Source of the DNA: an uncultured Lachnospiraceae bacterium
GTDB taxonomy: Bacteria > Bacillota > Clostridia > Oscillospirales > CAG-272
Direction: 5' to 3'
Length of the DNA: 52,937 bases
NCBI GenBank assembly: GCA_964456045.1
Contig: CAYWAD010000001.1
Location: 1-52,937 of the forward strand
Shown: piece by piece, positions 1 through 52,937 of the stretch
Layout of the letters: every line of letters starts with the position of its first letter
How positions within the stretch are numbered: position 1 is the stretch's first letter
Made by a program: the position numbers and the translations under genes
Notes under the pieces: generated by a model
Database searches by the model: none
Seen by the model: only the letters and a program-made list of their open reading frames with translations
Told to the model about the DNA's origin: nothing

Positions 1-2
1 AA

Positions 3-168
3 CTTGCCTCCTATGGAATCAAAACGATTGGAGACGTTGCGACTTGGCCCGCAGAGTTTTTTGCACAGACACTTGGCAAGTGTGGCGTTGATATTTGAAA
101 TGTTGGATTATCGGCCTCTTGAGAAACTGCTCAGAAAGCAGATACTTGAATCCGAGGTGATAACCTAA
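3..168 (+). pseudogene. Fragment of a Y-family (DinB/ImpB-type) DNA polymerase, cut by the window edge, frameshifted and prematurely stopped
   Basis: Frame 3 reads LASYGIKTIGDVATWPAEFFAQTLGKCGVDI then TGA at 96-98. This matches the HhH region pattern GIxTIGDLA...FGKxG of Y-family polymerases. After a -1 shift the reading continues LDYRPLEKLLRKQILESEVIT* (compare D.RPV...RKSIG.E.TF). Confidence 0.35.
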
Positions 169-230
169 TGAGACCGAATACAGCACCGAAATTTCAAAAT
201 CAGCCGTTAACGTAAGAAACACATAGAAAG

Positions 231-467
231 ATGCTATTATCTTTTGAAAAATGCACTTCTATACCGGAAAGGGAACTGAAGTGTCCGTATTGTACTCATT
301 ATATTGAGGGTGTGTTTGCGGACACAGCCGGTCATGTTCGAGTCAAATGCAATAGGTGCAAAGCCGAAATGGTTTTGAATGTAGCCTATTTCCATCGAAT
401 GCGAAAGTATTTGAAAGAGAGCAGATACCGATATGCAGAGTCGTACTATCTGCATCAAAAGAAATAA
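231..467 (+). CDS. Small Cys-rich zinc-ribbon protein (Cys-rich KTR-like, common in Firmicute integrative elements)
   Basis: 78 aa with two CxxC pairs (CPYC...CNRC) spaced like a zinc ribbon. It sits between the polymerase fragment and the sigma-like pseudogene. Confidence 0.5.
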   Translation: MLLSFEKCTSIPERELKCPYCTHYIEGVFADTAGHVRVKCNRCKAEMVLNVAYFHRMRKYLKESRYRYAESYYLHQKK

Positions 468-681
468 TTGAATATAACTTTATAGCGTATAGGCAGTCCA
501 CCCGCAAGGGCGCAGATCTCAAGCATCGTATGAAGGCAAGATACAGAGTATAACTCTGACTTGTTTCCATGCGGTGCTTTTTTGTTGCACAACTGCCTTC
601 ATACGAACGTTTTGAGCCTTCTCAGCCTTTTACTTAGTTAAAAAGAATCCCAACAAATCTGGCAGTGAAGATAATTGGCTG

Positions 682-1209
682 ATGATGTCCATCGCAGACT
701 TCAACGAGTTTGTCAAAACACCGGCTGAGAAGGGAAGATACTTTGCAGATCTGGGTGCGCACGAATACAGCGATGTTTGGTATATCGCAGAGTGTGATAA
801 GGCAACCGCACTGAAGTGGCGAAAGGAATTTAATCGCCATTGTTATCTTAAACGTATGAAACGTGAGAGTGGATTTCAAACAGTTTCGATGTCTTCGTTG
901 ATTATTGAGGATAAACTGTACAACGGCGAAGAGATCATCGCAGATCCCGATGCAGATGTCGTAGCGGAAGTTATGCAGAAAATTGCATTTGAGATATTGG
1001 AACAGGCTTTGGATTCATTGAGTGCGTCCGACTACGATTTTATGCGGCGCTTAGCAAAGAAATTGAAAGAATATTTCATATGTCGGGAAGTTACATCGGA
1101 ATGACAGTAAACGAAATGCGTTGCAGAAGTGTTCCGATTTGCAGCAGTGCAAGAGGCTATTATTATGCGAAAACTTCGGAAGATGTTGAAAGAACATTGC
1201 GTCATCTGA
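682..1209 (+). pseudogene. ICE-type sigma-70-like regulator interrupted by in-frame stops
   Basis: The 140-aa ORF ends at TGA 1102-1104, followed by TAA at 1108-1110. The same frame continues TKCVAEVFRFAAVQEAIIMRKLRKMLKEH, which looks like a region-4 HTH, up to TGA at 1207-1209. Confidence 0.35.
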
Positions 1210-1323
1210 ACAGCAGAGCGGAGAAAAGTCCGAAGAACTCGCTTTCGGAAATGTTTTTGTCCGAACAACCGCGAATGCCGACTCGGTTCATAATGTTTGC
1301 GATTTCGTCCATATGCGCCACCG

Positions 1324-3216
1324 TTAGGTTTTATTTCCGGCAAACTGCGTCATGTAAAGCTCGTAATATTTTCCCTTTTGTTTGATCAGTTGCTCGTGAT
1401 TGCCTATTTCAACAATGCGTCCCTGATCCATAACGACGATCTTGTCCGCATCACGAATGGTGCTAAGGCGGTGAGCAATTATCAGGCTTGTGCGGTTTTT
1501 CATAAGGCGCACCATAGCGTCCTGAATCTTCTTTTCGGTTCGAGTATCAACGGACGACGTAGCCTCGTCCAAAATAAGTATCTTCGGATCGGCAAGCACG
1601 GCGCGAGCGATTGCCATCAATTGACGTTGCCCCTGCGAAAGATTTGCGCCCGCCTGCTTTAAGAAGGTCTTGTATTTGTTCGGCTGACGCTCAATGTAGC
1701 GACGGATGTTGCTCATTTCAGCGGCGGATACCATCGCGTCGTCGTCGGCGTTCAAATCTGCATATTTGATATTGTTTTCGATCGTGTTGGAGAACAGAAC
1801 AGTGTCCTGTAAAACGATGGCTATGTTTTTACGCAAGAAGTCGCGTTTGATGTTCTGAATATTAACGCCGTCAACCAAAATTTCGCCTTTGTCAACGGGG
1901 TAAAAACGCATCAGCAAATTAACGACAGTTGTTTTTCCGCTTCCCGTAGCGCCGACAAGCGCAATCTTCTGACCCGGCTCAATGTCCAGATTGAAATCAT
2001 ATAGGACTTGCTTTTCGGGGGTGTAAGAAAAATCGACATTTTTGAAGGAAACCTTACCCGTGATAGAGTCAAGCTCAACGTCGCCGCTCTTGTCCTCATC
2101 CGGCTCGTCAAGCAGAGCAAATACTCGTTCCGCACCGGCGATGGCGGTTTGAATTGTACCGTAAAGCTGCGCGATTTCGTTGATAGGGCGCGAAAATTGC
2201 TTTGCGTAAATGATAAACGCGGAAACTGTACCGATTGTGATCAAATTCGTATACGCGAAATAGCCGCCGAAAGCCGCAACTATAACAAAACTGATGTTTG
2301 AAATGCAGTTCATCAGAGGACCCATTGAGCCGCCTAAAATTTCGGCTTTAATGCTGACGTTCGTAAGCTCATCGGACGTTTCGCAGAACTCACCGATCGT
2401 GTCGTTTTGTTTGTTGTATGCGACGATGGATTTGTAGCCGGTGATCATTTCTTCGGAATGACCGTTAAGCTGCCCCAAAAGGGCAGATCGCTTGCGGTAA
2501 ACTTTACGCATCGCCCGGGACATCTTTTTTGTAACGAACAGCGTGATAAGCACAGTGACCATAGTTATCAAAGTCAGCTGCCAGCAATACCAAAACATGA
2601 TTGCAATAGTTCCGATGATCGTCAAAACTCCGGAAATCAGCGAGCCGATGCTCTGCGAGATCGTGTTTGATACGTTTTCAACGTCATTTGTCATACGGCT
2701 CATTACGTCGCCGTTGGAATGAGTGTCCAGATATTTGATCGAAAGGTGGTCAATCTTCGCGAATAGATCATGTCGCATCTGCTTGGTGATGTTCTGACTG
2801 AGCTTTGCCGCCGTCAGCGACTGCGACAATGTAAATATTACGTTTCCGACATACACCAAAGCCAAGAGAATAACGCTTGTGTAAAGCTTGTTCCATTCGC
2901 GGTCCTTGATTGCGTCAATACCGCTTCCTTGTAAAGACGGCGCGGCAAGACCTGCCAACGTGACACAGACTACCGCAATCAAGAGCAGAGGCAAAAGCTT
3001 GCCTGCGTTGCGGAAATACTGTACCAAACGCATAAGTGTGCTTTTTGCGTCCTTAGCGTGTTCAACAGTCTGCCCCATGTTTCTGCCGGGACCGCCGGGG
3101 CGACCGCGGAAGTTGATCGTCGGGGGATTATTCGACTTAATTTCAACATTTTTATATGTACGCACGTTTTCATTCGGTGCGTGTTCAAATCCTTTCGGAA
3201 GTTGGCTGTTATTCAT
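1324..3216 (-). CDS. ABC transporter, fused permease/ATP-binding protein (type-1 exporter, heterodimer subunit)
   Basis: Six-TM N-terminal half, Walker A GATGSGKTT, signature LSQGQRQ, Walker B ILILDEATS. The start is set at MNNSQ (ATG 3216), overlapping the upstream stop by 8 nt. The longer ORF to 3345 is rejected. Confidence 0.9.
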   Translation of the reverse strand: MNNSQLPKGFEHAPNENVRTYKNVEIKSNNPPTINFRGRPGGPGRNMGQTVEHAKDAKSTLMRLVQYFRNAGKLLPLLLIAVVCVTLAGLAAPSLQGSGIDAIKDREWNKLYTSVILLALVYVGNVIFTLSQSLTAAKLSQNITKQMRHDLFAKIDHLSIKYLDTHSNGDVMSRMTNDVENVSNTISQSIGSLISGVLTIIGTIAIMFWYCWQLTLITMVTVLITLFVTKKMSRAMRKVYRKRSALLGQLNGHSEEMITGYKSIVAYNKQNDTIGEFCETSDELTNVSIKAEILGGSMGPLMNCISNISFVIVAAFGGYFAYTNLITIGTVSAFIIYAKQFSRPINEIAQLYGTIQTAIAGAERVFALLDEPDEDKSGDVELDSITGKVSFKNVDFSYTPEKQVLYDFNLDIEPGQKIALVGATGSGKTTVVNLLMRFYPVDKGEILVDGVNIQNIKRDFLRKNIAIVLQDTVLFSNTIENNIKYADLNADDDAMVSAAEMSNIRRYIERQPNKYKTFLKQAGANLSQGQRQLMAIARAVLADPKILILDEATSSVDTRTEKKIQDAMVRLMKNRTSLIIAHRLSTIRDADKIVVMDQGRIVEIGNHEQLIKQKGKYYELYMTQFAGNKT

Positions 3217-4936
3217 TGATCTCGCCTCCTTCCTTAAGCTGAGAATGATAAATGTCACGATAAATTTCAGAGCATTCCAAAAGCTCCTTGTGTGTGCCGA
3301 CGGCAGAGACTTTTCCTCCGTCAAGTACCATGATCTGATCAGCATCGCGAATAGACGCGATTCTTTGTGCGATGATGATTTTTGTTACGTTGGGGCATTC
3401 CTTGCGAAGCGCGGCATAAAGATTTGCTTCGGTTTTCAAGTCCAGCGCGCTTGTTGCGTCGTCGAAAATCAAAATTTCGTGATCCTTGAGTACGGCTCTT
3501 GCAATCGAAAGTCTCTGCTTTTGACCGCCTGAAAGGGAATGTCCGCCCTCGGTTACGGGGGTGTAGTATCCTTCGGGTTTCGAGCATATGAAATCGTCTG
3601 CCTGCGCGATTTCGGCAGCTTTTTTGATCTCAATCGGCTCAGCATCCGCCTTCGACCAGCTTATGTTTTCCGCGATGCTTCGGGAATACATCTCCGCCTT
3701 CTGCATTACGATTGAGATTTTGTCGCGAAGCGTTGTCAAATCGTATTCCTTCACGTTGATGCCGTCCACAAGTATCTGACCTTCGTCAATGTCGTAAAAT
3801 CTCGGAATCAGATGCGCGATCGAGGACTTGCCGCTTCCGGTTGCGCCGATGATGGCAAAGGTTTGACCGAGATTTACGCGGAATGATATGTTTTCAAGCA
3901 CGTTCTGACCGTCACTGCCGGGATAAGCAAAGCTGACGTTTTTGAATTCAACGACGCCTTTTTCGTTTGTATCTTGATCGAATTTTCCGCTGAGGAGAAC
4001 TTCAGGCGACTGAAGAACTTCGTTGAGACGGTCCGCCGAAGCCTTTGCGCGGCTGAACGTCTGGAAGATGTTAGCCATAAATGTTACGCCGTGAAGAATT
4101 TGTGCGAGGTAAGTAATGGCAGCCATAGTGTTACCGGGAGTGATGCTTCCACCGGTCTTTGCGGTGTATCCGCCGACCAAAAGCACGCCCACAACACATA
4201 AGTTCAAGACGATGTTCATACAAGGACTCATAAATGCGAGAAGCGTTTGTACACGCAGATTTTCCTCACAAAGAGAGTCGTTGGCATCGTCGAAACGCTC
4301 AAGCTCGTATTCTTCCTTGACATAAGCCTTAACAACTCTCGCACCCGCTACGTTCTCTTGCATGATGTGATTAATGCTGTCGAGTTTTTTTTGAACAACG
4401 GCGAAAAGGGGAGAGGTGCGTTTAAGAAAAAATACAGCCGTGAATATAACGAACGGCAAGCCGCACGCTGCGATTATCGCAAATTTCGGTGACTGACGGT
4501 AAAGCATAATAATTCCGCCGATGAACATTACCGAGTTACGAACCAAACCGCGGATGCTCATCGTTACCATCTGCTGTACCTGCGTTACGTCGTTTGTCAG
4601 ACGCGTTACAAGCGAGCCGGTGGATATTTTGTCCGTCTGCTGAAACGAAAGATTCATAATCTTCGAGAAAACGTCCTTACGCAGATCATTTGCGAAGTTT
4701 TGAGCCGCCAAATTGGCGAAAACACCGCACAAAACGCCGCTGATTCCTCCAAGTATGACGATGATGATCATTTTTATACCGACGCGAATGATCAAATCAA
4801 CATTGGCACCGAGAACGCCGTTGTCCACGATGTCAGCCATAAGGTCGGGCTGAATTAAGTCTGCCAATACTTCGCCGACCATAAAAAGTGGACCGAGAAC
4901 GCAGAAAAACCAGTATTTTTTCAGATATTTGAGCAT
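3209..4936 (-). CDS. ABC transporter, fused permease/ATP-binding protein (type-1 exporter, heterodimer subunit)
   Basis: Walker A GATGSGKSS, signature LSGGQKQR, Walker B ILIFDDATS. Translationally coupled to the downstream ABC gene and to the upstream marR. Confidence 0.9.
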   Translation of the reverse strand: MLKYLKKYWFFCVLGPLFMVGEVLADLIQPDLMADIVDNGVLGANVDLIIRVGIKMIIIVILGGISGVLCGVFANLAAQNFANDLRKDVFSKIMNLSFQQTDKISTGSLVTRLTNDVTQVQQMVTMSIRGLVRNSVMFIGGIIMLYRQSPKFAIIAACGLPFVIFTAVFFLKRTSPLFAVVQKKLDSINHIMQENVAGARVVKAYVKEEYELERFDDANDSLCEENLRVQTLLAFMSPCMNIVLNLCVVGVLLVGGYTAKTGGSITPGNTMAAITYLAQILHGVTFMANIFQTFSRAKASADRLNEVLQSPEVLLSGKFDQDTNEKGVVEFKNVSFAYPGSDGQNVLENISFRVNLGQTFAIIGATGSGKSSIAHLIPRFYDIDEGQILVDGINVKEYDLTTLRDKISIVMQKAEMYSRSIAENISWSKADAEPIEIKKAAEIAQADDFICSKPEGYYTPVTEGGHSLSGGQKQRLSIARAVLKDHEILIFDDATSALDLKTEANLYAALRKECPNVTKIIIAQRIASIRDADQIMVLDGGKVSAVGTHKELLECSEIYRDIYHSQLKEGGEINE

Positions 4937-5367
4937 TATTGCAGCTCCTTTCGGATGAAATCTGTCAATTGATGAAGAAGCTGTATCAGTTCTTCCTCTT
5001 TTTCACTGCCGATAAATTCGGTGATGGCATCGTCGGACTGATCAAGTCTCAAACGAAGGCGGCATGCGACATCTTCACCCTGATCGGTTAAATACAGCTT
5101 AAAACCGCGTTTGTCGCTGGGATCGGATTCTTTTTTCAAATATCCGTCCTCCGCCATACTTTTAACAACCTGGTTGACAGCAGACGTCGTTACGCTTAAA
5201 AATTCCGCAATGTTTTTTTGACTTGCACCGGGATTGCGATACAAAAACATAATCACCGGTCGATAAGAATCCGGAACTCCTTCTTCCTGCGCGATTTGCC
5301 GCATGTGATCGTCCCACGCTGTCCTCGCCCGTGCAATGCCGTGCATAAGTGTCCATTTTTTACGCAT
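4936..5367 (-). CDS. MarR family transcriptional regulator
   Basis: 143 aa with a winged-HTH pattern (QKNIAEFLSVTTSAVNQVVKSMAEDGYLKKESDPSDKRGFKLYLT). AAGGAG RBS before the ATG. First gene of the marR-ABC-ABC operon. Confidence 0.85.
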   Translation of the reverse strand: MRKKWTLMHGIARARTAWDDHMRQIAQEEGVPDSYRPVIMFLYRNPGASQKNIAEFLSVTTSAVNQVVKSMAEDGYLKKESDPSDKRGFKLYLTDQGEDVACRLRLRLDQSDDAITEFIGSEKEEELIQLLHQLTDFIRKELQ

Positions 5368-5615
5368 GGTTTCTCCTTGTTAAACACTAATTAAGAACTT
5401 AATCAGTTTAAGCCATATTTTGAATTTTGTCAAGGTATTTTGACTGATTAAATCCAAAAGGCCCCGATAAAACTTCAAAAATAAAAACTTGCGCCGCAAC
5501 TCTTGCTTTTTTGCTTGCTTTTTCGCGTGTTTTCTTGTATTATGTATGTGAAGCTTGTTTTCGAGGCTTTTTCGTTATGAAACGGACATACTTATATTTA
5601 ATTTAAGGGTAAAAT

Positions 5616-6707
5616 ATGAAAGTTGTATTGCAAAATCTGACCAAAATCTTTCCGAGCAGGGATAAAAAGTCCGGGAAAGAGGTAGTTGCCGTTAATGATT
5701 TTTCGCTTGAAATTCCGGACGGTGAGCTTGTAGGATTGCTCGGACCATCCGGGTGCGGAAAAAGCACGACGCTATATTTGATCAGCGGACTTCAAAAGCC
5801 CACGTCCGGCAAAATATTTTTCGGTGAGGACGACGTTACCGAACTTTCCACCGAAAATCGCGGAATAGGACTTGTTTTTCAGAATTATGCGCTTTATCCG
5901 CATATGACGGTTAAGCAAAACATTATGTTTCCTCTTGAAAATCTCAAAGGGGAGGCCAAGCTTACAAAACAGGAAATGGCAGACCGCGTTCACGAAGCGG
6001 CGAAACTCGTGCAGATAGACGAGCTTATGGATCGCAAACCGAGCGAGCTTTCCGGGGGTCAGCAGCAGCGTGTAGCAATCGCGCGCGCTCTTGTGAAAAT
6101 ACCGCGAGTTTTGCTTTTGGATGAGCCGCTCTCCAACCTCGACGCAAGATTGCGACTCCAAACGCGCGAAGAAATACGTCGCATCCAAAAGGAAACGGGA
6201 ATCACAACGGTTTTCGTAACGCACGACCAGGAAGAAGCAATGTCAATTTCGGATAGGATCGTCGTTATGAAGCACGGCGTAATCCAGCAGATCGGTAAAC
6301 CGCAGGAAGTCTATGATGACCCGATCAATCTCTTTGTTGCGAAATTCCTCGGAACGCCTCCGATCAATGTTTTCGAAGGCAGAATCGAAAACAATAAGGT
6401 TTACATTGGCGAGGATGCCGTGCTTGAAACGAACGGCATAGACGATCGGGACGTGTTTGTCGGCATACGCCCCGAAGGTTTTGAGCCCGCGACGGACGGA
6501 AAGCTACACTGCGAACTTGTCAATATTGAAGTTATGGGCAGAGATATGAGCATCATTTCGAATAATCCCGCAGCTCTCGGCGCGCAGATTCGTTCGATAG
6601 TCGCTTCAGATTCAAAGATCGATGCTTCAACTAAAACCGTTTCGTACAATATCAAACCTCATAAAATCTTCTTGTTCAATAAAGAAACGGAAGAACGCAT
6701 CCGATAA
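5616..6707 (+). CDS. ABC transporter ATP-binding protein, MalK/MsmX/UgpC-type sugar-import ATPase (orphan, no adjacent permease)
   Basis: Walker A GPSGCGKST, LSGGQQQRVAIARAL, LLLDEPLSNLD, and a C-terminal TOBE-like regulatory domain. 363 aa. Confidence 0.85.
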   Translation: MKVVLQNLTKIFPSRDKKSGKEVVAVNDFSLEIPDGELVGLLGPSGCGKSTTLYLISGLQKPTSGKIFFGEDDVTELSTENRGIGLVFQNYALYPHMTVKQNIMFPLENLKGEAKLTKQEMADRVHEAAKLVQIDELMDRKPSELSGGQQQRVAIARALVKIPRVLLLDEPLSNLDARLRLQTREEIRRIQKETGITTVFVTHDQEEAMSISDRIVVMKHGVIQQIGKPQEVYDDPINLFVAKFLGTPPINVFEGRIENNKVYIGEDAVLETNGIDDRDVFVGIRPEGFEPATDGKLHCELVNIEVMGRDMSIISNNPAALGAQIRSIVASDSKIDASTKTVSYNIKPHKIFLFNKETEERIR

Positions 6708-6710
6708 AAC

Positions 6711-6743
6711 AAAAGCGCAGGTCAAATTTGACTTGCGCTTTTT
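6711..6743. terminator. Bidirectional intrinsic terminator between convergent genes
   Basis: Stem gcgcaggtcaa/ttgacttgcgc (1 mismatch), flanked by an A-run and a T-run. Confidence 0.6.
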
Positions 6744-6751
6744 ATGTAACA

Positions 6752-7738
6752 TCAGAGCCAACCGGTGTGGTTTTCCTTGTAATCTTTGACGTAAGCGTCG
6801 AGCTCGGCAAGCATCGTGTCGATTTCATCCTCGCTGTAAAGCGTTGCTCCGCTCGCAAAAGCGTGACCGCCGCCGCGGTATTTTTCCGCAATCTGATTGA
6901 TCGGCGCGAATCGCGAACGTAAACGTGCTCGTATGCTTCCGGATTCGTCGCAATTGTTAATGAATGCAACCCATACGATAGATCCGGCAATTCCGTCAAG
7001 ACAGATTACGGACGAGCTTGCGCGATCTCTGGAAAGCTTGAATTTTTCATGCATTTCGCGGTCAATGTATATGTAAGCCACGCCGTTTTCCGTAAGCTTC
7101 ATTTTACTGTATACTTCCGCCTTGAATTTCAATGAATCGAAATCTTCAAGGTAAAGCTGGGAATAAAGTCTCGTTTTATCCACACCCCGGTCAAGAAGAA
7201 CCGCCGCTTTGCGAAGCGTGTCGCCGGTCACCTCCTCGAATCTGAATCTTCCCGAATCGGTGACTATTCCGGTGTAAAGATATGTCGCCGCTTCCTTGGT
7301 CAAAACGAGCGTGTTGCAAAACATCTCGTAAAATTCAACGATCATTTCACAACACGACGCATAATGCTCCTCGATCCACTGGATATCGCCGTAGGGCGAG
7401 GCGGGAATGTGATGATCTATTTTGATCAGCTCACGGCAAAGCTTGTATTTTTGATTTGATATGCGATCTGCGGAAGCGGTATCAAGCGCGATTCCCAAAG
7501 AATTTTTGTAAATTTCATCGGGAATTTCGGCATCATCGGGGCCGAGAAAGGCAAGAGCCTCGTTTTTTTCGTTGTCGATGATGTAAACTTTCTTATTCGC
7601 CCACGTTGCCGTTATAATTTCTTTAAGTCCTTTCGTTGCGCCGATACAGTCTCCGTCTGTTCTCACGTGACGAAACAGAAGTATCGAATCGTACTCGTTT
7701 ATCTTGTCGAAAATTGCTTTTTTTATACTTGATTTCAT
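6752..7738 (-). CDS. nrnA: DHH/DHHA1 family phosphoesterase (NrnA-like oligoribonuclease/pAp phosphatase)
   Basis: Motifs RTDGDCIGA, IKIDHHI and GGGHAFASG. The start is set at MKSSIKK (ATG 7738), preceded by GGGAGA. Confidence 0.75.
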   Translation of the reverse strand: MKSSIKKAIFDKINEYDSILLFRHVRTDGDCIGATKGLKEIITATWANKKVYIIDNEKNEALAFLGPDDAEIPDEIYKNSLGIALDTASADRISNQKYKLCRELIKIDHHIPASPYGDIQWIEEHYASCCEMIVEFYEMFCNTLVLTKEAATYLYTGIVTDSGRFRFEEVTGDTLRKAAVLLDRGVDKTRLYSQLYLEDFDSLKFKAEVYSKMKLTENGVAYIYIDREMHEKFKLSRDRASSSVICLDGIAGSIVWVAFINNCDESGSIRARLRSRFAPINQIAEKYRGGGHAFASGATLYSEDEIDTMLAELDAYVKDYKENHTGWL

Positions 7739-8023
7739 TTGTTTCTCCCAATTGCGTTTTAATATAACAGTATATCCCATATCGATCGCTTTTGCAAGAG
7801 AAAATCCTCAAAATTGCTTTATGCTTTTGTACGGAAAAATTTTCACATAAAAAACAGATAACAGACAAATATTCTTCAAATTTGAACTGTATGATAGTAA
7901 TCATACAAGAGGAAGTCTGTTTTCAAACGCTAAAATTTTTGTCAGCGCAAAATTTTAGTTTACAAACGTGATTTTTGATGATATAATAAACTTGTTTACC
8001 AAATATGTGCAGGAGGTATCAAA

Positions 8024-8719
8024 ATGGCAATCGGAACCAAAATTCTTGTTGTGGATGACGATGTTAATATTTGTGATTTGCTTCGTTTGTACTTTGAAAA
8101 CGAAGGTTATGAGGTAAAAATGGCAAATGACGGTGCCGAGGGCGTAAGCTTTTTCAAAATGTACGACCCCGACATAGTTTTACTTGATATAATGCTTCCA
8201 AAAAAGGACGGCTGGCAGGTGTGCAGAGAAATCAAAGAAATTTCGAACAAGCCCATCATTATGATTACGGCAAAGGGCGAGGTTTTTGATAAGGTTCTCG
8301 GTCTTGAACTCGGCGCGGACGATTTTGTAGTTAAGCCTTTTGATATGAAAGAGCTTTCCGCACGCGTAAAAGCGGTGCTTCGCAGATATTCCGCACACGA
8401 TAATCAGACAAATGAAAAAGTAATTAAATTTGACAACATAGAAATAAACATCGAAAAGTACGAGCTCAAGCTTAAAGGTAAAGCTGTCGATATTCCGCCT
8501 AAAGAACTCCAGCTTTTGTATTTTCTCGCACTCAATTGCAACCGTGTTTTTTCAAGAAATCAGCTTCTTGATAAGGTTTGGGGATTTGATTATCTCGGCG
8601 ACTCACGTACGGTTGACGTTCATGTTAAGCGTCTGCGCGAAAAACTTGAAGGCGTTTCCGATAAATGGGTTCTTAAAACCGTTTGGGGTATAGGCTACAA
8701 ATTTGAGCTGCTTCAATAA
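8024..8719 (+). CDS. OmpR/PhoB-family response regulator
   Basis: Receiver domain (VVDDD...LLDIMLP...KPF) plus a C-terminal winged helix (RTVDVHVKRLREKL...GIGYKF). Confidence 0.9.
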   Translation: MAIGTKILVVDDDVNICDLLRLYFENEGYEVKMANDGAEGVSFFKMYDPDIVLLDIMLPKKDGWQVCREIKEISNKPIIMITAKGEVFDKVLGLELGADDFVVKPFDMKELSARVKAVLRRYSAHDNQTNEKVIKFDNIEINIEKYELKLKGKAVDIPPKELQLLYFLALNCNRVFSRNQLLDKVWGFDYLGDSRTVDVHVKRLREKLEGVSDKWVLKTVWGIGYKFELLQ

Positions 8720-8794
8720 AAAATCGCGATCCGAGCGCACGGGCTTTGTCTGTGCGCTCTCTTTTAATCTTCAAGAAAGAAGGCTTTCTCCGAT

Positions 8795-10297
8795 ATGTTT
8801 CGTTCCGTATTTACAAAATATATAACGGTGTTTATGATGATCATCATAATAAGCTTTGTTATTCAAATAACAATCATCTCAACTTTGATCGGCACATACT
8901 CCGATTCGTCAAAAAAAATGTCGCTTTCAAACGCCGCGGATACATTTGCGGACTATATAAGCGAATCCGTTTCGGGGGCGAGATACCAATCGCTTGAACG
9001 GTATGTGAAAAATTACAGATATACCATCAACGATATGCTCTATATGATGATTGAATATTCGCAGGATATGTCAATAATTGTTACAAATACAGAGGGCGAG
9101 GTCTTGTTTTCAACCGGACCCGACGTACCGTTTATTCCGGGAGATTACGGTAAGGAATACGAAGAAACCGTTGTAGTTTCGGAGCAGATAATGTCGTCAG
9201 TTTCCGTTGACGGTTATTCATTTATTTCCGAAGAGGAGGACGGCATTTTTTCCGATGTTTCGTATATCTACGGCAGACCGCTTTATCTTGATAATAATGA
9301 GCTCAGCGGAGCGGTGTTCGCCTGCTCGTCAAATACGGATATGGACGTTCTTTTGGAGTCGCTCATAAACACCTCGATCATGTCGAGCCTTTGGATAATG
9401 CTTGCTGCACTCATCGCGGTCTATTTCATCAGCGACAGAGTTATAAGTCCGCTTAAAAATATGAGCATCGCAGCAAAAAGTTTCTCTGCGGGTAATTTTG
9501 ACATGCGAGTACCCGTCAACGGTCACGACGAGGTTGCGGAGCTTGCGTCGGCGTTCAACAATATGGCGAATTCTCTGTCAAATTTGGAAGAAATGCGAAG
9601 CTCATTCTTGGCAAATGTATCGCACGACTTGCGTACTCCGATGACAACGATTTCGGGCTTTATTGACGGTATCTTGGACGGCACGATCCCGCCGGAAAAG
9701 CATACACACTACCTGAACATCATCAGCGAGGAAATCAAACGTCTCTCAAGGCTTGTTAATTCGCTGCTTGACATAACGAGAATCCAAGCGGGTGTCAGAA
9801 AATTCACTCCGGTGAACTTTGATATATGCGAGCTTGCATGCCAGATAATAATTTCAATGGAAAGCCGTCTCGAAAAGAAAAATTTGAATGTCGAGTTTGA
9901 TCCGTGCAAGGAAAACGTATATGTCAGCGCGGACAGAGACGCTATATACCAAATTTTTTATAATATTTGCGACAATGCGGCAAAATTTTCATGCGAAAAC
10001 GGACTTTATAAAATCTCTATCGCAATCAAAGGCAAAAAGGCTGTCGTCAGTGTATATAACGAGGGAGAGGGAATACCCGCCGAGGATTTGCCGTATGTAT
10101 TCGACAGATTCTACAAGAGCGACAAATCGCGAGGTTTGGACAAAACCGGAACGGGACTCGGACTTTACATCGCAAAAACCATCATTGAGGCACATGGCGA
10201 AAGCATAAAAGTTTCAAGCGAACAGGGGAAATTCTGTAAATTCGAGTTTACGCTTGAGCTTGCACAAGCAAAACAAAAAATAACCGAGGAACTATAG
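8795..10297 (+). CDS. Sensor histidine kinase (2 TM, HAMP, HisKA, HATPase_c)
   Basis: H-box SHDLRTPMTTI, N-box/G-boxes (NICDNAAKF, GTGLGLYIAK), HAMP segment after TM2. Confidence 0.9.
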   Translation: MFRSVFTKYITVFMMIIIISFVIQITIISTLIGTYSDSSKKMSLSNAADTFADYISESVSGARYQSLERYVKNYRYTINDMLYMMIEYSQDMSIIVTNTEGEVLFSTGPDVPFIPGDYGKEYEETVVVSEQIMSSVSVDGYSFISEEEDGIFSDVSYIYGRPLYLDNNELSGAVFACSSNTDMDVLLESLINTSIMSSLWIMLAALIAVYFISDRVISPLKNMSIAAKSFSAGNFDMRVPVNGHDEVAELASAFNNMANSLSNLEEMRSSFLANVSHDLRTPMTTISGFIDGILDGTIPPEKHTHYLNIISEEIKRLSRLVNSLLDITRIQAGVRKFTPVNFDICELACQIIISMESRLEKKNLNVEFDPCKENVYVSADRDAIYQIFYNICDNAAKFSCENGLYKISIAIKGKKAVVSVYNEGEGIPAEDLPYVFDRFYKSDKSRGLDKTGTGLGLYIAKTIIEAHGESIKVSSEQGKFCKFEFTLELAQAKQKITEEL

Positions 10298-10307
10298 TTC
10301 CTCGGTT
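10282..10307. terminator. Palindromic hairpin shared by the 3' ends of two convergent, overlapping genes
   Basis: aaccgaggaac-tata-gttcctcggtt with an A-run upstream and a T-run downstream. It overlaps both stop codons. Confidence 0.6.
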
Positions 10308-10972
10308 GTTTTTTGTTCATTTACGATTTCTTTCAAATCCTTGACCGCTTGGGCGATGTCATGTGCGCCGAACACCGCGCTACCCATAACAATTACGTTT
10401 GCTCCGGCATCGGTCAGTTCAAGTATGTTTTCGCCTCTGATTCCGCCGTCAACCTCGATCTTATAATTATCAAGACCGAGTCTGTTCGTTTCCTCGCGCA
10501 GACGTTTGACTTTTTCGATTGTTTCGGGCATGATTTTTTGCCCTCCGAACCCCGGTTCGACCGTCATAACAAGAATCATATCCGCGTCCTCTATGTACGG
10601 AAAGATTGCCTCAACCGGTGTGGACGGTTTGATCGCAAGCGCAGGATGGGCTCCGCAGCGTCTTATTTTGTCAAGTATAGCTTTGGGATCGCAAGTCCTT
10701 TCAAAGTGTACGGTAAGCATATCCGCTCCGCAGCGGCAAGCTTCCTCGATGTACTTTTCAGGATGTTCTATCATCAAATGTACGTCAAGCGGTGCACTGA
10801 AATGAGAGCTGAGCGACTTTATGATCGGAAAGCCGAAGCTGATGTTCGGGACAAATATTCCGTCCATAACATCAACGTGAATGAAATCGGCGCCGCCTGC
10901 GCGAGCAGCCGCAACCTGATCTCCGAGAAGCGCGAAGTCGCAGGCGAGAATTGACGGTGAAATATAAACCAT
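10292..10972 (-). CDS. rpe: Ribulose-phosphate 3-epimerase
   Basis: ISPSILACDF...HVDVMDG.FVPN...HLM...VMTVEPGFGGQ...VDGG are classic Rpe motifs. Confidence 0.9.
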   Translation of the reverse strand: MVYISPSILACDFALLGDQVAAARAGGADFIHVDVMDGIFVPNISFGFPIIKSLSSHFSAPLDVHLMIEHPEKYIEEACRCGADMLTVHFERTCDPKAILDKIRRCGAHPALAIKPSTPVEAIFPYIEDADMILVMTVEPGFGGQKIMPETIEKVKRLREETNRLGLDNYKIEVDGGIRGENILELTDAGANVIVMGSAVFGAHDIAQAVKDLKEIVNEQKTTEEL

Positions 10973-11204
10973 AAATTACCTCATTTATCTGTTTGAATGA
11001 ATAAATTCGATTTGTCGAGAGGTTTTGCTTGCAGATTTTGCAAAACGGGAGAAAAGCTTTGTCCGTATCGCCATGTCTGTCGGTGACGGGAGCGCGATTT
11101 TTGCCATATTATATATCGGGCCCCCCGAAAATCACGCATACGGCAACGCGAACGGAAGTTAAAAACAAGGACGTGCGATGAAAAAATCGCGTCTCCCGTA
11201 TGCT

Positions 11205-11678
11205 TTATATAGATTCGAGAAGGCAAACCGCGTGCGCCGCCACTCCGAGAAGTTCTCCCGTGAAGCCGAGACCTTCCTCGGTCGTTGCTTTCACATTCAC
11301 ATCATCCACGGAAAGCTCAAATATTTCGGCAAGACTTTTGCGAATATCATTGATGTAAGGCGAAAGCTTCGGCTTTTGAGCGATTACGGTTGAATCAATG
11401 TTGATAATGCGGTAGCCGTTTTCACGCACGAGCCGCAGCACTTCGCGAGCGAGTACAGCGCTGTCGGCGTTAAGAAAAGTATCGTCCGACGGTGGAAAAT
11501 AATAGCCGATGTCGCGAAGCCCTGCGGCTCCGAGAAGCGCATCCATTATCGCATGCAAAAGCACGTCAGCGTCCGAATGTCCGGCAAGACCAGCAAAAGA
11601 GGGAACAGTAACGCCGCCGATGATAAACGGACGGCTCTCATCGTAACGATGAACGTCATAACCGTGACCTATACGCAT
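11205..11678 (-). CDS. ispF: 2-C-methyl-D-erythritol 2,4-cyclodiphosphate synthase
   Basis: MRIGHGYDVHR...GHSDADVLLHAI.DALLGA...D.T.IAQ.PK. 157 aa. Confidence 0.9.
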   Translation of the reverse strand: MRIGHGYDVHRYDESRPFIIGGVTVPSFAGLAGHSDADVLLHAIMDALLGAAGLRDIGYYFPPSDDTFLNADSAVLAREVLRLVRENGYRIINIDSTVIAQKPKLSPYINDIRKSLAEIFELSVDDVNVKATTEEGLGFTGELLGVAAHAVCLLESI

Positions 11679-11680
11679 AA

Positions 11681-12436
11681 TCAGTTCCTTTCGTTTTCGG
11701 AAGCGTTTTTGCGCTTGTTCAGTATAAACTGCGCTCGTTCAATGTCATCCTTGTACGTCAATTTAATGTTGTCTCCGCCGATTTCGACGAGCTTGACCTT
11801 GAAGCCGAGTGTTTCGGCGAGCATACAGTCGTCCGTCGCCTCAAAGCCGTTGTCTCGCGCTGTATATGCGGCGGCGCGATAAAGATCTGCTAAGAAAACT
11901 TGCGGAGTTGAAACCGTATAAACAAAATTTCTATCGATCGTATAGTCGATGTAGCCGTGCTTGTCGGCGTATTTGACCGTGTCCGTGACTTTGTGTGCAG
12001 CTGTAGCCGCTCTTTCGGCAAAAGCCGCACGACAAACAAGCTCAATGTCATTTTCCGTAATGAGACATCTTGCGGCATCATGTATTGCAACATATTTGGC
12101 TGAGGGGTTTATCGCCTCGAAGCCTTTGAGCGCTGATTTTTGACGTGTGTCGCCTCCGGCAACGATGCATTTGAGCTTGTTTACCGGGCCGTATTTAACA
12201 ACGTCGGAAGCGATGGATTCGCGTTCCTCGGACTTTACAACGAGAACGATCTCGTCGATCAGCGGAGAAGCGTCAAACACCTTCAGAGTCCGTATGAAAA
12301 CTGGAATGCCGTCGAGCTTATACGCGACCTTGTTGCCACCGAAGCGCTCGGAGGACCCGGCGCCGAGAACAATCGCGGACACCGTCCCTTTTTTGATATT
12401 AAAAATATTGTTAAAGTTCTTGAATTCGATTTTCAA
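11681..12436 (-). CDS. ispD: 2-C-methyl-D-erythritol 4-phosphate cytidylyltransferase
   Basis: AIVLGAGSSERFG...K motif, VAIHDAARC, immediately upstream of ispF. Confidence 0.85.
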   Translation of the reverse strand: MKIEFKNFNNIFNIKKGTVSAIVLGAGSSERFGGNKVAYKLDGIPVFIRTLKVFDASPLIDEIVLVVKSEERESIASDVVKYGPVNKLKCIVAGGDTRQKSALKGFEAINPSAKYVAIHDAARCLITENDIELVCRAAFAERAATAAHKVTDTVKYADKHGYIDYTIDRNFVYTVSTPQVFLADLYRAAAYTARDNGFEATDDCMLAETLGFKVKLVEIGGDNIKLTYKDDIERAQFILNKRKNASENERN

Positions 12437-12604
12437 TTTAATTTACCGTCCGTTTCATCGGATGTACATCAAAGCCATACATATACATTATAGCACAGTA
12501 AATCACCTTCATCAAGTCGCAGTAAAAAAATATTGTCATTATAGTGACAAAAGAGTTGATTTGTGATAAAATTATTTCAGATTAACTTGTGATCGGAGAT
12601 CAAA

Positions 12605-14041
12605 ATGAATTACATAATCAACGACAGAACACCGAAACCGCTTTATAGATATTTCGAGGACATTTGCCGAATTCCGCACGGTTCGGGAAATGAAAAAGCA
12701 ATCGCAGATATGTTGACGAATTTCGCCGAAGAAAACGGTCTTTCATCATATCGCGACGCAAACAATAACGTGCTTATCGTTCGCCCGGCAACAAATGGTT
12801 ACGAAGCTCATCCGCCCGTTATGATCCAAGGTCATACGGATATGGTGTGTGAGGCTGATGCCGGATGTACGATCGACTTTGAAAAAGATCCGCTCAAGCT
12901 GAAATATGACGGCAAATTCCTCACTGCGGACGGAACAACGCTCGGTGCCGACGACGGCGTTGCCGTCGCGATGATGATGGCGCTTTTGACAGACGCAGAA
13001 CTCAAGGCTCCGAGGCTCGAATGTCTCTTTACAACAGAGGAGGAAACAGGGCTTACCGGCGCGACAACCTTTGATTATTCGAAAATCACCGCGCGCAGAA
13101 TGATAAATCTCGATACCGGCGGTGAGGTTGTAATCGTGTCCTGTGCCGGTGGAATGAGGACGAGAGTTCTCGACTCGTATGAATCCGTATCGACAAAGGG
13201 CGATTTTCTCAAGCTTGAAATCACGGGACTTGCAGGAGGTCATTCAGGTGTTGACATCCATCTCGGCCGCGCGAATTCGAATTTACTTATGCTTGAGCTT
13301 GTCGCCGAGATAAGAAAGCATACGGATGCGTATATAGTTGAAATGTCGGGCGGCAGCAAGGATAATGCCATCCCGTCGAAAACGAAAGCCACCGTGTTCG
13401 TTTCCGATGCGGAACTTGCTCAAAAAATCGCTTCCGATTGGGCTTCTGATGTAAAATCGAGACTTATCGCCGAGGACGGTAGCTTCAAATTTACGTTGGA
13501 AACAGTTTGCAATGGTGAATATTCCGGACCTTCGTCCGAATTTACGTCACGTCTGCTCGCTCTGACGGAAAAGCTTCCCAAAGGCATTATAAAGTACAAT
13601 CACGACATAGGCATGGTAACGACGTCGCTGAATTATGCGATAATCGCCGTAACGCCCGAAAATTTTGAGCTTCATCTCTCGTCTCGCTCGTCCGAATCAA
13701 GCGATCTTGACAAAATAACGGATATTTTGGCTCAAAACGCCGAAAGCTGCGGCTTCAAGACCAAGACAGACTCTCGTTACGAAGGCTGGGCATACGACGA
13801 AAAATCGCCCATACGAGACGAATATGTCCGTGCGTATAAAGATGTAACCGGTAAAGACATCCCGGTCATGGGAATTCATGCCGGTCTCGAATGCGGCATC
13901 ATCAAGCTTGCCGTTCCTGATATGGACATTATCGCAACAGGCGCAATAACGATCGGTGAGCATACACCGAAAGAGGCGCTCGACCTTGATTCGTTTGGCA
14001 GAGTTTACAGAATCGTAAGGCTGCTTTGCGAAAGGCTGTAA
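12605..14041 (+). CDS. pepD: Aminoacyl-histidine (Xaa-His) dipeptidase, M20 family
   Basis: F..I..IPHGSGNE, QGHTDMV, GADDGV, EEETGL. 478 aa, PepD-like length. Confidence 0.8.
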   Translation: MNYIINDRTPKPLYRYFEDICRIPHGSGNEKAIADMLTNFAEENGLSSYRDANNNVLIVRPATNGYEAHPPVMIQGHTDMVCEADAGCTIDFEKDPLKLKYDGKFLTADGTTLGADDGVAVAMMMALLTDAELKAPRLECLFTTEEETGLTGATTFDYSKITARRMINLDTGGEVVIVSCAGGMRTRVLDSYESVSTKGDFLKLEITGLAGGHSGVDIHLGRANSNLLMLELVAEIRKHTDAYIVEMSGGSKDNAIPSKTKATVFVSDAELAQKIASDWASDVKSRLIAEDGSFKFTLETVCNGEYSGPSSEFTSRLLALTEKLPKGIIKYNHDIGMVTTSLNYAIIAVTPENFELHLSSRSSESSDLDKITDILAQNAESCGFKTKTDSRYEGWAYDEKSPIRDEYVRAYKDVTGKDIPVMGIHAGLECGIIKLAVPDMDIIATGAITIGEHTPKEALDLDSFGRVYRIVRLLCERL

Positions 14042-14053
14042 TTTTGATTAATC

Positions 14054-14087
14054 AAAAAAGGAACTTGCGAATGCAGGTTCCTTTTTT
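14054..14087. terminator. Bidirectional intrinsic terminator
   Basis: ggaacttgc/gcaggttcc stem with A-run and T-run flanks, between convergent genes. Confidence 0.55.
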
Positions 14088-14102
14088 ATGTTGTTGCTTG
14101 TT

Positions 14103-14738
14103 TTACGGCTCAAAAAGCGAGTATCCGTTCTTGATTCTGCTTGAAAATATCATATTGTGTCCGGTTAAAAGACGCGCCTTTTTATTGATCACGGAGATGT
14201 AAGCCGAGATGGATTTCAAGCTTAAATGTACGTATCCTGCGATCGCTTTCGGCGATATGAATTCGTCGTCAAACGATGCAAGAATATGTACGATTTGCGA
14301 TTCATTGTCGGAAAGAAGGATGCGCGTGCCGCGAAAGTAAATGAAGGGTGTATCGGAGAAGTCCGATACCACGGAAGATCGTTCTGCAAATGTAAAATTT
14401 CGGCGCGTCAGCTTTGAAATCGAACCGCTTACACAGTCGTCTTTATTGCCGACCGTGTAATACAGACGAAAGTCTATATCGGCGCCTGTATAACAACTTG
14501 CATCACCGACAGAAACCGTTCTGACTCCGGTCATCTTTGCTTTGGCGTTCCATAAAATGGCATACGCCTTCGACGAATATTTTTTGGACATCACAACTAT
14601 AACATCGGGTGACTCTTTAAGCTTTATCGCTTGATCAAAAGTCATTATTTCGGTAAAAATACCGCGCATACGCAGACTTTTGTTAAGTTTGAAAGCTTCT
14701 TTTTCGGACGCAGCCGTAATAATTATGCGCGGATACAT
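14103..14738 (-). CDS. Atypical regulator with a degenerate receiver-like N-terminus and an OmpR/PhoB-type winged-helix C-terminus
   Basis: The C-terminus reads LSDNESQIVHILAS...ISPKAIAGYV...SISAYISVINKKARLL...IFSSRIKNGYSL (trans_reg_C-like). The N-terminus is IIITAA instead of the acidic DD pocket. Confidence 0.5.
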   Translation of the reverse strand: MYPRIIITAASEKEAFKLNKSLRMRGIFTEIMTFDQAIKLKESPDVIVVMSKKYSSKAYAILWNAKAKMTGVRTVSVGDASCYTGADIDFRLYYTVGNKDDCVSGSISKLTRRNFTFAERSSVVSDFSDTPFIYFRGTRILLSDNESQIVHILASFDDEFISPKAIAGYVHLSLKSISAYISVINKKARLLTGHNMIFSSRIKNGYSLFEP

Positions 14739-16033
14739 CAGTTTTTACCGCCCGATTTGCGTTCGGAAAGCATTATCGCGGAGATAATTTTCGCGACTGT
14801 TAACCTGTTTCTCACGTACGGAGAGAACATCAGTGACTTAATGATAAAATCATCATCACAGGGGAGCGAAAGCTCTGCGACAGTCGTAGGAGCACCGCAC
14901 GAGGCGAGCAAAACCTTGACTTTTTCCGCAGACGGGAGTTGACACGTCAGTTTTTTTAATTCATCCAAGTCACTTATTTTGCAACTGACTAATTTTGCAA
15001 TTGCAGAAGACTCAAAGCGGTTCGACGGTAAATTTTCTTTCAAGATGCCATCCGTAAGTTTTCCGTATATTTTGCGTATTGCTTTTTCGTCGAACACTGC
15101 GGAAAAATCAATGCTTTCGATTCTATCGAGCAAATTAATGTTGTTTTTCACGAAATCAAGCGCGAGGATCGTTCCGACGCCTACTTTTTCGCCGTGAAGC
15201 GCGTCGATTTCCTCATTTATGACGTGCATTTCCCAAAAATGTGATATGTGATGCTCGGATCCCGAAGCGGGACGCGAGCTTCCCTGAAGCTGCATCGCAA
15301 CGCCGGAAAGAATCAGTGCATTCATAACTTTTTCGGCAAAATCGCGACTCCCGGCGTGATTTTCGGCAGCATCGACCACGACGTCGAGTGCCTCTTTTGT
15401 AAGCTTGTAAATTTCCGGGCAAAGCTCCTCGCCGCACAAAAGTTTTGACGCGTTCCAGTCATAGAGCGCGGTAATTTTGCCTATAACGTCACCGACGCCG
15501 GACGCGGTAAGTCTGTTCGGAGCCGATGAATAAACGTCCGGATCGGCAAAAAGCGCGATTGGTGCACTCGACGGATATGTAAGCTTTTGACCGTACATCG
15601 TCATAGCCGCGACGGACGAAACAAAGCCGTCAACACTCGCCGCCGTGGGGTACGACACAAATGGAATTTCAGCTTCGTGCGCACAAAAACGAGTTATGTC
15701 GTGAACAGAGCCCGAACCGCACGCAACAAAAATCGACGGCAATTTTTCTTTTGCTCGGATGTGTTCAGTCAGCTTTCCTGTGTAAATTTCGTTCGCGTGA
15801 GCACTTTTCGATAAGACATACATTTCGCAATTCAGCGAATTTGCAATCGGACGCGCGTATTTTTCGGTGTTTTCGTCACACACGACAAACGCAGATGACG
15901 TTTGAGACGTATATGCCGAGACATATTCGATGAGCTTTTGCGTTGCACCCGCCTCGGAAACGATAATCTCCGTTAAAAGTGCGTGCTTCTTACCGCACGA
16001 GCAGTGATTTGAAATTTTGCCGAAATCCTTCAT
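14738..16033 (-). CDS. Iron-containing alcohol dehydrogenase superfamily protein, sn-glycerol-1-phosphate dehydrogenase (AraM/EgsA)-like
   Basis: GSGSVHDITRF nucleotide-binding loop and SGSEHHISHFWEM metal-ligand motif. ATG 16033 is preceded by GGAG. The stop overlaps the downstream start (TGATG). Confidence 0.6.
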   Translation of the reverse strand: MKDFGKISNHCSCGKKHALLTEIIVSEAGATQKLIEYVSAYTSQTSSAFVVCDENTEKYARPIANSLNCEMYVLSKSAHANEIYTGKLTEHIRAKEKLPSIFVACGSGSVHDITRFCAHEAEIPFVSYPTAASVDGFVSSVAAMTMYGQKLTYPSSAPIALFADPDVYSSAPNRLTASGVGDVIGKITALYDWNASKLLCGEELCPEIYKLTKEALDVVVDAAENHAGSRDFAEKVMNALILSGVAMQLQGSSRPASGSEHHISHFWEMHVINEEIDALHGEKVGVGTILALDFVKNNINLLDRIESIDFSAVFDEKAIRKIYGKLTDGILKENLPSNRFESSAIAKLVSCKISDLDELKKLTCQLPSAEKVKVLLASCGAPTTVAELSLPCDDDFIIKSLMFSPYVRNRLTVAKIISAIMLSERKSGGKN

Positions 16034-16139
16034 AAAAATCTCCGTTTTCAAATAATTTTCAGCATTTTGCAGTCATATCTCGCCACTACGGCAAATAAAA
16101 TTAAACAGTAACAAAACTGTGCCGAGGAGGGAAACTTTA

Positions 16140-16652
16140 ATGTTTGTATGTGCCGTACATGGAAACACCTTGAAATTTTTCGGTATCATAGGGATCGCGG
16201 TTCTTACGCTTGTAATCCTAATCACCATGATGCCGAAGGAAATAAAAGCCGAAGAAAACAGCGAAAATGCCGCCATAACCGAAGCTTCTCCGAGCGAGAA
16301 TGTACTTTCGTTCAATTTCGAAAAGATCAAAACCAACGACGAAAGGGTCGCACTGATAGAAAGCTACGGCTGGAAAGTCGAGGAAACACCGGTCGATGAA
16401 GCCGAGGTGACTATTCCGGCTGAATTTGACAGGGTAATGGAAAATTACAACGCGCTTCAAAAATCTCAGGGTTTCGATCTTTCTAAATACAAAAACCGCG
16501 ATATGATGCGTTACACATACAGAGTGACCAACTATCCGGATTACGAGGGGACGGTCTACATAAACCTGCTCGTTTACAAAAACAGAGTCGTAGCCGGAGA
16601 CATATGCTCGTCCGACGTAAACGGATTTATACTCGGTCTTTCCGGAAAATGA
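16140..16652 (+). CDS. DUF4830-like membrane-anchored protein
   Basis: N-terminal TM, then YGW.V...P....V.IP..FD.V...YN.LQ...GFDLS.YK......Y.V.NYP. GAGGAGGG RBS before ATG 16140. Confidence 0.6.
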   Translation: MFVCAVHGNTLKFFGIIGIAVLTLVILITMMPKEIKAEENSENAAITEASPSENVLSFNFEKIKTNDERVALIESYGWKVEETPVDEAEVTIPAEFDRVMENYNALQKSQGFDLSKYKNRDMMRYTYRVTNYPDYEGTVYINLLVYKNRVVAGDICSSDVNGFILGLSGK

Positions 16653-16740
16653 TCTTCACAAGAATTATACCTCCAAAAACGATTAAAATCAACAATTTGC
16701 GCTTGGGTAATTGAAATAACCGAAAAAATATAGTATACTG

Positions 16741-16769
16741 ATATGCGGGTTTTTCCCGCATATTTTTTG
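16741..16769 (+). terminator. Intrinsic terminator hairpin
   Basis: atatgcggg-ttttt-cccgcatat followed by a T6 run. Confidence 0.5.
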
Positions 16770-16782
16770 TTTAAGAGGTTTT

Positions 16783-17928
16783 ATGAGATATAGATATGTT
16801 GCAACCTGTCTTTTCGGGCTTGAGCATTCTCTCGGTGCGGAAATAGACGCTCTCGGCTATAAAAGAACGGAAACGATTGACGGCAGAGTTTATTTTGAAG
16901 GCGACAAAACCGCCGTTGCGCGCGTGAACATTAACTCGCGTTACGCCGAGCGAGTCCTTTTCAATCTCGGCTCATTTTCGGCGTACACATTTACCGATCT
17001 TTTCGAAGGCACAAAATCGCTTCCGTGGGAGAATTTTATCGGTAAGAACGATCGCTTTCCGGTCAAGGGACACAGCATAAAAAGCGTGCTTTATTCTGTT
17101 CCGGACTGCCAAAAAATCATCAACAAAGCTGTCGCGGACAGGCTTATGTCGGCGCACAAAACGACGGTGCTTCCCGAAACGGGAACGCTTTACCAAATTG
17201 AATTTTTCATTTTCAAGGACAGAGCCGATCTTATGATCGATACGTCCGGAGCGACGCTTCATAAGCGCGGATACCGCCCCGAATCCAACGATGCTCCGCT
17301 CAGAGAAACCTTGGCAGCAGAGCTTGTAAATATTTCGCGCCCGCGCGAGGATGTGTTATTTTGGGATCCGATGTGCGGATCGGGCACTATCGCAATCGAG
17401 GCGGCAATGCGTATGCAAAACAGAGCACCCGGACTGAAAAGAAGATTCGCCGCAGAACGCTTCCCGTTTATCGAGAAAAAAGTATGGAACGAGGCGCGCA
17501 CGGAGGCCAACGACAACATCATCAAAACCTCGTTTGAGGTTTACGCCTCCGACATTGACGAAAACTGCGTCGAACTCACAAAAGCGAACGCTTTCCGCGC
17601 CGGAGTTGCCGACAACATAAAGATTTTCAAGCGTAACGCACTCGAAATTCAAACCAACGGCAGACGCGGCACCATCGTTTGCAACCCTCCGTACGGTGAA
17701 AGAATGATGACAACTGCCGATGCGGAAGAACTTTACCGCAAGATGGGAGAGCATTTCAGAACACTCGATTCTTGGCAAATATACATCATCACCTCACACG
17801 AACAATTTTCGCGTTTTTACGGCATGCGCCCCGACAAGGTGAAAAAGCTCTATAACGGTATGATCCCGTGCTATTACAATCAATTCTTCAAAAGAAAAGA
17901 TAAAGACATAAAATTCAAAAATAAATAA
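16783..17928 (+). CDS. THUMP-domain class I SAM-dependent RNA methyltransferase (RlmL/YpsC-like)
   Basis: THUMP-like N-terminus, DPMCGSGTI SAM motif, NPPYGER catalytic motif. Confidence 0.8.
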   Translation: MRYRYVATCLFGLEHSLGAEIDALGYKRTETIDGRVYFEGDKTAVARVNINSRYAERVLFNLGSFSAYTFTDLFEGTKSLPWENFIGKNDRFPVKGHSIKSVLYSVPDCQKIINKAVADRLMSAHKTTVLPETGTLYQIEFFIFKDRADLMIDTSGATLHKRGYRPESNDAPLRETLAAELVNISRPREDVLFWDPMCGSGTIAIEAAMRMQNRAPGLKRRFAAERFPFIEKKVWNEARTEANDNIIKTSFEVYASDIDENCVELTKANAFRAGVADNIKIFKRNALEIQTNGRRGTIVCNPPYGERMMTTADAEELYRKMGEHFRTLDSWQIYIITSHEQFSRFYGMRPDKVKKLYNGMIPCYYNQFFKRKDKDIKFKNK

Positions 17929-17940
17929 TTTGCCTAACGC

Positions 17941-17974
17941 AAAATACACCTCGGACGTGCCGAGGTGTATTTTT
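17941..17974. terminator. Bidirectional intrinsic terminator
   Basis: atacacctcgg-acgtg-ccgaggtgtat with A/T-run flanks. Confidence 0.6.
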
Positions 17975-19379
17975 ACTTTTTCGTCCGCAATAAAAGGTGT
18001 TTCAACGCTTTTTTGTCTAACGGCATGAGCGGATAAAGATAACTCCCCTCGCACACGCTTCGAAGCCGACACACAAGAACGATTATAACGCAGATTCCCA
18101 CGGCAAATCCCCAAATTCCGAAAAGCGCCGTCAAAAAGAGAATCAACATCCTGAAATATTTGAACGCATACCCCAGCTCGTAATTTGACTGCGTAAAATT
18201 TGCTATCGAGGTGAACGCCATATAAAAAATGACTTCCGGGATCACCCAGCCGGACTGAACGGCAAAATCTCCGAGCAAAAGTCCGCCGATTATGGAAAGT
18301 GAATTTGACATTGTGGATGGCGTTGTCAAGGACGCGAGCTTCAAAGCGTCAAGTGCAAGCTCGGTCAGGAAAAGCTGAACAATTATCGGTAGCTCTCCTG
18401 TTTCCGTCGGTATCAAAAATAAAAGTGACGACGGTAAAAACTCGGAATACATCAGCGAAAGATACCATACAGGCGTGATGAAGATCGTCGAAATGAAAAT
18501 CAAGTTTCGCATGATTCGCAGATACGAGCCGGTCAGCGGCGGAAAATAATAATCGTTCGTCTCCTGCAAAAAATCGAATATCGAGGTCGGCAAAAGCAAG
18601 GCTTCGGGTGAGGTATCGCACAGAACCGCAACGCCGCCTTCCAATATATGCGCCGATGTTGCGTCCGGACGTTCCGTAACGCGTACCTTCGGGAGCGGAT
18701 TGTACCATTGCTTCTTGAGCAAAGCCTCCGTGAGTGACTGATGTCCCAACGGAAGCGCGTCTGTTTCGATTGCTTCGATCGACGAAACGATCTTTTGCAC
18801 GATTTTTTCGTCCGCGACTCCCTCTATATAAGCGATGACTACATCCGTGCGTGATTTTTTGCCGACTGTGCAGTATTTCATCGTCAAATTTACGTCTCGT
18901 ATGCGGCGACGAATGAGCGCAGTGTTGAAAATAAGAGTCTCCACGAATCCGTCACGCGCACCTCGCATAACTCTATCGTTTTCCGGGTCTTGAGTGTCCC
19001 TTGATGGGTAAGTACGCATGTCTATTACAGTTGCTTCGCCGTTAAAACCGTCCGAAATCATAACAACGCAGCCGCCCAAAAGGGAAGTGATGAGCTTTTC
19101 GGAATCCGTCGTCACCTCAACTTCAACATCCGGAAGGTTTGATTCCTTGAATCGCTCCGCGGCACCGATTTTTCCGTCACCGAAATTGTTTGTTCCGGCA
19201 AAATACATCAAAAGCTTTTGCAAATCTCCGCCTTTGATCAGCCCGTCAATATAATATAAAGTTGCCGAATGCGAATTTACGGACAGCTTTCGTTCAATTA
19301 TGTCAAAATTTTCACCGATGCGCAAGGTTTCCTCGAATGAACGCAAAGTTTCCGCGTAATCCTTTGTTATGTTCAGCAC
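17973..19379 (-). CDS. GerA-family spore germination protein / SpoVAF-like
   Basis: GerA-family N-terminal soluble domain plus about 5 C-terminal TM helices. The start is set at GTG 19379, 6 nt after GGAGG. No adjacent GerB/GerC partners. Confidence 0.7.
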   Translation of the reverse strand: MLNITKDYAETLRSFEETLRIGENFDIIERKLSVNSHSATLYYIDGLIKGGDLQKLLMYFAGTNNFGDGKIGAAERFKESNLPDVEVEVTTDSEKLITSLLGGCVVMISDGFNGEATVIDMRTYPSRDTQDPENDRVMRGARDGFVETLIFNTALIRRRIRDVNLTMKYCTVGKKSRTDVVIAYIEGVADEKIVQKIVSSIEAIETDALPLGHQSLTEALLKKQWYNPLPKVRVTERPDATSAHILEGGVAVLCDTSPEALLLPTSIFDFLQETNDYYFPPLTGSYLRIMRNLIFISTIFITPVWYLSLMYSEFLPSSLLFLIPTETGELPIIVQLFLTELALDALKLASLTTPSTMSNSLSIIGGLLLGDFAVQSGWVIPEVIFYMAFTSIANFTQSNYELGYAFKYFRMLILFLTALFGIWGFAVGICVIIVLVCRLRSVCEGSYLYPLMPLDKKALKHLLLRTKK

Positions 19380-19536
19380 AAAATGCCTCCAAGCCAAACG
19401 TTTTTTTATAGTTTGACCGCATCGCCGAGGCTTTATCCGCAAACGAAAACATTGTTTACAAATTTTCTATTGAAATTGAATAAAAAATGCTTTATAATGT
19501 TGTTTCGTAACTACAAAACTAAGGAGACTGATTTTC

Positions 19537-19851
19537 ATGGCATTTCTTGAAACAACCACAACCAACACCGGCTCCGGTTGGTATTCGATCATTATGCTTG
19601 TCATTATGCTCGTTGTGTTCTATTTCTTCCTCATCAGACCTCAGAAAAAGCAGGAAAAAGAAACAAACGAGATGAGAAACAATCTTCAGGTCGGCGATGA
19701 AATAACAACCATCGGCGGCATCATCGGCAAGATTGTCAGCATAAAAGAAGAAACCGTTATGATCGAAACGGGTAAAGAAAAAACAAAGATCCGTATTCTT
19801 CGCTCCGCAGTAAGATGCGTTGACGTAAGAGCAGAGGACACTGAACAGTAA
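19537..19851 (+). CDS. yajC: Preprotein translocase subunit YajC
   Basis: Single TM, then RPQKK...GD.I.T.GGI.G.I motif. AAGGAG RBS. Confidence 0.85.
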   Translation: MAFLETTTTNTGSGWYSIIMLVIMLVVFYFFLIRPQKKQEKETNEMRNNLQVGDEITTIGGIIGKIVSIKEETVMIETGKEKTKIRILRSAVRCVDVRAEDTEQ

Positions 19852-19915
19852 GTCCGTCATAAAACGGTTTCACCCCGAATACTATGAAATAAAAAGTATT
19901 CGGGGTGAATTTACA

Positions 19916-20350
19916 ATGAAAAACGAAGATTTCGGAAAATGTTTCGCGGATGCAGGTGTTTCCGCGCTGATTTCTGTGGGAATTGCGGTGATTTTGACTT
20001 TCATTCTCGGCGCCGTCGCTTATTCGGCAGACGATCCCGGTAAGCTTACGGTGCCGCTGTCCGTTTTTATCGTCGCTGTGGCTTTTGTTGCGGCAGGAAT
20101 CATCGGTGCCGTTCGCGGAAACGGATTTTTGACCGGCTTTGTCGCCGGAGCCTTGCTTTTCGTTTTGCTTTTTCTGATTTCGCTCTTTTTTAACGGAGAA
20201 AACGCCGTGACACCGTATTCCGCAATGCCGTATTCGCTTGCGTTTTACTTGTCAGAGCTTGTGCTCTCTGCGGTAGGAGCGTTTTTCGTCTCGTCAAGGC
20301 AAAGAAAAAAACATTCAGCACCTCGTGTGCCGAAAATAAAACATAAATGA
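19916..20350 (+). CDS. Small polytopic membrane protein (TIGR04086/YrzE-like position after yajC)
   Basis: 144 aa, 4 hydrophobic helices, basic C-terminal tail. Confidence 0.6.
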   Translation: MKNEDFGKCFADAGVSALISVGIAVILTFILGAVAYSADDPGKLTVPLSVFIVAVAFVAAGIIGAVRGNGFLTGFVAGALLFVLLFLISLFFNGENAVTPYSAMPYSLAFYLSELVLSAVGAFFVSSRQRKKHSAPRVPKIKHK

Positions 20351-20377
20351 TCCGTATGTTCGGAAACCGGAGGAAGT

Positions 20378-20671
20378 ATGATATTCCAATTCAAAAAAAA
20401 CGGGGAACGCTATGTTTACGATTCAGGAAGCGGAGCGGTTTCATCCTTGACCGCACTTCAATATAAAATGCTTTCGTATGTTTCACCGCCTCTTACGGAA
20501 GAACTGCCGACGGCTTTGCGTTACGATCTTGCAAAATACGACGGTGCGGCGGTCAGCGATGCGTACGACGGACTTTATAAGCTTTATTCCGAGGAGAAGC
20601 TTTTTACAGACGACGAAGATACCGTGGAAGAATGCGAAAACAAATTTAATCTCGTGCGCGAAAAATATTGA
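20378..20671 (+). CDS. Hypothetical 97-aa protein resembling only the N-terminal region of SCIFF-type radical SAM maturases
   Basis: MIFQFKKNGERYVYDSGSGAVSSL...YDGLYKLYSEEKLF parallels the N-terminus of rSAM/SPASM maturases as I recall it. There is no CxxxCxxC motif. Confidence 0.4.
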   Translation: MIFQFKKNGERYVYDSGSGAVSSLTALQYKMLSYVSPPLTEELPTALRYDLAKYDGAAVSDAYDGLYKLYSEEKLFTDDEDTVEECENKFNLVREKY

Positions 20672-20680
20672 TATAATCAA

Positions 20681-20717
20681 ACGGACGGCACATTTCTTTA
20701 TTGTGCTGTCCGTTTTT
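20681..20717 (+). terminator. Intrinsic terminator
   Basis: acggacggcaca / tgtgctgtccgt stem (1 mismatch) plus a T-run. Confidence 0.6.
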
Positions 20718-20822
20718 GCTCTTTGTTTACAAAATAATGATTGCGAATTATAAATATTTGATATATAATATTATAATGTATTTATATGTAAAAAATCAGC
20801 TTGTCCGAAAAGGAACACTTTA

Positions 20823-23597
20823 ATGAAAATAATCAATAAAATTTTCGGCACCTACAGTGACCGACAGATCAAAAAAATAACACCGATCGTTGACAAGATC
20901 GAAGCGCTGGCGCCTCGTTTCGCCGCTATGACCGATACGGAAATGTCCGATATGACGATCGAATTCAAATCGCGTCTTGCGAACGGCGAAACTCTCGACG
21001 ATATTCTCCCCGAAGCTTACGCGCTCGTTCGCGAAGCCTGCGATCGTGTCCTCGGTAAAAGACCGTTCAACTGTCAGCTTCTATGCGGCGTTTTGCTTCA
21101 CCAGGGACGAATTGCCGAGATGAAAACGGGCGAAGGCAAAACCATCGTTGCAACCATGCCGTCCTATCTTAACGCTTTGACCGGAAAAGGCGTACATGTC
21201 GTAACCGTCAACGAATACCTTGCACGGCTCGGCGCTGAGGAAATGGGCAGAGTCCACGAATTTCTCGGGCTTTCAACCGGACTTGTCGTTCACGGTCAGA
21301 CATCACAGGAAAAGCGCGATGCATACGCCGCAGACATAACCTACGGAACAAACAATGAATTCGGATTTGACTATCTGCGCGATAATATGGTCATATACAA
21401 GGAGCGGCTTTCTCAGCGCGGTCACAATTTTGCGATCGTCGATGAAGTTGACTCGATCTTTATAGATGAAGCGAGAACTCCGCTTATCATTTCCGGCGCA
21501 GGCGATGAATCTACCGATATGTATTCGCGTGCCGATGAGCTTGTGTCCCGTATGCATCCGTTTGTAATCAAGGAGCTGGACGCGAAGGATGACGCCGAGG
21601 AGATCATCAAAAACGCAGGCGTAAACGCCGACTATATCGTTGACGAAAAGAAACGCACAACAACTCTGACCGAACGCGGAATCGAAAAAGCGGAAAAATT
21701 CTTCGGCATCGAAAACTTCGGTGACGCCGAAAATTCCGAACTCGCGCATTATGTTTATCAGGCGCTCCGCGCTCACGGAATCATGCACCGCGACATCGAC
21801 TACGTTATCCATCAGGGCGGCATTATGATAATCGACTCCTTCACGGGTCGTATGATGCCGGGTAGACGTTATTCCGACGGCTTGCATCAGGCGATCGAGG
21901 CCAAGGAAGGCGTTGAAATTCAGCGCGAAAATAAAACTCTCGCAACGATCACCTTCCAGAATTATTTCCGTATGTACAATAAGCTTTCCGGTATGACGGG
22001 AACGGCTCTTTCGGAAGAAAACGAATTCAGGGAAATATACAGGCTCGATGTTGTCGAAGTTCCGACAAATAAGCCGATGATCCGCGTTGACCATAACGAC
22101 GTTGTATATAAAACGTCTAAGGCAAAGGAAGACGCAATAATTCAAAATATCAAGGAATGCCACGCCAAGGGGCAGCCCGTGCTTGTCGGTACGGTTTCGA
22201 TCGAAAAGTCCGAAGCGCTGTCCAAAAAGCTTAAGGGCGCAGGCATAAAGCATACGGTTCTTAACGCAAAATATCACGATAAGGAAGCGGAAATCGTCGC
22301 TCAGGCAGGTAAGCTCGGAGCTGTTACGATTTCCACGAATATGGCAGGACGCGGTACGGACATTTTGCTTGGCGGTAACGCGGAATTCCTTGCTAAATCC
22401 GAGATGAGAAAGAACGGCTACGATGAAAAAACGATCGCCGTTGCAACAGGCTCGTCTCAATCCGTGACCGAGGAGGAACTTGCCGCAAGGGAAGTATACC
22501 GTGAGCTTTATCGTAAATATCAGATCGAAATAGAGCCGGAAGCAAACCTCGTGCGCGAAGCAGGCGGACTCTTTGTAATCGGCACGGAGCGCCACGAAAG
22601 CAGACGTATCGACAATCAGCTTCGCGGACGTTCGGGTCGTCAGGGTGACCCCGGCGAATCTCGCTTCTATGTGTCGCTTGAGGACGATCTTATGCGTCTT
22701 TTCGGCGGCGATAAACTTTACAATATTGTTGACAGACTCCGAATTCCGGATGATATGCCGATAGATGCGGGCATACTTTCGGATTCTATCGAAACCGCAC
22801 AAAAGCGTATCGAAGATCAAAACTTCAACAGACGTAAAAACGTCCTCGAATACGACGACGTTATGAATCAGCAAAGAACGCTCATTTATAAGGAGCGTAA
22901 AGAGGTGCTCGACGGTCTTGACCTCTCCGAAAAAATCAAGAAAATGATTGACGATACCGTCACCGATGCAGTTCTCTCGGCTACGTTCTATGACTCAAAG
23001 GAAGAATGGAAGCTCGAAACGCTCACGAATGAGTATACCGGCATTCTCTTTGCCCCTGATGACGAAAAATTCTCCGTAAAAACGCTCGAAACGCTTTCAT
23101 CGGATGAGATTGTCAAGCTTTTCTGCGACCGTGCAAAGTCCGTTTATGAGGACAAGGAGGCAAAATACGGCGCCGAATGGATGCGCAATGTAGAGCGCAA
23201 CGTCCTGCTCAGAGCTGTCGATAAGCACTGGATGGAGCATCTTGAAGCGATGGACGATCTGCGCGACAGCATCAGACTTCAGGCGTATGCAAACAGAAAC
23301 CCCGTGTCCGAATACAGGATCGCAGGTATGGATCTCTTTGCGGAGATGACAGACGAGATCAAGCGTACAACGTCAAGAACGGTGCTTTCCGCAATTCCGC
23401 GTGAAGAATTCGAAAAACGCCGTCAGATCATGATCGCGAAATCTGTTGGAATTGCGGGAACTGCAAGTACAGGAGAAAAGAAGAAGCCCGTCGTCAAAAA
23501 AGCTGCTCAAAAGGTCGGACGTAACGAAAAGTGTCCGTGCGGCTCCGGAAAAAAATACAAGAACTGCTGCGGCGGTGCCTCGGCAAATCAAAAATAA
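20823..23597 (+). CDS. secA: Preprotein translocase ATPase SecA
   Basis: Full-length SecA (MKTGEGKT, DEVDSI, TNMAGRGTDI) with a C-terminal zinc finger CPCGSGKKYKNCCG. Confidence 0.97.
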   Translation: MKIINKIFGTYSDRQIKKITPIVDKIEALAPRFAAMTDTEMSDMTIEFKSRLANGETLDDILPEAYALVREACDRVLGKRPFNCQLLCGVLLHQGRIAEMKTGEGKTIVATMPSYLNALTGKGVHVVTVNEYLARLGAEEMGRVHEFLGLSTGLVVHGQTSQEKRDAYAADITYGTNNEFGFDYLRDNMVIYKERLSQRGHNFAIVDEVDSIFIDEARTPLIISGAGDESTDMYSRADELVSRMHPFVIKELDAKDDAEEIIKNAGVNADYIVDEKKRTTTLTERGIEKAEKFFGIENFGDAENSELAHYVYQALRAHGIMHRDIDYVIHQGGIMIIDSFTGRMMPGRRYSDGLHQAIEAKEGVEIQRENKTLATITFQNYFRMYNKLSGMTGTALSEENEFREIYRLDVVEVPTNKPMIRVDHNDVVYKTSKAKEDAIIQNIKECHAKGQPVLVGTVSIEKSEALSKKLKGAGIKHTVLNAKYHDKEAEIVAQAGKLGAVTISTNMAGRGTDILLGGNAEFLAKSEMRKNGYDEKTIAVATGSSQSVTEEELAAREVYRELYRKYQIEIEPEANLVREAGGLFVIGTERHESRRIDNQLRGRSGRQGDPGESRFYVSLEDDLMRLFGGDKLYNIVDRLRIPDDMPIDAGILSDSIETAQKRIEDQNFNRRKNVLEYDDVMNQQRTLIYKERKEVLDGLDLSEKIKKMIDDTVTDAVLSATFYDSKEEWKLETLTNEYTGILFAPDDEKFSVKTLETLSSDEIVKLFCDRAKSVYEDKEAKYGAEWMRNVERNVLLRAVDKHWMEHLEAMDDLRDSIRLQAYANRNPVSEYRIAGMDLFAEMTDEIKRTTSRTVLSAIPREEFEKRRQIMIAKSVGIAGTASTGEKKKPVVKKAAQKVGRNEKCPCGSGKKYKNCCGGASANQK

Positions 23598-23609
23598 AAA
23601 AGGTTAAAC

Positions 23610-24275
23610 ATGGGACTCGGACTTTTATTTATAGGATACGTTCTTTTATCCTTGTTCACTTATGCACCGACATTTTTTATAACCGATTTTGTGGGTGTGT
23701 TCATTATGTATGAGGCACTGTTGAAGCTTCGTCGCCATGCGCCGAGATTCAAATATGCGTTAATGTCAGTTTATGCGCTGTTCGCGGTGGTCACGATGCA
23801 GTGTGTGTATTATTTGCTGAATTACGTAGGCATTATTGAGCTTGTATCAACGGTCACAACCGCAATCGAAATCGGCAGACTTGTCGCAACGCTCGTTTTC
23901 ACCGTTGCGATGCTGCTCGCGCTCGAACAACTTGCGCGCTCCGTCGGGGACAATAAGCTCGCTGACCGATGTAAACGAAATATGTGGTATTATGTCCTCA
24001 GCTTCGCCCTCTCACTCTCCCTCTCCTTTGATTTTGACTTTTTGGAAAGCTACATTTCCGCATTCTCGCAGCTTGCGTTTCTCTTTAAGCTTTTGTGTGC
24101 TTTTCTTGTTCCTGCTGTTATTTACAGCTCATATATGTGGATTTGTCTTGAAAGCGATCACGATATGAATAAGAAAAGGGACTCCAAGGTTTCGGGCTTT
24201 TTTTCAAAGCTCAAAAGTGGCGGCAAAAACGACATCACTAAAGAAGACCTCAAAAAACAGCGAAACAAAAAATGA
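23610..24275 (+). CDS. Hypothetical polytopic membrane protein
   Basis: 221 aa, about 6 TM helices. Starts 12 nt after the secA stop. Shares an N-terminal motif D.(V/I)G.F.(M/L)YEAL with the next ORF. Confidence 0.7.
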   Translation: MGLGLLFIGYVLLSLFTYAPTFFITDFVGVFIMYEALLKLRRHAPRFKYALMSVYALFAVVTMQCVYYLLNYVGIIELVSTVTTAIEIGRLVATLVFTVAMLLALEQLARSVGDNKLADRCKRNMWYYVLSFALSLSLSFDFDFLESYISAFSQLAFLFKLLCAFLVPAVIYSSYMWICLESDHDMNKKRDSKVSGFFSKLKSGGKNDITKEDLKKQRNKK

Positions 24276-24298
24276 AATTTTAAGAAAGGGAACTGCTT

Positions 24299-25819
24299 AT
24301 GAAATCTTTGCTTTCAATTCTGGCAATCATTTTTATTGCCGTGCCGGACATATCTTCAATCGATTTGCTGCCGGATGCGATTGGATTTTTCTTTTTATAC
24401 GAAGCTCTTTCCGTTCCATCCGAATTTTCGAGTAAGCTCTCGGAAACGAGGTCAATGTTTTTTAAGCTGATGCTACTTTCCGCGGCGGATTTGGTTGTTT
24501 CGTATCTCATATCGACCGACGACACTTCAATGGTTTTGCTCTGCGCGTTCTGCTTCGGTATCGCCGAGGCGGTAATGATGTATATCGCCTTTGACGGTCT
24601 TGTAGACGGAATGGTCTATCTCGGAACGCTATTTCCCGCAGTAGGAGTTTATATGCCGGAACGCAAGCGTTCGCTTGAGCGTTACAGCGCGAAAATCGAT
24701 AAAAAGCTTCGCAAATTCGCATCGCGTGAGCTTGAAAAGGGAACTGTCATCCCGGAAAGCGACATCATCTCCAAACGTGACGAGTTGATTGCAAAACGCT
24801 CAGGCAAATCGCTGGGACGTTTTATCAAGCACACGCACCTTTTTATCATCCTGCGCACCGCCCTTAACATACTTCCCGAATTCACAGCACTTTCGTCTTA
24901 TGAATACGCAGGCGACGTTAATGCGTTTAACGTCAACATCGCCGATTTCAGAGGGCTTTTCGTAACGCTTGCCGTTTTCGTGTCCGCGATTGTCGCCGTT
25001 TTCTGGTCGATTTCCGCTGTCCGCTATGTAAACGGAATCAAGCGCGACAAACCGTTCATTTCCGCAATGTATGGCGCATATAACAGCGACATAAGGACAA
25101 ATTTCGGATTTTTGCAGTATAAACGCTATAAAACGGCTCTTATTATCCTCAGCGTAGGTGTCTTTTTCTCCCTCGATTTTATCATTGATCACATTAATAT
25201 GATTCCCGACTTCATCTCGGCTGCGGTTTTTGTCATTTTCTGGCTTATGTTTTTCAAAAAACGAACGAAAACAGACGTTCAAGGTCTTGTTTCTTCTGCC
25301 GTATATTTGATTTTTTCCGTAATTCAATGGGTTGCAGTCAAGCGTTTTATCGTCCGCTTCGATGATTTCACGCGCACAATGAAATCCGACAAAGCTTTCA
25401 CGGGGCACATAATCCTCTGCGTGCTGACCGTTGTCGCAGAATCGCTCTTTGTGCTTGTGATGTACTTCGTGTATAAAAAACTCAAGCAAATCATCGTCGA
25501 GCATACCGGATATGTCACCAAGGAAGGCGAAAGCGACGCATATTCGAATAAGCTGCACTCGCAGCTTTGCCGTTCAAATAAACATGTGTTTGTATTCTCG
25601 ATCGTCACTGCCGTCGTTTCGACAGCATATATGATCCTCGTCGGAATAAACAAGGGCGTCGAAGCAATGGAAAACAACGTAAAATACGTATTCTACGTTC
25701 CCGTGTTTGAAAGCATCGCAACCGTTTTGACGATAGTTGGCATCATGTATATCATTTATACCATTAAAATCATCAGCGACGTGTCAGACGGCCTTGACGA
25801 ACGATACAAGCTTGACTGA
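24299..25819 (+). CDS. Hypothetical polytopic membrane protein
   Basis: 506 aa, about 10 TM helices with a basic cytoplasmic loop. The motif LPDAIGFFFLYEAL is related to the preceding ORF. Confidence 0.7.
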   Translation: MKSLLSILAIIFIAVPDISSIDLLPDAIGFFFLYEALSVPSEFSSKLSETRSMFFKLMLLSAADLVVSYLISTDDTSMVLLCAFCFGIAEAVMMYIAFDGLVDGMVYLGTLFPAVGVYMPERKRSLERYSAKIDKKLRKFASRELEKGTVIPESDIISKRDELIAKRSGKSLGRFIKHTHLFIILRTALNILPEFTALSSYEYAGDVNAFNVNIADFRGLFVTLAVFVSAIVAVFWSISAVRYVNGIKRDKPFISAMYGAYNSDIRTNFGFLQYKRYKTALIILSVGVFFSLDFIIDHINMIPDFISAAVFVIFWLMFFKKRTKTDVQGLVSSAVYLIFSVIQWVAVKRFIVRFDDFTRTMKSDKAFTGHIILCVLTVVAESLFVLVMYFVYKKLKQIIVEHTGYVTKEGESDAYSNKLHSQLCRSNKHVFVFSIVTAVVSTAYMILVGINKGVEAMENNVKYVFYVPVFESIATVLTIVGIMYIIYTIKIISDVSDGLDERYKLD

Positions 25820-25828
25820 TTATAAAAA

Positions 25829-25867
25829 CAAAAAACGGCTGTTACCTTTACGGTAACAGCCGTTTTT
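25829..25867. terminator. Bidirectional intrinsic terminator
   Basis: acggctgttacc-tttac-ggtaacagccgt with A-run and T-run flanks. Confidence 0.7.
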
Positions 25868-25874
25868 GCGTTTG

Positions 25875-26441
25875 TCAGTCTACAATTGCGGTATATTCAA
25901 TTGCGGAAACCGTACCGTCTTTGATGATAATCGAAAGCTTCGCGTTTCCGTCGGAATAAAGATAGCTACCGTTTTCGAGTTTGCCGTCCGCGCCATATGC
26001 GGCAACAACCTCGGATTCGTCCGAGCCGATCATAATTCCTTCGGGAGTTTCAACAAGATCATCCTTGAGGTAAACGGAATATACGATCTGCACGCCGTCT
26101 CCGTTATCATAAGCGGAAAGCTCAAAGCTGCCGTAATCGTAATAGTAATCGTCGCCTTGGAACGCACACGAGGGAGCCTTGTAGGTGCTTTTTGCTTCGC
26201 CGAGAGCAGAGAGAACCGGCTCCGCTTCAACGTTCATTTTGATCGTTGTTGTGCCGGAAACAAAAACGTATGCGAAAGCATTGTCAGACTTATCCGTTTC
26301 GGATTCAGCCGCCGAAGAATTATCGTTGGCTTCTGAATTTGCGCCGTCGTTAGAAACCTCGTCATCCGAATCGCCATCGCAGGCAACAAACATACAAAAA
26401 GCAAGCGCAAGTATCAGTAAAATTGCAAGTAAACGTTTCAT
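25875..26441 (-). CDS. Hypothetical lipoprotein
   Basis: Signal peptide with lipobox (FVAC), then an acidic low-complexity linker. Confidence 0.7.
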   Translation of the reverse strand: MKRLLAILLILALAFCMFVACDGDSDDEVSNDGANSEANDNSSAAESETDKSDNAFAYVFVSGTTTIKMNVEAEPVLSALGEAKSTYKAPSCAFQGDDYYYDYGSFELSAYDNGDGVQIVYSVYLKDDLVETPEGIMIGSDESEVVAAYGADGKLENGSYLYSDGNAKLSIIIKDGTVSAIEYTAIVD

Positions 26442-26462
26442 AAAAATCCCTTTCGTAAAAAA

Positions 26463-27545
26463 TTATTCAGATACGGCTCCGAAGCCGAGCAGTCTGCCGT
26501 TTTCAGCAAGCTCCTTTTTCTGAGCCTCTATCATCTCATAATAAAATTCAATTTTCTCCGCCCAAACTTCGTCATATTCGGAGTTTCCTCTATGGTCGGG
26601 CAGGTCAAAATTTTCGCTGAGGACAGAGCCTATGTATTCCGTTACCTTTTCGGCACCGTAAAGGTTCATATGCATACCGGCATCAAACGTGTCCGTTGTG
26701 TAATCAATGCCGATTTCATCTTTCACCTCAAGCACATTGACGTAGAGCAACTCGTGTTCTTCTGCATAAGCAACCACCTGAGCGTTATATTCATCGTACC
26801 AATGCGGAAGCAGGGAAGGCGCTTTCATAAGCACAAGCTCAATTCCGTTTTCTTCGCAAAGCTCACGAATAAGATCTAAATATTCCCATGCGGTTTCACC
26901 GAAGGAGTAGTCCGCTTTTTCGCGTACAACCGGCAATTTTTCAACAGGAGTTACGTCAACACGCATATAATATCCATTGTGCGTAACCTTTTCTTTTTTG
27001 CCGTACGCATACTTTATATCCTCCGACGTAAGCTCGCTCCAGCGTGAATGATATCTGAGGCATGGCAAGAGATATTCAATCATCGACTCTTTGTCGGTCA
27101 TTGAAGCGGAGATAATTCCGAGCTTATAGCGAGAAAGCTTCATTCCGTCTATGGTGATTCTGTTGTAAGCTTCGTTTTGCGGTTCGTTGTACACCAACGA
27201 AAGTGCATTGAAGACAACGACTTTCGGGGTTTCGTATTCGAGCATTTCCGCAAGTAAATAGTAGGATTGCCAGATGAGCTGCTGCGCGCTTCCGCGAACA
27301 TAGCTCGTTACGCCGTAATTCTCGTAAAGATATATCGGAGAAATGTTCGAAAACACCTCGCAGTCACCGATAAAAATGACATCGTGAGAAAGATCTTCGT
27401 CGTAATATTCGGCTATAAAAGCTCCGTCAAGCGCGCCGGACATATATTTCGGCGTAAGAAGGCGGTTCAAGAAATCAACGGCAAAAATAAGTAAAACGAC
27501 CGAAAGTACCGCCGCCGTAATTTTTATTATTTTTCTTTTTTTCAT
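26463..27545 (-). CDS. Membrane-anchored SGNH-like hydrolase/acyltransferase (DltD-like position)
   Basis: N-terminal TM. Block-I-like IFIGDCE, with Cys where the GDS serine is expected. Block-V-like DAGMHMN (DxxH). Last gene of the dlt-like operon. Confidence 0.6.
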   Translation of the reverse strand: MKKRKIIKITAAVLSVVLLIFAVDFLNRLLTPKYMSGALDGAFIAEYYDEDLSHDVIFIGDCEVFSNISPIYLYENYGVTSYVRGSAQQLIWQSYYLLAEMLEYETPKVVVFNALSLVYNEPQNEAYNRITIDGMKLSRYKLGIISASMTDKESMIEYLLPCLRYHSRWSELTSEDIKYAYGKKEKVTHNGYYMRVDVTPVEKLPVVREKADYSFGETAWEYLDLIRELCEENGIELVLMKAPSLLPHWYDEYNAQVVAYAEEHELLYVNVLEVKDEIGIDYTTDTFDAGMHMNLYGAEKVTEYIGSVLSENFDLPDHRGNSEYDEVWAEKIEFYYEMIEAQKKELAENGRLLGFGAVSE

Positions 27546-27548
27546 AGC

Positions 27549-29162
27549 TTAAAATTGATTATATATAAATTGTGCGGAATCGTAGCCTATTCCGTAAGTA
27601 CCGAAAACGATTACGGCAAGGATGAGAACGACTATTGCCACGGGAACGGCTCCGGGGATTTTAATTAAGGTGTCACGTATGGGCTTCTTTTTCTCGGCAA
27701 ATATGCTTGAAATCAAAATCATAACGATTCCTGCAAAAAGTACGGTATAATCCGCGGCGGAAAGCCCGAACTCAAGCATGCTGCCGTCAAAGAGTACGTT
27801 CCAGTTTCCTTTTGTGAACATCGAAAAGAACGCGGAGAAGGTTTCCGCAACGGAAGCATAACAGTCAAACATTCTGATGCAACACATAAGCAAATATGTG
27901 CGAAGCATCATAAACACTCCGTAAGCTCCGTTTTCTCCGATACCGGTCTTTTCGTGAAATTTCGCGTAAAGCGGAGACAACTCCTGCGAAATGAGGATAA
28001 CCACGCAGTTGGTCATTCCCCATGCGATAAAGTTCCAGGAAGCACCGTGCCAAATTCCCGTTACAAACCAAACGATTATCGTTGAAAAATAAACGGGAAG
28101 TCGCTTTGCAAAGCCTGCACCGAACTTGGGCTTGAGCTTTTTCGCCAGCTTGTTGATCGGTCCGCAAATTGAAAGCGGATAGAAAAGATACTCACGGAAC
28201 CATTCTCCGAGAGATATATGCCAACGGCGCCAATATTCCGCGATATTCTTCGAAAAATACGGACGAACGAAGTTTTCCTTCAGCTTTATTCCGAGCATTT
28301 CGGAAAAGCCGAGCGCAATGTCTATTCCACCGGTAAAGTCCGCATATATGCGAAGCGAATACAGAATAATGCCTGCAAAAACAAAAGCTCCGCTGTATTT
28401 TTCGGGATTCCCGATGATGACATTGAGCGCAATTACCACTCTGTCCGCAAGCACGAGCTTTTTGAAATAACCGAAAACCACTCTCAAAAGTCCCTTTAAT
28501 ACGGCTTCTTCGTCAAAGCTTTTCTTAGGGAAAAGCGTTTTTCCCATTTCATCATACTTTGAAAAAGGGCCCTGGACAAGGGAAGGGAAATAAGAAGCGA
28601 ACAACATCACGTTCAAAAAGTTCTTATCAGCCTTGTATTTTCCGCGATAAACGTCAACAATGTAGCCGACACACATAAAAGTGTAAAAGGAGATGCCAAG
28701 CGGAAGAACGAGATCAAGGAAAAGATCCTCGCTTTTTTCAGCGACCTTAAAAATGCTGTTAAAATTATAAATGAAGAAATTGGCATATTTCAAAAATGCA
28801 AGTATGCCTATGTTAAGTACGATATTTACCCAGAGGAAAAAGCGCGTTTTTTTCTTTGCTTTCTCTTTGAAAGCTTTCCTTTCTTCCTTTGTCATTTCGG
28901 CTTTGTGTTCGGCTAAATACAGATCTCGATTTATATCAACGCGAGAGATCATCAAAGCGGAGCCCCAAGTCGTAAGCGCCGTAAACAATATGAAAGGGAT
29001 GTATGTAAGATCATACGATGCGATAAAAACGAAGGAAGCCAAAAGAAGCAACGGTTTTTGCATAACCTTGGGCAGGATATAATACAGTGTGAATATCACC
29101 GCTGCAAAAGCAATAAATTGATATGATGTAAAATACATGTTTAACCTTGCTGTTTTCAACAC
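27549..29162 (-). CDS. MBOAT family O-acyltransferase (DltB/AlgI-like)
   Basis: Polytopic, with conserved RRWHISLGEWFREY histidine motif. 537 aa. Confidence 0.85.
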   Translation of the reverse strand: MLKTARLNMYFTSYQFIAFAAVIFTLYYILPKVMQKPLLLLASFVFIASYDLTYIPFILFTALTTWGSALMISRVDINRDLYLAEHKAEMTKEERKAFKEKAKKKTRFFLWVNIVLNIGILAFLKYANFFIYNFNSIFKVAEKSEDLFLDLVLPLGISFYTFMCVGYIVDVYRGKYKADKNFLNVMLFASYFPSLVQGPFSKYDEMGKTLFPKKSFDEEAVLKGLLRVVFGYFKKLVLADRVVIALNVIIGNPEKYSGAFVFAGIILYSLRIYADFTGGIDIALGFSEMLGIKLKENFVRPYFSKNIAEYWRRWHISLGEWFREYLFYPLSICGPINKLAKKLKPKFGAGFAKRLPVYFSTIIVWFVTGIWHGASWNFIAWGMTNCVVILISQELSPLYAKFHEKTGIGENGAYGVFMMLRTYLLMCCIRMFDCYASVAETFSAFFSMFTKGNWNVLFDGSMLEFGLSAADYTVLFAGIVMILISSIFAEKKKPIRDTLIKIPGAVPVAIVVLILAVIVFGTYGIGYDSAQFIYNQF

Positions 29163-29201
29163 ACAGCCCGCAAAAAATGCGGGCCGCGATGTTTTTCGTT
29201 A

Positions 29202-29429
29202 TTATTCGTCAAGCAGCTCGGAAACGAGCGCCCAAATGGCATCTGCCGAGTTGAAATTTTCCGGAGTAATGAGATTTGCCGTGACCTGTACGTCAAATTC
29301 ATCCGAAATCTGCGCAATAAGCGTTACGATGTCAAAAGAATCGAGTATACCGTCGTCAACAAGCGAGTCGCAGTTTTCAAAATCAACGTCTTCGTGAAGC
29401 TCTTTGAGCATTTTAATGATTGTTTCCAT
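29202..29429 (-). CDS. Acyl/D-alanyl carrier protein (DltC-like)
   Basis: 75 aa with phosphopantetheine-site motif GILDSFDIV. Confidence 0.8.
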   Translation of the reverse strand: METIIKMLKELHEDVDFENCDSLVDDGILDSFDIVTLIAQISDEFDVQVTANLITPENFNSADAIWALVSELLDE

Positions 29430-29473
29430 AATTAACCTCTTTTTTATTTTGTTTTATTGTGAGTTTTATCGGA

Positions 29474-31006
29474 TCATATTCCTTCGGCATAACGTTTTGC
29501 AAGGGCGACTCTGTCGCGCTTACCGTTGGGCGTAAGTGGCATTTCATCAAGCCTAAACATTGCGTTGGGAAGCATATATCTGGGCAAATGAGCCCTCAAA
29601 TATTTCGTAACTTCGGACGAAGTTGCATTACCGGTATAGAAAAGAACGATTTTCGAGTTTTCCTTATCGTATATGGCGCATTCGTTTGTTACGCCTTCGC
29701 AGCCGGCGAGGGTGTACTCAAGCTCACCGAGCTCGATTCTGTGTCCCATATGCTTGATTTGATGGTCTCTGCGCGAAACAAAAACAAGCTGACCGCGTTT
29801 GTTGTATTTGGCAATGTCTCCCGTTCTGTATATAAGCTCTCTGTAATGACTGTGGAGAGGGTTCTGAACAAAAGCTTTATCCGTTTGCTCGTTGTTGTTG
29901 TAATATCCGAGCGTGATCGGAGTTCCTCGTATGCAAAGCTCACCTTCTTCGCCTTCATTGGCGCGTCTTGCTCCGCCGTCTTCATTATATACAAGCAAAA
30001 GCACATCGGTGTTGGGGAAGGGCTTGCCGATCGGAACGGGTTCATCTTCTTCGAGTTCGTCCGAAACGTGATAAACACAGCTCATACCCGTGCATTCCGT
30101 CGGACCGTAAAGATTATAAAATTCCGTTTCGGGCATATTTTCGCGCCAAATTTTAAGCTGAGACGGCGGGAATACCTCCGAACCGAACGCAACCGTTTTC
30201 AAGTATTCCGGACGCATCGTATCAAACGTGCCCGTCGCGGAGATCATCGTCAGCGCGGAAACTACCCAGCAAACGGTGTTGATTTTGTGTTCATTCAAAA
30301 ACGAAACCAACTTTACAGGAAACATAAAATTTCCCTTGGGGATAAGATAGGCGGTTGCGCCGAACTTTATCGTGGGGTAAAGCTCCTTCAGGCAAGCGTC
30401 AAAATAAAGCGGAGCCTGATTGCCGAAAACGGTTTTTTCGGAGAAACCCAACGCCTCGGAAAGATTTTCAATATAATCTATAACCGAACGGTGACAAGCA
30501 GCGACTCCTTTCGGAACGCCTGTTGAGCCGGACGTGAAAACGATGTAGATCGGATCCGTGTCAATTTGATGAGCTCGAACATTTGCAAGCGCATCGGCAT
30601 TTTCGGGGAATTCAAACAGTTCCTCGGCGTTTTTATAGCCGCAACCGTGTTCCGCCGCAAGAGAAGCGGCTGTTTTTTCGGTGTCCTTGTCGCATATTAT
30701 AATCTTAGGAGCGAGATTGTCAAGTATCATGCTTATTCGGACGGAGGGCATTTCCGTGTCAACGGGAACATACATCGAACCGGCGTAAACCGCACCAAAG
30801 AAGCAGGGAATTGCGCGCGGATGCTTTTTAGTAAGCACAACAACAGGCTCTCCGACTATTCCTTCCGAGATCAAATATGAACCGACTGCGCGAGAATATT
30901 TATATACTTCAGCAAAATTCAAAGAATATGTTCCGTCCGAATATGCGGTTTTGTCCGGCACCCTCGGATACGTATTTTCGAGATATTCCAAAACATTTTT
31001 CATCAT
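29474..31006 (-). CDS. Adenylate-forming enzyme, D-alanine--carrier protein ligase (DltA)-like
   Basis: AMP-binding motifs IVFTSGSTGVPKGV, YGPTE, YRTGD, and the terminal K in PNGKRD. 510 aa. Confidence 0.8.
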   Translation of the reverse strand: MMKNVLEYLENTYPRVPDKTAYSDGTYSLNFAEVYKYSRAVGSYLISEGIVGEPVVVLTKKHPRAIPCFFGAVYAGSMYVPVDTEMPSVRISMILDNLAPKIIICDKDTEKTAASLAAEHGCGYKNAEELFEFPENADALANVRAHQIDTDPIYIVFTSGSTGVPKGVAACHRSVIDYIENLSEALGFSEKTVFGNQAPLYFDACLKELYPTIKFGATAYLIPKGNFMFPVKLVSFLNEHKINTVCWVVSALTMISATGTFDTMRPEYLKTVAFGSEVFPPSQLKIWRENMPETEFYNLYGPTECTGMSCVYHVSDELEEDEPVPIGKPFPNTDVLLLVYNEDGGARRANEGEEGELCIRGTPITLGYYNNNEQTDKAFVQNPLHSHYRELIYRTGDIAKYNKRGQLVFVSRRDHQIKHMGHRIELGELEYTLAGCEGVTNECAIYDKENSKIVLFYTGNATSSEVTKYLRAHLPRYMLPNAMFRLDEMPLTPNGKRDRVALAKRYAEGI

Positions 31007-32355
31007 TACACCAAATTCCTTATATTGTCGGCATCAACTTCGGCATCAACCTCAACGTCAGCTTCGGCATCAACCTCGACGTCAGGTTCCGTTTCTGCGT
31101 CTGTTTCAACGTCCGTTTCCTCGTCGTTTTCATCAGGGATTTCGAAATAAGATACGGAACTGCGTGCAGGATATGCGTCTTTATCAAAACGGAAATAATG
31201 AGGGACATTGAATTTTTCGCAAAATGCCGCAAGCTCCTCATCGGTGAGCATAAAAGTATCGGTACCTCTGCCGGTCGAGCGCGAGGTCGCATCAAAATGA
31301 TACCAACCGTCTCCGACATCGACAAGCAACCAAAAATGGTTGGATTCGCCCTCGTATCTGAGTCGCGTAACTTCGAGCGTATCTATTCCGGCAACTCTGA
31401 AAAGGTATTCAGCCGTAATCATATAGGTATAGCAGTCGCCTTTGAGCTTTGTGAAACCGTCGTAAGCAAGCTGAACCGCGCCTTTTGATCTGTCCGTTCC
31501 GGAAATATCGAAAGTGATGCTGTTATAGCACCACTGATATATCGCGTATGCTAATTCAAATTTCGAATTAACGTCCGTTACATATTTGGATTTGAGGATT
31601 TTATTGTTATATATCTTCTTTGCAAGCGCCAAAACTTCCTCGTCGGTATGAATCGGAGCCGCCGATACATGCACGGTTTTGGTTGCGTAAGCGACATTGC
31701 CTGCCGAATCCTTTGCGGAATATTTGACGGTATATGTACCTGCTTTGGAAAGGTCAACTTTGCTGTTGTCGACTTGAATTTTTATGCTTTCTCCGGAATT
31801 GTCCGTTGCCGAAACGCCTGATTTATAAGAAACGGAATCGCCAACGGTTACATAAATATCGTCTCCTACGGTAATCACCGGCGGTGCGGTGTCCGAAACT
31901 TTACATTCGGCATAAGATTCTACCGTACAGGTGTTTCCGTCCTCATCCGTTAAATTGACAATAACCGTAAAATTATGCGGATATGTAAAATTGTATTCTT
32001 CCGCGAATTCCGCAGTTACATTACCGCTGCCGCGAACGTCTGTGACAAAATCTTCCGGCTTTACGCTTTCTAAGCCGTCTGAAATAGTAAGGGAAACAGG
32101 AGACGCGGACAAAGGCGCGAGTTCTTCCGTTTCGGCTTTTGTTTCTGTGTCGGATTTGATTTCGGTTTCCGTTCCGCTTTCGTCCGGCAACGTTTCGGAG
32201 CTTGTACGTTCTTCTGTTTTGCTTTCCTGCACCAAAGAATCACTGTCATCTCCGGACTCGGAATCGGAGTTGCACCCCAAAAAAGCGAGCATCAAGATAA
32301 GAAATGCGGCGGCAAAGGCACCAATGCGAATTATATGCGAGTCAGTCATATTCAA
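31006..32355 (-). CDS. Lipoprotein with Ig-like (DUF5011-type) domains, a transglutaminase-like Cys-protease core and an acidic repeat tail
   Basis: Lipobox LGC. Ig-like segment PPVITVGDDIYVTVGDSVSYKSGVSATD. Core residues GDCYTY...NHFWLLV...WYHFDAT (Cys-His-Asp). C-terminal (D/E)V(E/D)-rich repeats. The stop overlaps the dltA-like start. Confidence 0.7.
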   Translation of the reverse strand: MNMTDSHIIRIGAFAAAFLILMLAFLGCNSDSESGDDSDSLVQESKTEERTSSETLPDESGTETEIKSDTETKAETEELAPLSASPVSLTISDGLESVKPEDFVTDVRGSGNVTAEFAEEYNFTYPHNFTVIVNLTDEDGNTCTVESYAECKVSDTAPPVITVGDDIYVTVGDSVSYKSGVSATDNSGESIKIQVDNSKVDLSKAGTYTVKYSAKDSAGNVAYATKTVHVSAAPIHTDEEVLALAKKIYNNKILKSKYVTDVNSKFELAYAIYQWCYNSITFDISGTDRSKGAVQLAYDGFTKLKGDCYTYMITAEYLFRVAGIDTLEVTRLRYEGESNHFWLLVDVGDGWYHFDATSRSTGRGTDTFMLTDEELAAFCEKFNVPHYFRFDKDAYPARSSVSYFEIPDENDEETDVETDAETEPDVEVDAEADVEVDAEVDADNIRNLV

Positions 32356-32367
32356 ATCACCTCTGAT

Positions 32368-33294
32368 TTATCGGTTTTGATAAGATTCTGTCCCGCGTTC
32401 GGGATATGCGTCTTTGTCAAATCTGTAATAATACTCAATGTTGTATTTTGCACAGTACGTTGCAAGTTCTTCATCGGTACACATAAACGATTCGTACGCC
32501 ATTCCGCTGAAATGCCAGCAGGAATCAAAATGATACCAACCGTCGCCAAGATCAACGAGAAGCCAGAAATGATTCGCCTCGCCCTCGTATTTGAGACGTT
32601 CAACTCTTGTGGTCGGAATGTCTGCAATTTTAAGAAGCACTTCGGACACTACCATATACGTGAAACAGTCGCCCTTGCCGGTCGTCATTCCTTTGTACGC
32701 TTCGCCGACGGAATCGTCAAAATCAATGTTACCGGAGGAATACGTAATATTGTTGTGCGTCCAATTGTAAACGGCGTACGCAATATCCCAATCCGACATA
32801 TCCTCAGAGGTTTTAATTTGCTCACTAAATATGGCGTTTGCAACATCAAGCATTTCGTCTTTTGAATATGCGGATTCTTTAATAACCGTTACAGTTGCAC
32901 ATACTGTCGTTTCGTTTCCGGCGGAATCCTTTGCGGAATAGAAAACTTCATAGCTGCCTACCGTGTTCAAGTCAACATTACTGTTGTCAATCGTAATGCT
33001 TATGTCTTCTCCGGAATCGTCCGTAACGGAAACTCCGTCTTTATATGAAACAGAGCCGCCTACAACGACTTCTATGTCCTTTACACCTGTGATCACGGGC
33101 GCTTCGGTATCTAAGTATGTGGTTTCTTCAGGCAAAGCAACGGTTGTTTCTTCATCCGAGCTTACAGGAGGGACTTCGGTCGAATCCGAAGGCGTCACGT
33201 CGGAATCGGGTGAGCTTGCGCAGGACACAAGCACCGTGCAAAAAATCAATACGATCAAAAAGCACAGCTTTCGCGTGAGGTTAATTTTATTCAT
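32368..33294 (-). CDS. Paralogous lipoprotein with an Ig-like domain and a transglutaminase-like core
   Basis: Lipobox VSC. APVITGVKDIEVVVGGSVSYKDGVSVTD. GDCFTY...NHFWLLV...WYHFDSC. Clearly paralogous to the downstream ORF. Confidence 0.7.
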   Translation of the reverse strand: MNKINLTRKLCFLIVLIFCTVLVSCASSPDSDVTPSDSTEVPPVSSDEETTVALPEETTYLDTEAPVITGVKDIEVVVGGSVSYKDGVSVTDDSGEDISITIDNSNVDLNTVGSYEVFYSAKDSAGNETTVCATVTVIKESAYSKDEMLDVANAIFSEQIKTSEDMSDWDIAYAVYNWTHNNITYSSGNIDFDDSVGEAYKGMTTGKGDCFTYMVVSEVLLKIADIPTTRVERLKYEGEANHFWLLVDLGDGWYHFDSCWHFSGMAYESFMCTDEELATYCAKYNIEYYYRFDKDAYPERGTESYQNR

Positions 33295-33378
33295 AGTTAA
33301 AAGCTCCGTGTTTCGTTTTAATTCAAATAATTATAGCACAATGACCTTATTTTGTCTATAGAACGTTAAACATATATT

Positions 33379-34095
33379 TTATTGTATATTTTCCTTTTTT
33401 CTGTCTATAACAAGGAAAAGCACAAGGAATAAGTATGCAAAAACGTAAACCAGCACACCGGAGAGGATGATCTCGGCGTAGGCGGAGATTATGGAAAGTA
33501 CATCCGCACCTGTCATATCAAAACCGTATTCGATGATGCCGGTGATGTTGGAATAAATCTCAAACAAAAAGGACGGCAAAATTCTTACGACAAACACTAT
33601 CAAAAGGGATTTCGATATAGAGTTTGATTTCGAAAAGAAGGGAATGGGCAAAGACTCATCGACTTTGCTTTTCGCCACAATATTCTCGGCAAAAGCAAAT
33701 GTCAAAACGTAGGACGCTGCACGCACAAGAAGATTAAGGAAAAGGTAAACCGCTGTGACTAACTCATAGCCGTCTATGCTTCCAAGGGCAAAGTCAACAC
33801 AGAATGCGAAACCGTAATCGAAAAACAATATCAAAAGTGTAGCCGCATAGGATAAGTTACGATATTTTTTGCTTTTCGTACTGACGAATGTAAGAATCAG
33901 CGCGATTCCGGATGCATATATTGCAATCTCGATTATATCACAGGCGATTTGAAGTATGTATGAAAGAGTTCCGTACGAATACATAGAGCTCATTTCGATG
34001 AGCATAATTTCCAACGATACAACTCTGTAAATTACGGTAAGCAAAAAAATCAGGCAAGAACCGATAATAAGTGTTTTTTTTGGTTTGTGGGACAT
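33379..34095 (-). CDS. Hypothetical polytopic membrane protein
   Basis: 238 aa, about 7 hydrophobic helices, no recognisable motif. Confidence 0.6.
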   Translation of the reverse strand: MSHKPKKTLIIGSCLIFLLTVIYRVVSLEIMLIEMSSMYSYGTLSYILQIACDIIEIAIYASGIALILTFVSTKSKKYRNLSYAATLLILFFDYGFAFCVDFALGSIDGYELVTAVYLFLNLLVRAASYVLTFAFAENIVAKSKVDESLPIPFFSKSNSISKSLLIVFVVRILPSFLFEIYSNITGIIEYGFDMTGADVLSIISAYAEIILSGVLVYVFAYLFLVLFLVIDRKKENIQ

Positions 34096-34233
34096 AATAT
34101 TCTCCTGTCATTTGCATAAAGCTTTTCTTATTTTACCATATAAAAACGAAAAAATAAAGATATATTGTAAATTATCATTAATATATATGTCATTTGCGGC
34201 ATATATATAGTATATAATACAGCGGAGGTGTGT

Positions 34234-35160
34234 ATGTCTGACGAAAGTAAAAGCATAATTCCGATAAAAAATGCCGTGACATACGGCACGGTTACAAAAT
34301 TTCTTGATATTTACAAAGAAAGATATTCGTTTATAAACGTTTTTGAAATCGGCAAAAGCATTCGCGGCAGGGAAATTTACTGCGTTTGCCTCGGAAATCC
34401 GAAATCAACGACAAATGTACTGTATGTCGGCGCTCATCACGGCGCGGAAGCGATAACATCGGGACTGCTCTTACGATACATAAACGAATTTTGCGAATTT
34501 AAGCAGTTGAGCAAGCGCATATACGGTTATTCGATTCCGGTTGTTTTCGAGGAAAGATGCGTATACGTCGTTCCGATGTTGAATCCGGACGGAGTTGAAA
34601 TCGCGGCTCACGGAGCGTCACCGGAAAGCCCCATATACGAGCGAATCCGTGCGATGAACAAGGGCGACGATTTTACGTTATGGCAGGCAAACGAGCGCGG
34701 TGTGGATCTCAATCACAATTACAACGCAGGCTTTGCGGAATACAAAAAAATCGAGCAGAAGCTTGAAATTTTCGCCGGACGTTCCAAGTATGGCGGTCAG
34801 TATCCGGAATCCGAGCCGGAAACAAAAGCGCTCTGCGGTTTTATCAGAACAGCAGAGCCAAAAGGAATATTGACGCTTCACTCGCAAGGCGAAGAAATTT
34901 ATTACAAAAGTGACGGTTACGCACCGCCGAAAAGCGAACGGATAGGGCGAATGCTTTCGCGCATGAGCGGTTATGTGCTTTCGGAAGCGAAGGGAACGGC
35001 AAATTACGGCGGCTTGACGGATTGGTTCATAAAAGAGTTTGATCGTCCGTCGTTTACATTGGAGTGTGGAAAAGGAGAAAATCCTTTGCCGATGCGTAAT
35101 TTCGAGAGCATTTACACGAAAATTCGCGAAACGCTGTTTACATTTCCGATGATGATGTAG
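34234..35160 (+). CDS. M14 family metallocarboxypeptidase (gamma-D-glutamyl-meso-DAP peptidase-like)
   Basis: VGAHHGAE zinc motif, LNPDGVE, DLNHNYN, TLHSQGE. ATG 34234 lies 5 nt after GGAGG. Confidence 0.75.
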   Translation: MSDESKSIIPIKNAVTYGTVTKFLDIYKERYSFINVFEIGKSIRGREIYCVCLGNPKSTTNVLYVGAHHGAEAITSGLLLRYINEFCEFKQLSKRIYGYSIPVVFEERCVYVVPMLNPDGVEIAAHGASPESPIYERIRAMNKGDDFTLWQANERGVDLNHNYNAGFAEYKKIEQKLEIFAGRSKYGGQYPESEPETKALCGFIRTAEPKGILTLHSQGEEIYYKSDGYAPPKSERIGRMLSRMSGYVLSEAKGTANYGGLTDWFIKEFDRPSFTLECGKGENPLPMRNFESIYTKIRETLFTFPMMM

Positions 35161-35974
35161 CGACTTCGTTTTCTTTGATCCATTCTGCTGCGAGATGAAC
35201 CCATTGGGCAATTCGTTTGTTTTCGAGGGCTTTGCTCCCTCCGGAAGTTTCTTCGTTTGCGAGAGACAGTCCGTGTGGACCGTGGGGGAATACGTGCAGT
35301 TCGAACGGAACACCCGATTCAGAAAGTGATTCGGCGAAAATAAGTGAATTTTCGACGGGAACGGTGTTATCGTCCGCGGTGTGCCAAATGAAAGCGGGCG
35401 GAGTTTTCTCCGAAGCCGAATTTTCGAGGCTGTGATCGTAAAGTTCTTCGTCGCTCGGACTTTTTCCGATTGACATTTCAATCGTTCCCCTATGCGAAAA
35501 ATTGCCTGCTGTGATAACGGGATAAGCAAGGATCATACCGTCCGGTCTGTTCATTCCGTAGGGCAAGTCAAGCTCCTCTGTTATAAAATCCTCGTGCCAG
35601 CGAACACCAAGCATTGCGGCAACATATCCACCTGCGGAAAAACCCGCAACAAAGATTTTGTCGGGATCTGTTCCGAACTCGTCGGAATTCGTTCTCACAT
35701 AGGCAACCGCGGCAGAGGCATCAAGCAGCGGCAACGGATAATTGCCGAAATCACCGATTGAATAGCGCAGCACAAACGTATTCATTCCTTCGGAGAAAAA
35801 CGCAAGCGCAACAGGCTCTGCTTCACGCTCTGACAAAAATGACAAACCACCACCCGGAAAAACAATAACGGCAGGACGTTTTTTCAGTTCCGGATTATTA
35901 ATTTCGGAGTGCAGATACATTGTGAGAGTAACTCTGTCATCATTTTCATAAAGCGAAAGCGTTTTTTCGATCAT
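35138..35974 (-). CDS. Alpha/beta hydrolase (esterase)
   Basis: HGGG-like VFPGGGL, nucleophile elbow GFSAGG, C-terminal His. 23-nt convergent overlap with the M14 gene. Confidence 0.75.
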   Translation of the reverse strand: MIEKTLSLYENDDRVTLTMYLHSEINNPELKKRPAVIVFPGGGLSFLSEREAEPVALAFFSEGMNTFVLRYSIGDFGNYPLPLLDASAAVAYVRTNSDEFGTDPDKIFVAGFSAGGYVAAMLGVRWHEDFITEELDLPYGMNRPDGMILAYPVITAGNFSHRGTIEMSIGKSPSDEELYDHSLENSASEKTPPAFIWHTADDNTVPVENSLIFAESLSESGVPFELHVFPHGPHGLSLANEETSGGSKALENKRIAQWVHLAAEWIKENEVATSSSEM

Positions 35975-36153
35975 TTCATGTTCTTCCTTTCAAATTCGGA
36001 ATCAAACTCTGATTTGATATTATCACATCGTACATTATTTAGCAATATAAAACATGAAATTTGAGAAAAAATACATATTTTTCGAAAAATAGATTGAATT
36101 TATATTGTGAATAAGTTATAATTGATTCAACCACTATACGGTTGGGGAGGACT

Positions 36154-38049
36154 ATGGTAATAATGGCAAAAAAAATCGTTGCGCTCTTGATTTTGGGAGC
36201 GATGTTAATGTCAATGTTCGCATGTACCGCGGATGATCCGAAAGACGATGTGACGGATTCCACGGTGGCTGACACAGAAGGAGAGGTTGATGTTGTGATT
36301 GAAGAAAACGGCAAAAGAGTCGAATATTTGGACAGAGGTCTTGTCGCCGTTAACACGAATGACGGCATACTTGTAAGCTGGAGATCACTCGGTACGGAAT
36401 CGAACGACACCGTGTATGAGCTTTTCCGCGATGGAAAAAGCGTATACAAGAGCGAAGCCGGCATGGCAACTTGTTATTTGGACACGGAAGGCACAAATGA
36501 GTCCTCGTATTACGTAATTACGGAAGGTACCGAAACCTCAAAATCGATAACGCCTTATTCCAAAAACTACTTTGATATTCCGATCAATCGACCGGACGGC
36601 GGAAAAACACCGAACGGAGAATCATATACATATTCCGCCGGCGACTGCTCCTGCGGTGACCTTGACGGTGACGGCGAATATGAAATAGTCCTCAAATGGG
36701 ATCCGTCCAACGCCAAGGATAACGCTCAGTCCGGATACACCGGAAATGTCATAATTGACGCTTATAAGCTTGACGGAACTCAGCTTTGGCGAATCGACCT
36801 GGGCAAAAATATTCGCGCCGGAGCACATTATACACAGTTTCTCGTATATGATTTTGACGGTGACGGAATTGCCGAGATGGTCTGCAAGACCTCGGACGGC
36901 ACTGTTGACGGCAAGGGAACCGTAATAGGTGACGAGTCCGCTGATTACAGAACTCAGTACGGATACATCCTTTCCGGCAACGAGTATCTTACGGTTTTCA
37001 ACGGAACAACCGGTGAAGCTATAACAACGATAGATTACGCTCCGGGACGCGGCTCGGTTTCTTCTTGGGGTGACGATTACGGAAACAGAGTTGACAGATT
37101 CCTTGCCGCTGTAGCATACCTTGACGGCAAAAATCCTTCGATCGTTATGTGCAGAGGCTATTATACGCGTTCCGTGCTTGTTGCATATAATTTTGACGGA
37201 ACGGAGCTTACAAAACTTTGGACATTCGATTCCGCAAAAAGGAATTCGTCCTACGCAGGTCAGGGCAACCACAATCTTTGCGTTGCGGATGTTGATGGCG
37301 ACGGTTGCGACGAGATTGTATACGGTCAATGTTGCATAGATCATGACGGCACGGGGCTTTGGACAACCGGCCTCGGTCACGGTGACGCGGTTCATGTCGG
37401 AGATTTTCTTCCCGATAGAGAAGGACTTGAGATATGGGGCTGCTTGGAGGGAAGTCAGGGAGCTTATCTTGCAGACGCGGCAACGGGTGAAATTCTGTTC
37501 AAATATCAGTCGAACCGTGATGTCGGCAGAGCTTTGGCGGATAACTTTATCCCCGGTAACGGTTCCGCAGAATTCATTTGCGCCACGACGAGCAATGTTT
37601 ATGAATTCAAGCGCGGACGTTTACTTTCGTCCGGTAAAACTTGGTCCGGCGGAATTAACTTCGCCGCTTGGTGGACAGGACAACTCGAACGCTGCGGACT
37701 GGACGGAACAACCGTATACTCGTATGAATTCGGTACGGTTTTGTCTGCGTCCGGTGTCACTTCGATCAACGGCACAAAAGCAACGCCTTGTCTCTCGGCT
37801 GACCTTTTGGGTGACTGGAGAGAAGAGATCGTCTTCGCAAAATCGAACAATAAAGCGCTCAGAGTTTATTTAACCGATTTCGATACCGATTACAGAATTT
37901 ATACATTGATGCACAACACAATGTACAGATGTGGCGTGGCAAATGAAAATGTTGCGTATAATATTCCACCGCATACAGATTATTTCCTCGACAGCGAGTA
38001 TCCGTTGCCCGAATATCCCGAAGTATTCAGCAGAAAAGCGGAAAACTAA
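36154..38049 (+). CDS. Rhamnogalacturonan lyase, PL11 (YesW/YesX-like), lipoprotein
   Basis: Lipobox FAC. GDLDGDGEYEIVLKWDPSNAKDNAQSGYTGNVIIDAYKLDGTQLWRIDLGKNIRAGAHYTQFLVYDFDGDG closely resembles B. subtilis YesW as I recall it. FG-GAP-like DGDG repeats. Confidence 0.75.
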   Translation: MVIMAKKIVALLILGAMLMSMFACTADDPKDDVTDSTVADTEGEVDVVIEENGKRVEYLDRGLVAVNTNDGILVSWRSLGTESNDTVYELFRDGKSVYKSEAGMATCYLDTEGTNESSYYVITEGTETSKSITPYSKNYFDIPINRPDGGKTPNGESYTYSAGDCSCGDLDGDGEYEIVLKWDPSNAKDNAQSGYTGNVIIDAYKLDGTQLWRIDLGKNIRAGAHYTQFLVYDFDGDGIAEMVCKTSDGTVDGKGTVIGDESADYRTQYGYILSGNEYLTVFNGTTGEAITTIDYAPGRGSVSSWGDDYGNRVDRFLAAVAYLDGKNPSIVMCRGYYTRSVLVAYNFDGTELTKLWTFDSAKRNSSYAGQGNHNLCVADVDGDGCDEIVYGQCCIDHDGTGLWTTGLGHGDAVHVGDFLPDREGLEIWGCLEGSQGAYLADAATGEILFKYQSNRDVGRALADNFIPGNGSAEFICATTSNVYEFKRGRLLSSGKTWSGGINFAAWWTGQLERCGLDGTTVYSYEFGTVLSASGVTSINGTKATPCLSADLLGDWREEIVFAKSNNKALRVYLTDFDTDYRIYTLMHNTMYRCGVANENVAYNIPPHTDYFLDSEYPLPEYPEVFSRKAEN

Positions 38050-38062
38050 ATCAAATAAAGCA

Positions 38063-38100
38063 AAACTCCAAGCTGTAAGATTTGCAGCTTGGAGTTTTTT
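38063..38100. terminator. Bidirectional intrinsic terminator
   Basis: aaactccaagctg / cagcttggagttt stem followed by T6. Confidence 0.65.
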
Positions 38101-38127
38101 AGACAATAACTTATATTTTGTATAATG

Positions 38128-38565
38128 TCAGCGCATTTTTTCTGCTTCGTTTTGAGCAACGGAATCACAACGCTCATTATAAGGATGCCCGGCGTGCCCC
38201 TTGATCCATTCGTAAGTGATAGAATGAATGTCCGCAAGATCGAGCAAACGTTGCCATAAATCCGGATTTAGAGCGGGCGATTTGTCGGATTTTTTCCAGC
38301 CGCGAGACTGCCATCCTTTGGCCCATCCGAGTGACATTGCATCAATGACGTATTTTGAATCGGAAACGAGCTTTACATTGCACGGTTCTTTAAGCGCTTC
38401 GAGAGCTTTTATAACCGCAGTAAGCTCCATTCTATTGTTAGTAGTGCTTTTTTCGCCTCCGGAAATAACTTTTTCTTTAGTTCCGTATACAAGTATGGCA
38501 CACCAACCGCCCGGTCCCGGATTTTGTTTACATGATCCGTCGGTATATAAAACAATATCTTTCAA
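38128..38565 (-). CDS. rnhA: Ribonuclease HI
   Basis: YTDGSC...NNRMEL...SDSKY...W.KGH.G...NE.CD. 145 aa. Confidence 0.9.
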
Positions 38566-38997
38566 TTACTTTATAGATTCCTTAAGAGCTTCGCACCATT
38601 CAACAATATCACGACGTTCCTCGATGGAAAGCTTCTTGTTGAACAAAGAGCCGCCTTCAACAAAGTAAATATTATCTGTAATTACGTTAGCTCCTGCGGC
38701 AGTTACTATGTCGATGAGCTGCTGCATTGCGGGTGTGAGAGTTTTGGTTTTGCTTTCAAAAACGAACGCTACATTCGCGGTTCTTGCTGTGGTAAGCTCG
38801 CCTGCAAAGAGACGAACTTTGTCTTCAAGTTTAGCGCCTGCAGAAACAACCATAACTACAAGACGTTCACGGTCGCAAGAATATGCAGGAGGAATCGCGT
38901 CAGCCTTAGCTCTTGCATCGTCTTGAGCCTCGCCGAGAGCAATCGCATAATTGATTACTTTTTTGTTTGATGTTGCATACAAAATACGCATTTTCAT
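38566..38997 (-). CDS. Hypothetical protein (flavodoxin-fold-like), co-transcribed with rnhA
   Basis: 143 aa from MKMRILYA. GGAGG lies 10 nt upstream. The stop abuts the rnhA start. Confidence 0.55.
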   Translation of the reverse strand: MKMRILYATSNKKVINYAIALGEAQDDARAKADAIPPAYSCDRERLVVMVVSAGAKLEDKVRLFAGELTTARTANVAFVFESKTKTLTPAMQQLIDIVTAAGANVITDNIYFVEGGSLFNKKLSIEERRDIVEWCEALKESIK

Positions 38998-39139
38998 AAT
39001 AAACAAGCCTCCGAAAGTTTGATTTGCGTTCATTATATCACAGAAATTAACGCTTTTCCACTTATTTTAACGAATTTGAAAAAAATATGTGTGAAATTTC
39101 GAATTATACGACCGAATCGCCTCATCAGCACTTCTCTGA

Positions 39140-39167
39140 ATTATACAAAATTTGCATTTTGTATAAT
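39140..39167. repeat. Perfect 28-bp palindromic site (11-6-11 layout) at the left prophage junction, candidate dif-like/attL
   Basis: ATTATACAAAA-TTTGCA-TTTTGTATAAT. Arms pair over 12 bp around the centre TTGC. Its right 17 bp are the direct repeat. Confidence 0.6.
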
Positions 39168-40121
39168 GGGAGATAGAGTTTCCCACTCGAACAAATCGAG
39201 CCATACCGGCGAAATCTTGTCGTGATGAGAACCATATTCGTGTACTGCGTAGAAATCGAATATGTATCGAAGGACTGATTCTGCCGAATAATTTTCAGCG
39301 AACAAAAGATCATAAGGGATTGAACGCTCTTTGCGATGACGAGTTTGAAGCTCGATTCTGATCCAGCTATCCGGCAAAGATCCATCAGATGTATAAGGAC
39401 AAGAATTTAAGTCGTTTTTAGCAATTCGTTCAAGCTTTTTGTCGTAGAAACGAATCATTTGTTGTGAGCTTGTAGTGCCAAAATATATAGTGTGTTCTTT
39501 GTCACCATATTTTACGCGCCAAGAAACACTACGATTTGAACCATGACATATTATATTCGAATTATCAATATGATGTTGTTCGCAAAGATTATGAAGATCT
39601 TCAACAAAAGATCCGGAATAATTTACAAAGTCATAGGCAAAGTCGCAGCGGGTGAAATGGAAATTCCATCCCATATTAGGAATATAGCGAATTTTTTCTT
39701 CAACATCGTATCGCTGAGATCTGAGCCAATCTAAACCAGATCCACACAGATCTATGCGAATCCATGATAAATAGCAGTGCGCGATAAACATAGGGTCATA
39801 ATTTTTAGGATCAGTCACGCGCTGACCATATTCTTTATCAAGTTGCCAGTCAATATCACGAGGTTCAAGCTCAAAGAGAATCCCGTGCAGATTTATGCGG
39901 AGTTTGCGTCCGTAATTAGGATCAGCGAAATAGGAATCGCGGACAGCTGCGAAGAAATCTTCATTCAAACCAATTCCAAAATATTTGAGGATATCGACAA
40001 ACGATTGATCGCGCACAACGATGGTGAGCCAGTCGATTTTATAAAAGACACCGCCCTCACCATTTTCTATTTTGCGCAGAGTGCGATCAGAATATTCATT
40101 ATGTGATTTAACAGAATTCAT
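39141..40121 (-). CDS. Rolling-circle replication initiation protein (Rep_trans family-like), apparently 3'-truncated by the integration junction
   Basis: Motifs FTRCDFAYDF, IRFYDK, RIELQTR typical of replication initiation factor/Rep_trans proteins. ATG 40121 lies 6 nt after GGAGG. The last 3 codons (NFV*) lie left of the repeat. Confidence 0.7.
   Translation of the reverse strand: MNSVKSHNEYSDRTLRKIENGEGGVFYKIDWLTIVVRDQSFVDILKYFGIGLNEDFFAAVRDSYFADPNYGRKLRINLHGILFELEPRDIDWQLDKEYGQRVTDPKNYDPMFIAHCYLSWIRIDLCGSGLDWLRSQRYDVEEKIRYIPNMGWNFHFTRCDFAYDFVNYSGSFVEDLHNLCEQHHIDNSNIICHGSNRSVSWRVKYGDKEHTIYFGTTSSQQMIRFYDKKLERIAKNDLNSCPYTSDGSLPDSWIRIELQTRHRKERSIPYDLLFAENYSAESVLRYIFDFYAVHEYGSHHDKISPVWLDLFEWETLSPIIQNANFV
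39151..39167. repeat. 17-bp direct repeat, left copy (candidate attL core)
   Basis: tttgcattttgtataat is identical to 45692-45708. Confidence 0.65.
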
Positions 40122-40122
40122 A

Positions 40123-40374
40123 TTAAACCTCCGAAGAAGAATTAGAAGCAAGCTTTTTTTCTTGGAAAACACGTGTACGTTCGAGCCAACGACTATAAAA
40201 ATCAAGGTCACGCTTCAAAACTCTGTAGAAACACATCGGAAGCTCGATAAGGGCATAATCATTTTCGTCATATGGAACAAGACTAATTTCACAAGTTTTC
40301 TTAAAAAAGCCATCGTTCATTGGGGAAACCATTCCGTGAGAATCAGTACGCAAGTCATAAATTTTTTTAGACAT
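40123..40374 (-). CDS. Phage hypothetical protein (83 aa) upstream of rep
   Basis: AGAGGTG RBS. The stop lies immediately before the rep ATG. First ORF after the consensus promoter. Confidence 0.5.
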   Translation of the reverse strand: MSKKIYDLRTDSHGMVSPMNDGFFKKTCEISLVPYDENDYALIELPMCFYRVLKRDLDFYSRWLERTRVFQEKKLASNSSSEV

Positions 40375-40468
40375 ATTAAACACCTCTTTTTTTATAGTTG
40401 AAAGCCAAGGAAGTGCAAAGAGGCAAAAAACACTTGGAATAGTGTGCACTTCCCTGCTTTCTATGGAT

Positions 40469-40497
40469 ATTATAGCATATTTTTTTCTAAATTGCAA
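40469..40497 (-). promoter_or_regulatory. Consensus sigma-A-type promoter for the rep operon
   Basis: Minus strand TTGCAA-17 nt-TATAAT (-35 at 40492-40497, -10 at 40469-40474). Downstream, a 9-bp inverted repeat ggaagtgca/tgcacttcc (40409-40417 / 40445-40453). Confidence 0.55.
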
Positions 40498-40578
40498 CAC
40501 TTTTCACAAAAAAAATAAGTGTTTTTGGATATTTTTTTTAAGTAAACAAGGACAATAGAACATCTTCAGAATGCGCGC

Positions 40579-40685
40579 AGGCTCTCCGAGCCTACTACCT
40601 TCCTGACTGGTGATACATTCACAGTCAGGAAAAGAAGCCGGGCTTCGCTCGGATGAACACCCCCCCTTCCCCCCCTCAAGGGGGG
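40579..40685. other. Structured non-coding region of the phage (stacked hairpins), candidate origin/packaging signal
   Basis: Hairpins aggctc-tcc-gagcct (40579-40593), ttcctgactg-12 nt-cagtcaggaa (40600-40631), gaagc-cgg-gcttc (40634-40646), and C7-TT-C7-TCAA-G6 with CCCCCC/GGGGGG pairing (40660-40685). Confidence 0.5.
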
Positions 40686-40695
40686 AAAAAGAAAC

Positions 40696-40771
40696 AATAA
40701 ACCTCGATTGGGATAATAGGGATTTCAAGAGCTTCCCGAAGCCGGTGCAGCATTATTTTCGTTTACAGCGT
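40696..40771. repeat. Inverted duplicate (76 nt, 75/76 identical) of an internal segment of the zot-like gene
   Basis: Reverse complement of 41323-41398, single mismatch at 40762. On the plus strand it encodes INLDWDNRDFKSFPKPVQHYFRLQR. Confidence 0.9.
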
Positions 40772-40998
40772 TTTTAGCTGTTTAAGGTCAAAAAAAATAA
40801 CCGGCTAACAAACCGATTATTTTTTTTATTATATTTGCTTGATAGTCGAAGATTCTTTAGCTACACCAATCAAGCATATCCGGCGGTATTCCGACCGTCG
40901 AAAACTTGCGAAAAAGCGTTTAGAAAGCAAAAAAGCAAAAGGCAGCGTGCTTTTTCTCGTTTCCGGCGGTCGGTGGGATCTATTGATCAAATGGCAGC

Positions 40999-41757
40999 TC
41001 ACTTAGAAAGATCGAGCTTAGCTCGTTCTTGTTGATCTCGATAAGAGCGATTTTTCTTGACCCAGTGAGGGAGAAAAGCGCGGAACGGTGATGATCTATA
41101 CCAGAACAGCCAGCTTTGCTTGACGAAATCATCAGTTAAATTAGCAGTGTCACGCGAATTGTCATTTTGAGGACTAACGACTACCGGCTTTTTTCGATAT
41201 GCTTTACCGGTTATATATACGCGGAAATATTTGCGAATTATAATTAAGTAATCTGCGAGATCGCGAATTTTCTTATCACAATCGTAAGTTTGCGAAAAAG
41301 CTATGTAAATGTGCTTATATTGACGCTGTAAGCGAAAATAATGCTGCACCGGCTTCGGGAAGCTCTTGAAATCCCTATTATCCCAATCGAGGTTTATTTC
41401 ATCGTGCAGTATAACGGAATTTGGTTCAATGAATTCAGGACCAGTATATCCTCTTTCACGAAGTTTTATAATTTTTTTTCGAACATTATCATCATAATAA
41501 GCTTCGGCAAGCCAAGGAAGCAGATTTATATCTATAGGAACGACAAAAGAAAGATCGCAATCGCCTAATTTACAATAAACATTGTAGCCCTTTTCGTTAT
41601 AGTGGGTAGCAAGTTTTTGAAGCATCGTAGACTTTCCCTCGCCTTTCGGAGCAAAAATCAAGTAAAGCTTATAGGGGTTAATATATTTTGATGTAAGTTT
41701 ATTAAAAACAAAACCGATCGAGAAAATCGAGAGGAAAAGAATAAGCAGAATTTTCAT
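40999..41757 (-). CDS. Zot/pI-like P-loop NTPase (filamentous phage assembly protein)
   Basis: N-terminal TM, Walker A APKGEGKST, Walker B VILHDE. 252 aa. Positioned last in the structural/assembly module. Confidence 0.6.
   Translation of the reverse strand: MKILLILFLSIFSIGFVFNKLTSKYINPYKLYLIFAPKGEGKSTMLQKLATHYNEKGYNVYCKLGDCDLSFVVPIDINLLPWLAEAYYDDNVRKKIIKLRERGYTGPEFIEPNSVILHDEINLDWDNRDFKSFPKPVQHYFRLQRQYKHIYIAFSQTYDCDKKIRDLADYLIIIRKYFRVYITGKAYRKKPVVVSPQNDNSRDTANLTDDFVKQSWLFWYRSSPFRAFLPHWVKKNRSYRDQQERAKLDLSK
41323..41398. repeat. Partner of the 76-nt inverted repeat, inside the zot-like CDS
   Basis: See 40696-40771. The spacer between the copies is 551 nt. Confidence 0.9.
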
Positions 41758-41804
41758 ATTTTGCGTTGTTTTTTCGGCACGACATAAAGTCGTGCCGGTA
41801 TGGT

Positions 41805-41978
41805 TTATTTTTTAATGTATACAAGAAGCTTAAAGAGAAAAACGAGGAACAAAGAGAGAGTACAGATAAGAAAAGCGCAAGCTACAAGCGCGAAAAAATC
41901 GTATGTAGAAGCGCGAACAGGTTCAACGCCTATCAGTTCCATTAGAGTATGAGCCAAGCCAGAAGAGAGAATTTTCAT
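41805..41978 (-). CDS. Phage small hydrophobic protein (57 aa)
   Basis: Not in the ORF track (under 60 aa). ATGA overlap with the upstream stop. C-terminal TM FFALVACAFLICTLSLFLVFLF. Confidence 0.45.
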   Translation of the reverse strand: MKILSSGLAHTLMELIGVEPVRASTYDFFALVACAFLICTLSLFLVFLFKLLVYIKK

Positions 41979-42439
41979 AAAAACAACCTCAAAGTCAGAA
42001 CAACAAGAATCACGATAAGGATTAGAACTATAAAGCTGGAAGAATCAATACCCGATCCAGGGATCAAGCCATTTTCGGGAATTAAATGATAGTCAACCCA
42101 TGTGTTATAGGTATATCCGGAGCGAGTATAGCTTTGATAGATCTGAAGCTCACAAAGTGAAGAAAAACGAATATCGTACTCATTAGATCCAATCTTAGCG
42201 TATCCATTAATTACCGAATTAGAAATATTAAAAAGATATCCGGAATCGGTAAGGCATAAGCCATCATAAGAATCTAAATAAAATTCAATATCTCCGGAAA
42301 GCTTAGTGACATCATATGATGAGTTAACATAAGCAATTCTTCCCTGCCAAATATCAACGGTATTTGGATCTACCCATGAACCGAGGCATATAACAACAAT
42401 AAACGTTAAAATCAAAAAAGAGAAAAAATAGAATTTCAC
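41975..42439 (-). CDS. Phage secreted/anchored protein (154 aa), minor coat candidate
   Basis: N-terminal signal/TM and C-terminal TM (FIVLILIVILVVLTL). GTGA overlap with the upstream ORF. Confidence 0.55.
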   Translation of the reverse strand: MKFYFFSFLILTFIVVICLGSWVDPNTVDIWQGRIAYVNSSYDVTKLSGDIEFYLDSYDGLCLTDSGYLFNISNSVINGYAKIGSNEYDIRFSSLCELQIYQSYTRSGYTYNTWVDYHLIPENGLIPGSGIDSSSFIVLILIVILVVLTLRLFL

Positions 42440-42591
42440 TTAGAACCTCGTATGTAAATGATTGAAGTCACTATTATATCAAGCAAAACTAAATATAAGA
42501 AGCATTGAGTAATCCAATGCTCATTAAGCATATTAACATATGCCTTAATATAAGTCAAAGCAGCCGAAAAAACAGAGCTTAGAGAACCCAT
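42436..42591 (-). CDS. Phage small membrane protein (51 aa)
   Basis: GGAGG lies 5 nt before ATG 42591. One TM helix. The longer 92-aa ORF version is rejected. Confidence 0.45.
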   Translation of the reverse strand: MGSLSSVFSAALTYIKAYVNMLNEHWITQCFLYLVLLDIIVTSIIYIRGSK

Positions 42592-42593
42592 AG

Positions 42594-42734
42594 CTACCTC
42601 CGCAGGCATAAGCAAACCATCCAAACAAGGAGAGTTGAATAGAAAAGCACAGAAAAAAAAGTTATCCCCGGGATAATAGTTATATTCAGCATTAACCAGA
42701 TATAATCGACGCAAAGATCAACAAATTCAAGCAT
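42594..42734 (-). CDS. Phage small membrane protein (46 aa)
   Basis: GGAAGGTG RBS 6 nt before ATG 42734. Hydrophobic. Packed between neighbouring ORFs. Confidence 0.4.
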   Translation of the reverse strand: MLEFVDLCVDYIWLMLNITIIPGITFFSVLFYSTLLVWMVCLCLRR

Positions 42735-42739
42735 AGAAA

Positions 42740-42955
42740 TCACCTTCCAAAGCAGCGACAGACGATGACAAGCGTTAAACCACAAATAGCAACTGACGCA
42801 ACGGTAGTAGGCATCCATCCGGACGTGGTTGACCGCGAAATAGACCACAAAGCGGAGGAAAACATAGTGATGCCATTTATGAAACCAACGAGAAGATTCC
42901 ACAAATTGGCAATAACATCAACTATATACTCAAAAAAAGAAACAATAGCATCCAT
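42740..42955 (-). CDS. Phage membrane protein (71 aa), pVI-like position
   Basis: Two hydrophobic segments. Follows the 417-aa ORF, as gVI follows gIII in Ff phages. Confidence 0.5.
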   Translation of the reverse strand: MDAIVSFFEYIVDVIANLWNLLVGFINGITMFSSALWSISRSTTSGWMPTTVASVAICGLTLVIVCRCFGR

Positions 42956-42972
42956 ATAACCCCCAAAGGCTA

Positions 42973-44226
42973 TTAGTCGCCGCTGCGGGATTGGCGAACG
43001 ATAGATCTAATAGGAGCACCGAGCACGATCGCCATCAAGCTAAACGAAAGCGGCACAAAAACAAAAGCTTGTCCCAATGAAGAAGAAATTATCAAATCAT
43101 AGATTTGGCGAAGAAAAGAGACCTGTTCTGTATCAAGTTTAAGCAAATACTGATCAAATGCAGTGAGCGATTCAAACTGAGCCAAGCTAAACGAATCCAA
43201 TGCTTGACGTTGTAATTCGGAATAAGAATCCAAAGCATCGACATCATCATCAGAAATTTGATATTCTTCGGACAAAAGCTTAGAATATTCATTTTCGGCT
43301 TTTGTCAAATAAATATCGAAATAATCTTTGATAATCGCCAACTGAAAATAATTTTCGGCAGTTTTCGAAAGCGACAAATATCGATCATAAAGAGTATCAA
43401 CGACGGCAGCATAAGAGAGAGCGGAAGAATAATCTGCTTTGCTCAAGTCGTATTGAAATTTAGTTCGAATAGTCGAAGCAAACGATTCAATGTCATCGAT
43501 CGAATCATAGATCGAATATGTATATTTTTTTAAGTAATCAAGGTCAACGGAAATTTCATTTTCAAGCAAAGCACAAATATTATCAAGAACCGTTTCAACG
43601 CCTGAGAGATCGACATCAGATCCAGACGGAGCAAAAGCATTGATTCCCATATATGCATACAAACTATATCCAGAACTAGATTGTAAGCTCTCTGGAGCGG
43701 TAAGCTGAATAGCGATCTGTGAGCACTGATTTTCAACGGTTATCGAATAACAAGAAACGTCATAAAAAACAGAATCGATGCTCATAGAACAAGTACCGGA
43801 ATTTCGTCCATAATAGATTTTTTCAGAATCAACATAATAAGTCGAGCCGGAAAAATACATTATAGCGTCAACAGAGTAAGAAGCCGGCAAAAACACATCG
43901 ACGATACCGCCGTAAGGCAAATAAACGTTCAAGCAATAAATCAAACTCGTATATGTGGGAAAAGAAGCAAATCCGCCATGGCAAGTATATGAAGAATCGC
44001 CATATTTGACGGATACTGTTTTTCCGGTGAAATAATTCAAGTAAGAGCTGCTAAATTCATCTAAATTAAAACTATTAAAAGGAGTCACATAAGAATTTCC
44101 AAAATAAGCAAGAGCAATAGTCTGACGGTCATTATAAACGACATATTCAGTCACGGCATAAGCCGGCAGAGAAAAAGAAAGGGCTACGATCAATAAGACA
44201 AATAAAGAAAGTAAACGCTTACACAT
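42973..44226 (-). CDS. Phage adsorption/minor coat protein candidate (pIII-like architecture)
   Basis: Signal peptide MCKRLLSLFVLLIVALSFSLPAYA, large Ser/Tyr-rich ectodomain, C-terminal TM anchor plus basic tail. Largest ORF, directly after the coat module. Confidence 0.55.
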   Translation of the reverse strand: MCKRLLSLFVLLIVALSFSLPAYAVTEYVVYNDRQTIALAYFGNSYVTPFNSFNLDEFSSSYLNYFTGKTVSVKYGDSSYTCHGGFASFPTYTSLIYCLNVYLPYGGIVDVFLPASYSVDAIMYFSGSTYYVDSEKIYYGRNSGTCSMSIDSVFYDVSCYSITVENQCSQIAIQLTAPESLQSSSGYSLYAYMGINAFAPSGSDVDLSGVETVLDNICALLENEISVDLDYLKKYTYSIYDSIDDIESFASTIRTKFQYDLSKADYSSALSYAAVVDTLYDRYLSLSKTAENYFQLAIIKDYFDIYLTKAENEYSKLLSEEYQISDDDVDALDSYSELQRQALDSFSLAQFESLTAFDQYLLKLDTEQVSFLRQIYDLIISSSLGQAFVFVPLSFSLMAIVLGAPIRSIVRQSRSGD

Positions 44227-44227
44227 A

Positions 44228-44353
44228 TCAATAAACCCGGATTATTAATCGAGCACAAAGAGCGATAGCAGCTAAGGCGAATACCGGAGCTGTATACGTA
44301 TACAGCTCCGGAGACGTCCAAAGTTTGAGAAGATCAGACAGAAGCTCTAACAT
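44228..44353 (-). CDS. Phage small protein (41 aa) with a hydrophobic C-terminus
   Basis: Hand-translated as MLELLSDLLKLWTSPELYTYTAPVFALAAIALCARLIIRVY*. The stop lies 1 nt before the pIII-like ATG. Contains the 28-bp palindrome. Confidence 0.35.
   Translation of the reverse strand: MLELLSDLLKLWTSPELYTYTAPVFALAAIALCARLIIRVY
44284..44311. repeat. Perfect 28-bp palindrome downstream of the coat gene
   Basis: ccggagctgtatac|gtatacagctccgg. Confidence 0.9.
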
Positions 44354-44358
44354 AAGTA

Positions 44359-44568
44359 TTAGCCTTTAGAGAGCAAGCGTCCGAATATTCCGACAGCTCC
44401 ACCGAGTACAAGAAAGCCAGTGGTAAGGAGAAGAATAGGAGTCGTCGTTATAGTTTCGGCAACATTCCCAGTCCAAGTAAGAGCCTGTGTTACAACAGTT
44501 CCAAGATCAGTAAGAAGTGATGTCATGGTTACTTCGCCAACAACAGCACCAAAAGCGGAAGTAGGCAT
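44359..44568 (-). CDS. Major coat protein candidate (pVIII-like)
   Basis: 69 aa with an amphipathic/acidic N-terminus, TM PILLLTTGFLVLGGAVGIFG and a basic C-terminus RLLSKG. Confidence 0.6.
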   Translation of the reverse strand: MPTSAFGAVVGEVTMTSLLTDLGTVVTQALTWTGNVAETITTTPILLLTTGFLVLGGAVGIFGRLLSKG

Positions 44569-44631
44569 TTTTTTATCCTTTCTTTTTATTTATTTAAGCG
44601 CAAAGCGCAAAAATATCAATGTCATTAATAT

Positions 44632-44796
44632 TTAATAATCGGCAAACAAAGATTTCAAAAGCGAAGAGATTTTAGAAGAATAGCCCATCACTTCACAAAG
44701 AGTATCAATCTCGCGTTCAGAGAGTTGGTGAGTACCAACGTATGAATAAAGAAATTTTAGAAGCTCAATAAAACCCATTTGTTCAGACGACAACAT
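44632..44796 (-). CDS. Phage small protein (54 aa)
   Basis: Hand-translated as MLSSEQMGFIELLKFLYSYVGTHQLSEREIDTLCEVMGYSSKISSLLKSLFADY*. AAAGGG RBS. Confidence 0.4.
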   Translation of the reverse strand: MLSSEQMGFIELLKFLYSYVGTHQLSEREIDTLCEVMGYSSKISSLLKSLFADY

Positions 44797-44801
44797 GATA
44801 A

Positions 44802-44960
44802 TTACCCTTTCTGTTGAGAAATAAGATAGTTATATGCTTTTTCAACCAATTCGTAAGGAAGATTTCGCACAGAAATAAGCTCAGAAATAACACTATCCTC
44901 AAGAGGAATTTCAGAGCAGAATGCAAGTTGTGCTAAAAAAAAACATTCCAAAATGATCAT
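44802..44960 (-). CDS. Phage small protein (52 aa)
   Basis: ATGA overlap with the stop of the 87-aa ORF. Hand-translated as MIILECFFLAQLAFCSEIPLEDSVISELISVRNLPYELVEKAYNYLISQQKG*. Confidence 0.4.
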   Translation of the reverse strand: MIILECFFLAQLAFCSEIPLEDSVISELISVRNLPYELVEKAYNYLISQQKG

Positions 44961-45220
44961 TTTGAAGAATCCTCAAACAAATCATACGATACAGGATATT
45001 TGTCGACATCGTAGAATACGGTGTCGATGAAGTCACCAAGAGTAAGTTTAGCAGCGCGATTAGACTTGCCAGGACGATTCGGGAAGAAGAATTTGCGAAC
45101 CGCAATTCCCTCTTTAATTTTAGAATCATGATCATAGCAATGAATCGTTATTCCGGATACCTCCCTGTGCGAGTACGTTGCAGCTCGTGCAACAGATTCA
45201 ATTCCAATGATTTCGTACAT
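44957..45220 (-). CDS. Phage 87-aa protein in the gV (ssDNA-binding protein) position
   Basis: First well-supported ORF after the internal promoter. AAAGGAAA RBS. Its size and position match Ff gV. No motif-level support. Confidence 0.45.
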   Translation of the reverse strand: MYEIIGIESVARAATYSHREVSGITIHCYDHDSKIKEGIAVRKFFFPNRPGKSNRAAKLTLGDFIDTVFYDVDKYPVSYDLFEDSSK

Positions 45221-45366
45221 AATTTTGATTTCCTTTCATTTTTTACAAGATTTTTCTGTGACAAAGTTAAAGATAGAAGCAATTGATAATTAAGATCTAA
45301 GGCTTTTTTCAAACGATAATAACGTTGAATTTCTTCAGAAGCTTTACGCATTTTATATTTTTTCAT
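45148..45366 (-). CDS. Possible leaderless small basic ORF (72 aa)
   Basis: ATG 45366 lies 6 nt after the -10 box TATAAT. Overlaps the 87-aa ORF by 73 nt. Weak. Confidence 0.2.
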   Translation of the reverse strand: MKKYKMRKASEEIQRYYRLKKALDLNYQLLLSLTLSQKNLVKNERKSKLCTKSLELNLLHELQRTRTGRYPE

Positions 45367-45372
45367 AATTAT

Positions 45373-45400
45373 ATTATAGCTAATAAAAAGGAACTTCAAA
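45373..45400 (-). promoter_or_regulatory. Sigma-A-type promoter for the phage structural module
   Basis: Minus strand TTTGAA-16 nt-TATAAT (-35 at 45395-45400, -10 at 45373-45378). Confidence 0.45.
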
Positions 45401-45408
45401 CAAAAGCA

Positions 45409-45636
45409 TCATGCTAATTCTTCAAAACCTTTCACAAGATACATAGATTTTTTTTCCGAAAAATATAAATAACGTGGCAGCCCTTCCGAAGCAGCGGTCA
45501 ACGAAAGAAGAATACAGGCGAACCGCCGTCGATCAAGCGGCTGATCAGAGCGCTGCAAATTATACCAATCGCAGACGATGCGATTGAGCATTGCATCGGC
45601 GCCAAGGTTTGAAAGAAGAAAAATATGATTTTTCAA
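45409..45636 (-). CDS. ORF without an SD or ATG start, probably the displaced 3' portion of rep, separated by integration
   Basis: The frame stays open upstream through the right 17-bp repeat (..CQIIQNAKYVETYDVLQANYDFFDRNLKNHIF..). The only start candidate is TTG 45636, with no RBS. Confidence 0.4.
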   Translation of the reverse strand: MKNHIFLLSNLGADAMLNRIVCDWYNLQRSDQPLDRRRFACILLSLTAASEGLPRYLYFSEKKSMYLVKGFEELA

Positions 45637-45691
45637 GTTACGATCAAAAAAATCATAATTAGCCTGAAGAACGTCATAAGTTTCGACGTAC

Positions 45692-45708
45692 TTTGCATTT
45701 TGTATAAT
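45692..45708. repeat. 17-bp direct repeat, right copy (candidate attR core)
   Basis: tttgcattttgtataat is identical to 39151-39167. Confidence 0.65.
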
Positions 45709-45838
45709 TTGACAAACCGCTCCCTGCGCTAACGACTCGATTTCAATTTGATTATAGGATGAGCAAACAAGAGGTTTATTTTTGTTTTTGTTTATGGTAT
45801 ACTTTACTTACAATGAAAATTTAGCATGTGGGTGATTT

Positions 45839-46531
45839 ATGATCAGCGATTTTTATTCAGTCAGTTATCTTCCCATCAGAAAAAACGAATCTATCGACGA
45901 ACTCAACATTATTTCAAGATATTATCGTTCGCACAGAGTTCGCCGCATATTTTTGACGCGCGAATATGATCCGTCTATCACAGTCAAGGCTCACATCGCT
46001 CGCGAATCGCATTATTTCGCTTCCGCACGCAAATCACTGTGTTCTCAAATGCGTTTGATCCCGATACACTCCGTCACCTTATTCAAAGGCATATCAGGCT
46101 TCCCCGATCTCGAACTGCTCGCGCTTAAAACAAAAACCGGCTCATACCTTTACGTAAATGTGCCGTTCGGAATCGACCATGACACGCTTGCTTCCGAGCT
46201 GCATACGATCATTTACAAGAAAAAGCTGATACCGGTGTTCATTTCCATCGAAACTTTGCAACAGATATGCTCAGAACAAGTGTTCGATACTATTTTGTCC
46301 GTTCCGAATGCTGTTTATCAAATTTCGTTAAATCACGTTATAAACAACAAATCTGTCGATAAGCTTCTCAAGCGTCTTTTGAAAGAAAAGAAAAACGTCA
46401 TTTTCGGCAGCGGCGACGGATTTGACGCATGCCCATATAAAAACATTGAATTTTACCTCAAATACATAAAGAAAGCTGTAGGCAAAGACATATTCGGCTA
46501 TTTTTTGATTCGTCATAACCGAATGTTTTGA
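45839..46531 (+). CDS. Hypothetical protein with CpsB/YwqE-like (PHP tyrosine phosphatase) layout but substituted metal-binding histidines
   Basis: By-eye collinearity with CpsB. MIDIHSH becomes MISDFYS, HIERY becomes SIETL, ASDMH becomes GSGDGFD. Confidence 0.35.
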   Translation: MISDFYSVSYLPIRKNESIDELNIISRYYRSHRVRRIFLTREYDPSITVKAHIARESHYFASARKSLCSQMRLIPIHSVTLFKGISGFPDLELLALKTKTGSYLYVNVPFGIDHDTLASELHTIIYKKKLIPVFISIETLQQICSEQVFDTILSVPNAVYQISLNHVINNKSVDKLLKRLLKEKKNVIFGSGDGFDACPYKNIEFYLKYIKKAVGKDIFGYFLIRHNRMF

Positions 46532-46537
46532 TGCAAA

Positions 46538-46786
46538 TCAGATTCCTTTGTATTTTTGGCGTGTTGCTTTCCCTCCTCGTATATGCCTTTCGGCTTTATT
46601 AATGTCAAGCACGATCCTCGTTTCGTGCGCCAACGTCGGATTTATCCGTATAAGCCGTTCCGTCACATCTTTATGTACCGTACTTTTGCTTACTCCGAAC
46701 TTTTTTGCTGCATTTCTTACCGTTGCACCGCTTGATGCGATATATTCACCGAGCAAAACAGCGCGCTCATCGACTAAGGTTTTCAC
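46538..46786 (-). CDS. spoIIID: Sporulation transcriptional regulator SpoIIID
   Basis: ERAVLLGEYIASSGATVRNAAKKFGVSKSTVHKDVTERL..INP.LA..........HIRGG.AT. GTG 46786 lies 7 nt after GGAGG. 82 aa. Confidence 0.85.
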   Translation of the reverse strand: MKTLVDERAVLLGEYIASSGATVRNAAKKFGVSKSTVHKDVTERLIRINPTLAHETRIVLDINKAERHIRGGKATRQKYKGI

Positions 46787-46901
46787 ATATAATCCTCCGC
46801 AAATGCTTTTGACTAATAATATGACGAAAACCGTAAATTTAGTCGTGATCCGTTCACTTGTAAAACAAAAAACATCACAACTCAAAAGAAAGAGAAACAT
46901 T

Positions 46902-47669
46902 ATGCAAGAAAAATATCTTCCGTCAAACATTTTCGAAGGGTTGACTTCCATACGCGCCGTAATTGCGTCACGCGATTCGGGCGTTTCTTCACGCGAAATA
47001 AAGGAAATCCATTACGACACCGAAAAGCTCGAAAAACACAAAAAAGAAATCGCATGGCTTTCGAGAATGTCCGCAAAACATGGATTTAAGCTCATACCGA
47101 CCACATCCGAAAGCATTTCGGAACTGACTCTCGGAACAACTCACGGCGGTTTTGTTGCCGTTTGCGGAGAAAGAAACATACCGGCGCTTAAGCTTGACTG
47201 CATAAAACCGAACGGTTATTACATTATGCTTGACGGAATCGAGGATCCGTACAATTTCGGCACAGCATTACGCACGGTTTACGCTTCCGGCGCGGACGGT
47301 ATTGTTCTTCCGCCGCGAAATTGGATGTCGTCTGCAGGGATAGTGTGCCGTTCTTCGGCAGGTACATCGGAAACGGCGAATTTGTTCGTTTCGGACGCGG
47401 ACTGCGCCGTGGACATATTCCGCAACGCAGGATATAAGATCATTTGCTCGGCGAAAGAAAAATCAACTTCCATGTACAAAACGGACTTGACCTTCCCTGT
47501 TTTTCTCGTAATCGGCGGGGAACGCAGAGGAATCGCGCATCGAATTCTCGATAAAGCCGATGAGATTGTCCGCATCGACTACGGACGCGAATTCAATGCT
47601 TCTCTTTCGGCGCAGTCGTCCGCGGCTGTCCTCGCTTTCGAAGTTTACAGGCAAAACAACGTGAAATAA
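46902..47669 (+). CDS. TrmH/SpoU-family RNA 2'-O-methyltransferase (RlmB-like)
   Basis: DGIEDPYNFG, LVIGGERRGI, SLSAQSSAAVLAFE. The start is set at MQEKY. The upstream part of the 373-aa ORF is antisense to spoIIID. Confidence 0.8.
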   Translation: MQEKYLPSNIFEGLTSIRAVIASRDSGVSSREIKEIHYDTEKLEKHKKEIAWLSRMSAKHGFKLIPTTSESISELTLGTTHGGFVAVCGERNIPALKLDCIKPNGYYIMLDGIEDPYNFGTALRTVYASGADGIVLPPRNWMSSAGIVCRSSAGTSETANLFVSDADCAVDIFRNAGYKIICSAKEKSTSMYKTDLTFPVFLVIGGERRGIAHRILDKADEIVRIDYGREFNASLSAQSSAAVLAFEVYRQNNVK

Positions 47670-47706
47670 AAAGGCTCCGAGACGGAGCAAAAAATAACAT
47701 TTTCAA

Positions 47707-47751
47707 CAAAATACGGTGTAACTCTGTAAAATGGGTTACACCGTATTTTTT
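47707..47751. terminator. Bidirectional intrinsic terminator
   Basis: atacggtgtaac / gttacaccgtat 12-bp stem with A/T-run flanks. Confidence 0.65.
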
Positions 47752-47772
47752 AGCATTATGTACTTGGAATTA

Positions 47773-48696
47773 TCATTTCAAGAGGTTTAGAATCTCAATA
47801 TCGCTTATGCCGGTAGCCTCCAAAAAGGATTCAAGATCACTGTAACTGTTGCAGAAAACCTTTGTTCCTTTCATACATGTGGATACATGTATCCAAACAA
47901 ATACGGATTCGCTTTGCGGTTTGAACGGCGTAGGCGCTGTCACCCAATCAAAATTCTCAGGTCCGATTACATACTGAACACCCACTTGTAATTTTTGCGT
48001 TCCTAAATCGTCGAGATGTACAAATCCGAGACACCCTTTGCCTGGTTTGCGTTTGATTGTGGCATATACCATGTCGTTTATCTGTATTTGAGCAAAATTC
48101 AACAATTCAGATGAGTAGCTTTTAGCTTTCGGCTCGTTGGGTGTGTCACTATACGTTGCTATTTCGCGTGTAGCATACAAAAAAACATACCCTGTGGAGA
48201 CGGATTCGCTCAATTCGGCAAGTTGCAATTTCCGCAAATCCCTGTCTATGTCATCAATTTGGGAATTGATTCTACTTATGGCAGAGTTGATTGAAGCTGC
48301 GGCTTTATCGAAATCGGCAAGTGCCAAATCAGAAGCTCTCTTTTCATCGTTAAATTGTTTTGCGCGAGATGAGACTACACAACCGATAATAATAAGAGCA
48401 ATGCCGACCAATGCAACAATAATGCCCGGCAGCAAATTATCATTTGAAATTATGAAAATTAAAATTGCCGCAATTACAGCACAAACAATACCTATAGTTC
48501 GCAATGTGGAACCTTTCTTTTTTTGAGCCGCGATTTTTCCTTCAATAGTGCGACGTACGGCAAGCTTATCTGCGCTTCCTTTTTCCAGTTCGTACAATTT
48601 TTCTTCCTCTGCGTACAAATCAGATTTTAAATCATTTTTGTTTTTGAGATACGCTTGGCGTTTCAGTTCATATTTCTGAGATAATTCATTAGACAT
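47773..48696 (-). CDS. Hypothetical membrane protein (coiled-coil N-terminus, 2 TM, unknown C-terminal domain)
   Basis: 307 aa, no recognisable motif. Divergent from the XRE gene. Confidence 0.7.
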   Translation of the reverse strand: MSNELSQKYELKRQAYLKNKNDLKSDLYAEEEKLYELEKGSADKLAVRRTIEGKIAAQKKKGSTLRTIGIVCAVIAAILIFIISNDNLLPGIIVALVGIALIIIGCVVSSRAKQFNDEKRASDLALADFDKAAASINSAISRINSQIDDIDRDLRKLQLAELSESVSTGYVFLYATREIATYSDTPNEPKAKSYSSELLNFAQIQINDMVYATIKRKPGKGCLGFVHLDDLGTQKLQVGVQYVIGPENFDWVTAPTPFKPQSESVFVWIHVSTCMKGTKVFCNSYSDLESFLEATGISDIEILNLLK

Positions 48697-48815
48697 AAGA
48701 GAATCCTCCTATAAATATTTGATGCTTATATTATAACCTGATTCAGGTTAGATGTCAATGGTATCGAGCAAAATATTTTATACTGTATGACAGTATTTTT
48801 TAGGGGGAAAAGCAA

Positions 48816-49031
48816 ATGTATCAAAGAATTCGCAATTTGCGGGAAGATCGTGATTTGAACCAAACACAGGTTGCAAAAATGCTTGGAATGTCACAAACAG
48901 GTTACTCTAAATATGAAACCGGCGAAAACGATATTCCTACCACAATTTTGATAAAATTAGCCAGATTCTATAATACCAGCATTGATTATTTACTCGGAGA
49001 AACCGACGAGAAAAAACGTTATCCGAAATAA
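48816..49031 (+). CDS. XRE-family helix-turn-helix transcriptional regulator
   Basis: IRNLREDRDLNQTQVAKMLGMSQTGYSKYETGENDIPTTILIKLARFYNTSIDYLLG is a canonical Cro/C1-type HTH. Confidence 0.85.
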   Translation: MYQRIRNLREDRDLNQTQVAKMLGMSQTGYSKYETGENDIPTTILIKLARFYNTSIDYLLGETDEKKRYPK

Positions 49032-49036
49032 AAAAA

Positions 49037-49059
49037 GGCTCCGAAACGGAGCCTTTTTT
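49037..49059 (+). terminator. Intrinsic terminator
   Basis: ggctccg-aaa-cggagcc followed by T6. Confidence 0.75.
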
Positions 49060-49112
49060 CGCACATACAAAACAAAAAAACGGACGCAAACCGAAGTCTG
49101 CATCCGTTATAG

Positions 49113-49187
49113 GGTGAATGATGGGATTCGAACCCACGGCCTTCAGGGCCACAACCTGACGCTCTAACCAACTGAGCTACACCCACC
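49113..49187 (-). tRNA. tRNA-His (anticodon GTG)
   Basis: Hand-folded cloverleaf. G-1 is present and pairs with C73. Anticodon loop ttGTGgc, T-loop ttcgaat. CCA is not encoded. Confidence 0.85.
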
Positions 49188-49193
49188 GAAAAA

Positions 49194-49267
49194 CGTACCT
49201 GGGGGGACTCGAACCCACGACCTACTGCTTAGAAGGCAGTTGCTCTATCCAGCTGAGCTACAGGTAC
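49194..49267 (-). tRNA. tRNA-Arg (anticodon TCT)
   Basis: Acceptor gtacctg/caggtac, D-arm gctc..gagc, anticodon loop ctTCTaa, T-loop ttcgagt (one T:C mismatch in the T-stem). Confidence 0.8.
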
Positions 49268-49276
49268 ATATAAAAA

Positions 49277-49348
49277 AGCGGGTGATGGGAATCGAACCCA
49301 CGTATCCAGCTTGGAAGGCTGGCGTACTAGCCGTTGTACTACACCCGC
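49277..49348 (-). tRNA. tRNA-Gly (anticodon TCC)
   Basis: Acceptor gcgggtg/cacccgc, anticodon loop ctTCCaa, T-loop ttcgatt. Confidence 0.85.
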
Positions 49349-49527
49349 AAAACGCGCGGTCATTTTTGAACGCTCAACTATAATACCACAATATTTTTTT
49401 TTTGTCAATAGTCAAATTGAAGATTTTTTCGTATAAATTTAATTTTTGAAAAAATTATTATGATTGACGTATAAAGTTTCAATTGATATAATGTAGCTAT
49501 AATATCTCCTTTCAAGAGGTGAAGGAT

Positions 49528-52500
49528 ATGCTTTATAAAAAGAACAAAGATGCTGTGCTTTCGGATGCGCTTTTCAAAAATCCGACGTCGGAATACAGAG
49601 GAACTCCGTTTTGGAGTTGGAACTGTGAGCTTGACAGCGAGGAGCTTAAGCGTCAGATAGACTGCCTTAAGGAAATGGGCTTCGGCGGTTATCACATGCA
49701 CTGCCGTACCGGTATGGCAACGCCGTATTTGACGGAAGAATTTTTCTCGCTCGTCTCGGATTGCGTCGAAAAAGGCAAAGAAAACGGTATGCTTTCCTGG
49801 CTCTACGACGAGGACAGATGGCCGTCCGGCTCGGCAGGCGGACGTGTTACGAGAAACGCCCCCGAACTGCGTCAGAGATATATGACAGTCGAGGAACAAC
49901 TGCCTGACGGACTTTCCGATCGCGATTCAGCCGTCAAAGAAGGCGGCTCGTATTTGATTGCGGCGTTTGATGTTGTGAAAAGCGAGATCGGCGAGCTTAT
50001 TTCGTATAAAAAAACTGTTCCGTCGGCGGCTCCTGCCGAAGGTTCCGAGCGCATATATTTCGTTTGCCATTCTGTCGGTGCGTCGCCTTGGTATAACGGC
50101 TCGTATTATATCGACACATTGAACCCCGACGCGGCAAAAGAGTTTTTGCGCGTTACATATGATGCCTATAAGGATCATTTCGGCAAGGATTTCGGAGACG
50201 CGATCCCTGCCATCTTCACAGATGAGCCGCAATTTGCGACAAAACGCCCACTTCCGTTTTCCGTCGGTGCGGTAAGAGCTTCGTTTCCTTGGACGCCCCG
50301 ATTCCCCGAAGTATTCCTCGAAAAATACGGCTACGACATTGTGGAGCGTTTGCCTGAAATCATATATGAGCTTCCGAACAGCGCGCCCTCGCACGCACGT
50401 TACGCTTTTCACGATAACATCGCGGAGATGTTCGCACACGGCTATAACGATCAATGCGGAAAATGGTGCGAGGAAAACGGAATCTACTTCACGGGACATC
50501 TGATGGAGGAGCCTACGCTCGAAAGTCAAACTCATGCCGTCGGTGACGCCATGAGATGCTACAGAAGCATGCAGCTTCCGGGAATTGATATGCTTTGCGA
50601 CAGAGTTGAGCTTACGACGGCTAAGCAAACTCAGTCTGCGGTGCATCAGTACGGTCGCGAGGGTATGACATCCGAGCTGTACGGCGTTACAAACTGGGAT
50701 TTCGACTTTCGCGGTCACAAGTTCCAGGGCGACTGGCAGGCGGCACTCGGCGTAACCGTGCGCGTTCCGCATCTTTCGTGGGTATCTATGCAGGGAGATG
50801 CCAAGCGCGACTACCCTGCCTCGATCAATTATCAGTCGCCTTGGTATAAGGAATACAGCTATGTTGAAGATCATTTCGCAAGAATCAACACGGCGCTCAC
50901 TCGCGGAAAACCGCTCGTTAAAGTTGCGGTTGTGCATCCCGTTGAAAGCTACTGGCTGCGATTCGGCCCCAACGATCTTACCGCCGACGCAAAGGCTCAG
51001 CTTGAAGAAAACTTCGCGAATATTACCTCCTGGCTTATTTCCGGGCTTATTGACTTCGATTTCATTTGCGAATCAACGCTTCCCGATCAGGTGCTTTATT
51101 CCGAAAACGGTCTGCAAGTAGGCTGTATGAACTACGAGACAATCATAATTCCCGCCTGTGAGACGTTGCGCTCATCCACCGTTGACATACTCACCGACTT
51201 CGCAAATCGCGGAGGAAAGCTAATTTTTGTCGGTGATTCGCCGTCTTACATTGATGCCGCACCGAGCGATCGCATAAATGACTTTTCCAAGCTCGGAAAG
51301 CACATTTCATTTTCGAAAACGGCGGTACTTCGTTCGCTTGCGGACGAACGCGACATCATCGTTAAAAATTACAACGGCACAAGCGCGGACAACTTCGTTT
51401 ATGCAATGAGAGGAGACAATGGCTGCAAATGGCTGTTCCTCGCTCACACAAACAAGAATTATTGCCTTGACGTTTCGCATCCGCAGTGGATTTCCTTAAA
51501 AATAAAGGGCGAATATACACCGAAACTGTACGACACACTTTCGGGCGAAATAAAAAACGTCGATTGCTCGTACGAAAACGGTTGGACCGTTATCGACACG
51601 GTACTTTATATGTATGATTCGCTTCTGCTTCGCTTGGACGAGGGGGAAATTTCACAAGAAAATGCGAAAAATAACCGCAAGCAATATCTGACTTTGAAGC
51701 AGATCGATTACAGAATGCCGGTGGACTATTCCCTCTCCGAGCCGAACGTACTGCTTTTGGACATTGCTCGTTACGCTGCGGACGGTCAGCCGTATTCCGA
51801 GGTTGAAGACGAAATTTTGCGTGCGGAAAACATCATCCGCAATTCGGTCGGTCTCGGCAACAGGATCAGTCGTCCCGTTCAGCCTTACATGATCGAAAAG
51901 ACATCTCCGTCCCACAAAATCAGATTGAAATATACCGTATATTCCGAAATCGAATATGAGGGCGCGCTTCTTGCAACGGAAACTCCCGAACTTGCCGATA
52001 TTTCATTTAACGGTGAGTCGGTAGACAAGACGGAACAAGGATATTTCACGGATAAATCGATCAAAACCATCGCACTTCCGACGATAAACATCGGCGTTAA
52101 TACGCTTGAAATAACACTTCCTCTCGGCGAAAGAACCGCGACGGAATGGTGTTATATTCTCGGAGATTTCGGTGTTAAAATCGAAGGAACGAAGAAGACG
52201 ATAATACCCAAAACGGAAAAGCTCGGTTTCGGTTCTGTAACTACGGCGGGAATGCCGTTTTATTCCGGAAATATAGAATATATTCTACCGTTTGAAGTTA
52301 CCGAGCAATGTAAAGGTTCGGTAAAGGTCAACGGATATAGAGGTGCTGCGGTAAGAGTGACACTTGACGATGAAAAGAGCGGAATAATCGCGTATGAGCC
52401 TTATAATTTCGATTTGGGCAAGCTTTCTCCAGGTATGCACACATTGAAGCTCACGCTTTACGGAACACGTCACAACAGCTTCGCGGCACTTCACGATGCA

Positions 52501-52626
52501 AACTACGGTGACAATTGGTACGGTGAGGGCAAATGGCGAACAACAGGCGAGGCTTGGTGCTATGAGTACAAAATCAGAAACATGGGTATAATGACAAGTC
52601 CGGTAATAACGCTTTTCAAGGATTAA
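49528..52626 (+). CDS. Large glycoside hydrolase-like protein (family unverified, N-terminus resembles GH106-type/'glycosyl hydrolase' proteins)
   Basis: 1032 aa. N-terminal RGTPFWSWN...L..QI..LKEMGFGGYHMH pattern. Adjacent AraC regulator. ATG 49528 lies 6 nt after AGAGGTG. Confidence 0.55.
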   Translation: MLYKKNKDAVLSDALFKNPTSEYRGTPFWSWNCELDSEELKRQIDCLKEMGFGGYHMHCRTGMATPYLTEEFFSLVSDCVEKGKENGMLSWLYDEDRWPSGSAGGRVTRNAPELRQRYMTVEEQLPDGLSDRDSAVKEGGSYLIAAFDVVKSEIGELISYKKTVPSAAPAEGSERIYFVCHSVGASPWYNGSYYIDTLNPDAAKEFLRVTYDAYKDHFGKDFGDAIPAIFTDEPQFATKRPLPFSVGAVRASFPWTPRFPEVFLEKYGYDIVERLPEIIYELPNSAPSHARYAFHDNIAEMFAHGYNDQCGKWCEENGIYFTGHLMEEPTLESQTHAVGDAMRCYRSMQLPGIDMLCDRVELTTAKQTQSAVHQYGREGMTSELYGVTNWDFDFRGHKFQGDWQAALGVTVRVPHLSWVSMQGDAKRDYPASINYQSPWYKEYSYVEDHFARINTALTRGKPLVKVAVVHPVESYWLRFGPNDLTADAKAQLEENFANITSWLISGLIDFDFICESTLPDQVLYSENGLQVGCMNYETIIIPACETLRSSTVDILTDFANRGGKLIFVGDSPSYIDAAPSDRINDFSKLGKHISFSKTAVLRSLADERDIIVKNYNGTSADNFVYAMRGDNGCKWLFLAHTNKNYCLDVSHPQWISLKIKGEYTPKLYDTLSGEIKNVDCSYENGWTVIDTVLYMYDSLLLRLDEGEISQENAKNNRKQYLTLKQIDYRMPVDYSLSEPNVLLLDIARYAADGQPYSEVEDEILRAENIIRNSVGLGNRISRPVQPYMIEKTSPSHKIRLKYTVYSEIEYEGALLATETPELADISFNGESVDKTEQGYFTDKSIKTIALPTINIGVNTLEITLPLGERTATEWCYILGDFGVKIEGTKKTIIPKTEKLGFGSVTTAGMPFYSGNIEYILPFEVTEQCKGSVKVNGYRGAAVRVTLDDEKSGIIAYEPYNFDLGKLSPGMHTLKLTLYGTRHNSFAALHDANYGDNWYGEGKWRTTGEAWCYEYKIRNMGIMTSPVITLFKD

Positions 52627-52764
52627 ATTCACATTAACAAAAGACCTTGGCTTACTTGCCGAAAAGCAGGTTTGCCAAGGTTTTTGATTAAAATACGATA
52701 ATCTCTGCAAGTACAATTGCTATATTAATATGCTACAATTCAAACACAGAAAGGAGTCGGTTTT

Positions 52765-52937
52765 ATGGAAAATAAAATTTTAATTGACAACGCAATCGGA
52801 TTTATCCAAAATAATGCCAAAGAAAATCTGTGTTTGCAGAGCATCGCGGAAAATGCGGGATTTTCGCTCAACTATTTTGATACGATTTTCAGGCGTCATA
52901 CCGGTTACAGTCCTATGGAGTATGCTCGTATCTACAA
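52765..52937 (+). CDS. AraC-family transcriptional regulator (5' part, runs off the window)
   Basis: AAGGAG RBS. LQSIAENAGFSLNYFDTIFRRHTGYSPMEYARI is an AraC-type HTH. Confidence 0.75.
   Translation, partial: MENKILIDNAIGFIQNNAKENLCLQSIAENAGFSLNYFDTIFRRHTGYSPMEYARIY

Follow-up and report, generated by a model that had tools for sequence, protein, structure and literature searches.

A perfectly palindromic site of Oscillospiraceae-type Clostridia, occupied by a recombinase-less inovirus-like prophage with a split rep gene, is a candidate non-canonical dif

The window analysed here, by which the whole 52,937-nucleotide stretch of DNA is meant, contains an inovirus-like prophage body of 6.5 kb (39168–45691, minus strand), which stands out through its low GC content (0.37–0.38, versus 0.42–0.50 outside), its strong AT skew and the location of all of its genes and long ORFs on the minus strand, and which is colinear, in circularly permuted form, with the free phage contigs L001 (5407 bp) and L002 (5973 bp). 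At its left end lie the N-terminal 326 codons of a rep gene (39141–40121, minus strand) of the Rep_trans family (PF02486; Pfam E = 6e-18), which include the family-invariant R-Y-D-K residues (IRFYDKK) and of which the last eight codons, IIQNANFV, and the stop codon fall inside a palindrome. Upstream of rep are found a 125-aa ORF with no Pfam or PHROG match (40123–40500, minus strand) and one arm (40696–40771) of a 76-nt inverted duplication with 99% complementarity, also visible as a duplicated peptide in the ORF list, the partner of which (41323–41398) is located inside a Zot-like gene. This gene (40999–41757, minus strand) encodes a 252-aa P-loop protein (GEGKST) that corresponds in position to a 250-aa gene of L002 and is, on weak evidence (phrog_25712, E = 5e-18; no Pfam Zot match), a candidate Zot/pI-type morphogenesis ATPase. 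A 417-aa protein (42973–44226, minus strand) with a signal-like N-terminus and a hydrophobic C-terminal segment has a 430-aa counterpart in L001 and L002 and, from gene order and size only, is a candidate for a minor coat or adsorption function, and a hydrophobic 69-aa protein (44359–44568, minus strand) is a candidate major coat protein from its size, position and composition only; neither has a family match. The filamentous-phage traits that are actually seen are the size, the one-strand layout and Rep_trans. Among ten ORFs compared with Pfam and PHROGs, Rep_trans alone was recognized, and a tyrosine recombinase motif scan of the window was negative, in agreement with the earlier note, according to which the phage encodes no recombinase.

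The left junction of the prophage is an intact 28-bp site, ATTATACAAAA-TTTGCA-TTTTGTATAAT (39140–39167), with an 11-6-11 layout or, strictly counted, a TTGC centre with 12-bp arms. It is AT-rich (G or C at 5 of 28 bases) and occurs once in the window, while shuffled sequences are expected to give 0 matches even when three mismatches are allowed. Its 6-bp centre and right arm constitute the left copy (39151–39167, plus strand) of a 17-bp direct repeat, TTTGCATTTTGTATAAT, which is exactly repeated at 45692–45708 and, as judged by sequence identity, represents the crossover region; outside it the two sequences differ immediately, with a at 39150 against c at 45691 and g at 39168 against t at 45709. 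Rejoining the left flank, the core and the right flank rebuilds a still longer palindrome, A-ATTATACAAAATTTGCATTTTGTATAAT-T, with 13-bp arms. The perfect palindrome, the direct repeat and this longer palindrome had all been put forward in the earlier note, and each was found as described. The rebuilt attB, with the predicted junction ...CTCTGAATTATACAAAATTTGCATTTTGTATAATTTGACAAAC..., is intergenic, lies between divergent genes and, as single-stranded DNA, folds into a 13-bp stem (−9.3 kcal/mol, z = −5.7). At the opposite end, attR (45681–45708) is a hybrid in which the centre TTTGCA joins a degenerate phage arm, TTTCGACGTAC, to the host arm TTTTGTATAAT, and an identical attR junction was retrieved from another sample (L003). 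Sample SRR10277277 carries the prophage, as does the source of the window. The phage arm matches the true arm at only 5 of 11 positions, as anticipated by the proposal of a one-armed attP, for which the predicted junction is ...CCCATTATACAAAATGCAAAGTACGTCGAAAC....

As a consequence of integration, rep is split: its C-terminal portion of about 94 codons (45409–45691, minus strand) is cut off at the far end of the prophage. Joining position 45691, the core and position 39168 restores a single ORF of 417 aa (counted from M31). Since the Pfam Rep_trans match on the rebuilt protein did not extend past profile position 151, the full length of Rep was demonstrated from homologues, two of which (P0001 and P0002) have 417 aa, are 79–80% identical and cover 100% of the rebuilt Rep; P0003, a prophage gene call of 326 aa, covers 78% of the full-length protein. 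Indeed, rep is intact on the free 5.4–6.0 kb contigs L001 and L002, which have the same gene order as the prophage. The position of attP inside the phage rep had been missed in the earlier note.

This position is conserved across the Rep family. The 17-nt core is identical in the L001 and L002 phages although adjacent codons differ, the motif [IV]QNA[KN] occupies the attP position in 23 of 32 Rep homologues (24–80% identity), and CAAAATGCAAA is found at that place in rep in 14 of 29 metagenome relatives. Distant relatives, with only 25–30% identity, share the core at the same codons (IIQNAK), and prophages with Reps of this degree of divergence (L175, L086, L208 and L212) end in the same 28-mer followed by the host extension described below. 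The identity that attP shares with the host site amounts to 17 bp, or 19 bp in the L19x clade. In one phage (L204) the centre is inverted at the same place in rep, and in another (L230), a different inovirus, rep is intact and the element adjoins the same type of site. Among the matches listed, Rep phages occupy 3 of 120 loci.

The exact 28-mer was found in at least 120 loci from at least 119 species-level Clostridia assemblies, with one copy in each; these counts are lower bounds, confined to the matches listed, and most of the genomes are drafts. The earlier note had suggested a search for further copies and counted a non-unique palindrome, together with a terminus and a canonical dif elsewhere, against its reading; the palindrome proved to be single in each genome. 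The site type is found in Oscillospiraceae, Ruminococcus-like and Caproiciproducens genomes, with one copy per 21-kb locus in five Caproiciproducens/Thermocaproicibacter genomes. No empty site was recovered from the same species, exact look-ups of the flanking host proteins having yielded either nothing or the same attR junction elsewhere; in three related species, homologues of both flanks are located on either side of an uninterrupted 28-mer. At host sites identical arms enclose different centres (TGCAAA, TGAATA, TAAATA, TAAAAA and TTATTA), and when viral contigs were searched for the arms with any spacer of 0–30 a spacer of 6 was strongly preferred (39 of 59 contigs), with 32 different centres among the 39. 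Conserved arms and a centre that varies between species are known for dif sites (Carnoy and Roten, 2009; PMC2731167).

On crossing the palindrome GC skew changes in a consistent manner (paired n = 55, p = 1e-4), and the difference persists to 6–7 kb; the loci come from related genomes and the skew values are not independent. In four loci (L280, L282, L287 and L288) the skew flips at the site, from +0.07/+0.08 on the left to −0.04/−0.05 on the right. In the Caproiciproducens/Thermocaproicibacter loci the called genes occupy the plus strand on the left, with the exception of one 59-aa ORF on the minus strand, and the minus strand on the right for 7–8 kb. The site is located at 51.7% of CP194790.1 (Caproiciproducens sp. 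R1) and at 51.3% of CP195750.1 (sp. R2), both of them finished chromosomes; a position near 51% holds only if the start of each record is close to oriC, which was not located, and no whole-genome skew stands behind it. Gene orientation around the prophage itself had been taken as weakly consistent with a terminus, a support that does not hold up well: strands in the window are mixed, without a clear terminus signal, and the strand bias of genes, whether across the window or within slices of 8 kb, was discarded as evidence, being too weak or noisy.

The flanks of loci with the exact 28-mer are unrelated to each other except for a short extension kept on one side of the palindrome, on the host side at the present locus (39126–39139, plus strand; CAGCACTTCTCTGA in the window). 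Its consensus over 80 oriented loci is TTTYGCTTCCCTNA (TNAGGGAAGCRAAA on the other strand), with the columns CTTCCCT at frequencies of 69–96%. The extension is kept regardless of the identity of the next gene; wherever xerC or CoaX adjoins, it falls within the 5′ leader of that gene, and in L235, L280, L282, L284 and L287 it separates the palindrome from the start codon of a xerC-like gene. Three accounts of the extension were set aside. The first ORF varies from locus to locus, so that no conserved gene is driven from it; a shifted register, with the extension as the XerC arm and TTATACAAAAT as the XerD arm, shows no dyad and leaves variable bases after the extension; and a KOPS/SRS-like guide was not adopted given that the G-rich strand points away from the palindrome.

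A genetic link to xer genes is observed in related genera. The same arms, with the centres TGAATA, TAAAAA and TAAATA, are placed 41–44 nt upstream of a XerC-like gene in Caproiciproducens sp. R1 and R2, C. galactitolivorans and Thermocaproicibacter melissae. A convergent XerD-like gene comes immediately next in the Caproiciproducens loci, and in T. melissae one DUF624 gene intervenes before it. In L235 a xerC-like gene starts 18 nt past the palindrome, and the distance spans 18–44 nt over the five loci L235, L280, L282, L284 and L287; XerC-like/XerD-like genes adjoin the site in Caproiciproducens, Thermocaproicibacter, L230 and L235. As read from their sequences, both proteins retain the R..HxxR..H..Y motifs, and the XerC-like protein (332–352 aa) is matched better by the XerC, XerD and XerA models than by those of XerS or XerH. 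By motif scan and tblastn, neither the window nor most of the at least 120 loci showed a tyrosine recombinase gene within 8 kb; the motif scan misses genes cut by slice ends, two of which were recovered by tblastn. For the host of the window, the xerC link is borrowed from related genera, the gene being unlinked to the site in many genomes, this host included.

The palindrome is not a dif of the Bacillus XerCD type, as judged by sequence comparison. The weak resemblance conceded in the earlier note corresponds to 12 mismatches in 28 positions with the dif of both B. subtilis and E. coli, and the canonical XerCD consensus, with the XerD arm TTATGTNAANT and inner ends ATAA/TTAT, is unmet by arms that end in AAAA/TTTT towards the centre. 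No significant similarity to canonical XerCD dif, nor, without gaps, to difH, could be detected. A canonical dif elsewhere, which would have counted against the palindrome, was not found either: no such motif exceeded chance expectation in 880 kb around the sites. In the searched literature, no word of the palindrome was found as a dif, and earlier dif surveys covered Clostridia poorly, several Clostridium species having failed or given doubtful sites (PMC3025954).

The reading that best accommodates these data, to which we assign a probability of about 0.8, is that the palindrome is a non-canonical host dif served by a Xer recombinase and that the element is a filamentous IMEX (an integrative element exploiting Xer) with its attP in rep. 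It is carried by what was observed of the junctions and of rep, which is split and can be restored, by the uniqueness and conservation of the site, its position at a skew switch and its link to a xerC-like gene, and it upholds the Xer-type 11-6-11 proposal of the earlier note, in which an integrase-less filamentous phage brings an attP made of the centre and one arm. The 28-bp palindrome would be the perfectly symmetric dimer-resolution site of Oscillospiraceae-type Clostridia, at which a host Xer-family tyrosine recombinase is presumed to act, and the 6.5-kb recombinase-less inovirus-like element would exploit that recombinase by offering an attP with one good arm, a matching 6-bp centre and one degenerate arm. 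Acting on attP and dif, the recombinase would swap strands at the borders of the centre; attL, next to the host extension, would then be an intact dif and attR, at the opposite end, a hybrid. Binding and catalysis by Xer, the dependence of the element on the host enzyme, a coupling to FtsK and the order of strand exchange are inferences supported by genetic linkage alone, without biochemical or genetic evidence. With attP in the IIQNAK codons, integration is predicted to remove the last ~94 residues of the Rep_trans initiator, which precise excision would restore; since integration cuts rep, the prophage should be replication-silent until excised, the reversibility of integration and the inactivity of the truncated Rep being likewise inferred. 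A further point speaks against a Xer reading: perfectly identical arms leave the positioning of two different recombinases unexplained.

Integration might instead be the work of Rep itself, the core being the plus-strand origin within rep and Rep_trans nicking both the core and the extruded host hairpin and joining the strands, as in the nick-site-like alternative that the earlier note had kept open. Rep_trans is indeed the sole DNA-processing enzyme of the element, the position of the core inside rep is conserved across the family and the host site forms the strong hairpin described above; moreover, pT181-family origins are located within rep, Rep_trans relatives (MobT) work as relaxases, and the Rep of L230 matches NCBIfam MobT weakly. 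The element resembles the pT181-family rolling-circle plasmids in its Rep_trans initiator (PF02486) and in carrying a functional DNA site within the rep coding sequence, but the embedded site of pT181 is a nick site in a hairpin, whereas here it has no hairpin, matches the host and sometimes has an inverted centre. Several features weigh against this explanation: attP is one-armed and its core is unpaired in single-stranded folds of three phages, the inverted centre of L204 is incompatible with a strand-specific nick site, and a second inovirus lineage, L230, uses the same host site with its rep intact elsewhere. Initiator–origin pairs normally co-diverge, whereas an identical core is found in Reps that are only 25–30% identical. 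Neither the retention of the site in at least 119 species, when Rep phages occupy so few of the loci listed, nor its adjacency to xerC where this gene is present, nor an 11-6-11 geometry with a free centre, which is that of a tyrosine-recombinase core, is what a Rep target would lead one to expect, and we regard this mechanism as very unlikely. Still less credence, close to none, is given to the 17-bp repeat having arisen as a target-site duplication, or by homologous or illegitimate recombination, without any dedicated system. Short direct repeats do flank many kinds of insertion and the element encodes no recombinase, but free phage genomes already contain the same 17–19 nt, so that the repeat is one of shared identity rather than duplication, independent prophages sit at the same nucleotide positions in different species, and 17 bp is too short for efficient RecA action.

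The palindrome could also be mainly a transcription element, an operator with back-to-back promoters serving, for example, xerC autoregulation, the phage owing its entry to a host recombinase not yet identified or to recombination at a site bound by protein. Each arm is a perfect, outward-facing extended −10 box (TGTATAAT), the neighbouring genes mostly read away from the site, the extension belongs to the 5′ leader of adjacent xerC or CoaX, and extra copies of the arm occur at promoter-like positions, 0.5–1 kb off. One of these, an exact TTTTGTATAAT without the TTTGCA centre, is located in the window at 38116–38126 (plus strand), on the same side of the palindrome as the extension and 1024 bp away; over the at least 120 loci such copies cluster at −1000 to −500 relative to the palindrome, with none beyond ±2.5 kb. 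Their interpretation as ordinary promoters was rejected: their orientation is uninformative (42 sense versus 41 antisense), and the word is missing away from the palindrome. Indeed, its absence from ~450 kb located more than 2.5 kb away indicates that it is not a general promoter word. A promoter, furthermore, requires neither a fixed 6-bp spacer, nor two identical 11-bp arms, nor a single copy, and would not account for the coincidence of the site with a skew switch and gene-strand convergence, for its persistence without an adjacent xerC or for the precise insertion, with identity in the centre, of several recombinase-less phages. As the main function of the palindrome, transcription is consequently judged unlikely. 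A transcriptional role is nevertheless not excluded, because the arms are perfect extended −10 boxes and extra copies lie 0.5–1 kb away, and it may coexist with a dif role, the two not being mutually exclusive.

Under the preferred reading, that of a host dif exploited by an integrase-less phage, the element has counterparts in the IMEX phages that integrate at XerCD/dif, namely CTXφ, VGJφ and TLCφ of Vibrio, Cf and XacF1 of Xanthomonas, and Ypfφ (reviewed in PMC4246890 and PMC5357621). It shares with them a small filamentous type of genome with a rolling-circle Rep and no integrase, insertion at dif, an attP composed of the centre and one good arm, and a junction that keeps a functional dif. 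In contrast to these systems, the present one has a Gram-positive gut Clostridium as its host, the dif is perfectly palindromic and unrelated to the XerCD consensus, and attP lies within the replication initiator gene; unlike that of CTXφ, it is double-strand-like, without a folded single-stranded hairpin. In XacF1 of Xanthomonas citri, attP is also inside an ORF that is split by XerCD-mediated integration at dif (PMC5666396), but the ORF concerned, ORF12, is a possible regulator, whereas here it is rep, with a position conserved across Reps of 24–80% identity.

With the single-recombinase modules xerS-difSL of streptococci and lactococci and xerH-difH of Helicobacter and Campylobacter (PMC1914069, PMC2731167, PMC5357621), the site has in common an AT-rich, intergenic and palindromic character, a location near the skew peak, arms ending in AAAA/TTTT at the centre and, in five loci, an adjacent recombinase gene (18–44 nt), the XerC-like product of which is near XerS and XerH in size. 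It differs in the perfect symmetry of its arms, which confines asymmetry to the centre and the flanking extension, in the frequent absence of gene linkage, in the greater sequence proximity of the XerC-like protein to XerC, XerD and XerA, and in the additional adjacency of a XerD-like gene, so that a two-recombinase system is possible. The attachment site of LME-1 in Legionella led to an atypical dif/XerL system in Legionellales, which was tested experimentally (PMC9765430). In the present case, too, the attachment site of a mobile element would reveal an atypical dif in a lineage without a known one; the lineage, the type of element and the site sequence are different, and here the evidence is not experimental.

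The 28-mer is a testable dif candidate, of a type not found in the searched literature, for a major lineage of gut bacteria, most of which are uncultured. It might be used as a terminus landmark in draft genomes and MAGs, as a handle on integrated elements that lack a recombinase and possibly as a safe insertion site for genetic tools, and, if the interpretation is correct, Xer-exploiting filamentous phages extend to Gram-positive anaerobes. The placement of attP within rep suggests a simple coupling of the integration state to replication. A broader synthesis can be offered only tentatively, as a possibility that we do not consider the probable one. The palindrome would represent an undescribed dif type of Oscillospiraceae-type Clostridia, the identical 11-bp arms of which double as outward extended −10 boxes and the polarity of which comes only from the 6-bp centre and the extension TNAGGGAAGCRAAA, and which would ancestrally have constituted, together with a long XerC-like gene, a self-regulating module; in a large family of filamentous phages from the gut, a half-site would be embedded in rep, such that Xer-mediated integration switches replication off and excision switches it on, a lysogeny switch without a repressor.

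Among GenBank phages Rep has a sole, distant match, Dulem virus 64 (27%), and its relatives in IMG/VR, with identities of 23–30% only, were left out of the analysis; the 55 matches to the 17-mer in IMG/VR were set aside as chance background, all being unrelated by tblastn with Rep. L230, the related phage that shares the site, does have a Pfam Zot match.

The left junction of the prophage carries a perfect 28-bp palindrome, ATTATACAAAA-TTTGCA-TTTTGTATAAT (39140-39167), and a second exact copy of TTTGCATTTTGTATAAT lies at the right junction (45692-45708), identity breaking off abruptly at either end. The 17-bp repeat is the 6-bp centre plus the right arm, as the earlier note had described, and joining left flank, core and right flank yields the longer palindrome that it had inferred: the rebuilt empty host site (attB) has 13-bp arms, and its single strand folds into a hairpin of -9.3 kcal/mol (z = -5.7). 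Further copies of the 28-mer were looked for, as had been proposed; it is unique in the window, where none would be expected by chance even with three mismatches. The 6.5 kb between the repeats has a GC content of 0.37-0.38, versus 0.42-0.50 outside, and a strong AT skew, with all long ORFs on the minus strand. A Rep_trans initiator (PF02486, E = 6e-18) and a P-loop protein are the matches in Pfam and PHROGs; no recombinase was recognised by either among the prophage ORFs, in agreement with the claim that the phage encodes none.

The phage attachment site (attP) lies within rep, the initiator gene, a placement of which the earlier note made no mention. The Rep ORF (39141-40121, minus strand), which encodes the N-terminal part, enters the palindrome and finds its stop codon there; upon circular joining of 45691, the core and 39168, its frame reads on into a small ORF (45409-45636), rebuilding a 417-residue protein of which the window's own gene call represents only 78%. 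Two database proteins of exactly 417 residues are 79-80% identical to the rebuilt Rep across 100% of its length. Their contigs (5407 and 5973 bp), with the order rep, small genes, a 430-aa gene and, further on, a Zot-like gene, correspond in gene order to the window prophage circularly permuted, and both contain the same 17-nt core despite differing neighbouring codons. The location of attP in the rep frame and the intact gene of these homologues indicate that integration divides rep after residue ~323, the invariant R-Y-D-K motif being retained in the N-terminal part. In the free phage contig L002, the start of the core recurs over 14 nt (ATTATACAAAATGC; 1887-1900) immediately downstream of rep, where the next gene begins; an equally close copy is missing in the window phage.

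As far as sequence comparison can tell, the division of rep is a trait of the Rep family. A metagenome scan yielded 29 Rep relatives, and [IV]QNA[KN] occupies the split position in 23 of 32 aligned Reps (24-80% identity). In the free forms (~5-6 kb) of a clade 25-27% identical, this position reads TCA ATT ATA CAA AAT GCA AAT TGC GTT, with CAAAATGCAAA invariant and only the outer arm varying; prophages of the clade, on contigs of 184 and 67 kb, terminate in ATTATACAAAATGCAAATTTTGTATAAT joined to TGAGGGAAGG, followed by a host CoaX gene. Reps 29% identical to that of the window (L175 and L086) display the same split at the same site, junctions in L214 and L220 have the related host arm TTTTATATAAT, and other Rep clades have different sequences at that position. 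In a further Rep relative (L204, ~700-730), the corresponding point of rep reads TTTATACAAAATTTGCAATTC, encoding FIQNLQF: the arm, then an inverted centre. This inverted centre predicts integration in the reverse direction; no prophage so oriented was seen among the 120 28-mer loci listed.

The exact 28-mer occurs at at least 120 loci in at least 119 assemblies, those listed all being MAGs of gut Clostridia (named Oscillospiraceae, Eubacteriales, Ruminococcus, Flemingibacterium and similar). Their flanks are unrelated, save for a one-sided extension, TTTYGCTTCCCTNA (TNAGGGAAGCRAAA on the xerC-sense strand; window 39126-39139), which flanks one arm only in all oriented loci and is kept whichever gene comes next, even without an adjacent xerC. 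Strong asymmetry is confined to the extension and the centre. With loci oriented by the centre, mean GC skew is +0.015 on the extension side and -0.034 on the opposite side (55 paired loci, p = 1e-4), a difference still seen at 6-7 kb. A canonical dif elsewhere would have counted against the site, and none was found in the 880 kb examined around the sites; the palindrome has 12 mismatches to each of two reference dif sites, the weak likeness that had been anticipated. Among the matches listed, SVQM01 is the sole assembly with the 28-mer on two contigs (L067 and L136), one of them 3.7 kb long and of low coverage, which could reflect a strain mixture in the MAG, insertion in tandem or a genuine second copy. 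In L133 (859-7990), centre plus arm are present a second time (TTTGCATTTTGTATAATTG), at a distance of 7.1 kb from the intact 28-mer; the genes in between are non-phage ones, among them those for SpoVAC/AD/AEb-like proteins and a flavin-reductase-like protein, and the segment may be an island captured at the site.

No xer gene was found in the window contig. In L230 and L223, 434 bp separate a XerC-like gene from a site that has the extension and centre TATTCA; in L230 a XerD-like gene comes next, and in L235 a XerC-like gene starts 18 nt past the palindrome; NCBI names this family XerC in Caproiciproducens, Caproicibacter, Thermocaproicibacter and Oscillospiraceae. In Caproiciproducens sp. R1 and R2, in C. 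galactitolivorans, in Thermocaproicibacter melissae and on a circular metagenome contig, xerC is preceded at 41-44 nt by the same arms, with centres TGAATA, TAAAAA and TAAATA; a XerD-like gene convergent with xerC is immediately next in Caproiciproducens and one DUF624 gene away in T. melissae. To the left of these xerC-linked sites nearly all called genes are on the plus strand (except one 59-aa ORF), and to the right, over 7-8 kb, genes run on the minus strand; at the site, local GC skew changes sign, from +0.07/+0.08 on the left to -0.04/-0.05 on the right. On the chromosomes of two finished isolates the site falls at 51.7% and 51.3% of the length, and thus opposite the record start, assumed to be oriC. 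The features found for the palindrome are those by which Carnoy and Roten defined difH: low G+C, intergenic location, palindromy, proximity to the skew peak, single copy, a variable centre and often an adjoining recombinase gene (PMC2731167). Upstream of Caproiciproducens xerC (L280, 9900-10001, and equivalents), a TTGACT box stands 17 bp ahead of a TATAAT to which the palindrome contributes its first two bases and the flank the rest. This would put the site in the promoter or leader of xerC and suggests autoregulation; the extension could be a polarity determinant, a xerC leader or both.

The architecture of two arms and a 6-bp spacer is itself under selection: 39 IMG/VR contigs have the arms around a 6-bp centre of any sequence, 32 different centres being represented, and when spacers of 0-30 bp are allowed, 39 of 59 contigs have spacer 6 and each other length appears at most four times. 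Tailed-phage fragments from IMG/VR (L224, L228, L231, L239, L245, L247, L252 and L256; terminase and portal in L231) have two perfect arms, a 6-bp spacer and the same flanking context, with eight different centres. They would fit cer-like multimer resolution by a borrowed host recombinase, for which the centre need not match that of the host. Exact extra copies of TTTTGTATAAT without the TTTGCA centre are present in the window (38116-38126) and the 28-mer loci, 47 of 72 lying on the extension side of the palindrome at a distance of 500-1000 bp (9.5 per 10 kb) and none past ±2.5 kb in ~450 kb; some form tandem pairs, or inverted pairs separated by 16-17 bp. Possible explanations are XerD-unloading-like half-sites, old insertion scars or co-regulated promoters.

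Integration of the type used by integrative mobile elements exploiting Xer is the best reading, the strand-exchange step being inferred. The phage site combines a matching centre with one good arm and one degenerate arm, in which 5-7 of 11 positions match. A host Xer-family recombinase would pair this site with dif and exchange strands at the centre, so that the intact site stays on the side of the extension (the xerC side) and the opposite side keeps a hybrid site. The rep split suggests that the prophage is unable to replicate before excision. Integration by Rep itself is argued against by the absence of a hairpin at attP, by a centre whose orientation on the phage plus strand can be reversed and by a different inovirus, its rep intact and distant, that uses this type of site. 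This second, unrelated lineage adjoins the Caproiciproducens-type site with centre TATTCA (L230 3308-7688, also L223); its Rep_trans protein (397 aa, intact) includes a Rol_Rep_N domain, another of its proteins matches Pfam Zot, and its attP lies outside rep.

Filamentous phages that exploit Xer are familiar from Proteobacteria, and XacF1 offers a precedent for attP within an ORF, although that ORF is not the initiator (PMC5666396), whereas here it is rep. What is new is the lineage, gut Clostridia, the dif type, the words of which were not reported as a dif in the literature searched, and the conserved placement of attP in rep. The window prophage also contains a 76-nt inverted duplication (40696-40771 and 41323-41398, 99% complementary), part of the Zot-like gene reappearing, reversed, in the non-coding DNA that separates this gene from rep. 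The duplication may explain the prophage length of 6.5 kb against the 5.4-6.0 kb of its free relatives.

Follow-up and report, generated by a model that had tools for sequence, protein, structure and literature searches.

Between positions 39,140 and 45,708 of the window (the whole 52.9-kb stretch of DNA analysed here), we found an element of 6,541 bp that is almost certainly an integrated filamentous-phage (inovirus) prophage of gut Clostridia and, as judged from its sequence, probably an active one. We favour, with a probability of roughly 0.6, the reading that it is an Xer-exploiting inovirus of the IMEX type, inserted at a non-canonical dif-like site, whose rep gene is split upon integration. 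The element has exact boundaries and a split, restorable rep gene, relatives that are free circles, an attachment site that is empty in related species, and a core conserved as DNA.

Boundaries and gene content of the element

The window contains the 17-mer TTTGCATTTTGTATAAT in exactly two copies, which are direct repeats at 39151-39167 and 45692-45708, against a chance expectation of about 0.06 copies even with 2 mismatches; no shuffle reached two copies. The left repeat falls within the reading frame of rep and belongs to a regenerated full 28-bp palindrome, attL (39140..39167, minus strand like all the features below), which reads ATTATACAAAA-TGCAAA-TTTTGTATAAT in an 11-6-11 arrangement. 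At attR (45681..45708), the 17-bp core is followed by the degenerate second arm of the phage, GTACGTCGAAA, at 45681-45691. The repeats enclose 16 ORFs, all on the minus strand, in a low-GC block (37-38% over 39-46 kb vs about 42-49% in the flanks), with 4-nt overlaps in several places (41975/41978, 42436/42439 and 44957/44960). Strong AT skew across the element makes the coding (minus) strand T-rich. Searches of Pfam and PHROGs matched no integrase, terminase or capsid family in the element.

The inovirus identity rests on a Rep_trans protein (Pfam, fold and tyrosine motif), a Zot-like protein (fold and annotated relatives), coat-like, pIII-like and small membrane ORFs, and the absence of capsid and terminase genes. 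The 5' part of rep (39141..40121, 326 codons) holds the whole Rep_trans catalytic domain, and Rep scored 65.6 bits against PF02486 in a Pfam profile search (cut-off 29.6, E = 6e-18). The motifs FTRCDFAYDF, IRFYDK and RIELQTR are present in the window ORF, the predicted fold matches RepSTK1 (4CIJ, TM 0.68) as well as 4CWE and 4CWC, and the RFYDKK tyrosine motif aligns with RIYNKK of RepDE. The Zot/pI-like morphogenesis ATPase (40999..41757, 252 aa) has a membrane helix at the N-terminus and then a P-loop domain with the motifs APKGEGKST and VILHDE. It did not match Pfam PF05707 itself and 11 of its 26 homologues did, so that its link to Zot comes from homologues and predicted fold. The best named BFVD matches of its AF2 model (pLDDT 85) are Inoviridae 'zonular occludens toxin' (E = 3e-10), and it is 34-40% identical to Zot-annotated CDSs of GenBank faecal Inoviridae with 5-8-kb circular genomes (bajarodino, Dulem and porcine Inovirus sp.), indicating that the phage is not of a new kind.

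The candidate major coat protein (44359..44568, 69 aa) has one hydrophobic segment (residues 40-58) and then a basic tail, GRLLSKG. It is the most conserved protein of the element, with 84-100% identity in sister phages and 67% in L183, although the Rep of L183 is only 31% identical; its gene has a 70% nucleotide match to bajarodino virus 70, the sole stretch with similarity to a GenBank inovirus at the nucleotide level. The pIII-like candidate adsorption protein (42973..44226, 417 aa) begins with a signal-like segment and ends in an anchor, with hydrophobic stretches at residues 5-23 and 388-406; it matched no Pfam or PHROGs family and is the fastest-evolving protein, with just 50% identity in sister phages. 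Smaller membrane proteins accompany these two. The 57-aa protein (41805..41978; one membrane segment, residues 31-49), a candidate minor virion or assembly protein, is conserved at 77-82% in the relatives L001-L003 and at 38% in L183. The 154-aa protein (41975..42439) starts with a signal-like segment and has a membrane segment at its C-terminus, and the 92-aa ORF (42436..42714) has a C-terminal membrane segment and probably a later true start, since only residues 21-92 align and the gene of the relatives there is 51 aa. A 71-aa protein with two membrane segments (42740..42955) is in a pVI-like position, where a 71-aa gene is also called in L001-L003, and a 41-aa protein (44228..44353) has one membrane segment. 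The 87-aa ORF (44957..45220) is 60-69% conserved in sister phages, and an 86-89-aa gene is called there in relatives; as it gave no family or homologue match, its putative gV (ssDNA-binding protein) function is read from position alone. Specific to this phage are the 83-aa ORF (40123..40374), which is situated directly upstream of rep and has a good ribosome-binding site, lies in an interval unaligned with L003 (40127-40377) and matched no Pfam or PHROGs family, and a variable region with two small ORFs of 54 and 52 aa (44632..44960), which had no match in L001-L003 and no family match.

A promoter-like site (40469..40497; TTGCAA, a 17-nt spacer and TATAAT, with TG before the -10) lies upstream of the 83-aa ORF and rep; it had the top minus-strand score in the scan, as a consensus match only. 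The adjacent structured intergenic region (40501..40998) contains several hairpins and is the candidate location of the origins and the packaging signal. Folded as ssDNA, it reaches -87 kcal/mol vs -59.9 for shuffles (z = -5.1). A terminator-like, A/T-flanked hairpin (40791..40828; 16-bp stem in the ssDNA fold) separates the zot-like stop codon from the intergenic arm of a long-range inverted repeat. This 76-nt arm (40696..40771) is an inverted copy of a segment of the zot-like gene (coding arm, 76 nt, 41323..41398), which encodes INLDWDNRDFKSFPKPVQHYFRLQR just after Walker B, and the two arms are 99% complementary. The repeat is also present in L001, L002 and L003 (94-98% complementarity), 10-12 of 13-15 between-genome substitutions are mirrored in both arms, and its stem is seen in the minimum-energy and centroid ssDNA folds (z = -12.9).

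Altogether, the preliminary description of an inovirus-like prophage of about 6.5 kb is borne out by the Rep_trans, Zot-like, coat-like and pIII-like genes between exact 17-bp repeats. The roughly 16 packed, overlapping minus-strand ORFs and all the motifs it quoted are present, as are its Rep_trans-like initiator, its 69-aa coat-like protein and the two hydrophobic ends of its 417-aa ORF, and the integrase, terminase and capsid families are indeed missing. Its Zot/pI-like assignment stands through homologues and fold and fails as a direct PF05707 match.

The split rep gene and its free relatives

The same description had counted two rep pieces as separate genes, but they are one rep split by integration. 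Rep is incomplete in the prophage: the 93 codons for its C-terminus correspond to the "75-aa ORF" at the opposite end (rep 3' part, 45409..45690), a C-terminal helical domain parted from the rest. In the reconstructed end-to-end junction the reading frame is unbroken, and the "356-aa Rep" and the "75-aa ORF" become a 417-aa Rep. Uninterrupted 417-aa homologues with 79-80% identity are found on free 5.4-6.0-kb contigs, and the 3' part is colinear with the 417-aa proteins P0001 and P0002. The last three codons of the 5' part (N-F-V) and its stop are templated by the host arm; the database protein P0003 corresponds to the 326-aa form. The att core sits in rep codons I-I-Q-N-A-K, in the linker between the two Rep domains, and the AF2 model shows the 3' part as a domain of its own (residues 331-410), preceded by a linker of low confidence (324-326). 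With the crossover located within rep, the integrated form encodes a 326-aa Rep that lacks the C-terminal domain. With regard to the effect that this truncation may have, the shortened protein is modelled with its complete catalytic fold, so that integration need not switch rep off.

The gene order of the free contigs L001 and L002 is exactly the circular order that had been predicted. A sister prophage with an identical core occupies the orthologous locus in a different species, with 74-82% nucleotide identity in the host flanks, and L001 matches it at 99.2% identity from end to end, remaining colinear through the att junction. L001, the free form of this sister prophage, comes from an independent sample. 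In more distant relatives the two ends overlap by 30-141 nt, indicating circular genomes. No ORF of the prophage is broken, and all are colinear with those of the free circular relatives. We looked for a free or junction form of this particular phage and for the empty site of this particular host species, and neither was found. The host class is unsurprising, since gut Clostridia inoviruses have already been documented experimentally (PMC10061712). The 'undescribed lineage' proposed earlier holds in part: the Rep family is almost absent from the phage collection, but relatives of the Zot-like protein (34-40%) and of the coat gene (70%) are known.

The chromosomal palindrome and the route of integration

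The host target is a 28-bp 11-6-11 palindrome, found without a mismatch in at least 119 Clostridia species genomes and on at least 120 genome contigs; it is single-copy in 118 of 119 assemblies and usually located just downstream of spoIIID. The host is a Clostridia genome and its relatives are all uncultured MAGs; the label 'spore-former' is supported by the spoIIID gene adjoining the site and by nothing beyond it. In related species genomes, 118 of 120 sites are empty, and the prophage is thus not syntenic in all relatives. The remaining two carry Rep_trans genes running into the site that are only 29-30% identical to the window Rep, one of them (L121) being bracketed by the same core. Perfect conservation in the 118 phage-free cases indicates that the site has a host function. 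The adjoining host flank (39127..39139) reads TCAGAGAAGTG here and T.AGGGAAGcgAAA in the cross-species consensus, drawn from 118 sites oriented by the palindrome centre, and this conservation holds for either of the two gene configurations. In about one third of the species, the flanking genes are the same but the 28-mer unit points the other way, which argues against a promoter or operator role. The replication-associated component of GC skew reverses its sign here, in the direction expected of a terminus (+0.019 vs -0.014; 95% CI of the difference 0.013-0.052), a small signal from loci that are phylogenetically non-independent 8-kb MAG pieces.

No recombinase was found in the element with Pfam or PHROGs, which speaks for the use of a host Xer, and the tyrosine-recombinase HxLRH box was absent from the window and from the 120 loci. 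Inside rep, the phage carries a 17-bp copy of one 11-bp arm and the 6-bp centre of the palindrome, adjoined by a degenerate second arm. We propose that a tyrosine recombinase of the Xer type, supplied by a gene elsewhere in the host chromosome, would recombine this 'one-armed' dif mimic with the chromosomal site, regenerating one intact 28-bp site at attL and leaving a hybrid site at attR. This would be the route of the Vibrio IMEX phages, for which a class of '17-bp armed dif-like attP' has been described (PMC12715192; VGJphi, PMC5357621); the 17 bp shared here likewise comprise one arm and the centre and nothing more. Seven Rep genes whose proteins are about 30% identical all have this 17-mer unchanged, even at synonymous positions, and in them the next 11 nt are the degenerate arm. 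Different residues stand at the core position in 9 of 33 Rep family members, so the protein does not require the motif. On this evidence we lean towards an Xer/dif mechanism, in which the 28-mer may be the dif (chromosome-dimer-resolution) site of the host. Its inner arms, xAAAA/TTTTx, resemble those of difH and difSL, which are single-recombinase sites. Against dif, it does not match the canonical Firmicutes site ACTTCCTATAATATATATTATGTAAACT, the surrounding genes are not convergent, and its conserved asymmetric flank (T.AGGGAAG) has no explanation in the dif model. Its tight synteny with spoIIID, although SpoIIID is only about 50-65% identical across species, is unusual for dif. Unlike in the xerS/difSL and xerH/difH modules, where the recombinase gene is linked, no xer gene is tied to the 28-mer and none lies within 3 kb of it.

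These same departures, namely the non-canonical sequence, the strong synteny with trmH-spoIIID, the one-sided flank and the non-convergent genes without a linked xer, would be expected if the phage and its boundaries were as described but the palindrome were another ultra-conserved protein-binding site and a dedicated, unlinked recombinase (an integrase of the host or of a helper element, a non-Xer tyrosine or a serine recombinase) did the integrating. We consider this unlikely, though the strongest of the competing accounts, since the 11-6-11 geometry with an arm-plus-centre attP is an Xer/IMEX signature, the 28-mer has the same sequence, as a single copy, in at least 119 assemblies, works whichever way it faces the neighbouring genes and coincides with the flip in GC skew, and neither the element nor the vicinity of the site showed any other recombinase candidate. 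Much less probable is integration by the phage Rep_trans nickase itself, in the manner of AAV Rep, by nicking an extruded chromosomal hairpin and the matching sequence in rep. In its favour, hairpin loops are where Rep_trans enzymes nick, the chromosomal palindrome is perfect and can form a hairpin, and the att core lies within rep in every family member examined. Yet the one-armed phage copy cannot form a hairpin, the core is at an interdomain linker and not at a recognisable origin, and a precise 17-bp duplication (11-bp arm and 6-bp spacer) is the product of a tyrosine recombinase, not of nick-and-join; moreover, the host conserves the site perfectly in 118 of 120 cases without any phage.

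Least credible, by a narrow step, is that the element is a decaying or domesticated vertical remnant unable to form virions, or an integrative rolling-circle plasmid. The interrupted rep, the free form of the exact phage that was not found and the related prophage at the same locus in another species could be read in this way, but the break in rep coincides exactly with the reversible att crossover, the ORFs are all intact and colinear with free circular relatives, and the coat-like, pIII-like and Zot-like genes are conserved. In addition, the sister prophage has its 99.2% identical free form in an independent sample, and most related species have an empty site.

Proposed cycle of the phage

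Under the Xer-exploiting reading, the free genome would be a circle in which the promoter ahead of the 83-aa ORF and rep serves one long operon on a single strand, running from rep through the 87-aa gV-position ORF, small membrane proteins, the 69-aa coat protein and the 417-aa adsorption protein to further small membrane proteins and the Zot-like ATPase, with the structured intergenic region closing the circle. The 417-aa Rep would act as a Rep_trans nickase through the tyrosine in RFYDKK, with an extra C-terminal helical domain, and would begin rolling-circle synthesis of the T-rich coding strand. The phage would thereby form ssDNA and filaments, the membrane-anchored Zot-like ATPase powering assembly and extrusion across a single membrane, for which a secretin would be unnecessary. 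Integration would leave the 93-codon remainder of rep promoterless and 6.2 kb away, and excision would restore the gene. As the element is without a repressor gene, this splitting of rep may serve as a lysogeny/replication switch.

Boundaries and gene content of the prophage

We looked for the 17-mer TTTGCATTTTGTATAAT in the window and found exactly two copies, at 39151-39167 and 45692-45708, where about 0.06 copies with two or fewer mismatches would be expected by chance. The unit between them is 6,541 bp long, has a GC content of 37-38% against roughly 42-49% outside, and carries 16 ORFs, every gene lying on the minus strand and several overlapping the next by 4 nt. A strong AT skew makes this coding strand T-rich. 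The preliminary description of this DNA had proposed a repeat-bracketed block of 6.5 kb, and the exact repeats, the low GC and the one-strand ORFs bear it out; the motifs that it quoted were all located in prophage ORFs. No ORF matched a capsid, portal, terminase or tail gene in Pfam or PHROG, no integrase or recombinase was found when all ORFs were searched against the same collections, and nothing like a repressor was found among them. A Rep_trans initiator, a Zot-like protein, coat-like and pIII-like candidates and membrane ORFs, with neither capsid nor terminase, make up the gene set of an inovirus, and it is very likely that the region is an inovirus prophage. That integration was site-specific, at the 17-bp core, is hardly in doubt. 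Inovirus membership predicts that ssDNA would be packaged in an extruded filament, and we infer that this exact phage is circular when free.

The Zot-like ORF encodes a 252-aa P-loop protein. PF05707, the family named for it in the preliminary description, was not matched by the ORF itself, which hit only weak generic P-loop families, but was matched by 11 of its 26 homologues. In the AF2 model (pLDDT 85), an N-terminal membrane helix is followed by an ATPase domain, and the top named hits in BFVD are Inoviridae proteins called 'zonular occludens toxin' (E = 3e-10, TM 0.55-0.68). By tblastn, the ORF matched 69 GenBank Inoviridae genomes with 34-40% identity (bajarodino, Dulem, porcine Inovirus sp.), and a Zot/ZOT annotation lies under most of the top matches. 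The fold, the annotated relatives and the PF05707 matches of the homologues all agree with the Zot/pI-like protein proposed before, and indirectly support membership of the window protein in the Zot family.

Two ORFs are structural candidates, judging from their sequence features. The 69-aa ORF, a candidate major coat protein with one hydrophobic helix followed by a basic tail, is conserved best of all proteins in the element (84-100% in the sister phages). It has a counterpart in one GenBank inovirus, bajarodino virus 70, whose coat gene shows 70% nucleotide identity over 132 nt. The 417-aa ORF, the pIII-like candidate and the least conserved protein (50%), begins with a signal-like segment and ends in an anchor. 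Six other small ORFs have one or two membrane segments each, and the homologue search with the 87-aa ORF at the gV position returned the query alone, so that its function is assigned by position alone. On the free contigs L001 and L002, which carry sister phages, rep is followed by ORFs of 86-89, 67-69 and 430 aa, then by ORFs of 71, 51 and 152-156 aa, and the order closes with the Zot-like gene, preceded in L001 by a 58-aa ORF. This is the circular gene order that had been predicted from the window. Three ORFs of this phage, all on the minus strand, are found in none of L001-L003 (L003 being a sister prophage in another species) and have no family match: 83 aa (40123-40374), 54 aa (44632-44796) and 52 aa (44802-44960). 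Their role may be accessory or regulatory. A strong ribosome-binding site precedes the 83-aa ORF, which directly adjoins the start codon of rep, and upstream of both lies a promoter-like site at 40497-40469 on the minus strand (TTGCAA, 17-nt spacer, TATAAT, with TG). L180 and L182, distant members of the same Rep family, contain cargo or regulatory genes that the window phage lacks, namely a PAPS-reductase-family gene adjoining zot (L180, 704-1570) and an HTH (XRE-type) gene after rep (L182, 4490-4711).

As ssDNA, the intergenic region 40501-40998 is predicted to fold into strong structure (z = -5.1). Within it lies one arm (40696-40771) of a 76-nt inverted repeat; the other arm (41323-41398) is a conserved segment of the zot-like coding sequence. 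The arms are 99% complementary and do not contain the att core. Their stem, of about 87 bp and enclosing about 550 nt, dominates the predicted ssDNA fold (z = -12.9). The repeat also occurs in L001, L002 and L003, with arms that are 94-98% complementary, and 10-12 of the 13-15 substitutions between genomes are mirrored in both arms; we did not find such concerted evolution of the two arms of a long-range inverted repeat described. Considered as a hallmark of the family, the repeat was rejected, being missing in the distant relatives (L180-L183, the prophage of L121, and bajarodino 30), and is therefore specific to the clade of the window phage and L001-L003. It may act as a packaging signal, as an origin of the complementary strand or as a substrate for recombination, in which case an inversion between the arms would truncate Zot after '...FRLQRF'.

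The rep gene and the attachment site within it

With 65.6 bits, above the Pfam cut-off of 29.6, the ORF that ends at 39141 matches PF02486 and encodes a Rep_trans protein. We read its fold from the AlphaFold model (pLDDT 83) of a full-length homologue, the database Rep P0001, which is 79% identical. This model matches the Rep_trans initiators RepSTK1 (4CIJ, TM 0.68) and RepDE, with 4CWC and 4CWE among the structures hit, and the motif RFYDKK aligns with RIYNKK of RepDE. The nicking tyrosine is part of this motif. The Pfam score above the gathering threshold, the fold and the aligned motif confirm the initiator recognised in the preliminary description. The catalytic fold is shared with RepC/RepD of the pT181 family and with RepSTK1 (4CWC/4CWE/4CIJ), where RIYNKK and RFYEKN stand in place of RFYDKK; unlike these, the Rep of the window phage continues at its C-terminus into an additional domain of about 90 aa (residues 331-410).

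Rep and a '75-aa ORF' had been described as two separate ORFs, which proved to be wrong: they are pieces of one rep gene. When attR (45681-45708) was joined to attL (39140-39167) in silico, the rep frame continued through the 17-bp core into the '75-aa ORF' to give a 417-aa protein. P0001 and a second database Rep, P0002, both of exactly 417 aa and encoded on the free 5.4-kb and 6.0-kb contigs L001 and L002, are 79-80% identical to the reconstructed Rep over 100% of its length. In the P0001 model, the core-encoded residues I-I-Q-N-A-K (319-324) end the catalytic domain and adjoin a low-confidence linker (324-326), and beyond it lies the separate helical domain 331-410, which has no equivalent in solved Rep_trans structures. 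The prophage Rep is 326 aa long: it keeps the catalytic fold and lacks the helical domain, and its final three residues and stop are templated by the host arm. Used alone as a query, the C-terminal domain returned two close relatives, one of them a full-length Rep, and one further weak match among 1.84 billion representatives. A 125-aa database protein (P0155) consists of a short leader and the Rep C-terminal domain, 70% identical; it probably stems from an erroneous gene call on the orphaned 3' part of rep in another lysogen. The Rep family as a whole is almost absent from the phage collection.

The phage-side attachment site was compared in eight phages (window, L001, L002, L121, L180-L183), and in all of them the 17-bp identity is made of an 11-bp arm and the 6-bp centre, with a degenerate arm next to it. 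Seven Rep genes whose products share about 30% identity all carry the 17-mer ATTATACAAAATGCAAA without a change even at synonymous positions, while the flanking codons vary freely and the next 11 nt form the degenerate second arm. The peptide I-[IVL]-Q-N-A-[KN] is encoded at the core position by 24 of 33 family members and not by the other 9/33. This indicates that the Rep protein has no need of it and that the constraint lies on the DNA. Because no repressor is present, the split of rep may by itself hold the prophage quiet, although the truncated Rep retains the full catalytic fold. We did not find described an attP that is embedded in rep and splits the gene on integration.

A sister prophage was found at the orthologous locus of another species, on a 330-kb MAG contig (L003) with host flanks of 74-82% nucleotide identity. 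Its Zot-like protein is 83% identical, the bracketing core is identical, and Rep is truncated to the same 326 aa. The free contig L001 comes from an unrelated run and shows 99.2% identity to this prophage over the whole length, with colinearity across the att junction. Relatives are contigs of 5.4-6.1 kb, three with terminal overlaps; those of the distant relatives measure 30-141 nt, indicating that their genomes are circular. A scan of JGI metagenomes gave neither the attP junction of the window phage nor an empty attB of the window's species. The 17-mer had 55 matches in IMG/VR, none with Rep or Zot, which indicates that they are chance matches and that the family with the exact core is missing from IMG/VR.

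The 28-bp host site

The reconstructed attB and the attL junction (39140-39167) are a perfect 28-bp palindrome, ATTATACAAAA-TGCAAA-TTTTGTATAAT, with an 11-6-11 layout, and the full 28-mer is present at 39140-39167, in L003 and in L121, a host locus with a distant prophage. One genome per species was scanned for the exact 28-mer, which gave at least 120 matches from at least 119 assemblies. Among the matches listed, the hosts are all gut or rumen Clostridia MAGs, and 118 of 119 assemblies have a single copy; in MAG SVQM01 the 28-mer is on two contigs (L013, L082). The site lies downstream of spoIIID in at least 72 loci, with spoIIID always oriented towards it and, in 70 of the 72 loci among the matches listed, 25-1000 nt away; a conserved gene of 144-155 aa is often found on the far side. 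While 118 of the 120 sites among the matches listed are empty, a Rep_trans gene, 29-30% identical to the window Rep, runs into the site at the two occupied ones, and one of these is a 5.0-kb prophage (L121) bracketed by the same core. The comparison with empty sites that had been suggested for the window could be made in related species (118 empty sites among the matches listed), but not in the window's own, for which none was found in the JGI metagenomes. Several contigs break off no more than about 150 nt from the site (L035, L042, L044, L056, L061, L068, L124), and no Rep is encoded by these stubs; such ends may reflect assembly-graph branching from polymorphism in phage presence.

About 15 further bases are conserved on one side of the 28-mer when it is oriented by its centre, T.AGGGAAGcgAAA (L005-L124; window 39127-39167). 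Relative to the same neighbours (trmH, spoIIID, the 144-155-aa gene), the unit as a whole has the opposite orientation in 29 of 90 species among the matches listed (e.g. L010, L022). Flipping of a hairpin loop was rejected, since the conserved flank moves together with the centre, so that the entire unit and not the loop alone is inverted. The 28-mer contains TATAAT; a promoter or operator role is unlikely, given the inversion in 29/90 species and the end of conservation about 15 nt beyond. A tRNA or ncRNA as the integration target was also rejected, Rfam and ARAGORN giving no match at the site, with the nearest tRNAs at 49.1-49.3 kb. These form a tRNA-His/tRNA-Arg/tRNA-Gly cluster (49112-49348, minus strand) that has a similar counterpart in the host locus L069 and no part in integration. 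Neither a recombinase family in the neighbour-gene clusters nor an HxLRH motif near the 28-mer was found that would point to a linked xer-dif module. The 11-bp arm TTTTGTATAAT is found in a fourth exact copy at 38116-38126 (plus strand), 1 kb to the left of attL and flanked by the genes for rhamnogalacturonan lyase and RNase H; chance would give about 0.05 copies. Neither a partner arm nor a centre accompanies this copy, which could be a relic half-site or a coincidence.

Mechanism of integration and related systems

An integrase-less filamentous phage whose attP is one arm plus the centre of a conserved single-copy site is, by definition, an integrative mobile element exploiting Xer (IMEX). 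This attP, the precedent in Vibrio and a GC skew in the terminus sense led us to propose that Xer-type host recombination at a clade-specific dif would integrate the phage, regenerating an intact 28-bp site at one junction. The host site has dif-like traits: 28 bp, 11-6-11, single copy in 118/119 assemblies, identical in at least 119 assemblies, and found in either orientation. In 91 loci, the replication-associated component of GC skew, taken more than 1.5 kb from the site, had values of +0.019 towards spoIIID and -0.014 away from it, a difference with a bootstrap 95% CI of 0.013-0.052; the signs were the same in the window and L003. This sign change has the direction expected at a terminus, in loci that all come from fragmentary MAGs. 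With the sequence ATTATACAAAATGCAAATTTTGTATAAT and the inner arms CAAAA / TTTTG, the site does not match the canonical Firmicutes dif ACTTCCTATAATATATATTATGTAAACT (inner arms TATAA / TTATG) in the dif table of Kono et al. 2011; the arms of the 28-mer are in none of the supplementary dif tables of that study either. Its inner arms are nearer to those of the single-recombinase sites difH and difSL than to the canonical Firmicutes dif. Local gene orientation around the site is not convergent, which is uninformative or mildly contrary for a terminus, and the conserved one-sided flank is a feature without explanation under the dif reading. That the phage's own Rep catalyses integration is unlikely, since the phage copy of the site is unable to form a hairpin and the host retains the 28-mer without the phage. 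Altogether, an Xer/dif-type mechanism is the somewhat likelier account. The fuller reading, to which we give a probability of about 0.35, is more tentative: the 28-mer would be the dif of a non-canonical, possibly single-recombinase Xer system shared by a large clade of uncultured gut and rumen Clostridia, an entire family of Rep_trans inoviruses would carry a one-armed mimic of it in the rep linker, and Xer integration would split rep as a repressor-free lysogeny switch.

Among the Vibrio IMEX phages catalogued before is a class with a '17-bp left- or right-armed dif-like attP' (PMC12715192), and phages of the VGJphi type integrate as dsDNA and are able to excise (PMC5357621). The window phage is like them an integrase-less filamentous phage with an attP of one 11-bp arm, the 6-bp centre and a degenerate second arm, and its prophage likewise lies between two sites, one an intact host site, from which reversible excision is expected (PMC5357621, PMC12715192). 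In contrast, its host belongs to the Clostridia and not the proteobacteria, the phage targets a perfect palindrome that differs from canonical dif, its attP is placed within the coding sequence of rep and splits that gene, whereas rstR/zot/xafT are the terminal genes of the Vibrio phages (PMC12715192), Rep is of the Rep_trans and not the RstA type, and Xer dependence is putative. CTXphi of Vibrio cholerae is also filamentous, with a Zot morphogenesis protein and no integrase, and uses the host XerCD at dif. It integrates irreversibly as folded ssDNA via two inverted dif-like sites, whereas the single 17-bp core found here, with its fully matching centre, is compatible with dsDNA recombination and excision. 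In Legionella, the att site of LME-1 revealed an unrecognised non-canonical dif with a distinct XerL system (PMC9765430), a precedent for an element's att site exposing a host dif system, although element type and phylum are different and the recombinase was identified and tested there and is putative here.

Inoviruses of Gram-positive gut Clostridia are established (PMC10061712, PMC6813254). Those of Enterocloster are 6.5-8.5-kb prophages with a pI homologue, 10-16 other ORFs and direct repeats, and their secretion was shown by Burckhardt et al. 2023 (PMC10061712). The window phage resembles them in size range, pI-like gene, flanking direct repeats and gut Clostridia host; searches of the phage collection detected no similarity to them, and that study describes neither an integration mechanism, nor a target, nor rep splitting (PMC10061712). 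Faecal Inoviridae (bajarodino virus 70/30, Dulem virus 64/69, porcine Inovirus sp. MT135284) are also circular, with 5-8 kb and a Zot-annotated protein. Unlike the window phage, they have unrelated or barely related Reps (at best 27.5% identity over 43% of the query), no host assignment and no integrated form, and the 17-bp core was missing in 4 of the 4 genomes checked. Since Clostridia inoviruses are established and relatives are in GenBank, the element is not a new kind. The undescribed lineage suggested earlier holds for the Rep family, nearly absent from the phage collection, but not for the Zot and coat genes, relatives of which were already in GenBank viromes.

A phage target of this type, a dif-like but non-canonical palindrome conserved in a large clade of Clostridia, is one that we did not find described. 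If the Xer/dif and rep-switch reading is true, these would be, to our knowledge, the first IMEX phages described in Clostridia. The invariant 17-mer and the 28-mer are simple markers to find and delimit such prophages, in which standard tools wrongly call a truncated Rep and an orphan ORF. The prophage assigns a host clade and exact boundaries to a family of 5-6-kb circular genomes common in gut metagenome assemblies. For the phage, we propose a compact design of lysogeny, in which a host recombinase would both integrate the genome and dismantle rep, with no need of an integrase or a repressor. For the host, the phage would be a pointer to an unknown dimer-resolution system, and the 28-mer a candidate chromosome-dimer-resolution site for a broad set of uncultured Clostridia in which searches for a canonical dif would find none.

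Follow-up and report, generated by a model that had tools for sequence, protein, structure and literature searches.

The prophage and its attachment sites

The window (the whole 52,937-nt stretch of DNA that was analyzed) derives from an uncultured spore-forming Clostridia bacterium and carries an inovirus-like prophage of 6,541 bp (~6.5 kb) at 39151–45708. The prophage is bounded by a 17-bp direct repeat (ATTATACAAAATGCAAA on the minus strand; TTTGCATTTTGTATAAT as given for the copies at 39151–39167 and 45692–45708), which has exactly two matches even with two mismatches permitted, versus 0.02 expected from shuffled sequences. Phage genes all lie on one strand and run in the order rep, small coat-like genes, a large adsorption-like gene, and an ATPase. 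A truncated rep of 326 codons (39141–40121, minus strand; ATG at 40121, stop at 39143–39141) encodes a Rep_trans catalytic domain and follows a small upstream ORF (40123–40500, minus strand) with a promoter-like TTGCAA-17-TATAAT element containing TG at 40497–40469. The putative 252-aa Zot/pI-like P-loop assembly ATPase (40999–41757, minus strand) gave only weak P-loop matches in a profile search and resembles a protein of the related phage L129 (E = 3e-7); the Zot proteins of L129 and a further relative, L127, exceed the Pfam Zot cut-off. A 76-nt piece of this gene (41323–41398) recurs as an intergenic inverted copy at 40696–40771, with 99% complementarity, and the related contigs L001 and L002 terminate inside this inverted repeat. 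The structural/morphogenesis block (41975–44568, same strand as rep) contains ORFs of 154, 92, 71, 417, and 69 aa, the shortest of which encodes what looks like a major coat protein, and L001, L002, and L132 share this gene order. When the phage is circular, the gene that comes next after rep is an 87-aa ORF (44957–45220, minus strand). The original prediction located a structural promoter directly downstream of the rebuilt rep, and a consensus scan from 45409 to 45220 found no promoter-like site there. Searches of the prophage ORFs against Pfam and PHROGs, whose sensitivity for small ORFs is limited, gave no hit to an integrase, transposase, or serine recombinase.

On one side, the prophage adjoins a host gene encoding 143–155 aa (38566–39033, minus strand) followed by RNase HI (38128–38565); the other flank (45839–47669) holds a 230-aa ORF, SpoIIID (46538–46801, minus strand), and a SpoU-type methyltransferase (46548–47669, plus strand). 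Empty sites show this second flank with unchanged synteny.

The left copy of the core (39151–39167, minus strand) consists of an 11-bp arm and a 6-bp center and codes for I319–A323 plus the first two nucleotides of codon 324. It forms part of the phage-to-host junction (39140–39167), a full 28-bp palindrome of the host type (ATTATACAAAA-TGCAAA-TTTTGTATAAT in the minus-strand reading) that represents a restored attB/dif-like site; the same palindrome is rebuilt at the equivalent junction of the related prophages L003, L004, and L005. The host-to-phage junction (45681–45708, minus strand) is a hybrid 28-bp site in which the core at 45692–45708 is joined to a degenerate phage arm, GTACGTCGAAA, and its sequence is that of attP. 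Identity between attP and the host palindrome is confined to 17 bp (one 11-bp arm and the 6-bp center), and the second arm of attP matches the host arm at 5–7 of 11 positions. An 18-nt complement of the core at 45556–45573, 120 nt downstream, was set aside: it is explained by the conserved coding of C-D-W-Y-N-L and is at chance level among the repeats listed.

A replication initiator gene divided at the core

In the prophage, Rep ends with S-P-I-I-Q-N-A followed by N-F-V-stop, the last three codons and the stop being supplied by the host arm. The right-hand copy of the 17 bp keeps this frame (C-Q-I-I-Q-N-A, then K-Y-V-E-T-Y-D), which remains open until the stop at 45411–45409, as originally predicted. 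This orphan segment (45409–45691, minus strand; codons K324–A417 plus stop) has neither ATG nor GTG of its own, and the prediction was also right that its sole start codon is the TTG at 45636. Since rep is cut after codon 323, joining the repeats fuses codons 1–323 to the orphan segment, as had been proposed, but the sizes needed revision: the rebuilt protein has exactly 417 aa rather than about 420, with 94 rather than 97 codons following the repeat's final complete codon, and exceeds the 326-aa product of the prophage by 91 rather than 97 aa.

Neither of the two outcomes named beforehand as refuting the prediction was observed. Rep homologs do not stop at the equivalent of residue 326: 31 of 33 span 382–473 aa and align through the junction. 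The segment at 45409–45691 was found only as the C-terminus of full-length Rep, never as a separate homolog with a start of its own. Intact 417-aa homologs share 79–80% identity at 100% coverage, and the contigs encoding them are arranged as rep, structural genes, and Zot-like gene, a circular permutation of the prophage. Circular contigs L127 (5,213 bp) and L129 (5,530 bp), which have 30-nt terminal overlaps, likewise carry intact rep. A sister phage was recovered both integrated with a split rep (L003/L132) and as an attP junction with an intact rep (L002). L002 matches prophage L003 at 99.6% identity and connects both ends of that prophage through one core, and the L003 Rep rebuilt across the repeats is identical to the intact protein (P0002) at 416 of 417 positions. 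Public assemblies contain all four att forms of this sister phage (attB in L133/L136/L139, attP in L002, and attR plus attL in L132/L135), with flanks that are exchanged reciprocally and are identical over 45 nt. The intact homologs and the occurrence of the sister phage in both states bear out the central prediction that integration splits rep and that the circular form holds the full-length gene.

The integrated phages L004, L005, and L007 encode Reps that are only ~30% identical, yet these are split at the same point, and the Reps of all integrated relatives end in IIQNANFV and a stop. The exact 17-mer was present in every intact rep examined, including that of L127, where it is read in another frame (L-Y-K-M-Q), indicating that what is conserved is the DNA. 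Synonymous change was zero within the core, versus pS of ~0.7 around it. Outside these contigs, we found no Rep relatives among 50,697 deposited phage genomes and only distant ones (L114–L125) in a scan of IMG/VR, and a search of sequencing runs with the junction and the phage body returned no matching run. These sequences show that the prophage has its 17-bp att site within its own Rep_trans initiator gene (codons 319–324 of 417).

Domain architecture of Rep

Rep matched Pfam PF02486 (Rep_trans) at 65.7 bits (cut-off 29.6) over residues 155–312, and Foldseek aligned residues 1–323 with 4CIJ (E = 3.6e-11, TM 0.67). Residues R224, Y226, D227, and K228 are invariant across Reps, with RiYDKK aligned to RIYNKK of RepDE. 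Residues 1–320 resemble RepSTK1 (4CIJ), RepDE (4CWC), and pT181-type RepC/RepD in both fold and R-x-Y-[DN]-K motif; the C-terminal helical domain of 94 aa that integration takes away here has no counterpart in these plasmid proteins. Residues 1–323 hold the whole Rep_trans fold, which weakens the original idea of a replication on/off switch, and the 326-aa Rep of the prophage could still nick DNA.

The orphan C-terminal segment has a dN/dS of ~0.12 relative to L002, indicating purifying selection. Folded alone, it is modeled as four helices and a beta-hairpin (pLDDT 91), and a search of PDB folds with it gave no match (best E-value 2.3). It is thus predicted to be a separate helical domain, with the cut at the domain boundary: the interdomain linker (residues 323–330) coincides with the cut.

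The split could be real but have no regulatory meaning, with the 326-aa Rep competent, the C-terminal domain accessory, and the att site placed in rep owing to scarce non-coding space in a 5–6 kb genome. The presence of the complete fold and the invariant motif upstream of the cut fits this explanation, as do the size of plasmid Rep_trans initiators of solved structure (only ~270 aa) and the lack of a structural relative for the C-terminal domain. However, the domain is kept in all 31 full-length homologs and is under purifying selection, the cut falls exactly at the linker, and the host arm provides a stop after three codons in each integrated copy. We consider a split devoid of regulatory meaning rather unlikely, while the proposal that full Rep activity, and hence rolling-circle replication, is confined to excised circles stands at about even chances.

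The host site as a candidate dif

The host target is a single-copy, perfect 28-bp palindrome (11 + 6 + 11). The same 28-mer occurs once in the window and marks empty sites in metagenome contigs, with a single occurrence per contig in 104 contigs, the longer of them reaching ~200 kb in some cases. The 7-mer AGGGAAG is strongly polarized around it, with 152 occurrences pointing toward the site and 6 away when both sides are counted (z = 11.6, first among 14,454 7-mers). Within 500 bp of the site its orientation reverses; the polarity holds to the left in 47 of 49 loci and to the right in 33 of 35, and the window itself conforms. AGGGAAG behaves like the skewed FtsK/SpoIIIE-orienting motifs that converge on dif, and we infer that it may be read by FtsK. 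The flanks, by contrast, show weak GC skew (+0.038 on the left, where 81% of loci are positive, and +0.007 on the right; longest contig 309 kb), and crude ORF-strand bias gave no clear signal. No linked Xer gene was found (of 129 flanking ORFs, 2 encode recombinases), and neither was an RNA family in an Rfam scan, a matching Clostridia site among published dif predictions (Kono 2011 supplement), or a match to the sequence in a full-text literature search.

The design of attP is also informative. The attP of TLCphi (Vibrio cholerae) and that of the gonococcal genetic island (GGI) match one recombinase-binding arm plus the whole dif center, with a divergent other arm (PMC5357621). The same design is found here (17 bp = 11 + 6), though the sites of those unrelated elements are non-coding, while the present one lies in rep and its host site is a perfect palindrome. 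The host site further resembles difH of XerH (Helicobacter, Campylobacter) and difSL of XerS in having near-identical arms that end in AAAA/TTTT around a 6-bp center (ACAAAA-TGCAAA-TTTTGT versus TTGAAAA-CTATAA-TTTTCAA for difH); it differs in arm sequence, and no linked xer gene was found. Together these features suggest that the host site is probably the chromosomal dif, acted on by a host Xer-type tyrosine recombinase, and that the phage is an integrative element exploiting Xer (IMEX) of the TLCphi/GGI type.

Alternatively, the palindrome could act as promoter or operator for the coaX/ECF-transporter region and serve as attB for another host recombinase. In many genomes it lies upstream of coaX (median 23 nt), each arm carries an extended -10 motif (TGTATAAT), and synteny with SpoU, SpoIIID, CoaX, and the ECF S-component is conserved. 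Against this, the AGGGAAG flip is independent of gene orientation, which is a signature of dif, and an attP of one arm plus center fits Xer-exploiting elements. The polarity thus demotes a pure promoter/operator to a minor and improbable alternative, though the two roles may coexist in one sequence.

Rep_trans plasmids of the pT181 type have their origin inside rep, which raises the question of whether Rep itself integrates and excises the phage, with the 17-mer as its nick site (origin) and the host palindrome as a pseudo-origin hairpin. A 12-bp hairpin is possible at the host site, and no phage-encoded recombinase was found. The phage site, however, lacks a second arm, no conserved hairpin surrounds it in eight family members, the shared identity covers precisely one 11-bp arm together with the 6-bp spacer (the geometry of tyrosine recombinases), and the exchange is reciprocal and conservative, all of which make integration by Rep very improbable. 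Folding of eight attP DNAs gave no common structure, so neither a CTXphi-type folded single-stranded attP nor a hairpin origin for Rep at the core was retained as the main model. Chance frame agreement (1 in 3 for the frame alone, a caveat raised with the original prediction), prophage decay that left a truncated pseudogene, or chimeric assembly can be dismissed as negligible given the same split in independent assemblies and distant relatives, the intact counterparts, and purifying selection on the orphan segment.

A model for integration and its consequences

The sequences show that the phage circle inserts by reciprocal site-specific recombination within the core, rebuilding the full palindrome at 39140–39167 and keeping the attP sequence at the other junction. 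Integration cuts rep at the domain boundary, leaving a 326-aa catalytic domain with a host-encoded N-F-V-stop and stranding the 94-codon C-terminal domain, which lacks a start codon, at a distance of 6.5 kb; the 417-aa gene is restored by excision and at any attP junction. In the model that we favor, the host site is dif; since both 28-bp sites are unaltered by integration, the reaction should reverse without a directionality factor.

A comparable arrangement exists in the fusellovirus SSV1, where attP lies in a viral gene that is partitioned on integration and rebuilt by excision. The two cases share an attP-bearing viral gene that is divided in the integrated state and whole after excision, but the gene partitioned in SSV1 is the integrase, and the virus is an archaeal dsDNA virus that targets a tRNA gene. 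Among filamentous phages, the Xanthomonas inoviruses XacF1 and Cf are integrase-less and insert at host dif by XerC/D; the attP of XacF1 is within a coding region that is split by integration, with integration and excision in equilibrium (PMC5666396). The present prophage is likewise a filamentous-type phage in which no integrase was found and whose attP lies in a split coding region, but the gene divided in XacF1 is ORF12, which putatively encodes a regulator or an immunity determinant, rather than the replication initiator, and the dif of its proteobacterial host is a canonical XerCD site. The inoviruses of the Lachnospiraceae genera Enterocloster and Hungatella are 6.5–8.5 kb gut Clostridia prophages with direct-repeat flanks and secreted circles (PMC10061712). 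They resemble our prophage in host group and direct repeats, but their Reps lack the IQNA and YDKK motifs, and neither a split rep nor dif targeting has been reported for them.

Taken as a whole, the palindrome and polar AGGGAAG may constitute an undescribed dif/KOPS-type system of uncultured gut and rumen Clostridia, probably with a single XerH-like recombinase, which this inovirus family exploits through an attP in rep such that loss of the Rep domain licenses autonomous rolling-circle replication only after excision; we offer this full scenario tentatively. As a further element, the truncated Rep might serve as an inhibitor that binds the origin and so confers superinfection immunity.

The frame-independent, family-wide conservation of the 17-mer shows that a site of DNA recombination has shaped a coding sequence. 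The phage also reveals a candidate dif and a KOPS-like AGGGAAG in Clostridia lineages without a defined dif, making the chromosome-dimer-resolution system of these bacteria directly testable. If the model is true, this would be the first case found of a filamentous phage replication initiator that is dismantled by integration and rebuilt by excision; replication competence would be physically tied to the episomal state, which would explain how a single-copy prophage escapes Rep-driven nicking of the chromosome.

Integration splits rep in the window

The 17-bp direct repeat that bounds the prophage (the core) is present as exact copies at 39151-39167 and 45692-45708, the only two in the window with two or fewer mismatches, against 0.02 expected from shuffles; the repeat is not due to chance. 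In its prophage form, rep runs on the minus strand from an ATG at 40121 to a stop at 39143-39141, encoding 326 aa that end in ..LSPIIQNA, from the phage, and NFV before the stop. An orphan rep C-terminal frame, also on the minus strand, extends from the right-end core (..CQIIQNA, then KYVETYD..) to a stop at 45411-45409. As the original prediction held, both copies of the core are read in the same frame, which stays open to 45411-45409, and TTG 45636 is the only start codon in the orphan frame after the upstream stop. The fusion that it proposed also stands, though its size (about 97 aa longer, giving about 420 aa) needs correction: joining rep codons 1-323 to the orphan segment adds 94 codons past the repeat, a net gain of 91 aa, and gives 417 aa.

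The prophage has a G+C content of 0.37-0.39 versus 0.42-0.50 in its flanks (window 39100-45700). Three tandem tRNA genes (49113-49348, minus strand) lie 3.4 kb away and are not used as attachment site. The window also contains a 76-nt, 99% complementary inverted repeat (40696-40771 and 41323-41398), in which a piece of the Zot-like gene recurs, inverted, in an intergenic region; the related phage contigs L001 and L002 terminate within this repeat. It would form a long hairpin in single-stranded DNA and could act as a packaging signal or as a minus-strand origin.

Integrated, circular and empty states in relatives

Querying 5.8 billion proteins with the rejoined sequence of 417 aa returned two proteins of exactly 417 aa (P0001 and P0002; 79-80% identity, 100% coverage), along with the window's own 326-aa product and 30 more distant relatives. 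Between the truncated and rebuilt lengths, which the original prediction had proposed to compare, it is the long form that is conserved: 31 of 33 homologs are 382-473 aa long, and all long homologs align across the junction and about 90-100 residues further. The contigs encoding P0001 and P0002 (L001, 5.4 kb; L002, 6.0 kb) carry rep (417 aa), ORFs of 86-89, 67-69, 430, 71, 51 and 152-156 aa and the Zot-like gene, an order that is a circular permutation of the window prophage. In blastn alignments, window 40127-39147 corresponds to L001 392-1372 and window 45709-44960 to L001 1351-2100, placing the breakpoint at the core.

When one genome per species was scanned, members of the Rep family turned up in MAGs of Clostridia, Lachnospiraceae and Eubacteriales. 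In five of the seven hits, alignment to the query broke off near residue 326 (at 326 in four; at 339 in L005, its extra 13 residues being a weak alignment beyond the core). The identical 17-mer occurs twice in direct orientation in L003, L004 and L005 (6,082, 4,779 and 5,023 bp apart), whose Reps share 83%, 31% and 29% identity with that of the window. Rejoining their rep halves gives 417, 410 and 412 aa, respectively, and the rebuilt proteins align over their full length with intact ones in the database; that of L003 is identical to P0002 at 416 of 417 residues. L002 and the L003 prophage, which represent a sister phage, are 99.6% identical in DNA. Because L002 1-1560 and 1540-5973 match L003 in swapped order (9412-10971 and 4869-9302), L002 reads from the prophage right end through one core to the left end.

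Looking up the host gene adjoining the site led to contigs that a single study had assembled from sister samples, comprising empty attB (L133, L136 and L139), attP (L002), and attR and attL (L132 and L135). The 45-nt flanks of the four forms are identical in an exactly reciprocal pattern, and three further contigs end at the core, as expected where att forms coexist in a sample. Two other contigs with intact rep (L127 and L129) are circular, with 30-nt terminal overlaps. The replicative-form junction, proposed earlier as a target for sequencing, was thus found in public contigs for the sister phage, with rep intact. Together, these contigs show that recombination takes place within the 17-bp core and is conservative and reciprocal; circles regain an intact rep, and one of the two junctions regains the host palindrome.

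The attachment site and its recombination

The sequence ATTATACAAAATGCAAA is exact in all seven intact rep genes whose DNA was examined, while mutual identity of the encoded proteins is as low as about 25-30%. It encodes I-I-Q-N-A in six of the seven; in L127 it is read in a different frame, as L-Y-K-M-Q. Synonymous differences among the window, L001 and L002 approach saturation on either side of the core (pS 0.64-0.88) and are zero in codons 319-323. These comparisons indicate that it is the DNA, not the peptide, that is conserved in the core.

The host site is a perfect palindrome, ATTATACAAAA-TGCAAA-TTTTGTATAAT, found as an exact 28-mer once per contig in 104 of 104 metagenome contigs. A Rep gene abuts it in two of these, the others being empty sites with diverse flanks. 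The core comprises the left arm and 6-bp centre of the palindrome and is followed by TTTTGTATAAT at all phage-to-host junctions; phage right arms are degenerate, matching the host arm at 5-7 of 11 positions. The attachment sites of TLCphi and GGI have this design, with arm and centre shared and the other arm degenerate (PMC5357621). The AAAA-N6-TTTT layout of difH likewise resembles the host palindrome. No recombinase was recognisable among the prophage ORFs using Pfam and PHROGs, and a host Xer-type recombinase is likely to carry out integration. Since the 28-bp sequences of attR/attL equal those of attP/attB, the reaction should be intrinsically reversible; reversible integration has been reported for XacF1 (PMC5666396).

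Several variant sites were also observed. A related prophage in L006 has the palindrome ACTGTACAAAA-TCTAAA-TTTTATATAGT (10859-10886) and a Rep ending in ..VQNLNFI; the right arm of the palindrome is repeated 1.3 kb downstream (12194-12209), perhaps the trace of a tandem satellite or a remnant. The L007 palindrome has the variant centre TACAAA. The sister phage carries a second core-like 17-mer, ATTATACAAAATGCGTA (15/17; L002 1887-1903, L003 5216-5232), where the next gene starts, 343 nt downstream of the true core. The window phage lacks this 17-mer, which might serve as a secondary att site or be a pseudo-site. An exact 12-nt arm, ATTATACAAAAT, at window 38108-38127 (minus strand), 1 kb from the junction and just beyond RNase HI, may be a chance match or the relic of a half-site.

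Loss of a Rep domain upon integration

Pfam Rep_trans covers residues 155-312 of Rep, and the family profile matches the solved initiators RepSTK1 (4CIJ) and RepDE (4CWC); the match to RepSTK1 stops about 16 residues short of the RepSTK1 C-terminus, shortly before the position of IIQNA. The AlphaFold model of P0002 (pLDDT 83.9) has a beta-rich domain reaching to a strand at 320-322, a lower-confidence linker (323-330), then four helices and a beta-hairpin. Foldseek matches were to the N-domain only (4CIJ, E 3.6e-11). Folded alone, the window's orphan segment reached pLDDT 91.3, and no structural relative was found in the PDB. In the rep frame, this segment is under purifying selection (dN/dS 0.12; pN 0.22 versus pS 0.71); because it is constrained without a chromosomal start codon, selection must act on the fused gene. 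The host arm TTTTGTATAA supplies N-F-V-stop in every integrated copy. Models and alignments indicate that the cut is a clean loss of a clade-specific C-terminal domain at a domain boundary. This loss might disable or alter Rep, so that rolling-circle replication would depend on excision, a proposal we regard as evenly balanced; the catalytic fold, however, is intact after the cut.

Is the host palindrome dif?

GC skew around the host site is weak. The deciding evidence came from a search for strand-skewed words in which the asymmetric centre of the site served to orient 90 non-redundant loci. It ranked AGGGAAG first of 14,454 7-mers (z = 11.6), with 152 copies pointing toward the site and 6 away. 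Its top:bottom strand counts are 94:2 in the left flank and 2:53 in the right, the direction switches within 500 bp of the site, and the polarity holds in 47 of 49 loci on the left and 33 of 35 on the right. The window shows the same polarity, with AGGGAA at 22:3 on the plus strand over 1-39120 and 0:3 right of the prophage. At dif, KOPS/SRS are typified by G-rich polar words that converge (PMC5357621), and because such words converge on attB we consider it probable that attB is dif. Gene context had suggested a promoter or operator: in many loci the palindrome is about 23 nt upstream of coaX, which precedes an ECF S-component gene, and the opposite flank holds SpoU and SpoIIID. The polarity of AGGGAAG is independent of gene orientation. 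AGGGAAG (and AGGGAA) is a candidate FtsK/SpoIIIE-orienting motif of this Clostridia clade. Inside four prophages, the motif lies 7:0 on the rep strand, toward the restored full palindrome, a small count confounded by coding-strand purine bias.

AGGGAAG converges on the palindrome in the window (1-39120 and 45709-52937) and in loci L004, L133 and L010-L113. In L010-L113, one AGGGAAG on the top strand, 2-3 nt right of the palindrome, is conserved (consensus site + T.AGGGAAG..aaA), its window counterpart being the variant AGAGAAG (39131-39137, minus strand). This copy faces away from the site, unlike all others on the right side, and could give the symmetric site its directionality or be the coaX ribosome-binding/transcript-start region. 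The neighbourhood across these loci, from many uncultured Clostridia, reads SpoU methyltransferase, SpoIIID, site, type III pantothenate kinase (CoaX) and ECF-transporter S component, and a 143-aa uncharacterised protein often adjoins the site, as in the window.

Relation to known systems

Viral integration of SSV1 splits its integrase gene, which holds attP. In XacF1, Xer-mediated integration splits ORF12 (PMC5666396). A phage ORF split by Xer-mediated integration thus has a precedent; the gene split in the window phage is, in contrast to ORF12 and the SSV1 integrase, a replication initiator, and we found no literature report of a split initiator. Nor did we find reports of this att sequence (full-text search for the sequence), literature reports of integrative elements exploiting Xer (IMEX) in Clostridia, or relatives of the window Rep among 50,697 deposited phage genomes; described Enterocloster inoviruses (PMC10061712) have a different Rep. 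The candidate dif site and KOPS-like motif, a side result of this analysis, may be its more novel part.
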